Source: Chloroflexota bacterium (GTDB lineage: Bacteria > Chloroflexota > Dormibacteria > Aeolococcales > Aeolococcaceae). From it: 57,935 nt of DNA. How positions within the stretch are numbered: position 1 is the stretch's first letter; every line of letters starts with the position of its first letter. The stretch lies in assembly GCA_034666465.1 (NCBI GenBank), contig JAXDLT010000416.1, positions 1 through 57,935 of the forward strand, written 5' to 3'. A program made the translations under genes and the position numbers. The notes beneath the pieces were generated by a model, which had not been told where the DNA came from, searched no databases, and saw nothing but the letters and a program-made list of their open reading frames with translations. This document shows positions 1 through 57,935 of the stretch, one piece after another.

Positions 1-102
1 GCCGCCCGCGCCCTCGACGGGGTCACCGCGCCCTGGGACTGGGAACGCACCTACCATCTGGACGTCTGCGTGGCGGCTCTCCGCTCGGGCTCCCGCCCCT
101 GA
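1..102 (+). CDS. 3' end of an unidentified CDS (cut by window start)
   Basis: Frame 1 is open from base 1 to TGA at 100-102 with G/C-rich third codon positions (..AARALDGVTAPWDWERTYHLDVCVAALRSGSRP*). Too short to name. Confidence 0.35.
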   Translation, partial: AARALDGVTAPWDWERTYHLDVCVAALRSGSRP

Positions 103-157
103 GCGGCGGGCGGGGGGAGCACGGTGCGGTGCTCGCCCGGGCCTGGCTTCGGCCGCG

Positions 158-544
158 TCAGCGGACGCCCGCACGCTCCAGGGCGGCGGCGCAGCGCAGG
201 GCCATGCGCATGGTGTGGGCCGAGAAGACGGCACCGCAGGCGACGCACAGCGAGCTGCCGCGCACCTCTCCGTGACGCTGGATGGAGGCAAGCTCGCGCG
301 CCTCCGTGGCGGCCTCGCACGCGTTCTCGAGGTCGACGCGGAGCCGCTGCCCGGCGGCGCAGCCGGGCGAGGCGTATCGGGTCATGGTCGACCAGGTGCA
401 GTCGGCGCACCACTCGAGGTGCTCCTCCCACCGCCCGTGACCGTAGCTGACCTTCGTCTCGGCCCGGAGGACTCGTCTCTCGGCCACGTCCAGGGGCCCA
501 TCGTCCCCGGGGGGCCAGCTCTCGCCATGTCCGGCCACCGTCAC
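158..544 (-). CDS. hypothetical Cys-rich protein (two CxxC pairs, possible zinc-ribbon-like)
   Basis: 128-aa ORF with a GTG start, strong GC3 bias and balanced composition. It has 7 Cys, including CADC and CVAC. No family recognised. Confidence 0.5.
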   Translation of the reverse strand: MTVAGHGESWPPGDDGPLDVAERRVLRAETKVSYGHGRWEEHLEWCADCTWSTMTRYASPGCAAGQRLRVDLENACEAATEARELASIQRHGEVRGSSLCVACGAVFSAHTMRMALRCAAALERAGVR

Positions 545-816
545 CCACCCCTCGATCCGTCAGGCCGTCGGGTTGCCGCGGCCGTCCGAAGAGTCCAGCA
601 CGCCATGATGAGAGAATCCTGACTGGGGTGGCTGCTCACCGGTCGTCCGAAGGTACGACTGCCGGAGTGGGGGTGACTCTAACAACGATCCCCTTGTGCG
701 GCAACCCCGGAACGCATGTGGACTGTCATCACATGCCAACTGGTACATGAGCACATGATTGCAACGCTACATATCGTCGACCCTGCACCATGCAAGCACG
801 GGCGCGCTCACGACGG

Positions 817-1158
817 TCATGGTTCGTTGCCCGTGGGTTGGTCCGCGCCCTCGGGAAGACGATCTGCCAGTCCCTGCCACCCAATGCCGCGGGCACGCAG
901 CTCATCGATGGCCAGGCGGACGATCGCGCTGGCGGAGAGGCGGACATCGTCCCGGAGGGCATCCGCCTCGACGCCCCGCAGCCAGTGGCGCTGGACCTCG
1001 TCGAGATACACCACGAGCCGGCGCTCGGCCTGGCGTGCGGCGTTGCGCTCGGCCGGGCTCGACGTCAGAACGACCGCCGGCGCGGCCGCGTCGGGCGCGG
1101 GAGCCGGGGATGCCGCCGTGCCGGCACCGCTCGTGTCAGAGACGCGGTCGTCGGACAC
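817..1158 (-). CDS. ribbon-helix-helix (CopG/Arc/MetJ-like) DNA-binding protein
   Basis: 113-aa ORF with high GC3. It has a disordered Ala/Pro N-terminus, then RLVVYLDEVQRHWLRGVEADALRDDVRLSASAIVRLAIDELRARG, a strand-helix-helix pattern. An inverted repeat lies just upstream. Confidence 0.55.
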   Translation of the reverse strand: MSDDRVSDTSGAGTAASPAPAPDAAAPAVVLTSSPAERNAARQAERRLVVYLDEVQRHWLRGVEADALRDDVRLSASAIVRLAIDELRARGIGWQGLADRLPEGADQPTGNEP

Positions 1159-1173
1159 GGCTCAGGCGCCGGC

Positions 1174-1195
1174 GTGCACATAGCCACATGTGCAC
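1174..1195. promoter_or_regulatory. 8-bp inverted repeat (GTGCACAT-n6-ATGTGCAC), candidate operator of the RHH gene
   Basis: A perfect palindrome seen 16-37 nt upstream of the RHH start. A second CACATG-type inverted repeat (GCATGTG-n9-CACATGC) lies at 714-736. Confidence 0.3.
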
Positions 1196-1343
1196 GAGAC
1201 CATGTGGGACGGTGCGCAGTCGCGCTCCGTGCCCGTCCTCCGGCCATGCTGAGGTGCGCACGTCCAGGTCCACACATCCTCACCCCCTCTTGGAGTCCGC
1301 GTCGCCGACGTTTCTTCATACTGTAGTTAATCGATCCAGACAG

Positions 1344-1861
1344 TCAACTACTCGTCTCCCGGTTGGTGCCAACATCGGCAGCGGCCCGATCGGTGGCGAT
1401 CACACACGACACGGCCGCGGGTGGCGCGCGGCCGGATTGAGCTGCAGTGTCCGCCGCGCACGGACCGGCGCAACGCTTGTCAAGTCGGTTGACGTGAACC
1501 GCTGCAAACCCGGCAGAAAGTTGATCGATCTGGTCAGGTATGGAGCGCTGCGCGCCTTCCTCGGCGGTGTCCATCGCCCGGGTCCGGACGGGGCGACCGC
1601 CACGCCGTACGGACTGTTGCCGGTGGGGACCGAGGTCTACAGGTGGTGGGTGCCTGGGTCGATGACCGACAGCATGCCGGCTCCCTGGTTGACGACATGG
1701 ATGGCGTGGAGGGTGGCTGCCGCGTTGAAGGGGTCCGTGCCGTAGGGACCGATGGAGACGGTGGCGACGGCCGTACGGACGCGGGTGTCGATGACGCATG
1801 AGACGTGGCCCGCCCTCCACGCGGCGTCACCGGTCCTCCGGGATACCGGGCTCCTCGTCAC
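1344..1861 (-). pseudogene. decayed YVTN-family beta-propeller repeat gene (frameshifted or stopped)
   Basis: YVTN-like repeats are spread over all three minus-strand frames. Examples are VSCVIDTRVRTAVATVSIGPYG and HVVNQGAGMLSVIDPGTHHL (ORF 1637..1861), GNSPYGVAVAPSGPG (frame of 1400..1603) and AAVSCVIATDRAAADVGTN (frame of 1344..1820). More fragments probably extend up to about 2100. Confidence 0.4.
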
Positions 1862-2157
1862 TCATGCGCGGGGTTCCCGCGACGTCCGCCTGGCTCCGTC
1901 ACGACGACACCGTCGCATCCGGAGTCACTCCCCAGAACGTCCGGTTGGACAGTTGAGGCCTGGCCACCCAGGCCGGCTTCATGGCTACTCGGGCCAGATC
2001 CCGCCTGGCCCATGCCGCAGTGCGCTGCAGGAGTGGACGCAGCGTCACGACGCGCGGCAGGCTCTTCGCCCGCCGCGCGTCGCACACGGCTCCCGGCCGT
2101 ACCACCTCGGCCAGCTTGTGATGTTCGCGCCGGCCGGGCGACGGTTGCGGTGGTCCG

Positions 2158-2469
2158 CTACTTGTTGAAGTCGGGGCCACCCCCGAAGCAGGCGGGGTGA
2201 GGCTTGTCGTGAAGCGGGCCGTAGGGACCCCAGGGACCGAGCGGGCCGAAGGGACCAAGGTCGTAGGCGGACAGAAGGCACTGCGGGTCGCCCTGGCTGC
2301 CGGGTGGCTGGGGGACGGCCACGTCGAGCGGATTGGTGACTGCGGCAGGGGCAGCTAGTCCGACCACTCCGGCGGTCGGCGTCGCGGCTCTCGTCACGGC
2401 CACAGGCGCGGCAGCGGCAAGCAGACCGACGACTGCTCCCACCCGCACCCAGCGGTTGAGCCGGAACAT
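2158..2469 (-). CDS. small secreted protein, Gly/Pro-rich C-terminus
   Basis: Internal ATG at 2469 preceded by GGAGG about 10 nt upstream. Signal-peptide-like MFRLNRWVRVGAVVGLLAAAAPVAVTRA. The C-terminus is LGPFGPLGPWGPYGPL with 2 Cys. Confidence 0.6.
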   Translation of the reverse strand: MFRLNRWVRVGAVVGLLAAAAPVAVTRAATPTAGVVGLAAPAAVTNPLDVAVPQPPGSQGDPQCLLSAYDLGPFGPLGPWGPYGPLHDKPHPACFGGGPDFNK

Positions 2470-2792
2470 GTGACGTTGAACCTCCGTGGCGCCAGGCGGC
2501 CGGGGCTGCCGCCGGACAGGTGCTGTGCGGGCGCTTCTCCAGCGCGCCCCGCCGTCGTGGTACAACGGTCCCACTCGGCGGCCACTCCCCCAAATGTCCT
2601 CCTGGACAGTCACACCTGGCCAGAGGAACGCACGGCACACCGCATGGGGCCACCGCGCGGTCATCGAGCGCGTCGACCCCGGACCGAGACGATGGAGATC
2701 GCTGTCCTGGAGCTGCGTTCGGGCAGCCACGTTCCTGGTGGCTGCTCGAGCCGCCGCCGGGCGGAGCGGGTGATGGTCCGGGACGGTGGAAT

Positions 2793-3788
2793 TCAGGCCG
2801 TGATGGCACGCCGGATCGCCGCTCGGATGACCGCCGCGACCCGGAGCGGACCAGCACCCGCGCCGAAGGCCAACGTGTAGTGGTTGACGCCTGCGATGTC
2901 CTCGATCCGCGCATCGGGGTGGGCGGCGAGGAAGGCGTCGACGAGCGGGCCAGGGAGCAGCGGGTCGTCGTCCAGCAGGCCGCGCGGCGCGCGGACGAGA
3001 TGGAGAGGCGCGCGCACCCGATCGACGGCCGTCCGCGTCGTCTCGTCGAGCACCAGGTCTGCGCAGTCAGCCGCGACCGCCGCCTCCGAGACGACGCAGC
3101 GCATGGCGCCCGGCTCGCCGGCCACGTCGTATCGGGCGTAGGCGTCGACATCGTCGTTCCACTCGTGAACCAACGCCGGGTGCTCGCGCCAGAGCCCCAC
3201 ATACTCGTCGACCGACTCGAAGGTCATCTTCAGGCGGGCGATCGACTGCTCGAGCACGAGCTTGACCACCTGGTTGGGATCCTGGTCCGGCGGGATGGGG
3301 ATGAACAGGCCGCCGTCGACCAGCACGACCGCAGCCGCGCGTTCCGGGTGTTGTGCCGCGAGGCGTGCGACGACATACGCGCCCATCGAGTGCCCGGTGA
3401 GCACGACGCGGTCGACGCCGGCGTGGTCGAGCACGGCGAGCAGGTCGGTCACATGGGCCGCCACCCCGTACGGGCCGGGAAGGGCGGCGCTGTGTCCGCG
3501 CCCCCGAAGGTCGGGTGCCAGCAGGCATACGCCTGTGACGTCCGCGAGCTCTCGTGCGACCGTGCGCCACACCATGTGAGAGGACGTGATGCCGTGGACG
3601 GCCAGGACGACCGCCTCTGCCTCCTGGGGCGGCGCGCCCGCGCGCCAGACACTCAGCCCGCCGCCCCGAACGGGGACCTCGGTGGCCAGGAACGGATCGC
3701 TCAGGGAGGGCTCGCCGGCGATCATCGTGCCACGCCGTCCTGATCGGTCTGTCGATTTCTCGTGGGACACGTCGCTGTCTCCCTCCAT
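2793..3788 (-). CDS. alpha/beta hydrolase
   Basis: HG oxyanion motif (LAVHGITSS) and nucleophile elbow GHSMG, with alpha/beta-fold length. The start could instead be the ATG at 3725 (MIAGEP). Confidence 0.85.
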   Translation of the reverse strand: MEGDSDVSHEKSTDRSGRRGTMIAGEPSLSDPFLATEVPVRGGGLSVWRAGAPPQEAEAVVLAVHGITSSHMVWRTVARELADVTGVCLLAPDLRGRGHSAALPGPYGVAAHVTDLLAVLDHAGVDRVVLTGHSMGAYVVARLAAQHPERAAAVVLVDGGLFIPIPPDQDPNQVVKLVLEQSIARLKMTFESVDEYVGLWREHPALVHEWNDDVDAYARYDVAGEPGAMRCVVSEAAVAADCADLVLDETTRTAVDRVRAPLHLVRAPRGLLDDDPLLPGPLVDAFLAAHPDARIEDIAGVNHYTLAFGAGAGPLRVAAVIRAAIRRAITA

Positions 3789-3836
3789 TTCCTACCGGCC
3801 CCCCGCCACCTGACGGTCCGCCAGCAAGGATGGCGG

Positions 3837-4130
3837 CTAGTGCATGCCACCCACACTCGTGGAGCCGGCGGGCGTCGATGCTGCCGTGCGGCCAGCCGAC
3901 AGAGGTTGTGAGCAGGGCAGCAGGTTTGCGGTGAACGGGGTGGCGAACACGATGATCACCCCGTACGTGCACGTCGTCGTCACCGTCGTCGTGTCGCGCG
4001 CGGGCGCCGGATCGACCGTGCCGTCGGCGGCCCTGGCCGTGATGGTCGGGCCGGCAAGCGGGACGCCGACGCTCAGGGCGCCGGCGGCCGCCGCCGCCAT
4101 CCGGCAGGTGAGTGAGAGCATGGGATGCAT
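3837..4130 (-). CDS. small secreted protein (hypothetical)
   Basis: 97-aa ORF with high GC3 and a signal-like N-terminus (MLSLTCRMAAAAAGALSVGVPLAGPTITARA). No family recognised. Confidence 0.5.
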   Translation of the reverse strand: MHPMLSLTCRMAAAAAGALSVGVPLAGPTITARAADGTVDPAPARDTTTVTTTCTYGVIIVFATPFTANLLPCSQPLSAGRTAASTPAGSTSVGGMH

Positions 4131-4178
4131 GCGTGATGAACCTCCTCGTGTGGGCGGCCGGGCCGCCCTCGTCTCTGA

Positions 4179-5156
4179 TCAGGCCTCGCGGAATCGGCGG
4201 AGGGCGAGGGTTGCCGCCACGACGAGGATTCCCGCCGACCACGCGAGCGCGTTGAGGACCGGTTGCTCGGCTGAACCGGTTCCCTCTGTCAGGGCCCGGA
4301 GCGCGTCGATCACGTTGGTCACGGGCTGCGCGTTGGCAAACGTTCTCAGCCAGCCGGGCATCGTCTCCGTCGACGTGAACGTCGATGCCGCGAAGACGAG
4401 CGGGAAGGTCACCACGAGCGCCGCGAGCGTCGCAGCTTCGACGTTGCGCACGGCCAGGCCGAGAAGCGCGAAGAGCCAGGAGCAGGCGTATCCGAAGAAC
4501 AGAGCGATCCCGATCCCGGCGAGGATGGACGGCAGCCCGTTGTGGAACCGGAAGCCAACGAGCAGGCCGATCAGGATCATCAGCGCCACCGTGTAGGTGA
4601 GACGCACCAGGTCAGCCAGCGTGCGAGCGGTGAGGATCGCCCCGCGGTGCGTCGGCAGCGAGCGGAAGCGGTCGGTGACGCCCTTGGTCAGATCCTCGGC
4701 GACGCTGACTGCCGAGGAGGAGCCCCCGAAGAGCGTGGTCTGCACGATGATCCCGGGAATCAGGTAGTCGACGTAGTTGGCGTAGCCGGCGACGTGGATC
4801 GAGCCGCCGAACACGTAGCGGAACAGCAGGACGAACATGACCGGCATGATCGCGGCGGCGACGACCAGCTGTGGCGTCCGCCGGGAGAGAAGGAGGTTCC
4901 GGCGCGTCAGCACCAGCGTGTCGGAGACAAAGGCGCGCAGCCCCTGTGCACGGACGGGGGGAAGCGTGACGATGCTGTCGCTCCGACTGCCCAGCGTGTG
5001 AGAGACGGCCAGCGTCAGCGCCGCCAGGATGACTCCGGAGGAGGCGATCAGCGCCACCATCACGGCGGTGTCGAGGTGCATGATCCGATACCCGAGCTCG
5101 CCCCACCACCGCTGGAGCGCTGGGCCCGTGACGTTGGCGAGGAATGTGGTGCTCAT
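4179..5156 (-). CDS. ABC-2 type transporter permease (DrrB-like)
   Basis: About six hydrophobic segments. The ATG at 5156 overlaps the upstream ATPase stop by 4 nt (ATGA), implying translational coupling. I rejected the 56-aa Arg-rich N-terminal extension in the ORF track. Confidence 0.85.
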   Translation of the reverse strand: MSTTFLANVTGPALQRWWGELGYRIMHLDTAVMVALIASSGVILAALTLAVSHTLGSRSDSIVTLPPVRAQGLRAFVSDTLVLTRRNLLLSRRTPQLVVAAAIMPVMFVLLFRYVFGGSIHVAGYANYVDYLIPGIIVQTTLFGGSSSAVSVAEDLTKGVTDRFRSLPTHRGAILTARTLADLVRLTYTVALMILIGLLVGFRFHNGLPSILAGIGIALFFGYACSWLFALLGLAVRNVEAATLAALVVTFPLVFAASTFTSTETMPGWLRTFANAQPVTNVIDALRALTEGTGSAEQPVLNALAWSAGILVVAATLALRRFREA

Positions 5157-6187
5157 CGTGCCACTCCCTGCGGCGGGGTCCGCTTGCTGGTCAGCCGCTC
5201 GCCGCGAGACGAGGCGAGCTGCTCCACCGCCGCCGGCTCCGTCGCAACCTGGCGAGTGAGGTTCAGGAACACGTCGTCGAGTGAGGGACGGCGCACGCCG
5301 AGGTCGTCGACGGCGATGCCGCACTCCTCGATGCGACGGGCGACCGCCAGCAGCGTCTGCACTCGCTCGCTCGTGGGCAGCGTGACGCGCTGCCCACGCA
5401 GGTCCGCCACCGGTGCGCCGGAGCCGAGCCCATCCAGGAGGCCGACGAGGCGTTCGACGTCCCCGGAGTTGGTGGCTCGGACCTCGAGGACGTCGCCGCC
5501 GATGTGCTGCTTGAGCTCATCGGGGGTGCCGGCGGCGATCACGCGGCCCCGCTCGATCACGGCGATGCGATCGGCCAACCGGTCGGCCTCCTCGAGGTAT
5601 TGGGTCGTCAACAGCACCGTGGTCCCCTGGCGGACGAGATCCTCGATGAACGTCCACAGCTCGACCCGCGTGCGCGGGTCGAGGCCGGTGGTGGGCTCGT
5701 CCATGAGCAGGACGATCGGATGGCCCACCAGGCTGGCGCCGAGGTCGAGACGGCGGCGCATGCCGCCGGAGTAGGTGCGCACCAGTCGATCGGCGGCCTC
5801 CGTGAGCGAGAGACGCTCCAGCGTCTCGTCGGCGCGCGTCCGCGCCTGCGAACGTCGCAGGCCATACAGGCGGCCGACCAGCTGCAGGTTCTCGCGGCCG
5901 GTCAGTGTCTCGTCAACGGCGGAGGACTGGCCGGCGAAACCGATCAGCGAGCGCACCACCTGTGCCCTCCGCACGACGTCTGCCCCGGCGACGCGCACGC
6001 GGCCGGCGTCGGGTACGAGCAGGGTGGCCAGGATGCGCACGAGGGTCGTCTTCCCGGCGCCATTGCGGCCCAGGAGGCCGAGCACGGTTCCGCGCTCGAC
6101 TGCGAGGTCGACGCCCGCCAGGGCGCGCGTCGAGCCGAACGACCTCTCGACGCCCTCGACCGTGATGATCGGGTCACTTGCGGTCAC
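5153..6187 (-). CDS. ABC transporter ATP-binding protein (DrrA / daunorubicin-resistance-like)
   Basis: Walker A GRNGAGKTT, signature YSGGMRRRL, Walker B LLMDEPT. GTG at 6187 is preceded by GAAGGAG 5 nt upstream. Confidence 0.9.
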   Translation of the reverse strand: MTASDPIITVEGVERSFGSTRALAGVDLAVERGTVLGLLGRNGAGKTTLVRILATLLVPDAGRVRVAGADVVRRAQVVRSLIGFAGQSSAVDETLTGRENLQLVGRLYGLRRSQARTRADETLERLSLTEAADRLVRTYSGGMRRRLDLGASLVGHPIVLLMDEPTTGLDPRTRVELWTFIEDLVRQGTTVLLTTQYLEEADRLADRIAVIERGRVIAAGTPDELKQHIGGDVLEVRATNSGDVERLVGLLDGLGSGAPVADLRGQRVTLPTSERVQTLLAVARRIEECGIAVDDLGVRRPSLDDVFLNLTRQVATEPAAVEQLASSRGERLTSKRTPPQGVAR

Positions 6188-6397
6188 GCGCACTCCTTCT
6201 GCAGTTCGAGCGTGATCTTGATCGCGGCGCTCTCCTGTGGCACCACTCGAGTCTCGTGCTGACCCTGCGGGCGCGGAGCTGTCCGGTGGGACGGTCACCC
6301 CTGGCCCTCAGGGCCTGCGGCGTGAACCCCGTGCGGCCACGAGGGCGTCGTGCTCCCGCGCAGCGCGATACGCCGCGGACGCCTGCTCTGACCTGGT

Positions 6398-7318
6398 TCA
6401 GACCGCCACAGTACGTTCGACCTCGCGAGCCGGGGCGGAGGCGGCGTGCGCCAGCTGCAGGAACGCGGATGTGGCGATGCCGGCGTGCTCGGGGTCGGTG
6501 ATGACGACCACCTCGCAGGTGGGGGATGGGGCTGAAAGCGGCAGGAACCGGACACCGGGGGTGGCGTAGCGTCGGGCGGCCGATCCCGGGAGCAGAGCCG
6601 CGCCTGCGCCCGCCGCGACCGCGAGCAGGAGGTGCTCCACGTTCGGCACCGCCACCTCCACCGGCGCCGCTGCGATCCCCGCGTCCCGCCAGGCCGTGAT
6701 CAGGCAGTCGAAGAACGCCGGGTTCGTGGTGCGGGCCATCACCAACAGCGGCGTGCGCTCCAGCAGGCGCGGGCTGATCACCAGGCCGCCGGCCGCAGGA
6801 TGCGTCTCGACCAGCCCCACGACCACCCCCTCCTCGCCCAGCGCTGTCACCCGCAGTCCGCTGACCGGTGCGGGCAGGCAGACGACGGCGGCGTCGAGCT
6901 GATGATCGCGGACGCGCTCGATGAGCTCGAGGGAGCAGTGCGTCTCCAGCACGATGTCCACGCCCGGTGTCGCCCGCGCGAAGCGCCCGAGCGTTCGTGG
7001 CAGCGCGGGCGGTACGGCGTCGGGCAGATGGCCGACCCGCAGTCGTCCATTGGCCTGGTCGCCCGTACGTATCGCCGCGTGCCGCGCTCGCTCGGCCTGC
7101 TGCAGGACGCGCCGCGCCTCCACCAGGAACACGTCCCCGGCGGGCGTCAGCGAGACCCTGTGGTGCGTCCGCTCGAGGAGCTGGACGCCCAGCTCCTCCT
7201 CGAGCTTGCGCACCTGCTCGCTGACGGCTGGCTGAGCGACATGCAGACGCTCGGCGGCGCGCCGGAAGTGCAGCTCCTCGGCGACGGCGACGAAGTGGCG
7301 AAGATGTCGAAGTTCCAT
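6398..7318 (-). CDS. LysR family transcriptional regulator
   Basis: N-terminal MELRHLRHFVAVAEELHFRRAAERLHVAQPAVSEQVRKLEEELG HTH plus a LysR substrate-binding-length C-terminus. Confidence 0.95.
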   Translation of the reverse strand: MELRHLRHFVAVAEELHFRRAAERLHVAQPAVSEQVRKLEEELGVQLLERTHHRVSLTPAGDVFLVEARRVLQQAERARHAAIRTGDQANGRLRVGHLPDAVPPALPRTLGRFARATPGVDIVLETHCSLELIERVRDHQLDAAVVCLPAPVSGLRVTALGEEGVVVGLVETHPAAGGLVISPRLLERTPLLVMARTTNPAFFDCLITAWRDAGIAAAPVEVAVPNVEHLLLAVAAGAGAALLPGSAARRYATPGVRFLPLSAPSPTCEVVVITDPEHAGIATSAFLQLAHAASAPAREVERTVAV

Positions 7319-7334
7319 GCCGGATCCGCGGCGC

Positions 7335-7463
7335 CTACACCACGGTGAGCGTGGCCTGCCCGGCGACCGGCTGGAGGGCGCCGGGGAGGCAGGCGGGACA
7401 GCCGGCAGCGGAGACCTCCAGGCCAGCCCATGCGGTGGCGTTCACGGTGTGGCGAACCTCCAT
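7335..7463 (-). CDS. 42-aa small ORF (MEVRHTVNATAWAGLEVSAAGCPACLPGALQPVAGQATLTVV)
   Basis: ATG at 7463 with AGGAGA 6 nt upstream, mostly G/C third positions, stop 16 nt before the LysR ATG. Below the ORF-track size cutoff. Function unknown. Confidence 0.35.
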   Translation of the reverse strand: MEVRHTVNATAWAGLEVSAAGCPACLPGALQPVAGQATLTVV

Positions 7464-7655
7464 GGTGGTCTCCTGTCGGATGGACCAGGGTGGTGCCGGC
7501 CTGGCCTGGCCTGGTTCGGGGTGTGCTCCGTCGTGACCTCGTCTGGGCTTCGTTCAGCCAGGGTGACGGATACGGCGCCGGGCGCACATCACGCGAGCTT
7601 GTAGTTCCTCCGCCCCGGCATCCCCACCCCGGTGCCCCCGTTCGACACGGGTCAC

Positions 7656-8531
7656 CTAGGCGGGCACCACGTCGAGGATGCGGTCGATCGAGCCGTCGGG
7701 GACCGCGCAGGTCTGGAACTGGGCGACGACGTCAGGCTCGGTGGTGGGCGGCACGCCGTCCGCCGACCGCCAGTGGGGGCGCACGGAGACCACCCGCCAG
7801 ACATGCGTCGCGCCGTCCCCGTCGTAGTAGGTGATGATCGAGCCCACCCCCATGTGCATGAGCGGGGTGAACACGCCGGCGTTGTGACCGACGAAGTACC
7901 GCGGACCGGCGATGCAGGTGTCGATGGCGGCGGAGGCGTGGGTGAGTTCGGTGAGGCCCGAGCAGTCGCTGTAGACGCCGACGCCGGTGTTGAGGGCGCC
8001 GTCTCCGCTCGTCAGCCAGTTGCGCCGGACCACAGGTGCGAGAGGTCGCCTGATCACCCGAGGCGCGGGCGCGACCACCGGCGCGGACGCGGCCCCCTGG
8101 ATCACGGGCATCGGGATCGGCGGCGGGGCGGGCACCGGAGTCGGCGCCGGGGCGGCCACCGGCGTCGGGGTGTGGCTGATCAGGAGGTGGTCGGCGTTGG
8201 CGACGAGCGTGCCACGGGTCTCCGTCGTCGCCGAGGTCCTCGCCTCCGGCGCGGCCGGGCTCGCCTGAACGATGACCAGCGCCGCGCAGATCGAGGCCGT
8301 GGCAGCGACGGCGGTGAGACGCGCACCGAGGGCCGCGCCGGCACTCCGTGCTGCCGGCCTCCGGGGCGGCCACACGTTTCGCGCCGACCTCGGAGGTGTC
8401 GACGAGGATTGCGGATCTCCACCGGGCCCCGTCGTGACGTCGGACCCCGCCTCGCGGCGTGACCGCTCACGGCGAGCACGTGCCGGTCGGTGAGCCAGCA
8501 GCTGCTCGACAACAGCGAAGATCGAGGTCAT
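7656..8531 (-). CDS. membrane-anchored secreted protein with sortase-fold-like C-terminal domain
   Basis: ATG at 8531 with AAGGAG 5 nt upstream. It has one TM/signal anchor (LTAVAATASICAALVIV) and a Pro-rich linker (PTPVAAPAPTPVPAPPPIPMP). The C-terminal domain has His (YFVGHN), Cys (QFQTCAV) and Arg (IDRIL) in sortase order. The call rests on motif order only. Confidence 0.5.
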   Translation of the reverse strand: MTSIFAVVEQLLAHRPARARRERSRREAGSDVTTGPGGDPQSSSTPPRSARNVWPPRRPAARSAGAALGARLTAVAATASICAALVIVQASPAAPEARTSATTETRGTLVANADHLLISHTPTPVAAPAPTPVPAPPPIPMPVIQGAASAPVVAPAPRVIRRPLAPVVRRNWLTSGDGALNTGVGVYSDCSGLTELTHASAAIDTCIAGPRYFVGHNAGVFTPLMHMGVGSIITYYDGDGATHVWRVVSVRPHWRSADGVPPTTEPDVVAQFQTCAVPDGSIDRILDVVPA

Positions 8532-8924
8532 GGTTGCTCCTTGGAAGCGCAATGAGATCGAGGGCGTGTCTGCGCTGCCACGGTATGTACGGAGCAATGC
8601 CAGGCCGACTGGTCGAAGGGCGGGACTTGCCGTACCAGAGGTCAGGTTCCGCCGTTGCCGTCCACGCACGGGGAGCTTCCGCAGGCAAACGGCATCGTGT
8701 GTCGGTTGAGCGGCGAGGTCAGGTGATGACTGTCCCGCAGTACAGGTCCTGGAGAGGACGCGCCGGGTGAGCATGTTTCGAGCAGTTCGCCGGAACACGC
8801 ATGGAACGAGCAGTCACAACCACACTCACCCGTCGCTGCCCACCGGACCACCGGGGCAACCGATCACACGATCTGTCAGGGAGCGGTCCCGTGCTCGCGG
8901 GAGGAGCTCAGGAGACACCGCCGA

Positions 8925-9080
8925 ATGTTCGCCATCCTCGAATCACCCGACGGACCGGCCCTCTGCGTGGGCTACCGCACCCGCTCCGCCGCCGTCGCCG
9001 CCCTCGAGCGGCTGCGCCTCACCGGCACCGCGTACCAGACGCACGTCGTCGTGGAAACCTCCCATGAGGAGACACCGTGA
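8925..9080 (+). CDS. 51-aa hypothetical protein (paralog at 26079..26234)
   Basis: ATG preceded by GGAGA 9 nt upstream. MFAILESPDGPALCVGYRTRSAAVAALERLRLTGTAYQTHVVVETSHEETP. Conserved as an intact ORF in the second copy. Its stop overlaps the next gene's start (GTGA). Confidence 0.55.
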   Translation: MFAILESPDGPALCVGYRTRSAAVAALERLRLTGTAYQTHVVVETSHEETP

Positions 9081-9367
9081 CCGCCACCGCCACCCACCCG
9101 CACCCGGACCGGTTGACGACCCGCGAGGGACCGCCGGCGGGGTCGGTCGCCGATGTCGAGCTCGCGGTGGCCCATCTCGCCTCGTCGATGGCCGGGACCC
9201 ACGGCGGTCGCCCGTCGGCGCTCGAGGCGGTCGCCCGCGCCGCCACCCACCTGGCGCGCGCGCACCGGCGAGAGGTGCCTCTCGACGAGGACGGCCAGGT
9301 CGCGATGATGGGGGCGTGGTCGCTCGACAACGGGATGCTGCCCCACGTCGTGCTCGGCGAGGACTGA
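9077..9367 (+). CDS. 96-aa hypothetical protein (paralog at 26231..26521)
   Basis: GTG start overlapping the upstream stop. ORF intact in both copies, and substitutions between the copies are mostly conservative. No family recognised. Confidence 0.65.
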   Translation: MTATATHPHPDRLTTREGPPAGSVADVELAVAHLASSMAGTHGGRPSALEAVARAATHLARAHRREVPLDEDGQVAMMGAWSLDNGMLPHVVLGED

Positions 9368-9427
9368 GCCCAGATCTCCACCCCGGCAACCGGCGTCGGA
9401 TGATCCGCGTCGATCCCTGCTCGCCGA

Positions 9428-10723
9428 TCATTGCAACGGTTGCGGGTCCGCCGAGGGCCTCCCGACCCACGTGGTTCCGACTGCCACCACGCGCTGGGCG
9501 CGCCCGTCACTCGCCGACGCGAGGAGCCCACCGCTCCCGTCGCTGTGCAGCAGGGCGAGGCTGGTCACCCGTGGGACGGTGACCCTGTTGTCGTCCGTCG
9601 CCCGATTCGACGTCATCGCCTCCTCACCGTTGAGGGATGCCAGGTACGCGTGACCGGGAGCGTCGCTGGAGCCCTCCGAGTGGAGGACCACGAGGGCGAG
9701 CCGCCCCCCTCCCAGTCCGGCGCGAGCGCCGTTGCTGTCGCTGCGGGCGTGCGACGCCGACCCGCTGTAGGTGGCGTCGCTCGTCGAATCGCCGACCGTG
9801 ACAGTGGCGATCCCACCATCGGCGAACGCGAAGTCCAGGAGCGCACCCCGAACGTGACTCCGCGATGCGCCGCGGTTCGCGGTGGCGTAGCCGTCCCACC
9901 CCGCCACCGCCAACCGGAGGAGCGGATTGGAGGGGAGGGCGACAAGCGTGCCGTTCGCGTACCCGTTGGCCGGGACCTGTCCTTCACTGACGCTCTCGCC
10001 GGCGAGGCGGAACTCCCGTCCCTCAGCAGCTGAGGAGTTGCGTCCCGCCTGCGCGCTCGTACAGCTCAGGCAGGTGGCGAGGGGATCGAGGTTCACCCCA
10101 TACGCATCCGCCTGGAGAGGACCGGCTACCGGCGCGCCCCCATCCGTGCTGGTCGGTCCTGTGCGCCGGGGCACCGATCTGCCGCCCGACCGAGCGTCGC
10201 TCGCCCACACGGTGACCGGTGCCGAGGACCTGCGCAACGGTGCGCTCCCCACCGCCGGCACCCCCGTGCCGATCGTGTCGCGGGTCGCATTCACGGCCGG
10301 CGGGCCGGTCGGCCCGTGAGGTGCCGTGGAGGCGTCGGGCACAGCGACGTGGGCGATGCCCGGTCCGAAGAGAGCGAGAACCCCAGCCGCGAGGGCCACC
10401 ATGAGAAACAGCACGACGAACAGGCGCAGCGTGAGGATCAGCGCGTCGTACCACCAGTGCAGTCGCTCATGGAGAACGTCGAGGCGATCCCCGAACCGCT
10501 CCCACGCTGTCGGCGGCGGCAGCTCCGCCTCCGGACCGTCCAGGTGCTCGAGCCACCGCCGCGCGCCGTCCGGGCGCACCCACCAGCTCATGACGGCCTC
10601 GCGCGACAGCCGCGCGGCCGTCGACGGCGTTGTGGTAGACCTCGGCAACTTCCATGCGGTCGCATGGAACCGATCATGTCGCGACACCCTCACCGTGTCA
10701 TCCCCAGTCATGACTACGACCAC
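9428..10723 (-). CDS. single-pass membrane protein with large extracytoplasmic domain (hypothetical)
   Basis: 431-aa ORF with reasonable GC3 and one strong TM helix (LILTLRLFVVLFLMVALAAGVLALF). The C-terminal 300 aa are Ser/Gly/Ala-rich. The start is uncertain: 10723, or MSWWVRP at 10591. Confidence 0.6.
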   Translation of the reverse strand: MVVVMTGDDTVRVSRHDRFHATAWKLPRSTTTPSTAARLSREAVMSWWVRPDGARRWLEHLDGPEAELPPPTAWERFGDRLDVLHERLHWWYDALILTLRLFVVLFLMVALAAGVLALFGPGIAHVAVPDASTAPHGPTGPPAVNATRDTIGTGVPAVGSAPLRRSSAPVTVWASDARSGGRSVPRRTGPTSTDGGAPVAGPLQADAYGVNLDPLATCLSCTSAQAGRNSSAAEGREFRLAGESVSEGQVPANGYANGTLVALPSNPLLRLAVAGWDGYATANRGASRSHVRGALLDFAFADGGIATVTVGDSTSDATYSGSASHARSDSNGARAGLGGGRLALVVLHSEGSSDAPGHAYLASLNGEEAMTSNRATDDNRVTVPRVTSLALLHSDGSGGLLASASDGRAQRVVAVGTTWVGRPSADPQPLQ

Positions 10724-10752
10724 CGGTCAATCTCGACTAGAACGTCGCAGCT

Positions 10753-10803
10753 CCGAAGTTGGTCCGTTCTGTCGATGACGACCGAATCATGGGAGCCTAA
10801 GGT
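10753..10803 (+). promoter_or_regulatory. conserved promoter-like module, copy A (27-nt upstream element ending ATGAC, 18-nt gap, TAAGGT)
   Basis: CCGAAGTTGGTCCGTTCTGTCGATGAC-n18-TAAGGT, about 170 nt upstream of the GAF-LuxR start. The same architecture is seen at 25957..26007 and 26974..27024. Confidence 0.4.
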
Positions 10804-10973
10804 CTGCTCGGAGCGGCGAGCGCATCCGGTTCGTCCGCCCCGAGGGCGGATGGCCGCCGGTGCCGCACAGCAGCTGCGCGACGGCGGCCACGCCAACCTC
10901 GAGATCGGCCTGCCGACGCTGGTCCCCAACCACGCTGATCGATGCAATCGGTGGGAGCCCGAGGAGGCCCGAG

Positions 10974-12143
10974 ATGGCAAAGGAACGGTCCGACCTACGC
11001 TGTGCACTGGACGAGCTGCGGTCCACCGGGCTCCTGAGCGCCGCGGTCCGACCGGAGATCGCTGCCTCCTGGCACCGGTCGATGGCCGTCGATCTTCAGC
11101 CCGACCGGCTGGAGGTTCCCTACGAGCCCGACCCGCACACCGACGACCGTGTCGAGCATGCCGCCCGGCCGGTCCTGGACCGTCTGGTCGAGGACCTCGA
11201 GTCCACATCGATGGCCCTCCTGCTCTCCGACCGGCACGGCCGCATCGTCGATCGACTGACCCGCGACAGGATGCTGCGAGCGCGCCTCGACAGGATCATG
11301 CTGGCGCCCGGTTTCTGTTATCAGGAGAGCCGGATCGGCACCAATGCCATCGGCACGGCGCTCGAGCAACGGGCACCATCCATGGTCATGGGCGCTGAGC
11401 ACTATGCCGATGCGCTCACCCGAATGGCCTGCGCCGCGGCCCCCATCATCGACCCCACCACGGCGTTGCTCATCGGCGCGATCGACCTGACGTGCTCCGT
11501 GGAGGGGGCTCACCCGCTGATGCTGGCCGTGGCCAAGCGGTCCGCCCACCTCATTGAACAACGCCTCGTCAGCGCGAACCCGGCCGCCGACCGTGTCCTT
11601 CTCGAAAGCTTCCTGCGCGCCCGGCGTGGCGGCCGCGGAGCCGCCCTCGTGGGCCTCAACGGGCAGGCGATGTACACGAACGCCCCGGCTGTCAAGCTCC
11701 TGCACGACATGGACCGTGCCCTGCTGTGGGACCTCGTCTCATCGGCGCTGTTCGATCGGCAGCATGCTACGTTCGAGCTGCCGGTGCCGGTTGGAGGCTC
11801 GAGCCTCGTGTCGTGCGAAACCGTCGCCGACGGCGGCGACGTCATCGGGGCGCTGCTGCGGTTTCTGCCCCAGCCGATGGCCGCAGACGCCCCCGCCGCC
11901 GCCCCTGAACCGCGGCGTTCTCGTGCGAGCCGGGGATGGGAGAGCCTCACCGAGACCGAGCGAACTGTCGCAGAGCTCGTGAGTGAGGGACGCACCAACC
12001 GCGAGATCGCCGCCTCGACGTTCCTGTCGCCCCACACCGTTGGCTACCACCTCCGCCACATCTTCACCAAGCTCGGGGTGGATTCCCGCGTCGAACTGAC
12101 CCGTGTCGTCGTCCAGCGGGGGCCGATGAGCCCGGCGGAGTGA
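10974..12143 (+). CDS. GAF-domain / LuxR-HTH transcriptional regulator (AcoR-N-terminal-like), copy 1
   Basis: ATG at 10974 after GAGGAGG. AcoR-type N-terminus (VRPEIAASWHRSMAV), a GAF-like core, and a C-terminal LuxR HTH (LTETERTVAELVSEGRTNREIAASTFLSPHTVGYHLRHIFTKLG). Paralog at 24651..25901. Confidence 0.85.
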   Translation: MAKERSDLRCALDELRSTGLLSAAVRPEIAASWHRSMAVDLQPDRLEVPYEPDPHTDDRVEHAARPVLDRLVEDLESTSMALLLSDRHGRIVDRLTRDRMLRARLDRIMLAPGFCYQESRIGTNAIGTALEQRAPSMVMGAEHYADALTRMACAAAPIIDPTTALLIGAIDLTCSVEGAHPLMLAVAKRSAHLIEQRLVSANPAADRVLLESFLRARRGGRGAALVGLNGQAMYTNAPAVKLLHDMDRALLWDLVSSALFDRQHATFELPVPVGGSSLVSCETVADGGDVIGALLRFLPQPMAADAPAAAPEPRRSRASRGWESLTETERTVAELVSEGRTNREIAASTFLSPHTVGYHLRHIFTKLGVDSRVELTRVVVQRGPMSPAE

Positions 12144-12168
12144 CGCGGGATGACAAGGCCACCGAGCG

Positions 12169-12999
12169 CTAGGCGACCGCCGTGTCCGGTGCTGCCGAGC
12201 CGGCGGAATGGCGCCGGAGGAAGCGCGCAATCTCCAGATTGGCCCGTGGCTCGTCGATGATGTACAGGTGACCGGCCTCGGGCCACAGCCTGAGCTCCGC
12301 GCCGGGAATCCTCTGGGCCAGCAGCCGTCCGTTCGCCGGCGGCATCACAGCGTCCTGCTCGCCGTGGACAACGAGCGTGGGCGCGGCGATATGGCCAAGC
12401 CGGCTGAACGTGTTGTGCGTGGCAACGGCGGCCGCCTGGTGCAGGGAGGCGAGGGTGCCGGGGGGCGAGCTCACCCGACGTGCGATGTTCTCCGCGATCC
12501 GATCCGCGTGGAGACGGCGGGTCACCTCGGCATGGGTGTAGGGGACGGCGGCCCACTCCGCCTCCTCTGGTCCCATGCCCCCGACGCGGGCGAAGAACGT
12601 CAACGCCAGGGGCCCGGGGAGCACCGCGTGGACCCCGCCAGGTGAGCTGGCGCCGAGAACGAGCGCCTGCACGCGGTCGGGATGGCGCAGTGCCAGCTCC
12701 TGCGCAACACTGCCGCCCAGCGAGATGCCGTACACGTGCGCACGCTGCTCTCCCGCAGCGTCCAGCACCGCGACCGCGTCGCCGGCCATCTGCGCCACCG
12801 TGTAGGGGAGGGGCACGCGGCTGCTGTGCCCTGTGTCGCGGCTGTCGAAGGCGATCACCCGGAAGGAACGCGCCAGGACGGGGATCGTCGACCACCACCC
12901 GGGCAGCGTCATTCCCTGTCCGGCGAGGAGCAGGACGGCGGGTCCCTGGCCGGTGCTCTCCCAGTGGAGCTTGACGGATCCGTTTCTCGCGACCGGCAT
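12169..12999 (-). CDS. alpha/beta hydrolase
   Basis: The start is MPVARNGSVKLHWE (ATG at 12999). Nucleophile elbow GISLGGS, late HG..D and GH motifs. I rejected the 262-aa Arg/Gly-rich N-terminal extension of the ORF track. Confidence 0.9.
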   Translation of the reverse strand: MPVARNGSVKLHWESTGQGPAVLLLAGQGMTLPGWWSTIPVLARSFRVIAFDSRDTGHSSRVPLPYTVAQMAGDAVAVLDAAGEQRAHVYGISLGGSVAQELALRHPDRVQALVLGASSPGGVHAVLPGPLALTFFARVGGMGPEEAEWAAVPYTHAEVTRRLHADRIAENIARRVSSPPGTLASLHQAAAVATHNTFSRLGHIAAPTLVVHGEQDAVMPPANGRLLAQRIPGAELRLWPEAGHLYIIDEPRANLEIARFLRRHSAGSAAPDTAVA

Positions 13000-13215
13000 C
13001 AGCGCAGGTCCTCCGAGCCCGCGGGGGCCGGGACGCTGCCGCCTCGCTGGTTCATGTGTTCTCCCATGGTGAGACACAGTCTGCGGCGCCGCCGGCTCGG
13101 CGCTGGCTGGCCTCTGGGACCGCAGAACCCGTCTCTTCGGTCGGTGGCCCTGCGCTGGGGGCGGCCTAGCGTGGTGCACTGCCGGAGGGCCATCACCTGA
13201 AGACTGGAGATTCCC

Positions 13216-14094
13216 ATGACCGTCATCGTCACCGGAGCGTCGGGCAAGCTCGGGCGCCTGGTTGCCGAGAGCCTCATGGCGCGTCTCGCGCCGGCGGAGC
13301 TCGTCCTCGTCACCCGCCACCCGGCGGCGCTGAGCGAGCTGGCCGCTCGCGGTGCGGACGTCCGCCACGGCGACTTCGACGACCCGGCCTCGCTGCCGGA
13401 GGCCTTCGCGGGCGGTCGCCGCATGCTGCTCATCAGCACTGACGCCATCGGGCGCCGTGTCGCCCAGCACCGCGCAGCGATCGACGCTGCCGCGGCTGCC
13501 GGAGTCGGCCACGTGGTGTACACGTCGCACGTCAACCCGGTCGCCGGCAACCCGATCGGTCCGGTCGCAGCGGAGCATGGCGAGACGGAGGAGATGCTCC
13601 ACGACAGGGGGCTTGCGTGGACGGTGCTGCGTTTGGGGAGCTTTGCCGAGCTGCAGGTGCAGCCGGCCTCGCTGGCAGTCGCCGCCGGCCAGCTCGTCAC
13701 CAACGCGGGCGAGGGGCGCATCGTGCCCGTCTCGCGTCGCGACTGCGCCGATGCCGCCGCAACCGTCCTCACCACCGACGGCCACGAGGCCAGAACCTAC
13801 GAGATCACCGGCCCCCAGGCGCTCTCCCAGCGCGACCTCGCGGGCGTCCTCGCCGAGGTGAGCGGCCGTTCAGTGAAGGTCGTGGAGATCGGCGACAGGA
13901 TGCTCGTGTGGGGTCTCGTCCGCTATGGAACCGCCAGGCCCGTCGCCCGGGCGGTGGCGGCGTTCGGCCGTGCCCTCCGCGAGGGGTACTTCGACGTGGT
14001 CGATCCGGCCTTCGAGAGCCTCACCGGACGGCCGCCTCTGTCGCTGCGCGAGGTGCTCATCCCCCACCGCGGAGATCTGTTGACCGCGGCCTGA
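13216..14094 (+). CDS. NmrA-like / NAD(P)H-binding SDR-family protein
   Basis: N-terminal Rossmann motif VTGASGKLG, NmrA-like length and layout. Confidence 0.9.
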   Translation: MTVIVTGASGKLGRLVAESLMARLAPAELVLVTRHPAALSELAARGADVRHGDFDDPASLPEAFAGGRRMLLISTDAIGRRVAQHRAAIDAAAAAGVGHVVYTSHVNPVAGNPIGPVAAEHGETEEMLHDRGLAWTVLRLGSFAELQVQPASLAVAAGQLVTNAGEGRIVPVSRRDCADAAATVLTTDGHEARTYEITGPQALSQRDLAGVLAEVSGRSVKVVEIGDRMLVWGLVRYGTARPVARAVAAFGRALREGYFDVVDPAFESLTGRPPLSLREVLIPHRGDLLTAA

Positions 14095-14100
14095 GACCAG

Positions 14101-14129
14101 GCGGAGAGGGCGTCTGACGCCCTCTCCGC
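14101..14129. terminator. perfect 12-bp stem / 5-nt loop hairpin between convergent genes
   Basis: GCGGAGAGGGCG-TCTGA-CGCCCTCTCCGC, 7 nt after the NmrA-like stop and about 100 nt beyond the esterase stop. There is no U-tract, which is common in actinobacteria. Confidence 0.5.
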
Positions 14130-14235
14130 ACCCATCGCCAGCAGGTCGATGACATGACGGTACGTCGCGCTGTGGTCCGTTGGTCGGGAGCCCTTCACCG
14201 ACGCCGTGAAGGCTCCCACACGACGTTCGCTCCGG

Positions 14236-15516
14236 CTACTGAAGCCAGGGGAATGTCAGCAGTCCGGGGAATGTCGACAGCCCGGGGAATGCCGGCAGCC
14301 CGGCGAGCGCCGGCAGCCCGGGGAATGCCGGCAGCCCGGGGAGCTTCGGCAGCCCGGGGAGGGCCGGCAGCCCGGGAAGCGACCCCAGCCTGGGCAGTGC
14401 CGGAAGTCCGGGAAGCACCGGCAGCCCGGTGAGCTTCGGCAGCCCGGGGGATGTCGACACCCTGTTCGAGGACATCGGATGGTTGACGAAGAAGTCGTAC
14501 ATCGCTCGGGTCTCGTCCGGGCCGGAGGGATCCGCGTACTGGGCGCACCCGCAGCCGCCCGACCATGCGTGAACCATGTCCGGTACGAGCCAGTACTGCA
14601 GGAGTTCCTGCCCATGGCCGTCGACGTACTTGGCGACAGTGTAGGAACGGCCACTCGGGGCTCGCTGGTTCAGCGTCTGGGTGGGCAGGGCGGGGACCGA
14701 GCCGTCGTTGCCCCTGCCGTCATCGGCCCAGTCGGCGGTCGTCTGCCACTGCCGCACGAGGTTGCTGGCATTGATGACCGGCACGGTGGTGTCCTTGCCA
14801 CCCTGGAAGATCAATGCCGGCATCTCGCGAGCGTGAACGCCCATGGCGCGGTAGGCCGCCTCGCCTGCCTGCGCCGGGTCGGTGCCACCCCAACCCGCCA
14901 CGTACTGGACCGCGGTGGCCCCGTACTCGACGCCCGAGCCGACCCCGATCGCCGCGTAGAGATCGGGATAGGTCGCTCCCATGACCGACGCCATCGCCCC
15001 TCCGGCGGAGAGGCCCATGACGTAGACCCTGTTCGGATCGACGGTGTAGTGCTGCTGGACCCACCCGGTGATTCCGGCGATGAGCGACGGCTCACCCGAT
15101 CCGCGTTGCTGGTCCTGGGGGTTGAACCAGTTCCAGCATCTCATGTAGTTGGCACTCTGGCTCTGCTCGGGATAGACGACGAGGAAGTTCCTGGCTTCGG
15201 CCAGGTTGTCGGTCTGTGCCAGCTGGCGGAACGAGTCCGCGGTCTCGGTGCATCCATGCAGAGCGACGACCAACGGCACCGCCGTCCCGGTGCGATAGGT
15301 GGACGGCACGTACCCCAGGTAGGACCTGGTGCCGGCCGCGTTCGTGTAGCTGCCCGAGAAGTGGGCGCCCGGAACCGCCGCGGCATGGGCAACCGCCTGC
15401 TGCCCCGACACCGCGGCGACGATCGCCAGCAGTGGCGCAGACGACAGGCAGAGGAGGCGCCGGGTGCCTCCTCGCCTCCCACGGACGGTGGCGTCGACAT
15501 GATCTGGGGAAGGCAT
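14236..15516 (-). CDS. secreted PHB-depolymerase-family (LpqC-like) esterase with proline-rich repeat tail
   Basis: ATG at 15516 (GAGGAA upstream) and a signal peptide (RRLLCLSSAPLLAIVAAVSGQQAVAHA). Also HGC motif, GLSAGGAMA nucleophile elbow, and a C-terminal (GLPxLP)n tail. Confidence 0.85.
   Translation of the reverse strand: MPSPDHVDATVRGRRGGTRRLLCLSSAPLLAIVAAVSGQQAVAHAAAVPGAHFSGSYTNAAGTRSYLGYVPSTYRTGTAVPLVVALHGCTETADSFRQLAQTDNLAEARNFLVVYPEQSQSANYMRCWNWFNPQDQQRGSGEPSLIAGITGWVQQHYTVDPNRVYVMGLSAGGAMASVMGATYPDLYAAIGVGSGVEYGATAVQYVAGWGGTDPAQAGEAAYRAMGVHAREMPALIFQGGKDTTVPVINASNLVRQWQTTADWADDGRGNDGSVPALPTQTLNQRAPSGRSYTVAKYVDGHGQELLQYWLVPDMVHAWSGGCGCAQYADPSGPDETRAMYDFFVNHPMSSNRVSTSPGLPKLTGLPVLPGLPALPRLGSLPGLPALPGLPKLPGLPAFPGLPALAGLPAFPGLSTFPGLLTFPWLQ
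14239..14452. repeat. about 12 tandem imperfect 18-bp repeats (cagcccggggaatgccgg type), in-frame coding
   Basis: Read directly. Units are contiguous with no spacers and encode the GLPxLP hexapeptide tail of the esterase. Confidence 0.85.
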
Positions 15517-15565
15517 GTGTTTCCTCAACGCGCGACGTCTCAGGGACCGATCATGATCGGACTCC

Positions 15566-15581
15566 CTTATCGATTGATAAG
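15566..15581. promoter_or_regulatory. AT-rich palindrome CTTATC-gatt-GATAAG in the divergent esterase/PucR intergenic region
   Basis: Seen in sequence. It is a conspicuous AT-rich inverted repeat in otherwise GC-rich DNA between divergent starts. The operator role is inferred only. Confidence 0.3.
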
Positions 15582-15591
15582 CCAACAGTAG

Positions 15592-16941
15592 GTGGACGAG
15601 TCGGTCGGCAGCATGCAGGAAAGCGAGAAATTCCGCCCCGCCGGTCGCGATGTTCCCACAGACCCGGCGTCACCCAATGGGTCCTCGGCCCGCGACGAGG
15701 CGATTCGAGCCATCGCTCGCCGGCTCGCCGGCCGTGAGGAGGAGCTCGCGAGGCAGATCGTCGCGCGCTATCGGGAGGAGATCGTCGACTACCGTGCCGG
15801 CGACGCCTCCCTCGCCGCCGACGCCACCGGGCTCGCGCTCGACAACGTCGAGGCATTGCTGGCCAACCTGGAGCGGGGTGAGCAGGTCTCGAACGGACAG
15901 CTCGAGAAGACCCGGATGGGTGCCGCGCGGCGCGTCCACCAGGGCGTGTCGTTGGAATCGTTTCTCCATGCGGTCCGGCTCTGGGGCCAGGTCGCCTGGG
16001 AGACGTTGCGTGCCGCCGCGCGCGGCGACCACCCGGGCGAGCGGGAGGCGGCGCTGGAGATCGCAGGCAGGGTGATGCGCCACGTCGACCTCGCCTCGAC
16101 GGCCGGAGCCCACGCCTACCTCCACGAGGCGCAGGGGTTCTCCAACTATGGGCATGTGCTGCGACGAGACCTGTTGGAGGCGCTCCTCGGGGGGGAGCGC
16201 GACGTACACCGGGCCCGCCGCCGAGCCCACTCGCTCGGCATGCGACTGGCGGAGAACCACGTCGTCCTCGTGGTTCGTCCGCAGCAGGTGCCGCCGGGGG
16301 TGACGGATGACCAACCGGTCGCCACGCGTGCGATCGTGCGGTACATGGTCGAGGTGGCTCGAACCCATCTTCGGCCGCCGGGCGGTGCGTTGCTGGTCGG
16401 CGTCCGCGACGCCGAGGTGGTGGCGCTGTATCCGGTCTCCGAGCCGGCACAGGTCCACACCGCCAAGCAGGACGCCGGGTCACTTGCAACCGCCGTCGCG
16501 CCCAGCCGCTGGAGCGTCGGCATGAGCGGGTGGCATCCCGGACCTGCCGGGATCGCGCTCTCCTATGGGGAGGCGAAGGAGGCGGCGCAGATCGCGGCCG
16601 GGAGCGGAATAACCGGCCGGGCCGTGACCCTCGACGAGGTGCTCATCGACCACATCGCGCGCTTCACACCCGACGTCGGCAGGGTCCTGGACGACACGTT
16701 GCACCCCCTCGTCGACTACGACCTCGTGCACGGGACGGCACTGGTTCCGACGGTGGCAGCCTACGTTGACGCGGGATTCAACCTGACCAGGAGCGCTGAG
16801 GTCCTCCACGTCCACCCCAACACCGTCATGTACCGGCTCCGGCGCGTCAAGGAGCTCTGCGGCCGCGATCCTCACGATCCCGACGACCTGCTGATCCTGT
16901 TCCTCGCCCTGAAGCTGGCCGAGCTGAGCCCCACGCCATGA
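15592..16941 (+). CDS. PucR/CdaR-family transcriptional regulator
   Basis: C-terminal PucR-type HTH (NLTRSAEVLHVHPNTVMYRLRRVKELCG) after a long sensor-like region. The start is GTG 15592 or ATG 15613. Confidence 0.85.
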   Translation: MDESVGSMQESEKFRPAGRDVPTDPASPNGSSARDEAIRAIARRLAGREEELARQIVARYREEIVDYRAGDASLAADATGLALDNVEALLANLERGEQVSNGQLEKTRMGAARRVHQGVSLESFLHAVRLWGQVAWETLRAAARGDHPGEREAALEIAGRVMRHVDLASTAGAHAYLHEAQGFSNYGHVLRRDLLEALLGGERDVHRARRRAHSLGMRLAENHVVLVVRPQQVPPGVTDDQPVATRAIVRYMVEVARTHLRPPGGALLVGVRDAEVVALYPVSEPAQVHTAKQDAGSLATAVAPSRWSVGMSGWHPGPAGIALSYGEAKEAAQIAAGSGITGRAVTLDEVLIDHIARFTPDVGRVLDDTLHPLVDYDLVHGTALVPTVAAYVDAGFNLTRSAEVLHVHPNTVMYRLRRVKELCGRDPHDPDDLLILFLALKLAELSPTP

Positions 16942-17095
16942 CCGGACCCGCGACGGTCAGGTCAAGACTGACCCGCCGGACAGGGTGCCGGGACCGCGGT
17001 CCGACGGACGATGTCAGCAGCAGTCCGGCGGGAAGTCTTCCAGACACGCGATGGCCGGCGGCCCGCCCCGACGACCGCCCGAAAGGAGCTGCACC

Positions 17096-17443
17096 ATGAT
17101 GCCCACCCGAAAGCGCCTCGCGATCGTGCTCGGCGTCGCCGGCGTGCTCGCCATCGGCGGCTCGGCGATCGGTGCGGGTGCGGCGGCCGCCGCCGGCCTC
17201 GCCGTGCGGCCGGATCTTCTGGCGTTCGACGGCCTGTCGGGCGGTCCCGACGCCTGCAGCAATCACAACGCGGAGCAGCAGGGCGCGACCGCCGGTACGG
17301 AGACCAAGGTCTGTCAGGGCAGCGGCCTTGTGTTCATCGCCCCCAGCGTGGGACAGGTGGCCACGGTGATCGGCCCCACCGTCATCGGACCGGCGCAGGT
17401 CTCCGCGGCCGTGGCCGCGGGGAACGTCGGCGCCGGCGTCTGA
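17096..17443 (+). CDS. small secreted protein (IGPTVIGP motif)
   Basis: ATG after GAAAGGAG, signal peptide [29 protein letters not shown], high GC3. Confidence 0.6.
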
Positions 17444-17466
17444 CGCCGGACGACCACGGCTCCGCG

Positions 17467-17838
17467 ATGAGACTCGGGCGACAGACCCGCTTCGACGGCA
17501 GGGACGGGTGCACCGTGATCCTCAGCCGAAGGCGCCTCGGGACCGCGGTGGTCGCCGTCAGCACCTGGCTCGCCATCGGAGCCGGTGTGACCGGTGCGAG
17601 CGCCGCGATCACACACGGCCCCGCGCCGCGCGGGTCTGCGCCCATCCACATGACCTTCGGTCCCCCCAGGGTGGGGCCGATCACCGTGTCGATCGGCCCC
17701 ACGATCATCGACGGAAGGGTCATGGATCCCGGGCTGCAGGTGACCCTCCCGGGTGTGACCGCCCAGGCCGCCGGACCGGCGGAGGCGGCGCCGGTCGCCG
17801 TGCACAAGCGCAAGCGCACCTCGAGCGCGGCGGGCTAG
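17467..17838 (+). CDS. small secreted protein ([13 protein letters not shown] motif), weak paralog of the preceding gene
   Basis: Signal-like [26 protein letters not shown], high GC3. Ends 5 nt before the CoA-transferase ATG. The start is ATG 17467 or GTG 17515. Confidence 0.55.
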
Positions 17839-17843
17839 CGGTC

Positions 17844-19781
17844 ATGCGACGCGACAAGGTCATCTCCGCCGCCGACGCCGCGCGGATCGTCGTCGACGGC
17901 GACACGATCGCCACCAGCGGCTTTGTGGGGATCGGCTTCCCCGAAGCTCTGGCGGTGGCGCTCGAGGAGCGATTCCTGGCCACCGGCTCGCCACGCCGGC
18001 TCACGCTGGTCTACGCGGCGGGCCAGGGCGACGGGGGGGAGCGCGGGCTCAACCATCTCGCCCACGAGGGCATGGCGGCCCGCGTCATCGGCGGGCATTG
18101 GGCCCTGGTGCCGAAGCTGGGGGCGATGGCGCGAGCGGAGCGGCTCGAGGCCTACTGCCTGCCGCAGGGGGTGATCTCGCACCTGTTTCGAGAGATCGCC
18201 GCCGGGCGACCTGGACTGGTGACCAACGTCGGTCTGCACACGTTCGTCGACCCCCGCCTGGAGGGCGGGCGCATCAACGGCCGCGCCACTCGCGCCGTGG
18301 TCGAGCGGATCGCCATCGGCGGCGAGGAGTTCCTGTTCTATCCGGCGTTTCCGATCGACGTGGCCCTGGTGCGCGGGACGACCGCCGACCCCGAGGGCAA
18401 CATCACGATGGAGCGGGAGGCGCTCACGCTGGACACGCTGTCGATGGCCCAGGCGGCCAGGAACTCGGACGGCGTGGTCATCGCGCAGGTCGAGCGGGTG
18501 ACGGCGCGGCACAACCGCCGCCCGCACGAGGTCGTGCTGCCCGGGGTGCTCGTCGACGCGGTTGTCGTCGCCCCACCCCACCACCACCAGCAGACCTTTG
18601 CCGAGGACTACAACCCCGCATACGCCGGGGAGGTCGCCCTGCCCGACTCGGCGCTGGCACCGCTGCGGCTGACCCCGCGCAAGGTGATCGCGCGCCGCGC
18701 GGCGATGTCGCTGCGCCTGAACTCGGTCGTGAACCTCGGAATCGGGATCCCCGAGGGCGTCGCGTCCGTGGCCCACGAGGAGGACATCCTCGATTCGATC
18801 ACGCTGACCGTCGAGCCCGGCGGGATCGGCGGCATCCCCGCCGGCGGGCTGAGCTTCGGCGCGGTCGCCAACGCCCAGGCGGTGATCGACCAGGCCCATC
18901 AGTTCGACTTCTACGACGGTGGCGGGCTCGATCAGGCGTTCCTGGGAGCCGCGGAGGTGGACGCCGAGGGCAACGTCAACGTGAGTCGCTTCGGGGACCG
19001 CCTCGCGGGTGCGGGCGGGTTCATCAACATCACGCAGAACGCGCGCTCCCTGTACTTCCTGGGATCGTTCGCGGCCCGCGCCAAGGTCGCCGTCGAGCAC
19101 GGACGCCTGCGGATCGTGCAGGACTCCCGGGCGTTGAAGTTCGTCGATCGGGTGAGGCAGGTGACGTTCAGCGGACCCTACGCGCGCGCCCAGTGCCAGA
19201 GCGTGCACTACATCACCGAGCGCGCCGTGTTCCGCCTCGCCGACGGTGGGCTGGAGTTGATCGAGATCGCGCCGGGCCTCGCCCTCGAGCGCGACGTGCT
19301 GGAGCAGATGGCCTTCCGGCCCACCATCTCGCCCGACCTGCGCGAGATGGATTCCCGCATCTTCCGGGAGGGTCCGATGGAGCTTCGGCGGGCATCGCCC
19401 ATCGCGCTCGAGGACCGTGTCCGCTACGACCCCGAGGAGAACATCGCCTACGTGAACTTCGAGGGCCTCACCCTCGACACCGACGCGGAGGTCGCGCAGC
19501 TTGCCGACTGCCTCGACGAGCGCTTCGCCGCACTGGGACGGCTCGTGCACGTGATCGTCAACTACGACAACTTCGCCCTGGGGCCCGCCGCGACCGAGGC
19601 GTTCTCGGCCATGGTCGCCCGGAACAACGAGCGCTACTTCGCGTCCTCGACCCGCCACTCAACCAATGCCTTCTTCCGTCGCCAGCTCGCAGGCCATCTG
19701 GTGCGAGCGAAGCTCGAGCGCACCGTGTATCGCGATCTCCAGGCCGCGAAGGACGGGCTGCGGCGTGAGCAGGCGCCGTAG
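17844..19781 (+). CDS. acyl-CoA:acetate/3-ketoacid CoA-transferase family protein (YdiF-like) with about 110-aa C-terminal extension
   Basis: The start is [34 protein letters not shown]. Fused alpha/beta CoA-transferase halves with a TVEPGGIGG (ExG) motif. I rejected the N-terminal 112 aa of the ORF track, which overlap the small secreted gene. Confidence 0.85.
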
Positions 19782-19989
19782 AGGGCTTGGGCAACGTCCT
19801 CGATGACTCCTGTCCAGATGTGCAAGAACGCTACGAGGGCGCGTGATGTGGCCATTGGCCGAAGCGGCCATGCTCAACCTGGTCAGACGCCGAGTCGGAG
19901 ACCCGAGCAATCGGTGCCGCCATCCCGGCAGACGCCACCAGGCGCTGTATCACCAGGAAGCCGTATCACCACCCTTCGATTCGGAGAAC

Positions 19990-21396
19990 ATGATGACCGC
20001 CACCCCCATCTCGTCGAACGCAGAATCCGGCACCTGGCCGCAGGTGAACGGCCACGGCTCTGACGTCGGTGCGTGGTTGGACGCCGCGGCGGTCGCCGAG
20101 CTGGCGACCGCGCCCGCCGATGCCGTGGGCGAGGGCGCACGGAAGGCCTTGCTGCCGGTGCTGCCGCACAGCGCGCTGGTGCTGGTGACCCCGGAGTCAC
20201 CCACCTTTCCGGTGCAGATCGCCGCTCCGCAGGGAGCACGTCAGCGGTTGGCCACCATCGATTGGATCCAGATGATCGGTGCCGACCTGCCGGCGAAGAG
20301 CGGTGTGGTGCGACTGGAGCTGCCCGCCGTGGTGGGCGGTCTGCGCGTGGCCGGCTGGATCGCGCGGTCGCCCGGGTTCACGGTTGCACTGATCGTCGGC
20401 GACCGCGCGCGGCTCAGCATCACACCCGGCCAGGAGGAAGCCGCCATGCGTGTGGTCACGCGGGCTGCGGCTCGGGTGCGGGCCATCGACGACGACCCGC
20501 CGCCCCGAACGCTGGCCTTCTCGCATGCCATGAGCCAGGAGCGCGAGCGCATTCGCCTGGAGCTGCGCACTCGACACGCCGCGACGCTGTCATCTCTGCT
20601 GCACACGTTGCGGAGCGCGACGGGAGGGGGAGGCGCGCAGGCGGCGCCACCCGGCGTGGCCAAGGCCATCGACATGGCCTCGCGCGGGCTGCTCGAGCTG
20701 CAGGCCGAGGCCGACGCCAGGGATGCGACTGGTCGCGCTTCGATCGGTGCCGCGTTCGCCGACGTCGTGAAGGAGGTGCGTGGGACGCTGCATTCCGCAC
20801 GGATGCGGCTGGTCGAGGATCTCGACGCCGGCGACGCCGGCGAGGCCGCTCAGCTTCCGTATGCCGTAGCACACGCGGCGCGCCTCGTCACGCGCCTCGC
20901 CGCACTCAACGCGACCCAGCACCCTGGAGCGGACAAATCGCGACTGCTGTGGCGGCTGACCGATGAGGCGCTGATCATCATCGTCGCCGACAACGGCGTC
21001 GGTTACGACGATGCCGCCGAGCGGCTCGAGCGCGAGCTCGCCGGTATCCGCCGCCTGGCCGGCGAGCTGCGCGGCCGGGTCTGCCTGGACTCCAACCCGC
21101 ACTGGGGCACGACCGTCAGCTGTTGCCTTCCGCTGCACGACCGCACCCCCGCACCGGAGACGCCGGCCGCGCGACGCCTGTCCGAGCTGGGCGACCGTGA
21201 GCGCGAGGTGCTCGAACTGATGATGGCGGGGCTGCGCAACCGCGACATCGCCGTACGGTTGTTCATCAGCGAGCGCACCGTCAAGTTTCACGTCTCCAAC
21301 ATCCTCGCCAAGCTCGAGGTCGGATCCCGCACCGAGGCGATCGCTCTCGCGCATCGCGTGGGGGTCCCCGTCGCACCCACCGATGCTGGACGTTGA
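19990..21396 (+). CDS. soluble histidine-kinase-like (HisKA_3 + HATPase_c) protein fused to a LuxR HTH; canonical phospho-His replaced
   Basis: ATG after GGAGA. GAF-like N-terminus, H-box-like ERERIRLELRTRH, N-box-like ALNATQHPGA, DNGVGYDD, GIRRLAGELRGRV, then LSELGDREREVLELMMAGLRNRDIAVRLFISERTVKFHVSNILAKL. Confidence 0.8.
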   Translation: MMTATPISSNAESGTWPQVNGHGSDVGAWLDAAAVAELATAPADAVGEGARKALLPVLPHSALVLVTPESPTFPVQIAAPQGARQRLATIDWIQMIGADLPAKSGVVRLELPAVVGGLRVAGWIARSPGFTVALIVGDRARLSITPGQEEAAMRVVTRAAARVRAIDDDPPPRTLAFSHAMSQERERIRLELRTRHAATLSSLLHTLRSATGGGGAQAAPPGVAKAIDMASRGLLELQAEADARDATGRASIGAAFADVVKEVRGTLHSARMRLVEDLDAGDAGEAAQLPYAVAHAARLVTRLAALNATQHPGADKSRLLWRLTDEALIIIVADNGVGYDDAAERLERELAGIRRLAGELRGRVCLDSNPHWGTTVSCCLPLHDRTPAPETPAARRLSELGDREREVLELMMAGLRNRDIAVRLFISERTVKFHVSNILAKLEVGSRTEAIALAHRVGVPVAPTDAGR

Positions 21397-21784
21397 CGGC
21401 GTGCGGCGAGGGCATGGTGCCGGCGCCCTCGCACGGCGCCATGCCACTGCCGATCGGGGGATTCGCGATGCGGAGGTCGGCGCCGATGCCACCGTCGCCC
21501 GCCGTCGCCAGGCCAGACGCGGGATCAGGGCCATCGACACCGTGCTCGAGGCGGTGGAGCAGCACCACCTGGCTCAGCGTCCGCACCGTGTGCCTCCGCT
21601 CCCCGAGTGGATCGCCTGGTTGGAGCAGGAGGGTGGCCTGTCGATCCCAGCGCACATCCTGGGGCTGAAGAACACGGTGCAGCTGCACGGAGCTCTCCTG
21701 GATTGGCAGGACGAGCTGCTCAGCACCGCGTTGCCCGGGCGGGCGCAGCTCCTCGGCGCAGAAGATGACGGTGACGTCGAGTAG
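21383..21784 (+). CDS. small protein carrying an uncharacterised about 85-aa domain ('X') shared with the N-terminus of 27141..27830
   Basis: High GC3. GIRAIDTVLEAVEQHHL...TVQLHGALLDWQDELL aligns with [17 protein letters not shown]...[16 protein letters not shown]. It overlaps the upstream stop by 14 nt and the LAL start by 20 nt. The start is ATG 21383 or GTG 21401. Confidence 0.55.
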   Translation: MLDVDGVRRGHGAGALARRHATADRGIRDAEVGADATVARRRQARRGIRAIDTVLEAVEQHHLAQRPHRVPPLPEWIAWLEQEGGLSIPAHILGLKNTVQLHGALLDWQDELLSTALPGRAQLLGAEDDGDVE

Positions 21785-24533
21785 CGCCGCCTCTCCATTC
21801 CGGCGTGGGCGCGGGCGAGGGCAGACGAGGCTCGAGGTGGTGGTGGCAACCGGCGGAGCAGCCGGCGGAGGCGATCGTCCCGGGACGCCGGCGGAGCGGG
21901 GTGCGCAGCGGCTGGTGTCGCGCAGGGCGCTGTTCCAGCGTCTGTCGGCGGGTGGATCCGGCGGGGTCACACTGGTCGCCGCGCCTCCCGGCAGCGGCAA
22001 GACCGCGCTGCTGCGGTCGTGGGTCGAGGGCGCGGGGCTGCGCGATCGCGTGGCCTGGGTCTCGGTCGAGCGTGACGAGAGCGATGCGCAGCGGTTCTGG
22101 CTCTCGGTCGTCACCGAGCTGTGCGGCGCCGTCGGTGAGGAGGCGGGCGTCGAGCGGCTGATCCCCACGCCGGACTTCGCGGGAGAGGCGGTGGTTCGCC
22201 GTCTGCTGTCCGACCTCGGTGCCCTCGACGAGCCGGTGGTGCTCGTCATCGACGACCTGCACGAGCTGCGCTCCGCCGAGGCGCTCGCGCAGCTCGAGCT
22301 GCTGCTGAGCGGGCTCCCGCGTGTGCTCCGCGTCGTGCTGGTGACGCGCCACGATCCGCACCTCGGCCTGCATCGCCTGCGCCTGGCCGGCGAGCTCACC
22401 GAGGTGCGCGCGTCCGACCTGCGCTTCACCCTGCAGGAGGCGCGAGAGCTGCTCGCTGCGTCCGGGATCGCGCTGTCGGACAGCGGCCTCGCCATCCTCC
22501 ACGAGCGGACCGAGGGCTGGGCCGCGGGTCTGCGGCTGGCGGCGATCTCGCTGGCGGGGCATCCCGAACCCGAGCGCTTCGTCGCCGAGTTCTCCGGCAG
22601 CGCGCGCACCGTCGGTGACTACCTGCTGGCCGAGGTGCTCGATCGCCAGCCGGACGAGGTGAGGCGCCTGCTCCTCCGCACGTCGGTGCTCGAGCGGGTG
22701 AGCGGCCCGCTCGCCGACGCGCTGACCGGGAGCTCCGGCTCGGAGCGGATCCTCCAGGTGCTGGAGGAGGCGAACGCGTTCGTGGTGTCGCTCGACGCCG
22801 GGCGGTCGTGGTTCCGCTACCACCACCTCTTCGCCGACCTGCTCCGCCTCGAGCTGCGGCGCACCGAGCCCGACGCGGTCGGTGAGCTGCACCGGACCGC
22901 CGCGCGGTGGTACGCGGACCACGGGCACGCCGTCGAAGCGATCCGGCACCTGCAGGCGGCGGAGGACTGGCAGCAGGCCGCCCGCCTGCTCGCCGACCAC
23001 TCCTTCAGCCTCCTCCTCAACGGTCGGGGGGCGACCACCGACGCCCTCCTCCGTGCCTTCCCGGCCGGCACCCTCTCCGCCGACGCGGAGCTGGTCGCGC
23101 TCCACGCCGGCGCCCACCTCGCCAGGGGCTCGTTCGACGAGGCGGCGGCTCACATCGCCCTCGCCGAACGCCGCGCGGCGACGGTGCCCGCCGAGCGGCG
23201 GCTTGGCTTCCACCTCGGGCTGGGGCTCGTGCGGTTGCGGCTCGCCCGCCGTCGCGGCGACGTCAGCTCCGTGCTCGACGAGGTGCAGGCCCTCCTCGAG
23301 CCGTCGGAGGCGCGGACGTCGCATGACATCGCGCTGAGCAACGACCTCCGAGCGGTGGCCCTGATGAATCTCGGCATCGTCGAGCTGTGGTCACTGCGGC
23401 TGGACGACGCGGAGCGCCACCTGGAGGAAGGGCTCCAGCTGGCACGCCGGGTCGGACGGCCATACGTCGAGATCGGCTGTCTTGGCCATCTGGGGGTCAT
23501 CGGCGCCCGGCGGTCGTTTGCCCTGGCGCGCCGGCGCTGCGAGGAGGCGGTCGCCCTCGCCGAGGCACGGGGATGGGAGGCCGATCCCATCGCCGCCATC
23601 GCACTGGCGCAGCTCGGCGACACCATGGTCTGGGCAGGGCGGTTCGGCGAGGCCGAGCACTGGCTCGATCGCGCAGAGCGGGCCTGTGGAGCGGAGGCGG
23701 AGCCGGCGACCGGGCTGCTGCTCCGCCAGGCGAGGGGGATGCTGCATGCCGGTGAGGGCAGGCTCGACCAGGCGGTGGCCGCGTTCCGCGCCGCCGAGGA
23801 GATGCAGCGGCTGCTCGTCACCCGGCACGCCGCCGCGCGGCAGGTGCGGAGCTTCCTGCTGCAGACGCAGGTGCGCCTGGGCGAGACCGCGGCCGTCCGC
23901 TCGTCGCTCACCGCGATGGGGGAGGAGGAGCGTCGCTGGGCCGAGTCCTGCGCCGCCCTGGCCGCCGTGTGCCTCGCCGAGGGCAGCCCCCGGGCGGCGG
24001 TGGACGCCCTGACGCCGGTTCTCGACGGCTCGGCCGCCGGTCTTCACGCCACCTCGGCGGTCCAGGCGCTCCTCCTCGGCGCCATCGCACGCGACCGGCT
24101 CGGTGACGCGCCGGCCGCGGAGGCGGCGGTGGAGGGTGCCCTCGAGCTCGCCGAGCCGGACGGGCTCATGCTGCCCTTCGCCATGACCCCCATCGGTCAC
24201 CTGCTCGAGCGCCACCCACGGCACCGCACCGCTCACGCCGCCCTCCTGTCGGACATCCTCGACATGCTCGCCGGCTCCTCGTCGCGGCGGCGTGGCGGGG
24301 AGACGGCGCCGGAGTGGGAGCCGCTCACCGACGGGGAGCTGCGCGTGCTCCGATACCTGCCGAGCAGTCTGTCTGCGCAGGAGATCGGGTCCGAGCTCTA
24401 CGTCTCCCTCAACACCGTCAAGACGCACACGCGCCGCATCTACGAGAAGCTCGCCGTACACCGCCGCACCGCCGCGGTCGCGCGGGCCCGGGAGCTCGGA
24501 CTGCTGGCGCCGTCCTCCTCCCGGCGACGCTGA
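21765..24533 (+). CDS. LuxR-family large ATP-binding regulator (LAL / MalT-like)
   Basis: Walker A APPGSGKTALL, Walker B VLVIDDLHEL, a long TPR-like helical region, and C-terminal LTDGELRVLRYLPSSLSAQEIGSELYVSLNTVKTHTRRIYEKL. Confidence 0.9.
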   Translation: MTVTSSSAASPFRRGRGRGQTRLEVVVATGGAAGGGDRPGTPAERGAQRLVSRRALFQRLSAGGSGGVTLVAAPPGSGKTALLRSWVEGAGLRDRVAWVSVERDESDAQRFWLSVVTELCGAVGEEAGVERLIPTPDFAGEAVVRRLLSDLGALDEPVVLVIDDLHELRSAEALAQLELLLSGLPRVLRVVLVTRHDPHLGLHRLRLAGELTEVRASDLRFTLQEARELLAASGIALSDSGLAILHERTEGWAAGLRLAAISLAGHPEPERFVAEFSGSARTVGDYLLAEVLDRQPDEVRRLLLRTSVLERVSGPLADALTGSSGSERILQVLEEANAFVVSLDAGRSWFRYHHLFADLLRLELRRTEPDAVGELHRTAARWYADHGHAVEAIRHLQAAEDWQQAARLLADHSFSLLLNGRGATTDALLRAFPAGTLSADAELVALHAGAHLARGSFDEAAAHIALAERRAATVPAERRLGFHLGLGLVRLRLARRRGDVSSVLDEVQALLEPSEARTSHDIALSNDLRAVALMNLGIVELWSLRLDDAERHLEEGLQLARRVGRPYVEIGCLGHLGVIGARRSFALARRRCEEAVALAEARGWEADPIAAIALAQLGDTMVWAGRFGEAEHWLDRAERACGAEAEPATGLLLRQARGMLHAGEGRLDQAVAAFRAAEEMQRLLVTRHAAARQVRSFLLQTQVRLGETAAVRSSLTAMGEEERRWAESCAALAAVCLAEGSPRAAVDALTPVLDGSAAGLHATSAVQALLLGAIARDRLGDAPAAEAAVEGALELAEPDGLMLPFAMTPIGHLLERHPRHRTAHAALLSDILDMLAGSSSRRRGGETAPEWEPLTDGELRVLRYLPSSLSAQEIGSELYVSLNTVKTHTRRIYEKLAVHRRTAAVARARELGLLAPSSSRRR

Positions 24534-24650
24534 GGGGCGACGCTCACACGATCCGGGTGATGCGCTCTCACGCTCACGCCGTCGACACTGACGACACGGG
24601 CACTCAGGTGTGAGGGGGGCGAGCACTCACCGCCCGCGTCGGAGGCCGAG

Positions 24651-25901
24651 ATGGCACAGGATCGGTGCGACCTGCGCGACGCACTCGACGAGCTGCGGTC
24701 GACCGGGCACACGAGCGCCACGGTCCGGCCCGAGATCGCTGCCTCCTGGCGCCGGTCGATGGCCGTCGACCTTCGGCCGGACCGACTCGAGGTCCCCTAC
24801 GAGCCGCGGTCGCACGCCGCCGACCGTCTCGATCGTGCCGCCCGGCCGGTCCTGGACCGTCTGGTCGAGGACCTCGAGTCCACATCGATGGCCCTCCTGC
24901 TCTCCGACCGGCGCGGCCACATCCTCGATCGAAGGATCCGCGACAGAATGCTGCGAGCCCGCCTCGACAGGGTCATGCTGGCTCCCGGTTTCTGCTACCA
25001 GGAGAGCCACGTCGGCACCAACGCCATCGGCACAGCGCTCGAGCAGCGGGCACCATGCAGGGTCGTGGGCACGGAACACTTCGACGATGCGCTCACCCGA
25101 CTGGCCTGCGCCGCAGCCCCCATCGTCGACCCCACCACGGCGTCGCTCCTCGGCGTGATCGACCTGACGTGCTCCGTGGAGGAGTCGCACCCGCTGATGC
25201 TCGCCGTGGCCAAGCGGTCCGCCCGCGACATCGAACAACGCCTCGTCAGCGCGAACCCGGCCGGTGACCGTGTCCTTCTCGAATGCTTCCTGCGCGCCCG
25301 GCGTGGTGCCCGCGGAGCCGCCCTGGTGGGCCTCAACGGGCAGGCGATGTACACGAACGCCCCGGCGGTCAAGATCCTGCACGACATGGATCGTGCCCTG
25401 CTGTGGGACCTCGTCTCGCCGGCGCTGTTCGAGCGGCAGCGCGCTGCGCTCGAGCTGCCGGTGCCGGCTGGAGGCTCGAGCTTCGTGTCCTGCGAAACTG
25501 TCGCCGACGGCGGCGACGTGATCGGGGCGCTGCTGCGCTTCCTGCCCCAGCCCGTGGCCGCGGACGCCCACCCCGCCGCTCCTGAACCACGGCGTCCCCG
25601 TCCGGCGCTGGGGTGGGAGAGCCTCACCGAGACCGAGCGCAGCGTCGCAGAGCTCGCGAGCGAGGGACGCACCAATCGCGAGATCGCCGTCTCGACCTTC
25701 CTGTCTCCCCACACGGTTGGCTACCACCTCCGCCACATCTTCAGCAAGCTCGGCGTGGATTCCCGCGTCGAACTGACCCGTCTCGTCGTCCAGCGGGGGC
25801 GAGAAGCCGGCAGGGTCACACCAGCGCACCAGGTGCTCAGCCAGTCTCATCCCGACGTCATCGACCCCGGAGGACTGCTGGCGCGCGTGATGTCCGGCTG
25901 A
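24651..25901 (+). CDS. GAF-domain / LuxR-HTH transcriptional regulator, copy 2
   Basis: Collinear with 10974..12143 and identical at most positions (MAQDRCDLRDALDELRSTG..., LuxR HTH LTETERSVAELASEGRTNREIAVSTFLSPHTVGYHLRHIFSKLG). The C-terminal tail is divergent. Confidence 0.85.
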   Translation: MAQDRCDLRDALDELRSTGHTSATVRPEIAASWRRSMAVDLRPDRLEVPYEPRSHAADRLDRAARPVLDRLVEDLESTSMALLLSDRRGHILDRRIRDRMLRARLDRVMLAPGFCYQESHVGTNAIGTALEQRAPCRVVGTEHFDDALTRLACAAAPIVDPTTASLLGVIDLTCSVEESHPLMLAVAKRSARDIEQRLVSANPAGDRVLLECFLRARRGARGAALVGLNGQAMYTNAPAVKILHDMDRALLWDLVSPALFERQRAALELPVPAGGSSFVSCETVADGGDVIGALLRFLPQPVAADAHPAAPEPRRPRPALGWESLTETERSVAELASEGRTNREIAVSTFLSPHTVGYHLRHIFSKLGVDSRVELTRLVVQRGREAGRVTPAHQVLSQSHPDVIDPGGLLARVMSG

Positions 25902-25956
25902 CATCCGGCCCACCCATGAGACCGCTGCCGATCATCTCGAACTAGAGCGCCGCGCC

Positions 25957-26007
25957 CCGAAGTTAGTCCGTTCTGTCGATGACGTACTGGGCGATGGAGT
26001 CTAGCGT
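25957..26007 (+). promoter_or_regulatory. conserved promoter-like module, copy B
   Basis: CCGAAGTTAGTCCGTTCTGTCGATGAC-n18-TAGCGT, about 70 nt upstream of the 51-aa gene copy 2. Confidence 0.4.
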
Positions 26008-26078
26008 TGGTGGGAGCGGTGAGCGCATGTTCGTTCGCACGAAGACCGGTGTGAAAGTGGTCAGGAGACATCCGCCGA

Positions 26079-26234
26079 ATGTTCGCCATCCTCGAATCAC
26101 CCGATGGCCCGGCCCTCTGCGTGGGCTACCGCACCCTCTCCGCCGCCGTCGCCGCCCTCGACCGGCTGCGCGCGACCGGCACCGCATACCACACGCACAT
26201 CGTCGTGGAAACCCCCTCGGAGGAGACACCGTGA
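26079..26234 (+). CDS. 51-aa hypothetical protein, copy 2
   Basis: MFAILESPDGPALCVGYRTLSAAVAALDRLRATGTAYHTHIVVETPSEETP. SD GGAGA upstream. ORF preserved relative to copy 1. Confidence 0.55.
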   Translation: MFAILESPDGPALCVGYRTLSAAVAALDRLRATGTAYHTHIVVETPSEETP

Positions 26235-26521
26235 GCGCCACCGCCACCCTGCCACACTCCGACCGGTTGATGACCCGGGAGGGACCGCCGGCGGGGTCGG
26301 CCGCGGACGTCGAGCTCGCGGTGGAGCATCTCGCCTCGCTGATGGCCGATACCCACGGCGATCAGCTGTCGGCGCTCGAGGCGGTCGCTCGCGCCGCCAC
26401 CCGTCTTGCCCGCGCGCACCGTCGCGAGGTGCCTCTCGAGGAGGACCGCCCTGTCGTGATGGTGGGGGCGTGGTCGCTCGACAACGGGATGCTGCCGCAC
26501 ATCGTGCTCGGCGAGAACTAG
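26231..26521 (+). CDS. 96-aa hypothetical protein, copy 2
   Basis: GTG start in the GTGA overlap. VSATATLPHSDRLMTREGPPAGSAADVELAVEHLASLMADTHG... is collinear with 9077..9367. Confidence 0.65.
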   Translation: MSATATLPHSDRLMTREGPPAGSAADVELAVEHLASLMADTHGDQLSALEAVARAATRLARAHRREVPLEEDRPVVMVGAWSLDNGMLPHIVLGEN

Positions 26522-26543
26522 TCGACCGGCCCGGCCGGAGCTC

Positions 26544-26568
26544 GTGACCCGTCAGGCGTGCGGGTCAC
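26544..26568. terminator. 8-bp stem / 9-nt loop hairpin between convergent genes
   Basis: GTGACCCG-tcaggcgtg-CGGGTCAC. It overlaps the stop of the zinc-ribbon gene. Weak call. Confidence 0.3.
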
Positions 26569-26888
26569 GGCTCGCCGTCGAGGTGGGTGAGGATCACCTG
26601 CGCCTTGACCAGGGCGGCATAGACGTCGTGAAGCCCGGCGTCCGCCGCCGCCTCCCGTGCCGCCTCGATCTCGGCAAGCGCGCGGTCGAGTCGGTCGGGG
26701 GAGTCGCCGCGCACCATGTACGAGCACTCGCGGCAGCGACCGGTGCTGTCGAGCTCGAGGCAGCGCCCGCACCGAAGGCACCACGCATCGTCGCCCGTGC
26801 GCGTCAGCACGGTCAGCGTGACGCCACCTCCTGCGCTGCTCGACGCGCGTCGCAGTGCCCGGGTGGTCAAGGCTCGCGACGTCGGCAT
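26565..26888 (-). CDS. 107-aa zinc-ribbon-like protein (CxxC...CxxC)
   Basis: ATG at 26888 after GGAGGAG. WCLRCGRCLELDSTGRCRECSYM followed by a helical tail. No family recognised. Confidence 0.55.
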   Translation of the reverse strand: MPTSRALTTRALRRASSSAGGGVTLTVLTRTGDDAWCLRCGRCLELDSTGRCRECSYMVRGDSPDRLDRALAEIEAAREAAADAGLHDVYAALVKAQVILTHLDGEP

Positions 26889-26973
26889 ACCATCTCCTCC
26901 ATTCCCCACACCCTTCCTGAGGCGCGGGGAGACCGGTTGAGGAGCGACCAGTGACAGGGTCGCGCTGGAGTAC

Positions 26974-27024
26974 AGGGTAGGTGCCCCGGTCCAGAGTGTC
27001 ATCGACAGAAGCGGCTACCTTGGG
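26974..27024 (-). promoter_or_regulatory. conserved promoter-like module, copy C (minus strand)
   Basis: The minus strand reads CCCAAGGTAGCCGCTTCTGTCGATGAC-n18-TACCCT, about 85 nt upstream of the zinc-ribbon gene start. Confidence 0.4.
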
Positions 27025-27140
27025 GCGGCGACCGTTGCCCGAAGTGATGAGACGGCTGGTCAGGTCTGACGATGACAGATCCGCCGGTCCGCAGTGGATT
27101 CGTCGTCGCGCATGGACCCCTCACGCGCGATCAGGCAACG

Positions 27141-27830
27141 TCACGTGAGCCCGTGCTCGATGGCGTACCGCGTCGCCGCGCTCCTGCTCGCCACCGCGAT
27201 CTTCCGGAAGATCGATCGCAGATGAGCCGCGACGGTGTGCTCGCTCAGATGCAGTCGCCTGGCGACCTGCGCGTTGGTGAGCCCCTCTGCAACCACCCGC
27301 AGGACGCCGACCTCTCGGTCGGTGAGGCGATCCAGGTTCCCGCGGGTACGCGACCGGTGGACCGGCGGCAGGGGAGCCACCGCCCGCGACTCCGGATCTA
27401 ATTGGCCCGGGGTGGATCTCCTGGAACGCAGTGCTGATCGTCTTGAGGATCGATACCAACCGTGCGTCTCTCGGCGCCTCGTCTGAGTCGCAAGGCCGCC
27501 TGAGTGGGCGCGGTGACTGGCGCTGATCGGGGCCGGCTGGGCGGTCTGCCATCCGACGACCTCCCGAGAATCGTGCTCCAGGTGCGCGTACATCGTGCGG
27601 CGCGGATACGCGGCGTTCAGGAGCTCCTCCTGCCAGTCGAGGAGACCCTCGTGGAGCGTGACGGTGGTGGTCGCGCCGGACACCGCTACGGGGACGACGA
27701 GCCCACTCGCCTCGAGGTCTCGTTGCCATTGTGGGAGCATTCCCACTCCCACGTCCTGACTCTGGAGATGGCGCTGCTCGAGGATCTCGAGCAGCGCGTC
27801 GATGGCAACGATGCCAGTTCGAGCGCGCAT
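27141..27830 (-). CDS. LuxR-HTH regulator with N-terminal 'X' domain
   Basis: ATG at 27830 after GAAGGAG. The N-terminal 85 aa are homologous to 21383..21784, followed by a basic low-complexity linker and C-terminal [43 protein letters not shown]. Confidence 0.8.
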
Positions 27831-28350
27831 GCGACACTCCTTCTCGGTGTCGGGATGGTCGGCCTTGTCCTGCAGCCGGTCAGCGGCGTCCTGACGGTCG
27901 GATCCTGGAAGGCTCGGAGAAACCATCTCAGGCATCCGGGCCGGTGTGAGCCGGGGAGGGGATGGTCATGTGTGTTCCTCTGCTGGGAGGCCGCGATACG
28001 CAGGTGTCCTCTCGAAGACAGCGATGCGCGACCCGCTGTGAGATACGCGTGGATCCTCGGTCGGAGGTCGGCACACTCGGTGTGCTTCAACCGATCAGGC
28101 GTCAGCGTCGACCAGGGGGCAGACCTCACACTCCTCGCTGATCGCATCCAGCGACGGGCGGCCTGCAACCCCTGGAGCGCGAGCGTGTTCGACCCGGCGC
28201 GACGTCGACGGTCGATAGGGCGATCGGCAGCTCATACCCGGTCTCGGTGCATGCCACTCGGACGATGGTGTCGACCACCAGATTCTGGTCCATGGACTTG
28301 GGCCTCCCTTGTGATGGATCCGTGCGACTCAGTGGTCACCTCACCGGCCA

Positions 28351-28989
28351 TCACTCCACGGTGGAGACTGGACGGTCAGAGCGGTTCAGGTGCGGATCCC
28401 GGCGACGTCGCCGCGCCTCTCCGCCGAGGTTCACACGGCGGCGGTCATGTCGGGGTTCCTGCAGTCGAGAGTGGACACTCCATTCCCCGTGGAGGAGGTG
28501 GGCGCGGGCGAGCTGCGCTGCCGCCCGGCAGGCGGCTGAGCGCCCGGCGGCGGCTCGCTCGAGGAAGGCCGCCCCCGCCGCCACGCCGCCCCGAGCCTGC
28601 GCCCTGTCGGCCGAACGCTCCAGCCTGCCGGCGACCTCCTCGTCGGGTCCGACCGCCGCCTCGGCGTGGTGCCCGGCACGGCGATCGGGACCGCCACCGG
28701 GGGCGATGGCCTCGAGCAGCCGGCGAGGGTTGGAGGGGGAGGGGCCTGGGTCCGGCGCAGGAAGCTCCCCTCGATCCTGCCGGTCAGCGGCTGCCTGGCG
28801 GTCAGTCCGAAGCCGCCGCCGGCCTCGGCGGGCGTCAACCCGCAATACAGTTCCAGCAGGGTGAGCGGGCTGCCCTCGGCCTCGGCGGCGGTCAGACCCA
28901 CCAGCGCCCGCGCTCCGTCCCGACCGCGCAGCGACGAGGCGCTGATCGACCGTCTGACACTCGTCGCGCCGCCCGTGCAGTGTGATCAT
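28351..28989 (-). pseudogene. remnant of a large AAA-ATPase/LuxR regulator gene (frameshifts and large internal deletions)
   Basis: Family-typical segments are scattered over two frames. Examples are [101 protein letters not shown] and [11 protein letters not shown]. The P-loop domain, most of the helical repeats and the HTH are missing. Confidence 0.55.
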
Positions 28990-29451
28990 CGCACCTCTCG
29001 ACAGCGGAGGCTCCCCAGCGGCCGGACTGTCGGTTCCATCAGCTTTGCTCACGTCGACGGGCGAGGTCGCCGTTCACCCGAACGGCCTCGTCATCGTTCG
29101 ATTGGAGGAGCCGCCCGTTCAGCCGCCGAAACGTCCCTGTGCCACGCTGGGGATGGACTGGGCACCCGGACTGGGGCCACCCGGATGCGATCGTGCCACA
29201 GTGTGTGGTGCGCTGACCGAATCGAGGCAGTCGACCTGCTCCTCGACCACGGTGATCAGGGCCATGCTATCTTCTCCCGTGCTGGCCAGGGAGCAGGAGC
29301 GGAGGTCGGGAAGTCGACCCTGTTGGATCGCGCGATCGTGCCGGCCGGCTTCCCCTCATGACTGCTGACACCCCATTGGGCCGATGCCCCGGCGTACGAA
29401 ATCCACGGCCGATCTATGCTGTGACGCGTGCACCGTGTCAGGAATGGCAGA

Positions 29452-30876
29452 ATGTTCAATCGCCTGGCCCCGTTCGCGATCGGGGTGGTCGGCGTTGCTG
29501 CCATCTCCGGTGCAATCGGTGCGATCAGAGGTCTGGGGAGCCCTGTTTCCTCCCTCAGCTCAGCCTATCTGCTGCTCGTGCTCTGGATGGCGGCGCGGCA
29601 CGCTTGGTGGCCGGCGCTGTGGACCGCGGTGCTCTCGTTCCTCGCGTACGACTTTTTCTTCATCCCGCCCTACGGAGCCCTCATTCCCATCACCACCCGA
29701 GATTGGGAGGAGGCGGTCCTGCTGCTGGTGTTCGCACTGGCCGGGGGGCGGTTCACCGCCTCGATCGCCTCACGCATGGCCGAGGCGGCGGCGCGGGCGC
29801 GGGAGTCGGGCACGCTCTACGACCTCGCGGTCACGGCTCTGCGCGACCGGGAGGCGATGTCCGTGCTGTCGAACCTCTGCGAGCGGGCGAGACAGGTTGG
29901 GCAGCTCACCACCATCAGCCTGGTCGAGGTGCGACCGGGCGAGGCCCGGACCGTGGCCGGCGACGAGCTGTCCGACGACCAGCTCGACGAGGCGCGCCGC
30001 GCGTACGAGGAGCGGACCGATCTGGGCTCGGGGGTCCTGGAGGGTCAGTTGACCAGGCTGCGCAGCCATCCCCCCCAGGCCGGCTCCGAACACATGGTGT
30101 TCCCCAGCGGGATCGCCGTGCTCGGACTGCCGGCTCGCCGTCTCGACGAGACCGACCGTCGACTGCTGGCGGCGCTGCTGGGGCTGACAAGCCTCGTCCT
30201 CGACGGCCGGCACATGGCCGCGGTGATGGAGGAGGAGCGGGAACGGATCGCGCGCGACATCCATGACGACACGCTGCAGACCCTGGGAGCGATGGCGCTT
30301 CGCCTGGACCTGCTGCGCGAGGAGATCGGGGACGCTCGGCAGCGCGAGGTCATCGAGCAGCAGCTCGCGCTGGCCAGGGACTCCTCGGACCGCCTCCGCT
30401 CCATCGTCTTCGAACTCCGTTCCGACCTCCTCGAGGAGGGGCTGGCGACGGCGATCAGGGCCGCCACGCGCGATCAGGCCCTCCAGGCCGGCATCGAGCA
30501 CCGGGTGACCGGGTGCCTCACCGCCGAGCCGCCCGTCGAGGTTGCCGTCGCCCTCTACCGCATCGCCCAGGAGGCGCTGACGAACGTGCGCAAGCACGGC
30601 CGGGCGAGCCGGGTGGAGGTCTCCCTGGCGGAGGAGGGTGGTGCCCTCCGGCTCCGCGTCGTCGACGATGGGAAGGGCTTCGACGTGGCGGCGGTCACGG
30701 AGAAGCCCACCCCAGGTGGGGAGGGCCGGACTCGCCACTTCGGGCTGCGGTCGATGAGCGAGCGCGCCCGGCTGGTCGGTGGACAGCTCACGGTCAGGAG
30801 CGTGCCGGGACAGGGCACGGTGGTCGAGGCACGGGTGCCGGTCAGCGCCAGGACGAGGCGGCTGGCGGCCGGATGA
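29452..30876 (+). CDS. sensor histidine kinase (KdpD-like DUF4118 membrane module, HisKA_3, HATPase_c)
   Basis: N-terminal 4-TM module, H-box EEERERIARDIHDDTLQTL, N-box QEALTNVRKHG, DDGKGF, GLRSMSERARLVGG. The start is ATG 29452 (AGGAA upstream) or GTG 29428. Confidence 0.9.
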   Translation: MFNRLAPFAIGVVGVAAISGAIGAIRGLGSPVSSLSSAYLLLVLWMAARHAWWPALWTAVLSFLAYDFFFIPPYGALIPITTRDWEEAVLLLVFALAGGRFTASIASRMAEAAARARESGTLYDLAVTALRDREAMSVLSNLCERARQVGQLTTISLVEVRPGEARTVAGDELSDDQLDEARRAYEERTDLGSGVLEGQLTRLRSHPPQAGSEHMVFPSGIAVLGLPARRLDETDRRLLAALLGLTSLVLDGRHMAAVMEEERERIARDIHDDTLQTLGAMALRLDLLREEIGDARQREVIEQQLALARDSSDRLRSIVFELRSDLLEEGLATAIRAATRDQALQAGIEHRVTGCLTAEPPVEVAVALYRIAQEALTNVRKHGRASRVEVSLAEEGGALRLRVVDDGKGFDVAAVTEKPTPGGEGRTRHFGLRSMSERARLVGGQLTVRSVPGQGTVVEARVPVSARTRRLAAG

Positions 30877-30886
30877 CAGTGGCTGC

Positions 30887-31573
30887 TCAGCGGTCGATCA
30901 GGCGGAGCGCCACGGCTCGGGCCAGCACCTCCAGCTTGGAGTGCGCGTTGAGCTTGCTGCTGAGACTGCGGAGGTGGCTGCGAACGGTGACGTAGCCGAT
31001 GCCCAACCGGGCGGCGATGCGGCGGTTGTCGAGCCCCTCCGCCAGGAGACGCAGGATCTCGTGCTCGCGGGGCGTCAGCCGATCCAGCAGCGGCACGCGG
31101 TCCACGGAGCCCGCGATCAGCCCGGCCAGGGTGGCCGCCGGGATCAGCAGCTCGCCAGCGGCGGTGCGGCGGACGGCGTCGACCAGCTCCGCGGCCGGCT
31201 GCGTCTTCAGGAGGTAGCCTCGGGCGCCGGCCCTGACCGCCTCTCGAAGTAGCGCATCGTTCATCACCATGCTCAGGAACAGCATACGGAGCCCGGGTTG
31301 GCGCTCACGAAGCCTGGTCGCCAGCTCGGCGCCGGTCGCATCGGGAAGCTGGTAGTCGATCAGCACGACGTCGGGACCTGTCGCCGGCACGAGCGCCATC
31401 GCCTCGGCGGCGTCACCGGCGACGCCGACCACCTCGAGGTCGGCGTGCTGGCCGAGCACCAGCCGGATGCCGTCCGCCACCACCCGGTGGTCGTCGACGA
31501 TGAGCACGCGCACGGGCGTCCGCTGCCGCCGGCCGTGGGCCGGGATCCGCCAGTTGCTCTCGGTCGGTGTCAT
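30887..31573 (-). CDS. NarL/FixJ-family response regulator
   Basis: Receiver (VLIVDDH, VLIDYQLPD, K) plus LuxR HTH (LTPREHEILRLLAEGLDNRRIAARLGIGYVTVRSHLRSLSSKL). Convergent with the kinase. Confidence 0.95.
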   Translation of the reverse strand: MTPTESNWRIPAHGRRQRTPVRVLIVDDHRVVADGIRLVLGQHADLEVVGVAGDAAEAMALVPATGPDVVLIDYQLPDATGAELATRLRERQPGLRMLFLSMVMNDALLREAVRAGARGYLLKTQPAAELVDAVRRTAAGELLIPAATLAGLIAGSVDRVPLLDRLTPREHEILRLLAEGLDNRRIAARLGIGYVTVRSHLRSLSSKLNAHSKLEVLARAVALRLIDR

Positions 31574-31678
31574 GATTCTGGCCTGAAGTCTAGGCGGAAG
31601 CGTCGACTACTCCATTTGGTGGTGGCCCGAGGTTCGATTCCATGCGACGCTGAACCAGACCCTGCCTGGAGACGCCAT

Positions 31679-32107
31679 GTGACCTCCGTGACGACGAGCC
31701 CCCCTGACGCCGAGGTTGTGTCGCAGATCAGCGTCCTGGTCGCCGACGACGACCCGCGCATGGTCGACACCCTCACCGCGCTGATCGAGAGCCGGTCCTT
31801 CCTCCAGCTGGTCGGTGTCGGCTTCAACGCCGCCGATGCCGTGTCCCTCGCGACTCGGACACGTCCCCGCGTCGGGCTTCTCGACGTCAGGATGCCGGGC
31901 GGCGGAGCGTACGCCGCGCGATCGATCCGTGAGGCGTCGCCCCGGACACGCTGCGTCGCCCTCTCCGCCTACTGCGACCAGGAGAGCGTCATGGCCATGC
32001 GAGAGGCCGGCGTGTTCGAATACCTGGTCAAGGGTGCGGCCTCCGTCGCCGACATCGTCCGGGCCATCTGGCGCGCGGCCGGCGAGGGCTGGGATCGCCA
32101 GCGCTGA
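31679..32107 (+). CDS. stand-alone receiver-domain (CheY-like) response regulator
   Basis: GTG at 31679 after GGAGA. VLVADDD, LLDVRMPGG, ALSAY, YLVKG. No output domain. Confidence 0.8.
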   Translation: MTSVTTSPPDAEVVSQISVLVADDDPRMVDTLTALIESRSFLQLVGVGFNAADAVSLATRTRPRVGLLDVRMPGGGAYAARSIREASPRTRCVALSAYCDQESVMAMREAGVFEYLVKGAASVADIVRAIWRAAGEGWDRQR

Positions 32108-32114
32108 TCGGGCA

Positions 32115-33035
32115 TCAGGGCAGCTTCGGCACGACCTCGGCGGCCAGGCGCTCCATCTGCTCGCTCTCATCGAACAACGGTGTGAAGAGGATCAACGCAG
32201 CGCCCGCCTCCGCCACCTCGCGCAGGCCCTCCACGCAGGCGTCCGGCGGACCGCAGACGGCCACCCTCTCGAGACCGCTCAGCCCGAAGTAGGAGTAGAG
32301 CCGCTGCAGCCCGTCGGCGACCCGCTGGCGGGCGCGGTTGGCGTCGTCGTCGACCGCGATGTAGACGCGCTTGGCGATCCCGAAGCTGACGGGGTCCCGC
32401 CCCGCCTCCTCCAGCGCCTCCCGCACGATCGGCACCTGCTCGGCGAATCGAGCCGTTGTCGTCGACCCGGCGCCGAAGAAGCCGTCGCCGTACCTCACCG
32501 CTCGTCGCAGTGCCGCCGGGTGATTGGCGCCGAACCAGATGGGCGGGTAGGGCTTCTGGAACGGCTTGGGCTCCATTGCCGCACCCTTCAGCTGCCAGAA
32601 GCGCCCGTCGAAGGTCACCTGCGGCTCGGTCCAGAGGGCCTTCATGAGCCGCAGTCCCTCGGTGAAGCGGGCCACCAGGCTGTCGGGGTCGACCTCGAAG
32701 GCGGAGAACATCCTGCCCTGCCCTCCGGTGCCGACGCCGACCTCGATGCGGCCTCGGCTCAGCTGGTCCAGTGTGCTCAGGCTCTTGGCCAGGTGGATCG
32801 GATTGTGCAGCGGGGTGACGAACACCACGCAGCCCAGGCGTATCCGCTCGGTGCAGGCGGCGGCGTAGGTCATCGCCTCGATCGGTCCCAGGGTGGGCAT
32901 CGTTCCCAGGACCTGCTCCTGCGTCCAGGCGCTGGTGAAGCCAAGCGCTTCGGCTCGCCTCAGGTAGGCGCGGAAACCGGCTGGGTCGAACGCGCCGTCA
33001 GCGACGAATTGCGGGATCGAGATCGCATATCGCAT
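32115..33035 (-). CDS. LLM-class (luciferase-like) oxidoreductase, possibly F420-dependent
   Basis: MRYAISIPQF..., 306 aa, with the typical LLM TIM-barrel pattern (GFTSAWTQEQ, RIRLGCVV, GRIEVGVGTG). I rejected the N-terminal 154 aa of the ORF track. Confidence 0.9.
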   Translation of the reverse strand: MRYAISIPQFVADGAFDPAGFRAYLRRAEALGFTSAWTQEQVLGTMPTLGPIEAMTYAAACTERIRLGCVVFVTPLHNPIHLAKSLSTLDQLSRGRIEVGVGTGGQGRMFSAFEVDPDSLVARFTEGLRLMKALWTEPQVTFDGRFWQLKGAAMEPKPFQKPYPPIWFGANHPAALRRAVRYGDGFFGAGSTTTARFAEQVPIVREALEEAGRDPVSFGIAKRVYIAVDDDANRARQRVADGLQRLYSYFGLSGLERVAVCGPPDACVEGLREVAEAGAALILFTPLFDESEQMERLAAEVVPKLP

Positions 33036-33057
33036 GCGTTCGACCGTAGCACGATGA

Positions 33058-34056
33058 TCATCGGCGACCGCTGCGGACCGACTGTCCCGCGGGCCCTCCG
33101 GCCCCGGCGACCGCGGAGGCCATCGAGAAGGTGGGGTCGATCTGAAGGGCCAGGTCCTCCCCGACCGAGCTGCTCGCCCATGCGGTCGCGTTGCGGAGAT
33201 GGAACTCCACCGTCTGGCGGTGGAACTTCTCCCAGTCCTTGGGCCGGGCGTCGACGGCGTCGCGAATGCGCGCCAGCGCGGCGAGGTTGCCGGGCTCGAG
33301 GTCGTCGAGCGACGTCGGCCTTCCCTTCTCCATGGCGCGCACCATCGACGAACTGCCGAGCCACGTGAGCAGGCTGCCGCCGGTGTGGTCACGCAGGAAG
33401 TCGACGTCCTCCGCGGCGTGAACCTTGTTCCCGACGACGGCAATGGCGACGTCGTGGTCGCGCGCGTAGTGACGGTACTGGCGGAGCACGGACACACTGC
33501 GCAGCGTCGGCTCGGCGATCAGCAGCATGAGGTCGAAGCGCGTGAACATCCCGGACGCGAAGGCGTCGGCGCCGGCGGTCATGTCGACGACGACGTACTC
33601 TCCGGGACCGTCGATCATGTGGTTGAGGAGCAGCTCGGCCGCACCCACCTTCGAGTGGTAGCAGGCGACTCCGAGGTCGTCGTCGTCGAAGGGACCGGTC
33701 GCCAGCAACCGCAGCCCGGCGACGTGGCGGCCGAGGCGCTGGTAGATCGGGTTCGACTCGGTGACGCGAACGAGGCACGATCCCGAACCCGGTGGGGTCG
33801 TCTTCACCATCGAGGCGGACGAGCGGATTCGCGGATTGCCACCCCTCAGGTGGTCCTTGATCAGCGAGAGGTGCGCGCCCATGGCGGGGAGCGCGGCGGC
33901 CTCGGCGTCGCTCATGCCGAGGGCGCCGGCGAGGTGCTGGTTGATGTCGGCGTCGATGGCGAGGACGGGCGCTCCGTCACGCACCAGGTGGCGGGCGAGC
34001 AGGGCCGCGACGGTCGTCTTGCCGCTGCCTCCCTTGCCGACGAACGCGACCTTCAT
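33058..34056 (-). CDS. CooC/MinD-superfamily P-loop ATPase
   Basis: MKVAFVGKGGSGKTT deviant Walker A, DADINQ, VVVDMTAG Walker B. The start is ATG 34056. Confidence 0.8.
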   Translation of the reverse strand: MKVAFVGKGGSGKTTVAALLARHLVRDGAPVLAIDADINQHLAGALGMSDAEAAALPAMGAHLSLIKDHLRGGNPRIRSSASMVKTTPPGSGSCLVRVTESNPIYQRLGRHVAGLRLLATGPFDDDDLGVACYHSKVGAAELLLNHMIDGPGEYVVVDMTAGADAFASGMFTRFDLMLLIAEPTLRSVSVLRQYRHYARDHDVAIAVVGNKVHAAEDVDFLRDHTGGSLLTWLGSSSMVRAMEKGRPTSLDDLEPGNLAALARIRDAVDARPKDWEKFHRQTVEFHLRNATAWASSSVGEDLALQIDPTFSMASAVAGAGGPAGQSVRSGRR

Positions 34057-34135
34057 AGGGCGAGATTGCTCCACGCGAATCGATCGGACGGCTCGGACGC
34101 CAGGTGCGCGCCTGCGGATACAGTAATAGCTCTCA

Positions 34136-35020
34136 TTACCCCCTGACAAGGCGCGAGCCGCGCGGAGCGGAGGGAGCCCGAAGCCGGCGCGCGGACCGGG
34201 CGAGCAGGTAGGCGAGAAATGCGAGCCCCACGATGGCGAAGGTGGGAGGCACCCTGGGGGCGGCGTAGCTGACCGTCAGTCCCACCCAGACGCAGCCGAG
34301 GGTGATCCCGGCCGAGAGCCACAGCGCCGTCCAGGGACGCGCCGTCAGCTGGTGGGCCGCGGCTCCCGGCGTCGCCAGCATCCCCAGCAGGGGCAGGGCG
34401 CCGACCACCTGGGTCGCCTCGCCGACGCAGAGGCCGACCAGGGCGAGGAAGGCGAGCTCCACGGTGAGCAGCGGGACGCCGTGCGCTCGGGCGATCTCGC
34501 GGTCGACGGTGGCGAAGGTCAAGGGCCGGGCGAGCACCAGGGTCCCGGCGGCGACCACGGCGGCGACGAGGATGGCCAGGCGTGCCGCGCCGGTCCCCAT
34601 GCCGAAGATCGAACCGAAGAGGACGTGCACCCCGGCGGTGCCGTTGCCGGTGCTCCCGGACGCCGTGTGGATGGAGAGGGCGAGCACCCCCAGGCCGAGC
34701 ACCCAGGCGAAGACGCTGCCGATGACCACGTCCGCTCCTCGACGGCCACCCTGGAGGGCGCCGAAGCCGACGGCGACGCCGACGGTCGCGACGAACAGGC
34801 CGATCCGCGGGTCCACGCCGGCGGCCAGGGCGGCGAGGCTGCCGGTGAAGGCCATGTGGCTCAGTGCGTCGCCGGCGAAGACCTGGTTGCGAAGGACGAC
34901 GAGGTGGCTGACCAGGCCGGCGGCCACGGCGATCGCGGACCCTGCGAGCAAGGCGTTGCGGATGAACTCGTGGTCGAGCATCCCCTGCAGGCCGTGCAGG
35001 GGCCAGACGGCGGGCGGCAT
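34136..35020 (-). CDS. metal ABC transporter permease (ZnuB/MntB/TroD family)
   Basis: Multi-TM, ABC-3 family pattern (FIRNALLAGSAIAVAAGLVSHLVVLR, DALSHMAFTG). Its ATG overlaps the upstream permease stop by 1 nt (TGATG). Confidence 0.9.
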   Translation of the reverse strand: MPPAVWPLHGLQGMLDHEFIRNALLAGSAIAVAAGLVSHLVVLRNQVFAGDALSHMAFTGSLAALAAGVDPRIGLFVATVGVAVGFGALQGGRRGADVVIGSVFAWVLGLGVLALSIHTASGSTGNGTAGVHVLFGSIFGMGTGAARLAILVAAVVAAGTLVLARPLTFATVDREIARAHGVPLLTVELAFLALVGLCVGEATQVVGALPLLGMLATPGAAAHQLTARPWTALWLSAGITLGCVWVGLTVSYAAPRVPPTFAIVGLAFLAYLLARSARRLRAPSAPRGSRLVRG

Positions 35021-35913
35021 CAGGCGGTGGACCAGCGGCGGCGCGAGATCGCGAGCACGCGGCAGCCGGCCCGCACGGCGACGTAGCCGCCGAAGGCGAG
35101 GGTGGTCACGAAGAACCCCATGGGGTAGACGGTGAAGTAGGCCACGGCCATGCCCACCCAGGTGACCGCCAGGGCGATGGCCACGGAGAGGGCGATCCCG
35201 CGTGCGGGACGGGCGGTGACCAGCTGCGCGGTCGCCGCGGGAGTGACCAGCAGGGCGAAGACCAGAAGGCTGCCCGTGATCTGGCTGACCGCGGCGACGG
35301 CGAGGCCGAGCAGCAGCAGGAAGAGCGTGGAGAGCCCGCCCACCCGCACCCCCCGCGCCGCCGCCGCCTCCGCGTCGACCGAGGCGAAGAGCAGCGGGCG
35401 CCCCACCGCGAAGAGCACGCCGAGGGCGAGCGCGGCGGTCAGCAGCAGCGCGGCGACGTCGCCCTCGGTCACGCCCACCAGGGTGCCGAACAGGCGCTGG
35501 GTGACCCCGTCGAGGAGACCGCCGTAGAGGCCGATGAACAGGAAGCCCAGCGCCTGCGCCACCGCCTGCACCGAGCCGATCACCGCGGAATCGGCCTGCC
35601 GCTCTCCGGTCGCCGATCGCGAGAGCCCTGCGATTCCCAGGGCCGCGAGCATGCAGAACGCCACCAGTCCGAACAGCGGAGCGACGCCGACCAGCACCGC
35701 GCCCGCGGCGCCGGGGAAGCCGACCACTGAGAGAGTGTGGGCGGAGAAGCTCTCGCCCCGCAACACCACCAACCAGCCGAGGATGCCGGCGAGCACGGCG
35801 ACGATGGTCCCCGCCATCAGAGCGTTGCGCATGAAGGGAAACTCGAGGAGCAGGCGCACGTCCTCGACGAGGTCGAACGACAGGTGCGGATCGAACGTGT
35901 CGGCGATGCCCAC
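35020..35913 (-). CDS. metal ABC transporter permease (second subunit)
   Basis: FMRNALMAGTIVAVLAGILGWLVVLRGESFSAHTLS..., ABC-3 family. GTG start 5 nt after the ATPase stop. Confidence 0.9.
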   Translation of the reverse strand: MGIADTFDPHLSFDLVEDVRLLLEFPFMRNALMAGTIVAVLAGILGWLVVLRGESFSAHTLSVVGFPGAAGAVLVGVAPLFGLVAFCMLAALGIAGLSRSATGERQADSAVIGSVQAVAQALGFLFIGLYGGLLDGVTQRLFGTLVGVTEGDVAALLLTAALALGVLFAVGRPLLFASVDAEAAAARGVRVGGLSTLFLLLLGLAVAAVSQITGSLLVFALLVTPAATAQLVTARPARGIALSVAIALAVTWVGMAVAYFTVYPMGFFVTTLAFGGYVAVRAGCRVLAISRRRWSTA

Positions 35914-35918
35914 CTCCG

Positions 35919-36824
35919 TCAGCGGGTCCGGGGGGCCGATGGCGCGTCCGGCTGGCCGACGACGACGAGCCGTCCGTCGCTGGTCTGCAGGACCTCGACC
36001 GGCGCGCCGTACAGGCGCGTGAGCGTCTCCGTCGCCACCACTTCCTGGGGCCGGCCGATGAGCGCCCGGCCGGCGGCGACGTAGAGGACGCGGTCGAGGT
36101 AGGGGAGGATGGGATTGACATCGTGGGCGACGAGCAGGACGGTCACCCCCTGCTCGCGACAGACGCCGTGCACCAGGGTGGACACCGCCTGCTGGTTGGC
36201 CATGTCGAGGCTGTCGAGCGGCTCGTCGAGGAGAAGAAGCCGCGGGCGGCTCACCAGCGCCTGCGCGATGAGGATGCGCTGCTGCTCGCCGCCGCTCAGC
36301 TCGCCCACCGGCCGGTCGACATAGGCGCCGGCCCCCACCAGCTCGACGACCTCGTCGACGCGCTGCTCGAGCCGTCGCCCCGCCCCTGATGGCAACAGCC
36401 GGTCGAGGAGCGGGAGGGGCGTCCCCCAGCGCGTGCCGTCGGCCCCGAGACGGACGATGTCGCGGGCGCGGATGCGCAGGTCGCGGTCGAAGCTGCGGCG
36501 TTGGGGCAGGTAGCCGATACCCCGGTTGCGCTCCCCCGGAGCCCGGCCCAGGACCCGGACCGCGCCGGTGCTGACCGGCACCAGGCCGAGCAGCACCCGC
36601 ACGAGCGTGGACTTGCCCGCTCCGTTGGGCCCGAGCACCGCGACGAAGTCTCCCTGCGCGACCGACAGGTTGACCTCACGCCAGATCTCCCGGCCGCCGA
36701 GGCGGACGCCGGCTGCCTCGAGCACCACCGCGGCGGCCTCGGTCAGGCGGCCATCCGCCGCCGCGGCGGTGCCGCCGCGCGGCGCGCGGGCGACGACCTC
36801 CACCCGCACCTCGACGGCGCTCAC
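35919..36824 (-). CDS. metal ABC transporter ATP-binding protein (ZnuC-like)
   Basis: GTG at 36824 overlaps the SBP stop (GTGA). Walker A GPNGAGKST, LSGGEQQR, LLLDEP. Confidence 0.9.
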   Translation of the reverse strand: MSAVEVRVEVVARAPRGGTAAAADGRLTEAAAVVLEAAGVRLGGREIWREVNLSVAQGDFVAVLGPNGAGKSTLVRVLLGLVPVSTGAVRVLGRAPGERNRGIGYLPQRRSFDRDLRIRARDIVRLGADGTRWGTPLPLLDRLLPSGAGRRLEQRVDEVVELVGAGAYVDRPVGELSGGEQQRILIAQALVSRPRLLLLDEPLDSLDMANQQAVSTLVHGVCREQGVTVLLVAHDVNPILPYLDRVLYVAAGRALIGRPQEVVATETLTRLYGAPVEVLQTSDGRLVVVGQPDAPSAPRTR

Positions 36825-37777
36825 CGCGCCGCGGCGCTGGCGAGCGCCTGCTGCAGCGCGGCGAGCTGGCTGCTCTGCCAGTCCTGGAAGGTGACGTTCG
36901 CGGGAGCGAGCGTCTCGGTGATGGAGACCACCGGGATCCCCCGGGCGCTGGCCCTGTCGACGAGTTGCTGGATGTCCGGTGTGGAGTTCTGCCGGTCGAA
37001 CACCAGGACCTTGATCTGGCCGCCCGCGATCTGCGTGTCGAAGGTCGTCCTGTCCGCGGCCGGCGGGTCCGTCCCCTCGTTGGTCGCCTTCATGTACGCG
37101 GGCGGGGTGGTGAGGTTGAGGCCGATGTCGTCGGCGAGGTACACGAAGATGCTCTCGGTGGCGCCGACGGGGACGCCGGAGTACGCCTGCCGGATCGCGG
37201 CCCGAAGGTCGTCGTACCGCTTCAGGCGGGTGGACTCGTAGGTCGCTCTCTGCTGGTCGAAGTACGCGGAGTCCGCGCTGTCGAGCGCCTTCAGGTCGGT
37301 GGCGATGCGGTCGATCACCGTCCTGACGTAGGTCGGCGAGTACCACATGTGCGGGTTGTCGCCATCCATCCTGCCGATGAGGTGGCCGACGTCGAGGACC
37401 ACACGCCCGCTCACGGGATTGGCCGCAAGGAGCCTGTCCGCCCAGGCGTCGTAGCCGGCGCCGTTGACGATCACGTACCGGGCACCGGCGAAGGTCCGGC
37501 CGTCCTGGGGCGTCGGCTCGTACGAGTGCGGGTCGGTGCCGGGATTGGTGATGATGCTGACCGCCTGCACGCGATCGCCGCCGAGCTGGCCGGCGATGCT
37601 GCCCCAGAAGTTCTCCGCGGCGACGACGCGCACCCTGCCCCCGGCGGCGGCGAGGGTGCTGGACGAGGATCCGCAGCCCGCGAGCAGGACTGCGCTGAGG
37701 AGCGGGAGCGCCACCAGCAGTCCCCGGACCCGCGGTCCTGCGAGGGACCATGGTGAATTGCGAATGATTCTCATCAC
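36821..37777 (-). CDS. metal ABC transporter substrate-binding lipoprotein (ZnuA/TroA family)
   Basis: Lipobox LLAGC, metal-ligand motifs DPHSYEP and NPHMW, cluster-9 SBP length. The start is GTG 37777 or ATG 37774. Confidence 0.9.
   Translation of the reverse strand: MMRIIRNSPWSLAGPRVRGLLVALPLLSAVLLAGCGSSSSTLAAAGGRVRVVAAENFWGSIAGQLGGDRVQAVSIITNPGTDPHSYEPTPQDGRTFAGARYVIVNGAGYDAWADRLLAANPVSGRVVLDVGHLIGRMDGDNPHMWYSPTYVRTVIDRIATDLKALDSADSAYFDQQRATYESTRLKRYDDLRAAIRQAYSGVPVGATESIFVYLADDIGLNLTTPPAYMKATNEGTDPPAADRTTFDTQIAGGQIKVLVFDRQNSTPDIQQLVDRASARGIPVVSITETLAPANVTFQDWQSSQLAALQQALASAAAR
37759..37773 (-). promoter_or_regulatory. Zur-box-like palindrome TGAGAATCATTCGCA
   Basis: 12 of 15 matches to the actinobacterial Zur consensus as I remember it (TGAAAATCATTTTCA). 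It is an AT-rich island overlapping codons 2-6 of the SBP gene. Confidence 0.4.
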
Positions 37778-37781
37778 CAGT

Positions 37782-37811
37782 ACGGTAGGGTACTCGCCGC
37801 CCCGGCGTCAA
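37782..37811 (-). promoter_or_regulatory. sigma-70-like promoter (TTGACG-18-TACCGT) placing the TSS at the SBP start codon (leaderless)
   Basis: The minus strand reads cTTGACG-ccggggcggcgagtaccc-TACCGT-actg-GTGATG. No SD lies upstream of the start. Confidence 0.4.
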
Positions 37812-38192
37812 GCGGGTGTCTCGCGGGGTGGGTAGCATGCGCCGTCCACACCACATGCCGACGACCTGGAGCTGCCGATGACCCGCCCGACAGCCACCCC
37901 ATCCAACGGGCCGAGGCCCGTTGGGCCTGCAGGTCAGCTCGCCGGCACCTCCGCCCGTGGTCGCCGACTTCTGGGCCGCGGTCAACGCCGCCACGATCGG
38001 CTGACGCCACCTGATGGGCGCCCCCGCCTGCCGGGCATCGACAGAACCGACGAGATTCACGCCGCGGCATCGCCGTGTGACCGGCGAACCTAGTCAGGTC
38101 CGGCGATGACAGGGCGGTCCCGTCGCCCATAGGGTAACGATCACAGGGGGCGCAGCCGCCATTCGCCGATTGCCCCGTGCGGAGGAGCAAGG

Positions 38193-39836
38193 ATGGCAGC
38201 CTCTCATCTCACGCGGACGCCGTTGACGCGCTCCGAGTCGGACGGGCGGGGCAGCGACGTCGACACCCGACAGATCAGGCGCATCGAGCCGCGCATGAGC
38301 GTCCGCACCATGATGCGGCAGGCCGTCACCTTCAACGCCCGCCGTCCGGCGATCATCACCGAGGATCGAACGTTCACCTTCACCGAGGCATGGGACCGGG
38401 GGGTGCGCCTGGCCAACGGCCTGCGCGCTCTCGGCATGAAGCCCGGCGAGAGGGTTGCCGGCGTCCAGGACAACAACCTGGGTGCGTCCGACTTCCTCAT
38501 CGGCTGCGCCGTCGCCGGCCTGGTGCGCGTACCCCTCTACCCGCGCAACTCCGGCGAGGCGCACGCCCAGATGCTCGCGGGCACGCAGTGCCGCCTCCTG
38601 CTCGCCGACGAGGCGTACGCCGACAGCGTCCATGGCCTCGAGCGCGACATCCGGGGACTCGACCACATCCACATCCGGGACAGTGGATACGAGGAATGGC
38701 TCGCGACCCAGGATCCCACCGATCCGGATGTCGCGATCTCGGGCGACGACTGGTACGTGATCCGCCATGCAGCCGGCACGACGGGAGGCTCGAGGGGCGT
38801 GGGGTACACGAACCACGACTGGTTGGTCTGCTGCCGGAACTGGGTCTATTCGCTGCCACGCCTGACCCGGCTCAGCGCCGTCGGCCACGCCGGTCCGATC
38901 TCCCACGCCTCGGGGTACCTCTTCGTCCCCGGGTGGCTGCACGGCGCGGTCAACGTGCTGTTCGGGCCGTTCGATCCGGGCAGGGTGCTCTCCATGATGG
39001 AGGAGCACCGCATCAGCCACATGTGGGCGGTGCCCACCATGCTGCATGCGCTGGCACACCACCCCGCCGCCGACCGGCGGGACTGGTCGCACCTCCGGGC
39101 GATCCTGGTCGGCGGCGCGCCGATCACCGACGCGACCGCGCTTGCTGCTCACCGCGTGTTCGGTGACACGCTTCACCACATCTTCGGCCAGATCGAGGCC
39201 GTGCCGTTGACGATGATGGGTCCGGACGAGTGGTTCGGCGCAGTCGACGGTTCGGTCCCGATGCGGTCGGCCGGGCGCGTCCTCCCCTATGTCGAGCTGC
39301 AGATCCGCGGCGAGGACGGGAGCACCGTCCTTCCGCACGGATCGGAGGGCGAGATCTACGTGCGGTGCGAGGCGCAGATGCGCGAATTCTGGGGGGACGA
39401 GGAGCTGACGCGATCACGTCTCGTCGACGGCTGGGTGCGGACGGGCGACATCGGCAGGCTGGATGGCAACGGCTACCTCTACGTCCTCGACAGGGCCGAC
39501 GACGTGATCGTCTCCGGTGGCTTCACCATCTGGCCGGTCGAGGTCGAGGCGGTGATCGCCGACCATCCGGCGGTGATCGAGGTCGTGGTCTTCGCGATCC
39601 CGGACGACCGCTGGGGAGAGACCCCGATGGCGCTGTGCCGCGTCGCCGAGGACGCCTCGGTGGAGGCTGAGGAGATCATCGATCTCTGCAGCATGCGCCT
39701 CGGGTCGTACAGGAAGCCGTCCCGTGTGGCCTTCACCACCGAGCCGCTGCTCAGGAGCGTCGTCGGCAAGCTTCAGCGCAAGGCGCTGCGCGAGCCGTAC
39801 TGGGCCGGGAAGGAGCGTCGGGTCGCGGGGGCCTGA
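38193..39836 (+). CDS. AMP-dependent acyl-CoA synthetase/ligase
   Basis: Adenylate-forming motifs IRHAAGTTGGSRG, GEIYV, TGDIG, and C-terminal GKLQRKALRE. The start may be ATG 38295 (MSVRTMMRQAV). Confidence 0.9.
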   Translation: MAASHLTRTPLTRSESDGRGSDVDTRQIRRIEPRMSVRTMMRQAVTFNARRPAIITEDRTFTFTEAWDRGVRLANGLRALGMKPGERVAGVQDNNLGASDFLIGCAVAGLVRVPLYPRNSGEAHAQMLAGTQCRLLLADEAYADSVHGLERDIRGLDHIHIRDSGYEEWLATQDPTDPDVAISGDDWYVIRHAAGTTGGSRGVGYTNHDWLVCCRNWVYSLPRLTRLSAVGHAGPISHASGYLFVPGWLHGAVNVLFGPFDPGRVLSMMEEHRISHMWAVPTMLHALAHHPAADRRDWSHLRAILVGGAPITDATALAAHRVFGDTLHHIFGQIEAVPLTMMGPDEWFGAVDGSVPMRSAGRVLPYVELQIRGEDGSTVLPHGSEGEIYVRCEAQMREFWGDEELTRSRLVDGWVRTGDIGRLDGNGYLYVLDRADDVIVSGGFTIWPVEVEAVIADHPAVIEVVVFAIPDDRWGETPMALCRVAEDASVEAEEIIDLCSMRLGSYRKPSRVAFTTEPLLRSVVGKLQRKALREPYWAGKERRVAGA

Positions 39837-39841
39837 ATGCC

Positions 39842-41077
39842 ATGAGCGACGTGTACGTGGCCGGCGCGGCGATGACAGGCTTCGGCAGGTTTCCGCAGAG
39901 CTCGATCCGCTCGCTTGCGGAGGAGGCGGTGAGCGAGGCGCTGGCGGACGCCGGAATCGGGCCACAGGACGTGCAGATGGCCGCCTTCGCCAACGCCGCC
40001 GGCGGCGTCCTGAGCGGCCAGGAGATGATCCGCGGGCAGACGGCGCTGCGTCACACCGGGCTGCTCGGCATTCCCATCCTCAACGTCGAGAACGCGTGCG
40101 CCTCCGGCTCGAGCGCGGTGCACCTCGCCTGGCTGGCGATCCGCGCAGGGGCCTGCGATGTCGCCCTCGCCGTCGGTGCCGAGAAGCTCACTCACGAGGA
40201 CCGATCGCGACCGTTCGCCGCCCTGGCGGCCGCGCTCGACCAGTCCCAGGCCGACGAGCTCACGCGCGAGCTGCGACCCTCTCTCCGTCGCCGGAAGGGA
40301 GCGTCCGCCCCGGACCAGGTGGCGGCCGGCGACGGTGAGCGGTCGATCTTCATGGACCTCTACGCTGCCGAGGCCCGCACCTACATGGAGTCCAGCGGGG
40401 CCACCATCGAGGATCTGGCGCGGGTGGTGGTCAAGAGCCATCACCATGCCGTTGCCAACCCCAAGGCGCAGTACCGCCGGGAGGTGACGGTGGAGGAGGT
40501 GCTCGCCAGCCGGGAGATCGCGGCTCCCCTCACGCTGCTGATGTGCTCACGGATCAGCGACGGCGCCGCCGCGCTGGTCCTGTGCTCCGAGGGGTTCGCG
40601 CAGCGGCATGGAAGGACCACGGTCCGGCTGCGGACCTCGGCTCTCGTCTCCGGCCGTGACCGGCGGCCGCACGAGGCGACGGCGGTCGAGCGAGCCGCCG
40701 CACTCGCGTACGAGCAGGTGGGCATCGGTCCCGACGACGTGGACGTCGTCGAGCTCCAGGACGCCGCGGCGCCCGCCGAGCTGATCACCTACGAGGAGCT
40801 CGGCCTGTGTCCCGCCGACGAAGGGCCCGCACTGCTCGCCTCGGGGGCGACCGCGGTCGGCGGTCGCATGCCCGTGAACCCCAGTGGCGGCCTGCTCTCG
40901 AAGGGCGATCCGATGGGGGCGAGTGGCTGCGCACAGCTCGTCGAGCTGGTCGACCAGCTGCGGCGCCGCTGCGGTCCGCGGCAGATCGCCGGTGCCCGCA
41001 TCGCCCTCGCCGAGAACGCGGGCGGCTATCTCGGGAACGACCCTGCCGCCGCCGTTGTCACCATCCTGTCGAGGTAG
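39842..41077 (+). CDS. thiolase-family protein (SCP-x / lipid-transfer-type acetyl-CoA acyltransferase)
   Basis: MSDVYVAGAAMTGFGRF, active-site ENACASGSSA, C-terminal NPSGGLLSKGDPMGASG. Starts 5 nt after the synthetase stop. Confidence 0.9.
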   Translation: MSDVYVAGAAMTGFGRFPQSSIRSLAEEAVSEALADAGIGPQDVQMAAFANAAGGVLSGQEMIRGQTALRHTGLLGIPILNVENACASGSSAVHLAWLAIRAGACDVALAVGAEKLTHEDRSRPFAALAAALDQSQADELTRELRPSLRRRKGASAPDQVAAGDGERSIFMDLYAAEARTYMESSGATIEDLARVVVKSHHHAVANPKAQYRREVTVEEVLASREIAAPLTLLMCSRISDGAAALVLCSEGFAQRHGRTTVRLRTSALVSGRDRRPHEATAVERAAALAYEQVGIGPDDVDVVELQDAAAPAELITYEELGLCPADEGPALLASGATAVGGRMPVNPSGGLLSKGDPMGASGCAQLVELVDQLRRRCGPRQIAGARIALAENAGGYLGNDPAAAVVTILSR

Positions 41078-41107
41078 CCGCCACCGATCGAGCGCCCAGC
41101 GACGTGC

Positions 41108-44023
41108 TCATCCGACAGGCTCGTGGCCACGAGGCTCAGCCGTCGTCACACGGTCCGAGTGAGGTGTCGCGGCCGTCCCCAGCGCTCCCGACAGCTCGAT
41201 GCGGGTGCTGACGTCGAGCTTGGTGAACACATTGGTGAGGTGGCCCTCGACGGTCCGGGCGGTGACGAACAGGTGCTGGGCGATCTGACGGTTGGTGAGC
41301 CCCTGGGCGGCCAGCTCGGCGATGCGGAGCTCGCTGGCGGTGAGGGCCTCGAGGCCGGTGAGCAGCACGCGGCGCGGCCGGGCGCCGGTGGCGCGCAGCT
41401 CGGTCTCGGCCCGGTCGGCGAGGGGGCGGGCGCCGGCGCGGTGCGCCGCGTCGACCGCGCGGCGCAGCAGCTCCCGGGCATCGGCGCGGCGGTTGCCGCG
41501 GCGCAGGAGCGCGCCGAGATCGGTGAGCGCGCGCGCCTGTTCGAGCCGGGTGTCGGGGCCGCCCAGCACCTCGATCGCCTCGCGCAGCAGCGACTCGCCG
41601 AGCGCACCGCCGGCGACCAGCCCGGCGGCCCGCAGCGCCACGCCGAGCGCGCGCGGGGCGCCGAAGGCGCGGGCCAGGGCCACCTCCTCCTCACTCAGGA
41701 GACGCGCCGCTTCGCCCTCACCCAGGGCGAGCTGCACCAGCGCGGTGTCGGAGCGCCAAGCGAGGTAGCAGGGGCTGCGCGCCTGCGTCCGCGATGCGAT
41801 CTCACCGACCGCCCGGAGGTCGGCGAGTGCCTCGGGGAGCCGCCGCTGCGCCAGCCGCAGGCGGGCACGAGCGTGGCGCAGCAACCCCGCCGTCTGCGAC
41901 ATGCCCTGGAGGTCGGCATCGAGCGGTCCGAGTGCCCGCTCGGCGCCCTCGAGCTCGCCGCGTTCCACGAGTGCCCAGACCAGCGCCCCCATCGCGAGCG
42001 GACGGTGGATCAGGATGGACGATGGGTTGGGGGTCTCGAGCAGGGCGCGCGCATCCGCCTCGACGGCGGTGAGATCGCCACGCCGGACCGCGAGCCAGGC
42101 CCGCTGTGCCAGCACCGCGGGAAGCACCAGCCCGTTCGCCGACGCCCGCGCCTCGGCCACGGCGGCGTCCAGCAGCGCCTGGGCCTCGCCGTAGCGCTCG
42201 GAGTAGAAGAGCGCGATGGTGGCGTACAGGAACCATGGCGGCTCGCCCGTCTCGGGCAGCGCGCGCGGGCCGGCGGCGATCGCCCGGCGAGCCAGCTCGG
42301 CAGCCTGCTCCGCCGGCTCGTTGGCCGACGCCGCCACGTAGGCCGCGACCGCCAGCGCAAGGCGCGGGACCGGCTGCTCCCTGGCGAGCGCGAGGAGGGC
42401 GCCGGCTCGACCGGCCACCGAGGGCGCGATGTCCGCGTCGAGGAATCCGAGTGCGACGGCCATGGCCTCCAGCGTCACGTGAGCGTCGCGCTCGTGCCGG
42501 TCGACATCGGCCTGGACGTGGTCGACCACCTCGACCGCCTCGGCCAGCCGGAGGTGGAGGCCCAGGGCCATGGCGAGCAGCAGTCCGGCGGCGGTTCGTG
42601 CCCTGTCGTCCCCGGCCGCCGCCACCGCCGCCGTCAGGTGCTCCTCCCACCCGGGGTGTCCGGCGCTGTACTCGGCCGAGCCGAGGTCGAGCAGCAGGCC
42701 CCCGTCGACCTCCGCCGGCGGCGGCTCCGCGAGTGCGCGGCGGAGGTAGGCGACCGCGGAGTCCGGCGCGCCGCCCGTGGCCGCGGTCCGGGCGGCTCGC
42801 CTCAGCTGCTCCACCACCCAGCCGTCGCCCGCCGGAGCGGTCAGCAGCAGATGCTCGGCGGCACGGGCCTCGCCCGCGTGGCCCTCCGCCAGCAGGCGCG
42901 CCGCGCGTCCGTGCGCCTCGGCGCGGTCGGTCGCGGCGATCTCCCCGTAGACGCCGGCGCGCAGCATGGGATGGGCGAAGGCGAGCGGCCGCTCCGCCAG
43001 CACGCCGGCGCGGACGAGAAGCTCGGCCGCCTCCGCCGCCGCGCCGGGTGCGAGCCCGGCCAGCTCCGCCGCCTCCGCCGGCTCGGCGCGCTCCAGGACC
43101 GATACCGCGCGGGCGAGGCGGGCCGCGTCCGGGCCCAGCCGCCGGAGCTGCAGCACCGCCCATCGACCCACGGTGGCGGTGGCGAGCCCCTGCACCCTCG
43201 ACGCCGAGGCGGCGACCGGAGCGACCCCCGCCTCCTGCAGCGCCGCCACGAGCGTGCGGACCAGGAACGGCGTTCCGCCGGTCGCCTCCCGGCATGCCGA
43301 CGCGAAGCCGGGGTCCGGCTCGGAGCCCAACCCCGCCGCGACCATCCGGGCGACGCCGCCGGCGGAGAGCGGTGCCAGCGTGAGGATCTCGGTCGCCGAG
43401 TCCATCGCCAGCACGGCGAGCAGCTCGCCCTCACGACCCGCTCCCGCCTCGGCGGGCCGCGCCGCCAGCAGCACGGCGGCGCGCAGCTCCTCCACTCGGG
43501 GCAGCAGGAAGGCGAGGAAGCGCAGCGATCCACAGTCCACCCACTGCGCGTCGTCGACCACCAGCGCCACCGGCCGCTCGGCCGCCAGGTTCGCGAACAG
43601 CCAGTAGAGCCCGTGGAGCACCGCGAAGGACGGGTCCGGAGCGGCCAGCGCGGGCTCGCCGGCCGCGCGGTGCGCCCGCGGCAGGCCGAGCAGCGCTGCC
43701 GCGACCCCGGGTGGGCCCTCCAGGAGCGAGGCACGCTCGCCGTCCGGCGCCTCCGCCAGGAGCGGCTCGACCAGCTGCCGCACCACGCCGAACGCGAACT
43801 CGCGCTCCAGCTCGGCACCGCGCGCCCGCAGCACCCGGAAGCCCTCGGCCTCCGCCACCTCGCGCGCGGCCCCGAGCATCACGGTCTTGCCCATGCCGGC
43901 GGGCCCCTCGACGACGAGCGCGCCGCCTCGACCCTCGCGCGCCCGCCGCAGGCTCCGCCGGATCCGCTCGAGCTCCCGCTCGCGCTCGAACAAGGGGCCG
44001 TCATCCGCCGTCACGCCTGACAT
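41108..44023 (-). CDS. LuxR-family large ATP-binding regulator (LAL)
   Basis: Walker A GPAGMGKTVML, Walker B ALVVDDAQW, long helical repeats, and C-terminal LTASELRIAELAAQGLTNRQIAQHLFVTARTVEGHLTNVFTKL. Confidence 0.9.
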   Translation of the reverse strand: MSGVTADDGPLFERERELERIRRSLRRAREGRGGALVVEGPAGMGKTVMLGAAREVAEAEGFRVLRARGAELEREFAFGVVRQLVEPLLAEAPDGERASLLEGPPGVAAALLGLPRAHRAAGEPALAAPDPSFAVLHGLYWLFANLAAERPVALVVDDAQWVDCGSLRFLAFLLPRVEELRAAVLLAARPAEAGAGREGELLAVLAMDSATEILTLAPLSAGGVARMVAAGLGSEPDPGFASACREATGGTPFLVRTLVAALQEAGVAPVAASASRVQGLATATVGRWAVLQLRRLGPDAARLARAVSVLERAEPAEAAELAGLAPGAAAEAAELLVRAGVLAERPLAFAHPMLRAGVYGEIAATDRAEAHGRAARLLAEGHAGEARAAEHLLLTAPAGDGWVVEQLRRAARTAATGGAPDSAVAYLRRALAEPPPAEVDGGLLLDLGSAEYSAGHPGWEEHLTAAVAAAGDDRARTAAGLLLAMALGLHLRLAEAVEVVDHVQADVDRHERDAHVTLEAMAVALGFLDADIAPSVAGRAGALLALAREQPVPRLALAVAAYVAASANEPAEQAAELARRAIAAGPRALPETGEPPWFLYATIALFYSERYGEAQALLDAAVAEARASANGLVLPAVLAQRAWLAVRRGDLTAVEADARALLETPNPSSILIHRPLAMGALVWALVERGELEGAERALGPLDADLQGMSQTAGLLRHARARLRLAQRRLPEALADLRAVGEIASRTQARSPCYLAWRSDTALVQLALGEGEAARLLSEEEVALARAFGAPRALGVALRAAGLVAGGALGESLLREAIEVLGGPDTRLEQARALTDLGALLRRGNRRADARELLRRAVDAAHRAGARPLADRAETELRATGARPRRVLLTGLEALTASELRIAELAAQGLTNRQIAQHLFVTARTVEGHLTNVFTKLDVSTRIELSGALGTAATPHSDRVTTAEPRGHEPVG

Positions 44024-44266
44024 TAAAGCCCCACACCGGCTCGCTGAGCGGCCACCGGGGCAGCGGGCAGAGGCGGCGACGACCGGCGGGCGCTACCGCC
44101 GGCGGCGCGGCGCTCCTGCCCAGACGGGCGCTCGAATCGGGGCGATCACCGCTCCGAGACGCAGAACGAGTGGCCTGTGGTGGCCGCCGCGGCCCTGCGC
44201 ACTCCGATCATCACGCATCCTGGAGGCGACCACGGTGGGTGTCGTGCGCGGGGGGACGGCCCTGGG

Positions 44267-45196
44267 TCATGCTCGCACCTTCTCGGTCACGATGGCCGGC
44301 TCCCTGAGGGCCCACACCCGCCGGTACGAGCCCCGGGTGAGATCGTCGACGAGCGAGGGGCCCTGCGCCGACCATCCCAGCTCCGTGCGCGCCCTCGCAG
44401 AGTCGACGCGGCTGTTGCTGGCCATCGAGACCGCGGACCTCGGACCGAGGGCCTGCGCCGCCTCCTCCATGCTGATCGAGACGGCGCCGTCGAGTCCGAG
44501 CAGGCGGGCGACGTCCGCCGCGATCTGGCGCATCTCGCACTCGCCGGCCGCCAGGTTGTACGCGCTGCCCGCCGGCGCGCGCTCCAGCGCCAGCAGGTAT
44601 GCCTCCGCCACGTCGTCGAGGTACACATTGCCGTACCGGTTGAGGCCACGGCCGGTGTACCGGCTGACCCCATCGCGCAGCGCGGCCCGCAGCAGCACCG
44701 GGAGCTGCTCGCTGCCGCCGTAGCCGTAGACCATCGAGGGACGCATGACCACCGTGTGGTCACCCGCGTCCGCGGCGGCCAGTGTGAGCAGGTCACTGTG
44801 GTATCGCGAGCCCACCTCCGGGATCGGCGTGTACCCGTCGTCCTCGGTGTGCACCGTGGCGCTCGGCTCACCCCCTGCCATGTCGGTGTAGATGCCGGTG
44901 CCGCTCGTCCGGATGAAGCGTCTGCCGGTCCCGGCGATGATCTCCAGCAGGGCCACGACGGACGCCGCATTGTCCGCACTCGCCGTCTCGACCACGGCAT
45001 CGACATCCTCGGCCGCAGCCCGCAGGGAGCTCGGGTCGCCGAGGTCGCCGAGCACGGGATCGATGCCCGACCGGGCCAGCGTGCGGATGCCGAGATCGTC
45101 GCGCACCAGGCCGGCCACCGTGTGGCCGGCGGTCGACAGTCGCTGTGCGACCGCTCGCCCGAGGTATCCGGTCGCGCCGGTGACGAGCACCTTCAT
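44267..45196 (-). CDS. NAD-dependent epimerase/dehydratase family protein
   Basis: MKVLVTGATGYLG Rossmann motif, 309 aa. ATG 45196 after GAGGTGG. I rejected the upstream 82 aa of the ORF track. Confidence 0.9.
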   Translation of the reverse strand: MKVLVTGATGYLGRAVAQRLSTAGHTVAGLVRDDLGIRTLARSGIDPVLGDLGDPSSLRAAAEDVDAVVETASADNAASVVALLEIIAGTGRRFIRTSGTGIYTDMAGGEPSATVHTEDDGYTPIPEVGSRYHSDLLTLAAADAGDHTVVMRPSMVYGYGGSEQLPVLLRAALRDGVSRYTGRGLNRYGNVYLDDVAEAYLLALERAPAGSAYNLAAGECEMRQIAADVARLLGLDGAVSISMEEAAQALGPRSAVSMASNSRVDSARARTELGWSAQGPSLVDDLTRGSYRRVWALREPAIVTEKVRA

Positions 45197-45422
45197 CGGT
45201 CCTACCACCTCTGTGTGCGAACACCGTGATTGCCGCATCGCTCCCGAACCCGGCGCGAGCACGCGGGATCGGATGGTGACGTCATGCTGGGTCGGCTCCC
45301 CGACGTCCACACCGGGGCACCCCCCGGTGATACCCCCCGGACTTTCGAAGGTCAGGGGATCTCGCCGGGGAGTGCCCCGGTGCGAATGCCGGGGCGGGAC
45401 CTCCGCCATTACCATGAGGGGC

Positions 45423-45881
45423 ATGAGCTCGACCCGTGTCACACGTCACATCGACGCGCCGCGCTCGGCGGTGTATCGCGCGCTTCTCGATGCGCGGGCG
45501 ATCGCCACGTGGAGGGTGCCGGCCGGCATGACCGGCCACGTGCACGAGTTCGACGCCCGCGAGGGTGGCTCGTTCCGCGTCTCGCTCACGTACGATGTGC
45601 CGAACGGGACCGGTAAGACGACGGCGCATACCGACACGTACCACGGCCACTTCGTGACGCTCGTGCCGGACGAGCAGGTGGTCGAGGTGCTCGAGTTCGA
45701 GACGGCGGATCCCGACCTGGGCGGCGAGATGACGATGACGACGACGCTTGCCGATGCAGACGGCGGGACCAACATTCTCGTCGTGCACGAGGCAATACCC
45801 GATGGCGTTCCGGTCACCGACAACGAGACCGGCACCAGGATGGCACTCGCGAATCTGGCCGCGCTCGTCGAGGCGGACTAG
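45423..45881 (+). CDS. SRPBCC / AHSA1-like domain protein
   Basis: MSSTRVTRHIDAPRSAVYRALLDARAIATW..., typical of the START-like Aha1/BPI fold, 152 aa. Confidence 0.85.
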   Translation: MSSTRVTRHIDAPRSAVYRALLDARAIATWRVPAGMTGHVHEFDAREGGSFRVSLTYDVPNGTGKTTAHTDTYHGHFVTLVPDEQVVEVLEFETADPDLGGEMTMTTTLADADGGTNILVVHEAIPDGVPVTDNETGTRMALANLAALVEAD

Positions 45882-46029
45882 AGACACCGCCGCGCGCTGC
45901 GTGCCCTCGGCGAGGACGTCCTAGGTCCGTCGCTCCCCGAGGGCGACACTGTCACCCAGCCTGAATCGGGGTGAAGTCTGATCCCGGACCGGGACGAGCA
46001 CATCACGCGATCGACCAGTTCCGGACCCG

Positions 46030-46320
46030 TCAGCGCCCGAAGCCTGCGGTCGCGCCGCGTCCGCCGCCGGCGCCGCGTCCTATCGCCCGAAGCAGGCCGA
46101 GCAGGATGCAGGCGCCGAGGAAGGCGACGATGCACTCGCCGACGAAGCTTCCGGCCACGTCGCTGCGGGTGATCGCGTGGAGGATCAGCCCGCCGATGAA
46201 GGCCCCCACCAGTCCCACGACGACGTCGCCGAGGAAGCCGAAGCCGCTGCCCTCGACGACCCGCCCCGCGAGTGCGCCGGCGATGAGTCCCACGAGAAGC
46301 CAGGCGATCAGGTGAGCCAT
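46030..46320 (-). CDS. GlsB/YeaQ/YmgE-family stress membrane protein
   Basis: MAHLIAWLLVGLIAGALAGRVV.. then GDVVVGLVGAFIGG. Three TM helices, Gly-rich basic tail, 96 aa. Confidence 0.85.
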   Translation of the reverse strand: MAHLIAWLLVGLIAGALAGRVVEGSGFGFLGDVVVGLVGAFIGGLILHAITRSDVAGSFVGECIVAFLGACILLGLLRAIGRGAGGGRGATAGFGR

Positions 46321-46408
46321 GGTCGTGCCCTCTACAGGTGTCTGTGTGCCTCCAGCGTGACCGGAGTCGCCAGACGGGCACATCACGCGAGTTGGTGGTT
46401 GGGACGCC

Positions 46409-48055
46409 CTATGCGCCGATATCCTTGCGCGTGAACCGGAACGCACCCAGGCCCAATGCCAGCGCGCTGACCGCCAGGACGCCCACGACCGAGGTCAGCC
46501 GCAGGCCGTGCACCAGCGGCGTGCCGTAGTAGTAGAACGCCGAGAGCCGCAGCGTCGCACCGGGCCACCTGAGCTCCGGGCCGATGAAGCTGATGAAGAA
46601 CCAGATCAGCAGCACGAGGCTGAGCAGCCCGGTGTCGGCCGCCGTGCGCAGCCAGCCCGACGCCAGGTAGCCGATGGCGGCGGTCAGCAGCCCCAGCGGG
46701 ATCATCCCCAGGGTCGCCGCCGCCAGGTGGCCCGGGTCGAGCGTCAGGCCGGTGGCCGCGGCGGCCCCGGCTGAGGCGGCAAGTGTGGTCACGCCGATGA
46801 TCACGGTCGCCGAGGCGAGCGCGGCGAAGCGACCCAGGAGCACCCGCAGCCGTGACTGCGGCGCTGCCAGGACCAGCTCGAGGCGGCCGTTCTGCTCGTC
46901 CGCGGACCAGCGGGCGACCTGGGTGACGGCGAAGGCCATCAGGAAGAGCGGCAGGAGGCCGAACAGTGCGCTGAGGAAGCCGGCGTCGAGGCTGGCGCCT
47001 CCGCCGCCCAGGTCCCTGATCAGCGTCTGCATGGTCGACCCGGCGAGGAGGCTGCTCAGCCTCGTCTCCATCTGCTGGACGGCGACCACCATCCAGGCGG
47101 CGGAGCCGGCGATGCCCAGGGTCCACCAGACGGCCGGCATCGCGATCATGCCCAGGCTGCGCGTGTAGACCGAGCGCAGCGACCAGTCTCCGACCGGCAG
47201 CGCTCGGATGGAGGTGCGACCGCGCTCCGGCAGCCGCAGCCAGCGCGGCAGCGCCACCGTCCCGCCCACGTCGCGGCGGGCGAAGAGGCGCACCGCCGCC
47301 GCGCTCGAGGCCAGGGCGAGGCCGAGCAGGAGGAGCATCGCGCCGGCGTTGGCGCCGTGGCCGGGGACCAGGGGCTTGCTCAGGTTGTAGTAGTAGACGG
47401 GGGAGATGCGCGAGATCCACTCCGTGTCGGGAATGACGCGATGGACCATGTCCAGGACGATGGCGACCAGCAGCACGCCCGACGTCACGCCCGCCGCGGT
47501 GCTCCGCTCCCGGGTGAACTGCGAGATCAGAAGAGCCAGGCCGCCGAGCACGGCGCAGACCAGGGCGAGGTTCAGCCCGAAGAGGAGCGCGTCGCCGAGG
47601 CCGAAGTCGCCGCCGAACCTCCGGCCGCCCGCGAACGCCAGCAGCGCGATCAGCAGGCCCATGCTCAGCAGCGCGGTCCACATCGCGGCCAGCTTCTCGA
47701 GCACCACCTGCGTCCGCCGCTGCGGAAGCGAGAGCAGCATGTCGAGCGAGCCGCGCTCCTCCTCACCTCGCAGCATGCGGCTGGCGGCGAGGATGGGCCA
47801 GAGCGTGATGAGGAGGATGAAGACGCCGATCTTGAAGGTCGCGTACCCGCCGATGGTGTCGACCGCGACCACGTCGGCGTTCCAGGCGAACGTGTTGGCC
47901 AGGCCGATCAGCTGCTCCCGCGCCTGCGGGGTCGTGAGCAGTGTGCCCACGCTCGCCATCGGCGAGACCACCACCAGGCCCATCCCGATGCCCCAGCCCA
48001 GGATGGCGACGCGGTGGTCGTGGAGGGACTTCAGAAAGACGTTCCTACGCCACAT
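46409..48055 (-). CDS. large ABC-2-type transporter permease (duplicated 6-TM, about 12 TM)
   Basis: 548 aa and strongly hydrophobic throughout. The ATG at 48055 overlaps the ATPase stop by 11 nt. Confidence 0.8.
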   Translation of the reverse strand: MWRRNVFLKSLHDHRVAILGWGIGMGLVVVSPMASVGTLLTTPQAREQLIGLANTFAWNADVVAVDTIGGYATFKIGVFILLITLWPILAASRMLRGEEERGSLDMLLSLPQRRTQVVLEKLAAMWTALLSMGLLIALLAFAGGRRFGGDFGLGDALLFGLNLALVCAVLGGLALLISQFTRERSTAAGVTSGVLLVAIVLDMVHRVIPDTEWISRISPVYYYNLSKPLVPGHGANAGAMLLLLGLALASSAAAVRLFARRDVGGTVALPRWLRLPERGRTSIRALPVGDWSLRSVYTRSLGMIAMPAVWWTLGIAGSAAWMVVAVQQMETRLSSLLAGSTMQTLIRDLGGGGASLDAGFLSALFGLLPLFLMAFAVTQVARWSADEQNGRLELVLAAPQSRLRVLLGRFAALASATVIIGVTTLAASAGAAAATGLTLDPGHLAAATLGMIPLGLLTAAIGYLASGWLRTAADTGLLSLVLLIWFFISFIGPELRWPGATLRLSAFYYYGTPLVHGLRLTSVVGVLAVSALALGLGAFRFTRKDIGA

Positions 48056-48971
48056 CCCGGGCCTCCCTGGCACGCAGGCCGTCGCCCTCGTAGTAGCGCA
48101 GGAAGATGTCCTCCAGGCTCGGCTCGTGACTGCTGAGCGAGACCACCGGGTAGTGGGCCGCCGCCTTGATCACCGCGTCCGGCGCGCCCTGCATCGCGAT
48201 CCTCAGCGCACGGCCGCCGGCCACCTCCTCGATCCCGGCCACGCCGTCCAGGGTCGCGAACGCCGCGGCGGGAACGGCGGCGCCGAACGTGATGGTGATC
48301 TCGTACCGCTTGATGTCCTTGATCTCCGCCATGCCACCGACCCGCACGAGGCGGCCGTCGCGGATGATGCCCACCCGGCTGCAGAGGTGCTCGACCTCGC
48401 CGAGGACGTGGGAGGAGAGGAAGACGGTGCTGCCCCCCTCGCGCGCCTCGTGCACCATCCGGGCGAACTCCTGCTGGATCAGCGGGTCGAGCCCGTTGGT
48501 CGGCTCGTCGAGGATGAGCAGGCGCGGGCGGTGCATGAACGCCTGGACGAGCACCACCTTGCGCCTGTTGCCGGTGGAGTACTGGCGGAACTTCCTCCCG
48601 GTGTCGAGGTCGAGCCGCTCGATCAGCCTCCGGAGATGCGCCTGGTCGACACCGCCGCGCAGGTGGGCGAAGTACTCGAGGATCTGCCCACCGGTCAGGT
48701 CGGGGTCGAGAGCGGATTCGCCCGGTGCGTAGCCGGTCAGGCGTTTCACCTCGAGCGACTGCTCCCAGCAGTCGAGCCCCGCGATCCGCGCGGTGCCGGC
48801 GTCGGCGCGCAGCAGGGCCATGAGCACCCGGATGGTGGTCGTCTTGCCGGCGCCGTTCGGGCCCAGGAAGCCGAAGACCTCGCCCTCCTCCACCCGGAGT
48901 GAGACGCCGTCGATGCCGCGTGTCCCGCCGTAGCTCTTGGTGAGCCCTTCCGCGTCGATGATCGCTGCCAT
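48045..48971 (-). CDS. ABC transporter ATP-binding protein
   Basis: ATG at 48971 after GAGGAGAG. Walker A GPNGAGKTTT, YSTGNRRKV, LILDEPT. Confidence 0.9.
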   Translation of the reverse strand: MAAIIDAEGLTKSYGGTRGIDGVSLRVEEGEVFGFLGPNGAGKTTTIRVLMALLRADAGTARIAGLDCWEQSLEVKRLTGYAPGESALDPDLTGGQILEYFAHLRGGVDQAHLRRLIERLDLDTGRKFRQYSTGNRRKVVLVQAFMHRPRLLILDEPTNGLDPLIQQEFARMVHEAREGGSTVFLSSHVLGEVEHLCSRVGIIRDGRLVRVGGMAEIKDIKRYEITITFGAAVPAAAFATLDGVAGIEEVAGGRALRIAMQGAPDAVIKAAAHYPVVSLSSHEPSLEDIFLRYYEGDGLRAREARDVA

Positions 48972-48985
48972 CGGTGTGTCTCTCC

Positions 48986-49669
48986 TCAGTCGAACCAGAA
49001 CCGCAGGGTGGTCTCGTCCGTGAGGGTGACCGAACCGGCGGAGACCCCCAGGATCCGTTCGAATGCCTCGGTGAAGGCCGCGTGGGTTCGCTGCACGACC
49101 TCGAAGGTGACGGTGCCGGCCCGGCGGCCGATGAGGTGCTCGAGGGCCACCTGCTGGTAGCCCTGGAGGAGGCACACGAGGATCGTCGCCGTCTCGCCGG
49201 GGGAGGCGGCGGTGATCACGCCCTCATCGACACCCTGCATGATGACCGCGGACAGGAGTGGCTGCAGGCGGGTCCCGGACATGCGCCGGACCTTCTCCCG
49301 GACGATCGCGTTGCCGTCCGAGTTCCACACCTCCACGATCGCCAGGGTCAGCTCCCTCTGCTGGGCCTTCCATCGAGCGATGGCGCCGAAGACCCTCTCC
49401 AGCTTCCGCAGCGCGGGCAGGTCCGGGTCGGCCAGGACGGGGGCGACGGCCACCATCGCGCCGTCGGCGAAACGGTCGACCACGGCTTCGAGGAGCGCCT
49501 GCTTGGAGTCGAAGTAGTGGTAGAAGGCTCCCCTGGAGGTGGTGAGCGCGTCCAGGACGTCCTGGATGCTCATCTGCTCGTAGCCCTTGGTCTGGATGAG
49601 GCGCTGGGCGACATCGAGGAACGCCTCCCGGCGCACCCGGTGAGCCGCCACGTCGACCGTTCTCGGCAT
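48986..49669 (-). CDS. TetR/AcrR-family transcriptional regulator
   Basis: N-terminal TetR HTH (REAFLDVAQRLIQTKGYEQMSIQDVLDALTTSRGAFYHYFDSKQAL). Lies 14 nt upstream of the ABC ATPase gene. Confidence 0.9.
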   Translation of the reverse strand: MPRTVDVAAHRVRREAFLDVAQRLIQTKGYEQMSIQDVLDALTTSRGAFYHYFDSKQALLEAVVDRFADGAMVAVAPVLADPDLPALRKLERVFGAIARWKAQQRELTLAIVEVWNSDGNAIVREKVRRMSGTRLQPLLSAVIMQGVDEGVITAASPGETATILVCLLQGYQQVALEHLIGRRAGTVTFEVVQRTHAAFTEAFERILGVSAGSVTLTDETTLRFWFD

Positions 49670-49683
49670 GCGGCTAATAATAA

Positions 49684-49696
49684 ACCGATCGTCGGT
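49684..49696. promoter_or_regulatory. palindrome ACCGA-tcg-TCGGT, candidate TetR operator
   Basis: Seen 15 nt upstream of the TetR start inside an unusually AT-rich stretch (ctaataataaaccgatcgtcggtctatgtataga). Confidence 0.35.
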
Positions 49697-49797
49697 CTAT
49701 GTATAGATCGAACGGCCGGCGACCACGGCCAGTTCGGCATGGTCGACGCTCACCCTGGCCTTCGGACAATGTGAGGAATCACATCTTTGCGCAAACG

Positions 49798-49827
49798 TTG
49801 ACAGCCATGTTCAGGTCCCGTTAAGCT
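49798..49827 (+). promoter_or_regulatory. near-consensus sigma-70-type promoter TTGACA-17/18-TAAGCT facing the biosynthetic cluster
   Basis: TTGACAgccatgttcaggtcccgtTAAGCT read directly. It would give a 5' leader of about 320 nt before the sbnA-like ATG. Confidence 0.35.
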
Positions 49828-50156
49828 GCTGGCCATCAGGAAGGAACGCGCTGAGTGGCGCGCATCAGGGTGATAGAGAGCATGAGTTGTTGCTCCGTCG
49901 GTGTGCTTCTGGTCGGGTTGGCGTGACGAGCGACGCTCCCTGCCGCACCCGGAAAGTCTGCCGTGCCATACACGTGATCGGATTCAGCAGGCTGAAGGCC
50001 CAATCCTCACGTTGTCACAGCGGACGGCACAAACAGACGTCGCAGTGGTGGAATGGGACGACGGGTTGACGAATCGACAAGCGCCAACCCGGAGAGGGTG
50101 GTCGACGGACGTGACAACCAGCCGCGGCCGAGTGCTCTGCTGCAGATGAGGAGGCC

Positions 50157-51158
50157 ATGGTGACAGTCATATCCGCTCCCCAGAGCTTCACCGAGGAGGA
50201 TCTCTACGTCGACCTCCGGGCGATTTTCGGGCACGCGCTCTTCCTGAAATGCGAGGGCTTCAACTTCGCCGGCTCCATCAAGCTGAAGGTCGCGACCGAG
50301 ATGGTGGAGGCCGCCGAGCGGGACGGGGTCCTGATACCGGAGTCGATCCTGGTCGAGTCCTCCTCCGGAAACCTCGGCGTGGCGCTCAGCATGCTCGCCG
50401 CGAGCAAGGGCTACCGTTTCCTGTGTGTGACGGACGCCCGCTGCAACCTGCAGACCAGGCGGCTGATGGAGGCGCTGGGCAGCCAGGTGCACGTCATCGC
50501 CGAGCCGGACGCCGTCGGCGGCCTCCTCGGCGCGCGGCTCGACTTCGTCCGCGCGCTGTGCGCCTCCGACCGTCGGTACGTGTGGCTCGATCAGTACACC
50601 AATCCGGGCAACTGGGAGGCGCACCACCGCAGGACCGCGCCGGCGATCGCTCGCCAGTTCCCGCGACTGGACGTGCTGTTCGTCGGCGCCGGCACCACCG
50701 GGACCCTGATGGGCTGCGCGCGGTACTTCCGGGCGTGGCACCGGCAGGTGCGGATCGTCGCCGTCGACACCGTCGGCTCGGTCACCTTCGGTGGTGCGCC
50801 CAGCCGCCGGATGATTCCCGGCCTGGGTGCGGGCGTCCGCCCGCCGCTGCTCGACGAGTCCTTCGTGGACGAGGTCGTCCTCGTCGAGGAGCAGGACACG
50901 ATCCGCGCCTGCCATCGTCTGGCCCGACGCGGATTCCTCTTCGGCGGCTCCACCGGCACGGTGGTCAGCGGCGCGATGGACTGGTTGGCCGGGCACGACG
51001 CGCGTGAGCTCACCACGGTGGCCATCGCCCCGGACCTCGGCGACCGCTACCTCGACACCGTCTACCAGCCCAGCTGGGTGGAGGGGCTCTACGGCGAGCA
51101 CGTGCTCGGGTCCCAGGAGCTGACCGGCAAGGCGGCGTCCCGCTCCCGGGCAGCCTGA
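50157..51158 (+). CDS. sbnA: SbnA-like PLP-dependent enzyme (cysteine-synthase fold; N-(2-amino-2-carboxyethyl)-L-glutamate synthase, L-Dap pathway)
   Basis: ATG after GAGGAGG. Collinear by eye with S. aureus SbnA as I recall it: LFLKCEGFNFAGSIKLK (PLP Lys), ESSSGNLG, DQYTNPGNWEAH, GAGTTGT, IPGLGAG, FGGSTG, PDLGDRYLDTVY. Confidence 0.8.
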   Translation: MVTVISAPQSFTEEDLYVDLRAIFGHALFLKCEGFNFAGSIKLKVATEMVEAAERDGVLIPESILVESSSGNLGVALSMLAASKGYRFLCVTDARCNLQTRRLMEALGSQVHVIAEPDAVGGLLGARLDFVRALCASDRRYVWLDQYTNPGNWEAHHRRTAPAIARQFPRLDVLFVGAGTTGTLMGCARYFRAWHRQVRIVAVDTVGSVTFGGAPSRRMIPGLGAGVRPPLLDESFVDEVVLVEEQDTIRACHRLARRGFLFGGSTGTVVSGAMDWLAGHDARELTTVAIAPDLGDRYLDTVYQPSWVEGLYGEHVLGSQELTGKAASRSRAA

Positions 51159-51185
51159 CAGGCGCCACCGGTTCGAGGAGTCCAC

Positions 51186-54071
51186 GTGGTGAGAAAGTCT
51201 GTCGAGGCCTCGACCGTCGCTCTGGCTGAACCTCCGACCGACCGGGGTCGGGGCGCCGGCCCGGAGACCGGCCTCAGGAGGATCCTCGCCGATGTGCTGG
51301 CTGACATCGTGCACGAGGTCCTGGCAGGCGATCTGGCCGTACCGGCGACCACTCCCCCGGACACGGACGCCGGTGCGACGACCGCCACCGAGAGGATCCT
51401 CGCCGAGGTGTTCGCCGACATCATGCGCGTCGAGCACGTGCCGGTCGACGGCCACTTCTTCGACGACCTCGGTGCTGACTCCCTGGTGATGGCCCGGTTC
51501 TGCGCGCGGGTCAGGAAGCGGGCGGACCTCCCCTCGGCGTCGATGAAGGACATCTACCGGCACCCGACGATCAGACGTCTGGCCACGGCGCTCGCGGACG
51601 CCGCGCCCGCCCCTGTCGAGAATCCTCTCGAGACGATGCTCGCCGAGGTGTTCTCCGGCATCATGCGCGTCGAGCACGTGTCGGTCGACGGCCACTTCTT
51701 CGACGACCTCGGTGCTGATTCCCTGGTGATGGCCCGATTCTGCGCGCGGGTCAGGAAGCGGGCGGACCTCCCCTCGGTGTCGATGAAGGACGTCTACCGG
51801 CACCCGACGATCAGGCGCCTGGCGACGGCGCTCGCGGGCACCGCGCCCACCCCCGTCAGGTCGCCGATCGCGGCATCGGTCGAGGTGGCGGCACCGGCCG
51901 GCGGGCTGGAGTACGTCCTCTGTGGGACGCTGCAGCTCCTCTCCTTCGTCGGGTATGCGTGCGCCGTCGCACTTGTCCTGAGCCGAGGATACGACTGGAT
52001 CTCCGCCGGGTCGGACCTGATCGGCATCTACCTGCGGGCGGTCGTCTTCGGCGGCGCGACCCTCCTCGGCATGTGCACCGTTCCCATCCTGGCGAAGTGG
52101 ATGCTCATCGGTCGGTGGAAGCCCGGGGAGATCCGCATCTGGAGCCTGGCGTATGTCCGCTTCTGGATCGTCAGGACGCTGATCCGGTCGAACCCGCTGC
52201 TCCTCATGTTCGTCGGGTCGCCGCTCTACGTGCTCTACCTGCGAGCGCTGGGCGCGAAGGTCGGACGAGGCGTCGCGATCTTCTCCAGGACGGTGCCCGT
52301 GTGCACCGACCTGCTCACCATCGGCGACGGCACGGTCATCCGCAAGCAGTCGTTCTTCACCGGCTACCGGGCGCACGCCGGTCGGATCCAGACGGGTGCG
52401 GTCACCATCGGAAGAGACGTGCTCATCGGCGAGAGGACCGTGCTCGACATCAACACGTCACTGGGCGATCGGGCCCAGCTCGGCCATGCCTCCGCTCTGT
52501 ACGCCGGGCAGGCCGTGCCCGAGTGCGAGCGCTGGCACGGGTCGCCGGCGCAGCGGACCGAGGTCGACTACCGCTCGGTCGATCCGGCCCGCTGCGGCAC
52601 CCTGCGCCGGGCCCTCTACAGCGTCAACCAGCTGATGCTGCTGCTCGCTGTCTACATGCCGCTGACCATCGGCGTCGTGGGCGTCCTGTTCGACGGCGTC
52701 CCGCGTCTCAGCCCCCTCCTGAACCCGGGGCCCGAGGATTTCACGAGGTGGGCGTTCTACGGCGACGTCCTGGCCGTCTCCCTCGCGCTTTTCCTCGGCG
52801 CGGTGCTCGTCCGCCTCCTCCTCGTGGTCACGGTTCCTCGCCTGCTCAACCTCGCCATCGAGCCGGGCAAGGTCTATCGCCTGTATGGCTTCCACTACTC
52901 CGTCCACCGGGCGATCGCGCGCATGACCAATCTCAGGTTCTTCCCCTATCTCTTCGGCGACAGCTCCTACATCGTTCACTATCTGCGGTGCCTCGGGTAC
53001 GACCTCTCCCGGGTCGAGCAGACCGGGTCGAACTTCGGCACGGTGGTGGCGCACGACACGCCGTACCTGAGCTCTGTCGGCCGTGGAACGATGATCGCCG
53101 ACGGGCTGTCGATCATCAATGCCGACTTCTCGAGCACGTCCTTCCGCGTGACCCGGGTGTCGATCGGGGCACACAACTTCCTGGGGAACGGCATCGCCTA
53201 TCCGTCGCAGGGCAGGACGGGCGACAACTGCCTCCTCGCGACGAAGGTGATGGTCCCCGTCGACGGGGCGATCCGGGAGGGTGTCGGGCTCCTGGGCTCG
53301 CCCAGCTTCGAGATTCCGCGATCGGTCGCGCGTGACAGCCGGTTACTGAGGGGCGGGGACGAGCTGCGCCGCCGCCTCACCGCCAAGAACCGGTACAACC
53401 TCCGCACCATGGGCCTGGCCCTCCTGGTGCGGTGCATCCACTTCTTCGGGATCGTGCTGCTGACCATGGCGATGGCGGCTTCCCACCCGCGGTTCGGCTG
53501 GGAGGCGGTCGCCATGGAGATGCTCCTCACCCCGCTGTACACCGAAGCCTACTTCGTGCTGATCCAGCGCGGCGCCACGCGGTTCCGGCCTCTGCGTCCA
53601 CAGGAATGCTCGATCTACGACCCCTACTTCTGGTGGCACGAACGCTACTGGAAGCTCGTGATCACCGGTGGCCTGGACCGGGCGTTGAGCGGCACACCGT
53701 TCAAGAACGTCGTCTCACGGCTGCTGGGAGTACGCCTCGGCAGACGGGTCTTCGACGACGGCTGCGACATCCCGGAGAGGACTCTCGCCACCATCGGTGA
53801 CGACTGCACGCTGAACGCGGGGAGCTCGATCCAGTGCCACTCGCAGGAGGACGGAGCCTTCAAGTCCGACCGGACCACGATCGGCACCAGCTGCACCATC
53901 GGGATCGGCGCTCTCGTCCACTACGGCGTGACCATGGGCGACGGCGCGGTGCTCGCCCCCGACTCCTTCCTCATGAAGGGAGAGGAGGTCCCGGCGCACG
54001 CGCGGTGGGGGGGCAACCCTGCCGGGGAGATTCGGGAGGACAGGGATCAGCCGGCGGCCATCAGGTGGTGA
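51186..54071 (+). CDS. Pls/PosA-type membrane homopoly(amino acid) synthetase lacking an A domain: PCP-PCP-[2TM + LbH-like domain]x3
   Basis: GTG start 27 nt after the sbnA-like stop. It has two PCPs (FFDDLGADSLVMARFCARVRK, twice). Three units follow of two TM helices plus a hexapeptide-repeat-like soluble domain (..TIGDGTVIRK.., ..SIGAHNFLGNG.., ..TIGDDCTLNAGSSIQCHSQEDG..GNPAGEI). This matches the C-terminal architecture described for epsilon-poly-lysine synthetase. No AMP-binding motifs are present. Confidence 0.8.
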   Translation: MVRKSVEASTVALAEPPTDRGRGAGPETGLRRILADVLADIVHEVLAGDLAVPATTPPDTDAGATTATERILAEVFADIMRVEHVPVDGHFFDDLGADSLVMARFCARVRKRADLPSASMKDIYRHPTIRRLATALADAAPAPVENPLETMLAEVFSGIMRVEHVSVDGHFFDDLGADSLVMARFCARVRKRADLPSVSMKDVYRHPTIRRLATALAGTAPTPVRSPIAASVEVAAPAGGLEYVLCGTLQLLSFVGYACAVALVLSRGYDWISAGSDLIGIYLRAVVFGGATLLGMCTVPILAKWMLIGRWKPGEIRIWSLAYVRFWIVRTLIRSNPLLLMFVGSPLYVLYLRALGAKVGRGVAIFSRTVPVCTDLLTIGDGTVIRKQSFFTGYRAHAGRIQTGAVTIGRDVLIGERTVLDINTSLGDRAQLGHASALYAGQAVPECERWHGSPAQRTEVDYRSVDPARCGTLRRALYSVNQLMLLLAVYMPLTIGVVGVLFDGVPRLSPLLNPGPEDFTRWAFYGDVLAVSLALFLGAVLVRLLLVVTVPRLLNLAIEPGKVYRLYGFHYSVHRAIARMTNLRFFPYLFGDSSYIVHYLRCLGYDLSRVEQTGSNFGTVVAHDTPYLSSVGRGTMIADGLSIINADFSSTSFRVTRVSIGAHNFLGNGIAYPSQGRTGDNCLLATKVMVPVDGAIREGVGLLGSPSFEIPRSVARDSRLLRGGDELRRRLTAKNRYNLRTMGLALLVRCIHFFGIVLLTMAMAASHPRFGWEAVAMEMLLTPLYTEAYFVLIQRGATRFRPLRPQECSIYDPYFWWHERYWKLVITGGLDRALSGTPFKNVVSRLLGVRLGRRVFDDGCDIPERTLATIGDDCTLNAGSSIQCHSQEDGAFKSDRTTIGTSCTIGIGALVHYGVTMGDGAVLAPDSFLMKGEEVPAHARWGGNPAGEIREDRDQPAAIRW
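51399..51878 (+). repeat. tandem direct duplication, 2 x 240 bp, encoding the two PCP domains (plus a about 45-nt partial third copy at 51279..51325)
   Basis: Offset is exactly 240 nt. I counted 13 mismatches and no indels across 51401-51610 versus 51641-51850. Confidence 0.9.
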
Positions 54072-54160
54072 GCGGTCTGTCGCGATCGTCATGGCCACCG
54101 CGGCGCCGGCCCGGACAGCGCGAACAGCACCGTGGCAGCGGTGAGTGGAAGGAGGAATCG

Positions 54161-56758
54161 ATGGAGATGCCAGTGGAAGCCGGCCGGGAGTTCTGGCTGG
54201 GTGTGCTCGGCGCCGGCGGGTTCACCGCGATCCCGCGGTGGACGCTCGAGCCGGTGACGGGCGTCGCCGCGCACGAGACGACGATCCCCGACGACCTGGT
54301 CGCCGGGTTGCGCCGGCTGGCGGGCGAGCTGGCCATGCCGTTCAGCTCGGTGCTGCTGGCCGCGCACGCCAAGGTGCTCGCCGCGCTGTCCGGCGAGCAC
54401 GAGGTCACGACCGGCCACCTCGCCGCGGAGGGCGGCCGGCCGTTGCCCTGCCGGCTCACGATCGGACCCGGCTCGTGGCGTGCGCTGCTGCTGGACACCC
54501 ACCGGGTCGAGAGAGCGCTGCTGTCGTACAGCACCGTCCCGGTCGACGCCCTCAGGCGCGAGCTGGGCCTGACCGGACCCTCGTTCGAGACCGTGTTCGC
54601 TCCGACCGGTGCCGGTGGCGATCTCGCCGAGGGCACCGTCCTGTGGGTGGGGACCCCACCGCGGGGCGGCCGACTCGCCCTTCAGCTGCGGTACCGCGCC
54701 GACGTGCTCGACGCGGAGTCCGCCGCCAGGATCGCCGGCTATCACCTGACCGCGCTCGCGCTGATCGCCGCCGATCCGGAGGCCGAGCACGGGCGGCAGA
54801 GCCTGCTCTCCTCCGGGGAGCTCCACGTCCAGCTCGACGGGCTCGCCGGACCGCGCCGCGAGCTGCCGGATCGCCGGTTTCACGAGCTGTTCGAGCAGCG
54901 GGTGGGGACCCACCCGGACGCCGTCGCCGCCGTGCACGGCGACCGGCGATGGACCTACCGGGAGCTCAACGTCCGTGCCAACCGGCTGGGACGAGCCCTG
55001 TTGGCGCGGGGGCTGCGCCGCGAAGGTGTCGTCGCGGTGGTGACCGAGCGCAACCTGGACTGGATGGCCGCCGTCCTCGCGGTCTTCAAGGCCGGGGGCG
55101 TGTACCTGCCCATCGAGCCGCATCTCCCGGCGGATCGCATCGCGACCACGCTCTCCCGTGCCGCGTGCGGGTTGGTGCTGACCGAGCCCGGCAGCACCAC
55201 CATGCTCGACCAGGCCCTCAGGTCGCTGTCCGGGGTCCGGACGCTCCTCGTCGACACGGCCTACGAGGAGGACCATGCCGGCGGTGATCTCGGCGTCGGT
55301 GTCGCGCCGGACCAGCTCGCCTACATCTACTTCACGTCCGGCTCCACCGGGGAGCCCAAGGGCGCGATGTGCGAGCACGCGGGCATGCTCAACCACCTCT
55401 ACGCCAAGATCGACGACCTGGAGATCGGCGAGGGGCAGGTGGTCGCCCAGACCGCACCGCAGTGCTTCGACATCTCGCTGTGGCAGCTGGTGTCCGCGCT
55501 CCTGGTCGGTGGGCGGACCCTGCTGGTCGAGCAGGAGGTGATCCTGGATGTCCAGCGGTTCGTCGACAGGATCGTCGGCGGCCGGGTCGCCGTCCTCCAG
55601 GTGGTGCCGTCGTACCTCGAGGTCGTCCTGTCCCATCTGGAGCAGCACCCCCGCGAGCTGCCGGACCTGCGCTGCGTGTCGGTCACCGGCGAGGCGCTGA
55701 GGCACGAGCTCACGCAGCGGTGGTTCGCGGCCGAGCCCGGGATCACGCTGGTCAACGCGTACGGGCTGACCGAGACGTCCGACGACACCAATCATGAGGT
55801 CATGACCCGGGTGCCGGACACAGAACGGGTCCCGCTCGGTCGCCCCGTCAACAACGTGCACGTCTATGTGGTCGACGAACACCTGTCCCCGGTGCCGCTC
55901 GGCGCCCCCGGTGAGATCGTCTTCTCCGGGGTCTGCGTCGGCCGCGGGTATGTCAACGACCCTGAGCGCACCCGGCTGGCCTTCATGGCCGATCCGCACC
56001 GCGAGGGCCGGCGGCTCTACCGGGGCGGTGACCACGGCCGCTGGCTGCCCGAGGGCAAGCTGGAGTTCCTCGGCCGCCGGGACACCCAGGTCAAGGTCTC
56101 CGGCTTCCGGATCGAGATCGGCGAGATCGAGAACGCCCTGTCGCGGGTGTCCGGCGTCCGCGACGGTGCGGTGGTGGTCGCCGAGCGAGCGGACCGGAGC
56201 AGGCACCTGGTGGCCTTCTACTCCGGCCGGCGGCCACTCGAGCTCGATGTCCTGCGGGACCGGCTGGGTGAGTCGCTGCCCGAGTACATGGTCCCGTCGG
56301 TATTCCATTGGCGGGAGCATCTGCCGCTGACCGCCAACAGCAAGATCGACAGGAGGACGCTGACTGCGCTCGCCGGAGAGCTCGACGCCGTCGAGCAGGA
56401 CCACCACGCGCCGACCACGCCGACCGAGCGGTGGCTGGCGGCCGCGTGGGCGAAGGTGCTCGGCATCCCGCCGGATCAGATCGGCCGGCGGGACCACTTC
56501 TTCGACCGGGGCGGCACGTCGCTGTCGGCTGTGAGGCTGGTCATCGCCCTCGACCGCGCGGTGTCCCTCCAGGACCTCACCCGTCACCCGGTCCTCGCCA
56601 CTCTGGCGGGGCTGGTCGAGGGCAGGTCCACGCCGTGCTCCGGGCTGCTGCAGTCACTGTCGGAGGCGGACGGTGTGTGCTTCCCCCACGCCGGCGGCAA
56701 TGCGGTGAACGTCCAGCCGATGGCCGGGGCGCTGCGGGCCGGCGGCCTGGCAGTCTAG
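54161..56758 (+). CDS. NRPS: C-terminal half of a condensation domain - A - PCP - about 30-aa thioesterase stub
   Basis: ATG after GGAAGGAGGAA. No HHxxxDG, but C-domain late motifs are present (EFWLGVL.., PFSSVLLAAHAKVLAALSG). A-domain motifs are LAYIYFTSGSTGEPKG, FDISLWQ, NAYGLTE, YRGGDHGRW, GRRDTQVKVSGFRIEIGEIE, SKIDR. PCP motif is FFDRGGTSLSAV. It ends GVCFPHAGGNAVNVQPMAGALRAGGLAV*. Confidence 0.9.
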   Translation: MEMPVEAGREFWLGVLGAGGFTAIPRWTLEPVTGVAAHETTIPDDLVAGLRRLAGELAMPFSSVLLAAHAKVLAALSGEHEVTTGHLAAEGGRPLPCRLTIGPGSWRALLLDTHRVERALLSYSTVPVDALRRELGLTGPSFETVFAPTGAGGDLAEGTVLWVGTPPRGGRLALQLRYRADVLDAESAARIAGYHLTALALIAADPEAEHGRQSLLSSGELHVQLDGLAGPRRELPDRRFHELFEQRVGTHPDAVAAVHGDRRWTYRELNVRANRLGRALLARGLRREGVVAVVTERNLDWMAAVLAVFKAGGVYLPIEPHLPADRIATTLSRAACGLVLTEPGSTTMLDQALRSLSGVRTLLVDTAYEEDHAGGDLGVGVAPDQLAYIYFTSGSTGEPKGAMCEHAGMLNHLYAKIDDLEIGEGQVVAQTAPQCFDISLWQLVSALLVGGRTLLVEQEVILDVQRFVDRIVGGRVAVLQVVPSYLEVVLSHLEQHPRELPDLRCVSVTGEALRHELTQRWFAAEPGITLVNAYGLTETSDDTNHEVMTRVPDTERVPLGRPVNNVHVYVVDEHLSPVPLGAPGEIVFSGVCVGRGYVNDPERTRLAFMADPHREGRRLYRGGDHGRWLPEGKLEFLGRRDTQVKVSGFRIEIGEIENALSRVSGVRDGAVVVAERADRSRHLVAFYSGRRPLELDVLRDRLGESLPEYMVPSVFHWREHLPLTANSKIDRRTLTALAGELDAVEQDHHAPTTPTERWLAAAWAKVLGIPPDQIGRRDHFFDRGGTSLSAVRLVIALDRAVSLQDLTRHPVLATLAGLVEGRSTPCSGLLQSLSEADGVCFPHAGGNAVNVQPMAGALRAGGLAV

Positions 56759-56771
56759 AGAGGAGATCGAG

Positions 56772-57776
56772 ATGTCGCCCCCATCCCCGACGTCGCCGCT
56801 CGACGTGGATCTGCACCCCGGCCGACCTCCGCTGATGCGGGCCGAGGCAACCGGCGACGCGCCCAGATGGGCGGCCGAGCACCGGGATGCGCTGCGCGCC
56901 GTCGTCGCCGAGCACGGTTCGGTCCTGGTCCGTGGCCTCGCGCTGCGCGACGTGGCCGGGATCGGTGCCGTCTTTCAGCGGCTGGCCGGCGGCCTGATGA
57001 CCGAGAAGGAGACCTTCGCGCCCCGGCGCTCCCACTCCGGCGGCGTGTACTCCTCGTCGAAGTGGCCGTCGAACCAGCCGATGTGCATGCACCACGAGCT
57101 GAGCTACACACTCCAGTTTCCCGGCCTGATGCTGTTCGCGTGCCTCGGCGCGCCCAGCCACGGCGGGGCGACCGCGGTGGCCGACTCGACGACCGTGCTC
57201 GACGCGCTGCCCGCCGGGTTGATCACGCGGTTCGAGCGGGAGGGCTGGCTGCTCATCCGCAACTACAACGACGAGATCGGGGCGTCCTTCGCCGAGGCGT
57301 TCGGCACCGAGGACCGTCGCGCCGTCGAGAGCTACTGTCGCGCCCACGCGATCGAGTTCGAGTGGCAACCGGACGGTGGACTGCGCACCCGGCAGCGCCG
57401 CAGCGCGGTGGTGCGCCACCCGGTCACCGGCCGGCGCTGCTGGTTCAACCAGGTCGCATTCCTCAACGAGTGGACGGTCGCCCCCGAGGTGCGTGAGTAC
57501 CTGGTGGACGTCCACGGTGCCGACGGGCTGCCGTTCACCACCCGCTTCGGCAACGGCGACCCGATCGGCGAGGACGTCGTGCAGCTGGTCAACAGTGTCT
57601 ACGACGCCAACACCGCACGTGAGCCGTGGCAGGCCGGCGACCTGATGCTGGTCGACAACATCCGCACCGCGCACAGCAGGGAGCCCTTCGAGGGACCCCG
57701 CGAGGTGCTCGTGGCGATGGCCGGCGCGGTGCGTCTGGCCGACTGCTCGCCGACCGTCGAGGTGACCGCCGGATGA
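56772..57776 (+). CDS. TauD/TfdA-family Fe(II)/2-oxoglutarate dioxygenase (SyrP-like)
   Basis: ATG after AGAGGAGA. HxE facial-triad motif (CMHHELSY), distal His and Arg (DNIRTAHSREPF), about 330 aa as for SyrP/clavaminate-synthase-like hydroxylases. Confidence 0.8.
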   Translation: MSPPSPTSPLDVDLHPGRPPLMRAEATGDAPRWAAEHRDALRAVVAEHGSVLVRGLALRDVAGIGAVFQRLAGGLMTEKETFAPRRSHSGGVYSSSKWPSNQPMCMHHELSYTLQFPGLMLFACLGAPSHGGATAVADSTTVLDALPAGLITRFEREGWLLIRNYNDEIGASFAEAFGTEDRRAVESYCRAHAIEFEWQPDGGLRTRQRRSAVVRHPVTGRRCWFNQVAFLNEWTVAPEVREYLVDVHGADGLPFTTRFGNGDPIGEDVVQLVNSVYDANTAREPWQAGDLMLVDNIRTAHSREPFEGPREVLVAMAGAVRLADCSPTVEVTAG

Positions 57777-57935
57777 CCACCATCTCCTCCACCACGAGGG
57801 AGTCCGCAACGCCCGAGCCGATCACCGTGCCACCGTTCGCGGTGATCTCGGGGGCCCAGGTCGAGCGCGCGCTGCGGGGCCGCGTGAACCAGATCGTCGA
57901 GTTGGTCGAGGCCACCTACCGGCTGCACGGCGCCG
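57773..57935 (+). CDS. sbnB: 5' part of an SbnB-like (ornithine-cyclodeaminase fold) NAD-dependent enzyme, cut by window end
   Basis: The ATG overlaps the dioxygenase stop (ATGA). MTTISSTTRESATPEPITVPPFAVISGAQVERALRGRVNQIVELVEATYRLHGA.. resembles SbnB/VioK-type N-termini as I recall them. Only 54 codons are visible. Confidence 0.5.
   Translation, partial: MTTISSTTRESATPEPITVPPFAVISGAQVERALRGRVNQIVELVEATYRLHGA

Follow-up and report, generated by a model that had tools for sequence, protein, structure and literature searches.

We propose that five genes at the 3' end of a 57,935-bp stretch of DNA (the window, which is an entire contig) form a cassette, complete in itself, that directs the synthesis of a cationic isopeptide oligomer or polymer based on L-2,3-diaminopropionate (Dap), made by what would be a split synthetase of the Pls/PDAP type; we put the probability of this reading at about 0.6. 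In the proposed pathway, SbnA and SbnB, whose activity we infer from family membership, would make L-Dap. Its activation would fall to an NRPS that is the relic of a terminal module (half-C, A, T and TE stub). As the specificity code and two natural fusions suggest, the A domain of this NRPS would charge the T domain beside it and would also act in trans on the tandem PCPs of a membrane protein. The three LbH blocks of that protein's TIGR02353 domain, lying between paired transmembrane helices, would then couple carrier-bound Dap with an acceptor, either Dap or the growing chain, at its side-chain amine; by homology to Pls and PDAP synthetase, the joining would be repeated and the product passed outward. 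The least certain step is that of a TauD-family enzyme, which may oxidatively modify the carrier-bound Dap unit or the chain, or may help to supply the monomer. A Dap-based cationic product had been put forward in the initial annotation, and the TIGR02353, SbnA and SbnB assignments together with a Dap-type pocket code support it, with the product itself something that we still infer.

Epsilon-polylysine and similar cationic homopoly(amino acid)s serve in food preservation and have been studied as cell-penetrating carriers. To our knowledge, about six types exist, all of them made by single-protein A-PCP-polymerase enzymes. A precedent for a Dap-based product is the PDAP synthetase of S. albulus PD-1, a TIGR02353-type enzyme that polymerises Dap provided by SbnA/SbnB homologues (PMC4668381). 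The accessible literature on TIGR02353 or NAPAA plus Dap held nothing relevant beyond the PDAP, PosA and SulM papers, and the accessible full texts (subscription-only articles excluded) contained no characterised A-less Pls, no description of this cassette and no product of any member.

Cassette organization and predicted Dap supply

Read 5' to 3' on the forward strand at positions 50157-57935, the five co-directional genes are sbnA, an A-less Pls/PosA-type polymerase gene, a half-C/A/T NRPS gene, a TauD-family dioxygenase gene and the start of sbnB. Their positions, order and tight packing proved to be as first described: the gaps are 27 nt (51158 to 51186), 89 nt (54071 to 54161) and 13 nt (56758 to 56772), and the junction of the dioxygenase gene and sbnB is an ATGA overlap at 57773-57776, visible directly in the sequence. 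All of the reading frames are intact, and the NRPS start ATG at 54161 has a GGAGG ribosome-binding site upstream. The 3' edge of the contig falls inside sbnB. Exact-protein searches with the genes of the window gave no match, and for the region past the edge we used as a stand-in the related locus L001, whose polymerase is 84% identical. There, the cassette closes with sbnB and a PPTase, such that beyond the contig edge we expect the remainder of sbnB, a PPTase gene and no more. The suggestion that the cluster runs past the window thus stands for these two genes and goes no further, since no more of the cassette follows in L001.

The first gene (50157..51158, +; TIGR03945, PF00291) encodes an SbnA-like PLP enzyme, predicted to carry out the first step of Dap synthesis. 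It scores 383 bits on TIGR03945 against a cut-off of 349.95 and lies far under the cut-offs of the cysteine synthase models (CysK, 180 versus 351; CysM, 157 versus 394); an sbnA orthologue is found in nearly all related loci. The 5' part of sbnB (57773..57935, +), predicted to encode the second step, comprises 54 codons and alone gives no TIGR03944 match. Over 53 residues, this fragment is 89% identical to its L001 orthologue, which passes TIGR03944 (421.5 bits versus 326.9) and fails the OCD model widely. The identification of the two flanking genes as SbnA- and SbnB-like is therefore upheld.

We also considered that these might be ordinary primary metabolism genes (cysteine synthase and ornithine cyclodeaminase), or a decayed and non-functional remnant. 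Such an explanation would accommodate the two relics borne by the NRPS (half a C domain and a TE stub), the end of the contig inside sbnB and the lack of an NRPS gene in the S. avermitilis copy. It sits poorly with models for SbnA and SbnB that are passed where those for CysK, CysM and OCD fail by a wide margin, with uninterrupted reading frames, with operon spacing and a ribosome-binding site that have been kept, and with a pocket code and dioxygenase metal ligands that are invariant over about 60 loci. The HMM scores and this conservation largely refute it, and we give it almost no credence.

Next to the cassette, a divergent unit (46412..49669, -) encodes a TetR regulator, an ABC ATPase and an ABC-2 permease. 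Its genes are 95-98% identical to L001 genes with TetR_N, ABC_tran and ABC2_membrane domains, and the unit is absent from the other 79 related loci; the exporter reported next door is thus present but lineage-specific rather than conserved. Among other possible conserved neighbours (exporter, regulator, MbtH), no family occurs in more than 8 of 56 loci.

The membrane polymerase and the NRPS A domain

The second gene (51186..54071, +) encodes a protein that matches TIGR02353 over the full length of the profile (positions 1-695 of 695) at residues 245-946, with 784 bits against a cut-off of 423.1. It had been described as a Pls/PosA-type membrane polymerase, and this match bears the description out; both SbnA and TIGR02353 exceed their curated cut-offs, and the domains of genes 1-4 are those initially listed. 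Hydropathy analysis placed hydrophobic segments at residues 247-265, 285-303, 483-501, 530-548 and 744-762, with each soluble block bordered by paired segments. The blocks appear to be three and LbH-like, consistent with Hexapep matches, and blocks 1 and 3 are detected by BLAST as an internal repeat. The same model matches Pls, PosA and PDAB synthetase at full length, and the iterative isopeptide chemistry presumed for those enzymes, from a carrier-bound donor, would apply here as well. A search of solved structures by sequence returned no full-length Pls-type structure.

Two PP-binding domains precede the TIGR02353 region, each having a GADSL motif (residues 98 and 178). Carrier domain 1 lies at 51399..51593 (+; best PF00550 stretch, residues 72-136; GADSL Ser, residue 99) and carrier domain 2 at 51639..51833 (+). 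Their DNA is 93% identical over 229 nt (51389-51617 versus 51629-51857), and the number of PCPs per polymerase varies from 1 to 4 across the family, with one in L001 and two here. Judged from DNA identity and copy number, the two PCPs are a recent, lineage-specific tandem duplication and no fixed family trait. The double carrier singled out earlier is therefore real, but it is not characteristic of the family.

Profile searches with Pfam and TIGRFAM models found no AMP-binding domain in 51186-54071, and a cis AMP-binding domain is likewise missing from 110 of the 120 database clusters closest to the polymerase. Characterised CHPA synthetases, in contrast, are single A-PCP-polymerase proteins with Glu at code position 3. 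The PDAP synthetase (PDAPs; EXU85975.1, S. albulus PD-1) shares with the protein described here the C-terminal TIGR02353-type domain, its three soluble blocks between transmembrane helices and, through NjxA and NjxB, a Dap monomer from SbnA/SbnB-type enzymes (PMC4668381). It has a working A domain of its own (DFEYVGTVTK, Glu at position 3) and one PCP, unclustered Dap genes and no dioxygenase partner. In the cassette, by contrast, the A domain is on another protein and differs in its pocket, Dap genes stand on either side of the polymerase gene, and very few loci lack a TauD enzyme.

The NRPS encoded by the third gene matches AMP-binding, AMP-binding_C and PP-binding in Pfam. Its A domain (54866..56395, +) reaches 384 bits on TIGR01733 (cut-off, 317), and its own carrier (T) domain lies at 56429..56614 (+; PF00550, residues 757-818). 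At the N terminus (54161..54865, +), what remains of the condensation domain is its C-terminal half: the first 235 residues hold no HHxxxDG motif, and the protein aligns from residue 11 to McyA chain 8jbr_A from position 209. Across loci, no other part of the NRPS is as variable as this half-C region (39-91% identity). The half-C/A/PCP architecture first assigned to the protein was thus recovered in its A and PCP domains, with the Condensation match confined to the last 55 or so profile positions (398-451) and below the cut-off (15.5 bits versus 30.6).

As an addition to the earlier domain list, we found a C-terminal thioesterase stub (56636..56758, +; CFPHAGGNAV...), the remnant of a deleted TE domain. 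It extends for about 40 residues after the T domain, matches the first part of the L003 TE at 81% identity and ends only 13 nt from the next gene; the tail after the T domain contains no GxSxG motif and no full PF00975 domain. In about 20 relatives, by comparison, some 300 residues follow the PCP Ser, with an intact GHSSG and a PF00975 match; the cultured carrier Streptomyces sp. NBC_01669 (L084) is one with this TE-bearing form.

To read the specificity code, we aligned the A domains to GrsA numbering; as a control on the GrsA reference sequence, DAWTIAAICK was recovered at the canonical GrsA positions. The code here is DIWQSTADDK (Asp 1, Ile 2, Gln 4, Asp 8 and 9, Lys 10), identical in 58 of 60 cassette A domains though overall A-domain identity drops to about 65%. 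In the "mode 3" L-Dap pocket described for SulM A3, code positions 8 and 9 are both Asp, and SulM-A3-type homologues that have Ile 2 and Gln 4 are on record (PMC12042044). DIWQSTADDK falls within the mode 3 definition, and on this reading of the code the NRPS pocket fits L-Dap.

The comparison with module 3 of SulM (sulfazecin) extends beyond Asp 8 and 9, which SulA3 (DVWEMNADDK) shares. The terminal C-A-T-TE layout is alike, with the difference that half of the C domain is deleted and the TE reduced to a stub in the NRPS here, and in sulfazecin biosynthesis Dap is supplied by SulG and SulH, which are SbnA/SbnB homologues (PMC12042044), as are the products of the flanking genes of the cassette. 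Overall similarity of the A domain to SulA3 is nevertheless ordinary (chain 9n1u, 266 bits, versus 310 for GrsA and 646 for LgrA). Where the cassette has a TE, it carries Ser (GHSSG), unlike the TE of SulM, and there is no sign at the cassette of beta-lactam formation as in sulfazecin.

Some polymerase relatives within the cassette (L006, L007, L018 and L041; P0036-P0117) keep a cis A domain. The code in these relatives, DFECLSVVT, agrees with that of PDAB synthetase (DFECLSAVTK) at eight of the first nine positions and resembles that of PDAP synthetase (DFEYVGTVTK). Their A3 motif is degenerate, and motifs A8-A10 and Lys517 are missing; by motif reading, the A domain is dead in all nine of the A-bearing relatives that were examined. 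At two further loci, the NRPS A domain is itself joined to the polymerase: in L054, an X-A unit is fused directly to a Pls-type PCP and polymerase, and in L059, PCP-polymerase-X-A forms one reading frame, with sbnB and sbnA adjoining the fusion gene in both. An A domain acting in trans from a separate NRPS, as the initial annotation had proposed, is strengthened by three observations: a near-invariant code that fits L-Dap, the fusions in L054 and L059, and the dead cis A domains of relatives. The polymerase would have descended from a PDAB/PDAP-type synthetase whose own A domain decayed and was then lost, after its role had been taken over by a Dap-specific A domain from an ordinary NRPS.

A stand-alone AMP-binding protein in L012 was considered as another Dap A domain and was rejected, its code (DASGATM--K) being acyl-CoA-ligase-like.

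The TauD-family dioxygenase

The fourth gene (56772..57776, +) had been called a SyrP/TauD-like dioxygenase. This is confirmed by a PF02668 match (E = 3e-44; 152 bits versus a cut-off of 27) and by conserved metal ligands, with the iron/2-oxoglutarate site (H107-x-E109, H301 and R303) invariant in 57 cassette homologues. Identity between the protein of this MAG and that of Streptomyces is 84-85%, and a close homologue, P0231, is annotated "SyrP-like". The nearest solved structures, At3g21360 (1y0z) and 9yut, are not informative on substrate.

SyrP-type TauD-family hydroxylases act on carrier-bound amino acids, and DdaC/DdaD of dapdiamide are a related case. Here, too, a TauD-family Fe/2-oxoglutarate enzyme is encoded beside an A-T module, and among cassette loci with contigs covering the region it is missing only from the two loci with a fused A domain (L054 and L059). 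Unlike SyrP-type enzymes, it is also encoded in variants that have no NRPS T domain: L012, L049 and L051, and S. avermitilis. The link between TauD and the NRPS T domain is therefore weak, and we dropped the idea that one tracks the other. In our view, a simple "hydroxy-Dap" is also chemically awkward, because Dap hydroxylated at the beta position, whether free or as a thioester, would be an unstable carbinolamine.

An A-T-TE protein combined with a carrier-dependent hydroxylase is a known logic for modified amino acids (SyrP and NikP1 types). The NRPS and TauD might by analogy form a separate sub-pathway that makes an oxidised Dap unit on the T domain, serving as a primer or terminator, or the chain might grow there and be released by the TE, with the same A domain feeding plain Dap to the polymerase carriers. 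The intact TE (GHSSG) of about 20 relatives agrees with this, as does the absence of TauD from L054 and L059, where fusion of A domain and polymerase has removed the NRPS T. Most lineages, this locus included, have nonetheless lost the TE while retaining T and TauD, and TauD persists in the four T-less cases listed above; we regard such a sub-pathway as unlikely. It should be said of our preferred model, a split synthetase in which the A domain loads the polymerase carriers, that it offers no evident reason for the NRPS to keep its own T domain, or for the intact TE in those relatives.

Alternatively, TauD could act in monomer supply. TauD itself hydroxylates its substrate beside a heteroatom, after which the product collapses. 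Hydroxylation of the SbnA product, N-(1-amino-1-carboxy-2-ethyl)glutamate, next to its nitrogen would likewise yield Dap and 2-oxoglutarate, a route alongside SbnB or a backup to it. The variant cassette of L012, L049 and L051, which consists of the polymerase, TauD and an SbnA-like gene and has no SbnB, fits such a role, and every complete locus examined retains at least one of SbnB and TauD (neither is in the available sequence of L080). Most cassettes hold both, however, and together with the 84-85% identity of TauD this argues against simple redundancy; the L012-type variant, with its acyl-CoA-ligase-like activating enzyme, may moreover make something else. This route to Dap through TauD strikes us as highly improbable.

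Distribution and biological meaning

The five-gene cassette, carried by dozens of soil bacteria, was recovered from about 55 of 80 related genome loci, in many genera and mostly in Actinomycetota, which answers the earlier call for a survey of sbnA/sbnB beside an A-less TIGR02353 gene: the architecture is not rare but that of a widespread cassette. Cultured carriers include many Streptomyces, Pseudonocardia, Geodermatophilus, Kocuria and Arthrobacter strains. In S. avermitilis, PCP-polymerase, TauD, SbnB and SbnA are present without an NRPS gene, which implies either loading from elsewhere or a defunct copy. Distribution is patchy, and integrases adjoin some copies.

In one cassette member (P0005/L087, Pseudonocardia nigra), the polymerase continues past its last LbH block with an additional transmembrane helix and then a pair of PG_binding_1 domains. 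Several loci also have wall-related genes close by: Amidase_2 in S. avermitilis, YkuD in L001 and, in L086, the gene for a small PG_binding_1 protein. We therefore asked whether the membrane enzyme might instead transfer Dap, as a single unit or a short chain, from its carrier domains to the cell envelope, where peptidoglycan, a wall polymer or a lipid could be the acceptor; positive charge would be added in this way, much as the Dlt system does with D-alanine. The PG_binding_1 domains would put a peptidoglycan anchor outside the cell, and the lack of an exporter conserved with the cassette points the same way. The wall-related neighbours, however, vary by locus and could be chance, and wall binding is to be expected of any secreted polycation, so that the anchor has another explanation as well. 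Patchy carriage, sometimes beside integrases, fits an accessory metabolite better than envelope housekeeping, and the characterised TIGR02353 enzymes named in PMC4668381 and PMC10522769 all make a released homopolymer. Envelope transfer is, in our judgment, improbable.

More speculatively, and with considerable doubt, we consider that a Pls-type enzyme fed by a trans A domain may here produce a polycation of a kind not yet described. Oxidised or dehydro poly-Dap would be one such product, and a chain that grows on the NRPS carrier and leaves from it another; in at least some lineages, the product may be delivered to the cell wall or anchored there. On this reading, the cassette would encode the first CHPA synthetase known to be split, and also the first to have a tailoring oxygenase of its own.

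The cassette indicates that a polymerase lacking an A domain of its own can function or, at the least, is kept by selection, with the separately encoded A domain having a different pocket type from the cis A domains of known synthetases. Carriage by many cultured strains makes the idea directly testable. Were it confirmed, exchanging one small soluble A-T protein for another could be a way to feed the polymerase, and the cassette would point to a new, possibly oxidised, Dap polymer. For the family, the cassette represents a clear natural case of in-trans domain replacement, in which the decaying cis domain is still visible in relatives.

Organization of the locus

At the right end of this complete 57,935-bp contig (from a MAG labelled Chloroflexota, with a G+C content of ~70%), five co-directional genes lie on the plus strand. 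The first (50157-51158) passes the SbnA model TIGR03945 (383 bits versus a cut-off of 349.95), while cysteine synthase models failed. The second (51186-54071) matches the entire profile of the Pls/PosA-type polymerase model TIGR02353 (784 bits versus 423.1), and a domain profile search found two PP-binding domains in it but no AMP-binding domain. The third (54161-56758), preceded by a GGAGG site, encodes an NRPS with a condensation-domain tail ahead of AMP-binding, AMP-binding_C, and PP-binding domains. The fourth (56772-57776) is assigned to the TauD dioxygenase family, and the fifth is the 5' part of sbnB (57773 to the contig end), whose 54 codons show 89% identity to an orthologue scoring above the cut-off of TIGR03944, the SbnB model. 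Because these coordinates, the spacing (gaps of 27, 89, and 13 nt and one ATGA overlap), and the family assignments hold, the five-gene cluster described in the initial annotation is confirmed. Its polymerase is a genuine TIGR02353 protein, and its flanking genes do not resolve as ordinary primary-metabolism genes; we consider it very improbable that the locus belongs to primary metabolism or is a decayed, non-functional cluster.

A related locus on a JGI contig (L001), whose polymerase is 84% identical to that of the window, shows the full arrangement: a divergent TetR gene, an ABC ATPase, an ABC-2 permease, a 65-codon ORF, sbnA, polymerase, NRPS, TauD, sbnB, and an Sfp/PptT-type phosphopantetheinyl transferase (PPTase), with unrelated genes beyond. 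By comparison with L001, the window is short of nothing but the PPTase gene and the larger part of sbnB, and the proposed continuation of the cluster beyond the window would extend that far but no further. The divergent TetR-ABC exporter pointed out earlier does sit beside the cassette, but it is not conserved: L001 is the only one of the 80 related loci that shares it with the window.

A large LuxR-family regulator gene (41108-44023, minus strand; AAA_16 plus GerE, 971 aa) lies farther upstream, where the G+C content of the window peaks at 78%; a 965-codon antisense ORF opposite it has no family match. In L001, a comparable AAA_16/GerE gene lies on the opposite side of the cluster. Outside the cassette, 38193-41077 (plus strand) encodes an AMP-binding enzyme of the acyl-CoA ligase type (547 aa) and, after it, a thiolase-like protein (411 aa).

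Specificity and origin of the separate A domain

We derived the A-domain specificity code by alignment to a GrsA sequence that we take to be correct (DAWTIAAICK was recovered at the canonical positions). The resulting code, DIWQSTADDK, recurs unchanged in 58 of the 60 A domains from cassettes, the other two differing at position 7 only, while overall A-domain identity drops to ~65%. In a structural study of SulM A3 (DVWEMNADDK), an L-Dap binding mode was defined by Asp at code positions 8 and 9, and homologues carrying Ile and Gln at positions 2 and 4, respectively, were reported (PMC12042044). As the window code fits this description at all four positions, and sbnA and sbnB are present, L-Dap is the likely substrate.

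The proposal that this A domain acts in trans on the polymerase is backed by two natural fusions, both adjoined by sbnB and sbnA. In L054, X-A (X being the segment ahead of the A domain) is joined directly to a Pls-type PCP and polymerase, with the junction at the carrier-domain start; near its 5' end, the A-coding region is broken by a stop that may reflect a frameshift or a mistake in the assembly. In L059, a single reading frame encodes PCP-polymerase-X-A. Dead cis A domains provide further support. Although 110 of the 120 protein clusters closest to the polymerase have no AMP-binding domain, several cassette members still carry one in cis (loci L006, L007, L018, and L041; proteins P0036-P0117). 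Its code, DFECLSVVT, matches that of PDAB synthetase (DFECLSAVTK) and resembles that of PDAP synthetase (DFEYVGTVTK; supplement of PMC10522769). These relics have a degenerate A3 motif (e.g., YTSGSTDRPEG), have no A8-A10 region or Lys517, and in some proteins end at profile position ~330 of 384. On the simplest reading of these sequences, a Dap-specific A domain would have come to a PDAB/PDAP-type synthetase from an ordinary terminal NRPS module, after which the polymerase's own A domain would have decayed and finally been lost.

Two polymerase genes stand in tandem upstream of position 10001 in L043 (Pseudonocardia xinjiangensis), a relic A domain-PCP-polymerase gene followed directly by the cassette's A-less PCP-polymerase gene. 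A-less PCP-polymerase genes also occur in L025, L036, L037, L069, L072, L077, and L079, where the 10 kb flanking each side contain no sbnA, sbnB, TauD, or A domain.

Most likely (confidence about 0.6), the cassette encodes a split CHPA synthetase that makes a cationic isopeptide polymer based on Dap. The Dap-based cationic product proposed initially is supported in outline, leaving aside the dioxygenase's part. An unlikely alternative is that the NRPS carrier hosts a side pathway; this overlaps with the polymer reading, as does the envelope transfer considered below, and the confidences given to these readings need not add up to one.

Carrier domains, NRPS relics, and the dioxygenase

The N-terminal 235 residues of the window NRPS correspond to the latter half of a C domain (aligned with McyA 8jbr from its position 209), match the Condensation profile at 398-451 only, and contain no HHxxxDG motif. 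A full thioesterase (TE) with GHSSG follows the T domain in ~20 relatives; the window protein keeps ~40 TE residues, 81% identical to the start of the TE in the related locus L003, and TauD begins 13 nt further on. The double carrier noted initially on the polymerase is present, but it is a recent duplication in a family whose PCP copy number drifts, because the two PCPs share 93% DNA identity over 229 nt, L001 has one copy, and relatives have one to four.

P0005, a polymerase of the same cassette from Pseudonocardia nigra (L087, 9001-12744), has three PCPs; its last LbH block is followed by one more transmembrane helix (residues 1013-1031), then a proline-rich linker and a pair of PG_binding_1 domains that would serve as a peptidoglycan anchor outside the cell. 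X-A-T-TE and TauD follow this polymerase, and two phage-type integrase genes lie upstream. The extracytoplasmic anchor suggests transfer of Dap to the cell envelope, a reading that we regard as doubtful.

TauD residues H107-x-E109, H301, and R303 show no variation across 57 homologues, and the window TauD is 84-85% identical to Streptomyces homologues, above polymerase conservation. Where contigs cover its region, TauD is absent from the cassette only in the two fused-A loci, and it is present in variants without the NRPS (Streptomyces avermitilis, L012, L049, and L051). In S. avermitilis (L082 and L083, 7188-13343), PCP-polymerase, TauD, SbnB, and SbnA are encoded with no NRPS gene; the polymerase (886 aa) is 67% identical to that of the window, and only 152 nt separate it from TauD. 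That cassette is flanked by an Amidase_2 gene upstream and a gene for a PucR-type regulator downstream. The complete, TE-bearing form occurs in other Streptomyces (L084-L086). A second variant (L012, 4056-10752; L049; L051; L017) encodes one or two PCPs with the polymerase, TauD, and an SbnA-like PLP enzyme, with no SbnB or X-A-T NRPS; a stand-alone AMP-binding enzyme follows in L012 and L049, which in L012 is acyl-CoA-ligase-like and has no carrier domain. The closest solved TauD relatives, At3g21360 and 9yut, revealed no substrate. The substrate of TauD may be carrier-bound Dap or the chain, or the enzyme may help to supply the monomer, a role that we consider quite improbable. Simple beta-hydroxylation of Dap would yield an unstable carbinolamine, and "hydroxy-Dap" should therefore not be assumed.

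Distribution and relation to known synthetases

Scanning one genome per species yielded 80 related loci, and a tblastn domain map placed the same five genes in ~55 of them. The genera include Pseudonocardia, Streptomyces, Geodermatophilus, Blastococcus, Kutzneria, Actinomadura, Kocuria, Arthrobacter, and Citricoccus, along with a few MAGs labelled Chloroflexota, Rokuibacteriota, Planctomycetia, Solirubrobacterales, or Rhizobacter. The sbnA gene lies either ahead of the polymerase or behind sbnB, no further gene family is common to more than 8 of the 56 loci searched for another conserved neighbor, and phage-type integrases adjoin the cassette in one locus (L087). The cassette is a self-contained, mobile five-gene unit, not a rarity.

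PucR-type (GGDEF_2/HTH_30) regulators lie a few kb away in three otherwise different contexts, two of which (L001 and L083) also have MEDS-domain genes (L001 19761-22078; L083 13413-15068 and 18640-19560; L012 13103-14686); the association could reflect coincidence or a weak regulatory link. In L040 (A, TE, TauD, and SbnB) and L038 (A and T), cassette genes are present as several partial, out-of-frame pieces, which are either pseudogenes or the result of misassembly. Partial duplication of the cassette is suggested in L011 (15438-21141), where another X-like piece and another TauD copy lie downstream of the first TauD, with an unrelated A-domain match between them.

In characterised CHPA synthetases (Pls, PosA, PDAPs, PDABs, and others), the A domain, PCP, and polymerase sit on one polypeptide and code position 3 holds Glu (PMC10522769, PMC12042044), and Dap for the PDAP synthetase of S. 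albulus PD-1 is supplied by unlinked SbnA/SbnB homologues (PMC4668381). The window system shares with PDAP synthetase the polymerase domain and, presumably, the Dap monomer. It differs from the characterised enzymes in its trans A domain with another pocket type, its variable, multiple carriers, its clustering of Dap genes with the polymerase, and its almost constant TauD partner. We found no description of an A-less Pls or of this cassette in the literature searched, which covers few subscription journals, so an earlier description is possible. The cassette is widespread and apparently uncharacterised, and it could easily be tested in cultured Streptomyces.

Follow-up and report, generated by a model that had tools for sequence, protein, structure and literature searches.

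A Pls/PosA-type membrane protein with tandem carriers and no adenylation domain in a conserved sbnA/sbnB gene cassette

The window analysed here, the whole 57,935-nt stretch of contig JAXDLT010000416.1 (GCA_034666465.1) from a Chloroflexota bacterium, encodes a 961-residue protein that is apparently a functional member of the Pls/PosA family without an adenylation (A) domain. Comparison of its gene neighbourhood with related loci leads us to favour, as reasonably probable, a reading in which it is a polymerase whose carrier domains (PCPs) are loaded with L-2,3-diaminopropionate (L-Dap) by the A domain of the adjacent gene, to make oligo- or poly-Dap.

Overall organization of the A-less protein

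The reading frame starts with GTG, 5–8 nt behind a Shine-Dalgarno-like GAGGAG, and has no room for an upstream extension, because the TGA of the sbnA-like gene lies in the same frame 27 nt to its 5′ side. The gene is composed of the following parts.

51186–54071, forward strand: A-less T-T-PlsC protein (carrier remnant, two PCPs, and Pls/PosA polymerising module), from the ORF, Pfam, TIGR02353, motifs, and an AlphaFold2 model
51251–51315, forward strand: partial third PCP repeat (helix 1 only), a direct repeat of 65 nt that shares 75% identity with the first part of PCP1
51389–51617, forward strand: PCP1 (GADSL, Ser98), PP-binding match, unit 1 of a 240-nt tandem repeat
51629–51857, forward strand: PCP2 (GADSL, Ser178), PP-binding match, unit 2 of the same repeat
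51906–54068, forward strand: Pls/PosA C-terminal module in the order TM1–2, C1, TM3–4, C2, TM5–6, and C3, from TIGR02353, TM hairpins, and the LbH fold

Within the 961 residues, neither Pfam AMP-binding (PF00501) nor TIGR01733 gave a match, and a regular-expression search found none of the core motifs A3, A5, A7, A8, and A10. The two PP-binding domains, each with an intact Ppant serine in its GADSL motif, arose by a tandem duplication and share 93% nucleotide identity; these thiolation domains directly precede the membrane module, as in the Pls/PosA family. The partial repeat ahead of them appears as an isolated helix (residues 30–45) in the AlphaFold2 model (pLDDT, 74.7; pTM, 0.71) and is kept in P0002, an orthologue with 95% identity. 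Residues 245–946 align with the entire TIGR02353 profile (Pls/PosA NRPS terminal domain; positions 1–695 of 695) at 784 bits, against a cutoff of 423 bits. Hydropathy and the AlphaFold2 model agree on three TM hairpins at about residues 240–308, 472–555, and 724–797, each followed by a β-helix domain resembling hexapeptide-repeat acyltransferases (Foldseek; maltose O-acetyltransferase 3hjj, E-value 8e-7). Searches of the PDB by sequence and by fold yielded no Pls-type membrane module. An earlier sequence-only reading of this DNA had proposed a frame that cannot extend upstream, the lack of an A domain, a helix-1 remnant followed by two complete GADSL carriers, and the six-TM, three-soluble-domain layout of Pls, all of which are borne out by these searches.

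Among 35 A-containing family representatives (36–57% identity to the window protein), 59 module residues, including His885, Ser886, and Glu888, are identical in at least 95%. Relative to L001, the closest related locus, dN/dS is 0.31 for the 961-residue frame and 0.32 for sbnA, which is weak evidence because the divergence is low and dS is compressed by a GC3 of 90%.

A-less relatives and the loss of the A domain

The A domain is absent from 110 of the 120 closest homologue clusters. The same architecture recurs in independent isolate genomes, complete chromosomes included (NZ_CP108256.1, NZ_CP109330.1, and NZ_CP108365.1), and the A-less form is therefore not a misassembly, which the sequence-only reading had named among the findings that would overturn it. 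That reading had also suggested searching for A-less T-T-TIGR02353 proteins; the rarity that it implied proved an overestimate, since most of the clade is A-less. The A-less relatives carry one PCP (39 clusters), two (35), three (35), or six (1), and a single PCP is found even in one orthologue with 95% identity; PCPs are more alike within a protein (0.86) than between proteins (0.69). Truncated cis A domains are present in some relatives, from which we take the cis A domain to be dispensable, and a neighbour-joining tree, with neither support values nor an outgroup, suggests several independent losses. In the genome of Pseudonocardia sp. CA-142604, P0018, which is A-less, coexists with its A-containing paralogue P0117. 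Some homologues bear C-terminal peptidoglycan-binding, TPR, or aminotransferase domains. About 10 of 80 A-less PlsC genes are orphans: no A domain is encoded within 10 kb of them. Some members of the family must therefore be loaded by an unlinked A domain or obtain their donors in another way.

A conserved operon-like cassette

The gene lies in a cassette of operon-like layout, conserved across Actinomycetota, that consists of sbnA, T-T-plsC, a gene for a C*-A-T protein (described in the following section), tauD, and sbnB, together with a divergent TetR gene and a DrrAB-like exporter. The members flanking the polymerase and C*-A-T genes are as follows.

46409–48073, reverse strand: ABC-2 type permease that may act as the cassette's exporter (Pfam ABC2_membrane_2, 3e-28)
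48045–48989, reverse strand: DrrA-like ABC ATPase, start approximate (Pfam ABC_tran, 7e-24, and DrrA1-3_C; position as in L001)
48986–49669, reverse strand: TetR-family regulator, divergent from sbnA (Pfam TetR_N, 8e-15)
50157–51158, forward strand: SbnA-type PLP enzyme, first step of L-Dap synthesis (TIGR03945, 383 bits; cutoff, 350)
56772–57776, forward strand: TauD/TfdA-family Fe(II)/2-oxoglutarate oxygenase (Pfam TauD, 3e-44)
57773–57935, forward strand: 5′ end of sbnB, cut by the window end (tblastn, 88% identity to SbnB of L001)

Both enzymes of the L-Dap pathway are thus represented, SbnB by its first 53 residues; the SbnB of L001 matches TIGR03944 with 421 bits (cutoff, 327). The permease is syntenic with that of L001 (95% identity). 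Promoter-like hexamer pairs lie on both strands at 49653–49705, and no terminator-like site was found within 49500–57935.

At least 582 related loci are present in a collection of one genome per species. Synteny was counted on the best 80, of which about 62 share the cassette of T(n)-PlsC, truncated-C-A-T(-TE), TauD, SbnB, and SbnA; L001 has an additional PPTase. A 65-residue ORF 5′ of sbnA in L001 was considered as an MbtH-like protein and rejected, having no family match and no detectable counterpart in the window. The cassette is carried by dozens of cultivable strains of Streptomyces, Pseudonocardia, Actinomadura, and Amycolatopsis, so that its chemistry is directly testable.

The HxE…H triad of the oxygenase is intact. 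Its matches among PDB sequences are At3g21360 and TauD/TfdA protein 9yut alone, and it has no NCBIfam equivalog. Dap hydroxylated at C3 would be an unstable hemiaminal, and it is therefore not obvious what the oxygenase would do in a pathway to plain poly-Dap.

The neighbouring C*-A-T protein

The gene directly downstream of the polymerase gene (54161–56758) encodes the sole amino-acid-type A domain of the window. The sequence-only reading had pointed to this A domain as the loader; the domain is indeed there, although not as a bare A domain but as part of a truncated-C-A-T protein that has a Ppant serine itself and retains a thioesterase (TE) stub.

54161–54865, forward strand: C*, the C-terminal half of a condensation domain without HHxxxDG (weak Pfam Condensation matches)
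54881–56380, forward strand: adenylation domain with code DIWQSTADDK, predicted L-Dap (AMP-binding, 6.5e-78; TIGR01733, 384 bits)
56429–56614, forward strand: the protein's own T domain (GGTSL; PP-binding, 8e-10, residues 757–818, and serine motif)
56642–56758, forward strand: stub of a deleted TE (…CFPHAGG…) followed by a stop codon (from the translation)

The C* region matches positions 398–451 of the Condensation profile, and that of the L017 orthologue positions 190–278. At the position of the stub, long orthologues such as that of L017 have a full Thioesterase domain; judged by the spacing between the A domain and TauD, about 18 of the 62 cassettes are TE-less. The specificity code was read by alignment (the control, GrsA, gave DAWTIAAICK) and is invariant in all 60 complete orthologues, and it recurs in three fusion proteins at 55–66% identity. 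It also matches the signature D-[V/I]-W-[E/Q]-x-x-A-D-D-K, with Asp at positions 8 and 9, of the “mode 3” L-Dap pocket. This pocket was seen in the crystal structure with L-Dap of SulM-A3 (code DVWEMNADDK) from the sulfazecin pathway, in homologues of which positions 2 and 4 are occupied by Ile and Gln, and was stated to be absent from any other known BGC (PMC12042044). On this likeness, the neighbour's A domain is predicted to activate L-Dap. Another AMP-binding gene of the window (38133–39836) was rejected as a loader, its code (HAYWLGIPLK) lacking the Asp that binds the α-amino group and the gene not being syntenic.

Some orthologues of the cassette polymerase keep a cis A domain with a PDAP-type code (DFES...), and four or five such cassettes (L004, L019, L021, and L047) also have the C*-A-T neighbour. 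Because cis-A-bearing orthologues keep the same neighbour, its A domain is a separate lineage and not a detached Pls A domain; the cis A domain has been lost here, not split off, and the description of the pair as a “split” iterative system has to be abandoned. For the same reason, loading of the polymerase may not be the neighbour's primary job. Having a T itself, in most cases a TE, and an oxygenase as partner, it resembles a self-contained A-T-TE pathway and probably serves a separate role.

Proposed mechanism and alternative readings

In the pathway that we propose, two cytoplasmic carriers would be tethered to a six-TM, pseudo-trimeric acyltransferase module of three β-helix domains. L-Dap would be supplied by SbnA and SbnB, as their family membership suggests, and activated by the A domain of the C*-A-T protein, as its invariant SulM-A3-like code suggests; this domain would charge the T of its own protein with L-Dap and, acting in trans, the PCPs of the membrane polymerase as well. 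By homology with Pls, the side-chain amine of the acceptor would attack the PCP-bound thioester at C1–C3, and repetition of this attack would give a β-isopeptide-linked oligo- or poly-Dap that is then exported. TauD, the neighbour's T, and, in most orthologues, the TE may modify, prime, or release the product, which is the least certain step, and the PCP copy number (1 to 6 in relatives) may tune the donor supply without defining the chemistry. Of the possible routes, trans-loading from the adjacent gene has the best support. It is suggested by the synteny; by the lack of any other amino-acid-type A domain in the window; by the invariant L-Dap-type code; by natural fusions (P0144, T-PlsC-C*-A-T-TE-TauD; P0177 and P0125 are similar); by a sister cassette (L015, L039, and L059) in which T(n)-PlsC and TauD are accompanied by a stand-alone A domain with no PP-binding domain; by the truncated cis A domains of relatives; and by the precedent of CmnA-A1 and CmnI. 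TauD is common to both cassettes and is fused to the synthetase in P0144.

It is also possible, but a good deal less probable, that the cassette is an undescribed and widespread carrier-to-carrier assembly line, in which one Dap-specific A domain would load both proteins, and the Pls-type module would extend a chain that is primed, oxygenase-modified, and, where a TE is present, released on the partner. If so, many Streptomyces and Pseudonocardia species would be expected to make a new oligomer or polymer derived from Dap and possibly oxidised, and the window protein would be the first trans-loaded Pls/PosA member and its cassette the second BGC class with a mode 3 Dap pocket.

Two separate carrier systems are likewise a much less probable alternative to the proposed pathway. 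The polymerase PCPs would then receive their residues from an A domain at another genomic locus, and C*-A-T(-TE) and TauD would make their own modified Dap, to serve as a primer or acceptor, as a cap, or as an unrelated small molecule. The retention of the neighbour beside PDAP-type cis A domains would fit such a separation, as would its own T and, in most orthologues, TE, the orphan A-less PlsC genes, and the coexistence of P0018 and P0117 in Pseudonocardia sp. CA-142604. However, about 57 of the 62 cassettes have no further A domain within 10 kb, three protein clusters combine T-PlsC with C*-A-T-TE(-TauD) in one polypeptide, and the carrier-less A domain of the sister cassette can load nothing but the PlsC PCPs.

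We consider it rather improbable that the protein is a membrane-bound aminoacyl transferase and no polymerase, passing one PCP-bound residue to a lipid, an envelope component, or the T-bound intermediate of its partner. Its soluble domains share the fold of single-transfer LbH acyltransferases, some homologues have the additional C-terminal domains described above, and orphan copies occur without biosynthetic neighbours; against this stand the high-scoring, full-length match to TIGR02353, the dedicated Dap supply and exporter, which suit a secreted polymer, and the retention of residues of the canonical A-T-PlsC synthetases, in a family of which every characterised member is a polymerase (PMC10522769, PMC4668381). 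The least tenable reading, a non-functional relic of a PDAP-type synthetase after loss of its A domain or an A domain missing by misassembly, is largely refuted and highly improbable: the truncated A domains of relatives and the TE stub in the window show that decay happens, but the A-less form predominates (at least 110 clusters and dozens of isolate genomes, complete chromosomes included), the ORF is intact with conserved serines and catalytic-region residues and a dN/dS equal to that of sbnA, and the 27-nt gap to sbnA is the same in the window and in L001.

Genome mining for cationic polymers reads the substrate from the cis A domain. In one large clade, most members lack that domain and would rely on the conserved partner cassette; they and their products are invisible to such prediction. 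If trans-loading by the neighbour is confirmed, the cassette would offer a modular route for feeding other monomers to Pls-type polymerases, as well as a natural case in which a peptide polymerase is tuned by the number of its carriers.

Comparison with known systems

To our knowledge, the characterised Pls/PosA synthetases, which make ε-polylysine, poly-Dap, poly-Dab, and poly-ornithine, are all single A-T-membrane-module proteins. In the full-text literature searched, which includes work on PosA, PDAP, SulM, capreomycin, and the Pls of Corynebacterium but covers few subscription papers and in which absence is no proof, neither Pls/PosA proteins without an A domain nor this cassette were found to be described; a proteomic study of S. 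scabies mentions merely an uncharacterised sbnA/sbnB/NRPS locus. The window protein shares with PDAPs of Streptomyces albulus PD-1, Pls, PosA, and PDAB synthetases the TIGR02353 module with its TM hairpins and three soluble domains, as well as a T domain ahead of that module; rare cassette orthologues even have a cis A domain whose code starts with the PDAP/PDAB-type D-F-E. In contrast to these synthetases, it has tandem PCPs and no A domain, and its cassette adds the separate C*-A-T(-TE) protein and the TauD oxygenase. The predicted mode of Dap binding also differs, with Asp at positions 8 and 9 in the neighbour's A domain and Glu at position 3 in the PDAPs type. The tandem carriers recall the ACP/PCP arrays of PUFA synthases, in which near-identical carriers vary in copy number between orthologues, consistent with a role in dosage or flux; those arrays serve polyketide and fatty-acid systems, whereas the carriers here would hold aminoacyl donors for a Pls-type module. 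The Dap context is likewise shared with S. albulus, which has SbnA/SbnB-type Dap genes (PMC4668381), reportedly not near pdaps.

For the loading in trans, the closest likeness is to CmnI/VioI. CmnA-A1 delivers L-Dap to the T of its own protein and also, in trans, to CmnI, which is A-less (PMC12400406), so that a carrier without a cis A domain is served by an A domain that also has its own T; in the window, too, a partner A domain with its own T lies in the same cluster as the A-less carriers. CmnI is, however, a soluble T-C module of a linear multimodular NRPS, whereas the window protein is a predicted membrane-bound iterative polymerase, and CmnA-A1 belongs to another code class than the neighbour's A domain. 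In its code, the latter is closest to SulM-A3, to which it is identical at positions 1, 3, 7, 8, 9, and 10 (D-W-A-D-D-K), with Ile and Gln in place of Val and Glu at positions 2 and 4, and Ser and Thr in place of Met and Asn at positions 5 and 6. The context of SulM, by contrast, is a monobactam NRPS in Pseudomonadota and not a Pls-type cassette.

Architecture of T-T-PlsC

The 961-residue protein T-T-PlsC, composed of carrier domains (PCP or T) and the C-terminal membrane module of Pls/PosA synthetases (PlsC), is encoded in a cluster with genes for an SbnA-family enzyme, a C*-A-T protein (C*, truncated condensation domain; A, adenylation domain), and SbnB.

Features of the cassette region in the window
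50157..51158, upstream of T-T-PlsC, SbnA-family enzyme gene (TIGR03945, 383 bits; cutoff, 350)
51186..54071, + strand, T-T-PlsC ORF, 961 aa, GTG start
51251–51315, + strand, partial third PCP copy, helix 1 only (65-nt repeat)
51389–51617, + strand, PCP tandem duplication, unit 1 (240-nt repeat, 93% nucleotide identity to unit 2)
51629–51857, + strand, PCP tandem duplication, unit 2 (240-nt repeat, 93% nucleotide identity to unit 1)
54161..56758, downstream of T-T-PlsC, C*-A-T gene in four parts (C*, A, T, and thioesterase (TE) stub)
56642–56758, C-terminal end of the C*-A-T protein, TE stub of ~35 aa (…CFPHAGG…)
57773–57935, + strand, sbnB 5′ end, first 163 nt, cut off by the window end (88% identical to SbnB of the closest related locus, L001)

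The T-T-PlsC ORF cannot extend upstream, because the TGA of sbnA is in frame with it, 27 nt before the GTG (window 51156–51188); a GAGGAG motif is located 5′ of this start codon. The 27-nt spacing is also found in L001. Within the 961 residues, neither an AMP-binding domain (Pfam search) nor any A-domain core motif (motif search) was detected, and the Pfam matches are a pair of PP-binding domains and hexapeptide repeats at the C terminus; NCBI lists the exact protein as hypothetical, from the MAG of a 'Chloroflexota bacterium'. TIGR02353 (NCBIfam, Pls/PosA terminal module) covers residues 245–946 over the whole profile (784 bits; cutoff, 423), and hydropathy together with an AlphaFold2 model (pLDDT, 74.7; pTM, 0.71) gives three TM hairpins, with a β-helix domain after each. 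The observations made in the sequence-only reading are thus confirmed: the closed upstream boundary, the missing A domain, the remnant of PCP helix 1 with two complete PCPs (seen also in repeat analysis), and the Pls layout of six TM helices and three soluble domains.

Given the six TM helices, the carriers and the three soluble domains are all expected to be cytoplasmic. The β-helix domains resemble hexapeptide-repeat acyltransferases in a Foldseek search, and the three tandem soluble domains plausibly form a covalently linked pseudo-trimer, the enzyme class normally acting as a trimer. Compared with 35 canonical A-T-PlsC representatives (36–57% identity), 59 module residues, including H885/S886/E888 in C3, are shared with 95% or more of the set. 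The dN/dS values against L001 (0.31 for T-T-PlsC; 0.32 for sbnA) are weak evidence because of low divergence and high GC3. Judged from its sequence, the membrane module looks functional.

PCP similarity is higher inside one protein (median, 0.86) than across different proteins (0.69), and a 95%-identical orthologue (cluster P0002) has a single PCP with the same helix-1 remnant, which argues that PCP copy number shifts fast, by unequal recombination or conversion, and independently of chemistry. Among the A-less clusters, one (n = 39), two (n = 35), three (n = 35), or six (n = 1) PCPs are present.

The A-less form across the clade

The A domain is missing in 110 of the 120 closest homologue clusters (54–84% identity), the clusters for which PCPs were counted, and is truncated after ~300 residues in 6 of the other 10; since such truncated domains occur in close relatives, a cis A domain (within the polymerase polypeptide) appears dispensable. 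Searching a 50%-identity clustered library with the membrane module gave 854 matching representatives (E ≤ 1e-30), and the 79 full-length ones comprised 40 with a complete A domain, 4 with a partial one, and 35 with none. The A-less form is therefore the common state of a large clade, neither an oddity nor rare, and the window's copy is an ordinary member of a large, conserved, apparently uncharacterised subfamily, many homologues being named 'Pls/PosA family non-ribosomal peptide synthetase' by PGAP. The A-containing members are dispersed in an unrooted NJ tree, compatible with repeated A-domain loss. That most of the clade has no A domain would be a moderate surprise for specialists, and cultivable strains allow a direct test.

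Orphan A-less genes, mostly with three PCPs, were also seen (L002, L007, L030, L050, L053, and L077); within 10 kb of these, neither an A domain nor TauD nor sbnA/sbnB is encoded. Extra C-terminal domains are found in P0005 (= L005, Pseudonocardia nigra), P0095/P0121, and P0129, namely two peptidoglycan-binding domains (PF01471), TPR repeats, or a class-III aminotransferase; a peptidoglycan-binding domain behind the cytoplasmic C3 would require an additional membrane crossing.

The conserved cassette

In a locus scan with one genome per species, the gene set T(n)-PlsC, C*-A-T homologue, TauD-family oxygenase, SbnB, and SbnA was found in ~62 of the best 80 of at least 582 related loci, in hosts including many Streptomyces, Pseudonocardia, Actinomadura, Amycolatopsis, Geodermatophilus, and Blastococcus, and also one MAG each from Micromonosporaceae and Dictyobacter. 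The window contains this gene set too, with sbnB cut short at the window end. L001 (JGI metagenome; 84–95% identity) continues with full SbnB (TIGR03944, 421 bits) and an Npt/PptT-like PPTase, and shares with the window the upstream TetR, DrrA-like ABC ATPase, and ABC-2 permease. The TetR–sbnA spacer holds divergent promoter-like hexamers, and no terminator-like site was found from sbnA to the window end. In the full-text literature searched, of incomplete coverage, no description of either the A-less Pls form or this cassette was found.

The closest named cassette relatives are Pseudonocardiaceae (65–71% identity), and the contig is labelled a Chloroflexota MAG by NCBI; mis-binning or horizontal transfer is possible. 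The Dictyobacter MAG (L044), also of Chloroflexota, likewise has the cassette. The G+C content of the window is ~70%. Large LuxR-family AAA/TPR (LAL-type) regulators are encoded at 41108–44023 and 21669–24533, and one of the two also flanks the cassette in L001. Tandem repeats of 18/36 nt (~11.7 copies, 75–78% matches) and 24 nt (2.7 copies) at 14243–14453 and 8105–8168 are probably coding low-complexity repeats. AT skew is unusually high relative to the rest of the window at 34001–36000 (0.31), where no ORF passes the GC3 filter, and at 46001–48000 (0.21).

Proposed loading of the carriers

The neighbouring C*-A-T protein contains a condensation domain reduced to its C-terminal half and lacking HHxxxDG, a complete A domain, and a T domain of its own (serine motif, GGTSL). 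Its TE is complete in most orthologues (e.g., L017) and, judged from spacing, gone in ~18 of the 62 cassettes, as in the window. The A-domain code extracted by alignment (GrsA control, DAWTIAAICK) is DIWQSTADDK, invariant in 60 of 60 complete orthologues and also present in three fusion proteins (55–66% identity). SulM-A3, crystallised with L-2,3-diaminopropionate (L-Dap), has DVWEMNADDK, and in its homologues position 2 is Ile and position 4 often Gln; its authors found this Dap-binding mode in no other known BGC (PMC12042044). Because of the SulM-A3-like code and the presence of SbnA and SbnB, L-Dap is the likely substrate.

No second A domain of the amino-acid type occurs in the window; an AMP-binding gene at 38133, with the code HAYWLGIPLK, was rejected as a loader. 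Natural fusions of T-PlsC to A-domain parts occur in three protein clusters: P0144 (T-PlsC-C*-A-T-TE-TauD; one polypeptide of 2309 aa), P0177 (T-PlsC-A-T-TE; 1983 aa, on several contigs), and P0125 (T-PlsC-A). Two Streptomyces and one Amycolatopsis (L015, 9965–15771; L039; L059) have a sister cassette of T(n)-PlsC, TauD, and a carrier-less, stand-alone A domain (581 aa; code, DASVATMRSK), so that the PlsC PCPs are the sole carriers available. This sister cassette lacks sbnA and sbnB and probably handles another monomer. CmnA-A1 loads its own T domain with L-Dap and does the same in trans for the A-less CmnI (PMC12400406). Loading of the T-T-PlsC carriers in trans by the neighbouring A domain, as the sequence-only reading proposed, is the best model predicted from these data and from the truncated cis A domains of close relatives.

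The further reading of the system as a simple split did not hold, and the neighbour, its TE, and TauD had been under-read. Four cassettes (L004, L019, L021, and L047) have a cis A domain before the PCPs and still keep the C*-A-T neighbour, with cis codes such as DFESLSVVxK, indicating that the neighbouring A domain is a separate lineage coexisting with the cis A domain. The window hence represents a cis A domain that was lost rather than detached, and the neighbour's T and TE together with TauD probably have their own role, e.g., priming, modification, or release. The HxE…H triad of TauD is intact, and a search for an informative characterised relative found none.

Comparison with characterised Pls/PosA enzymes

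Dap genes are reported not to be near pdaps in S. albulus PD-1. The PDAP and PDAB synthetases share with the cis A domains of those four cassettes a code starting with D-F-E (Glu at position 3, 'mode 1'). Pls, PDAPs, PDAB synthetases, and PosA are all described as A-T-membrane-module proteins (PMC4668381, PMC10522769); T-T-PlsC has every tested defining feature of the family except the cis A domain, and is a distinct architectural variant predicted to operate like a Pls-type synthetase.
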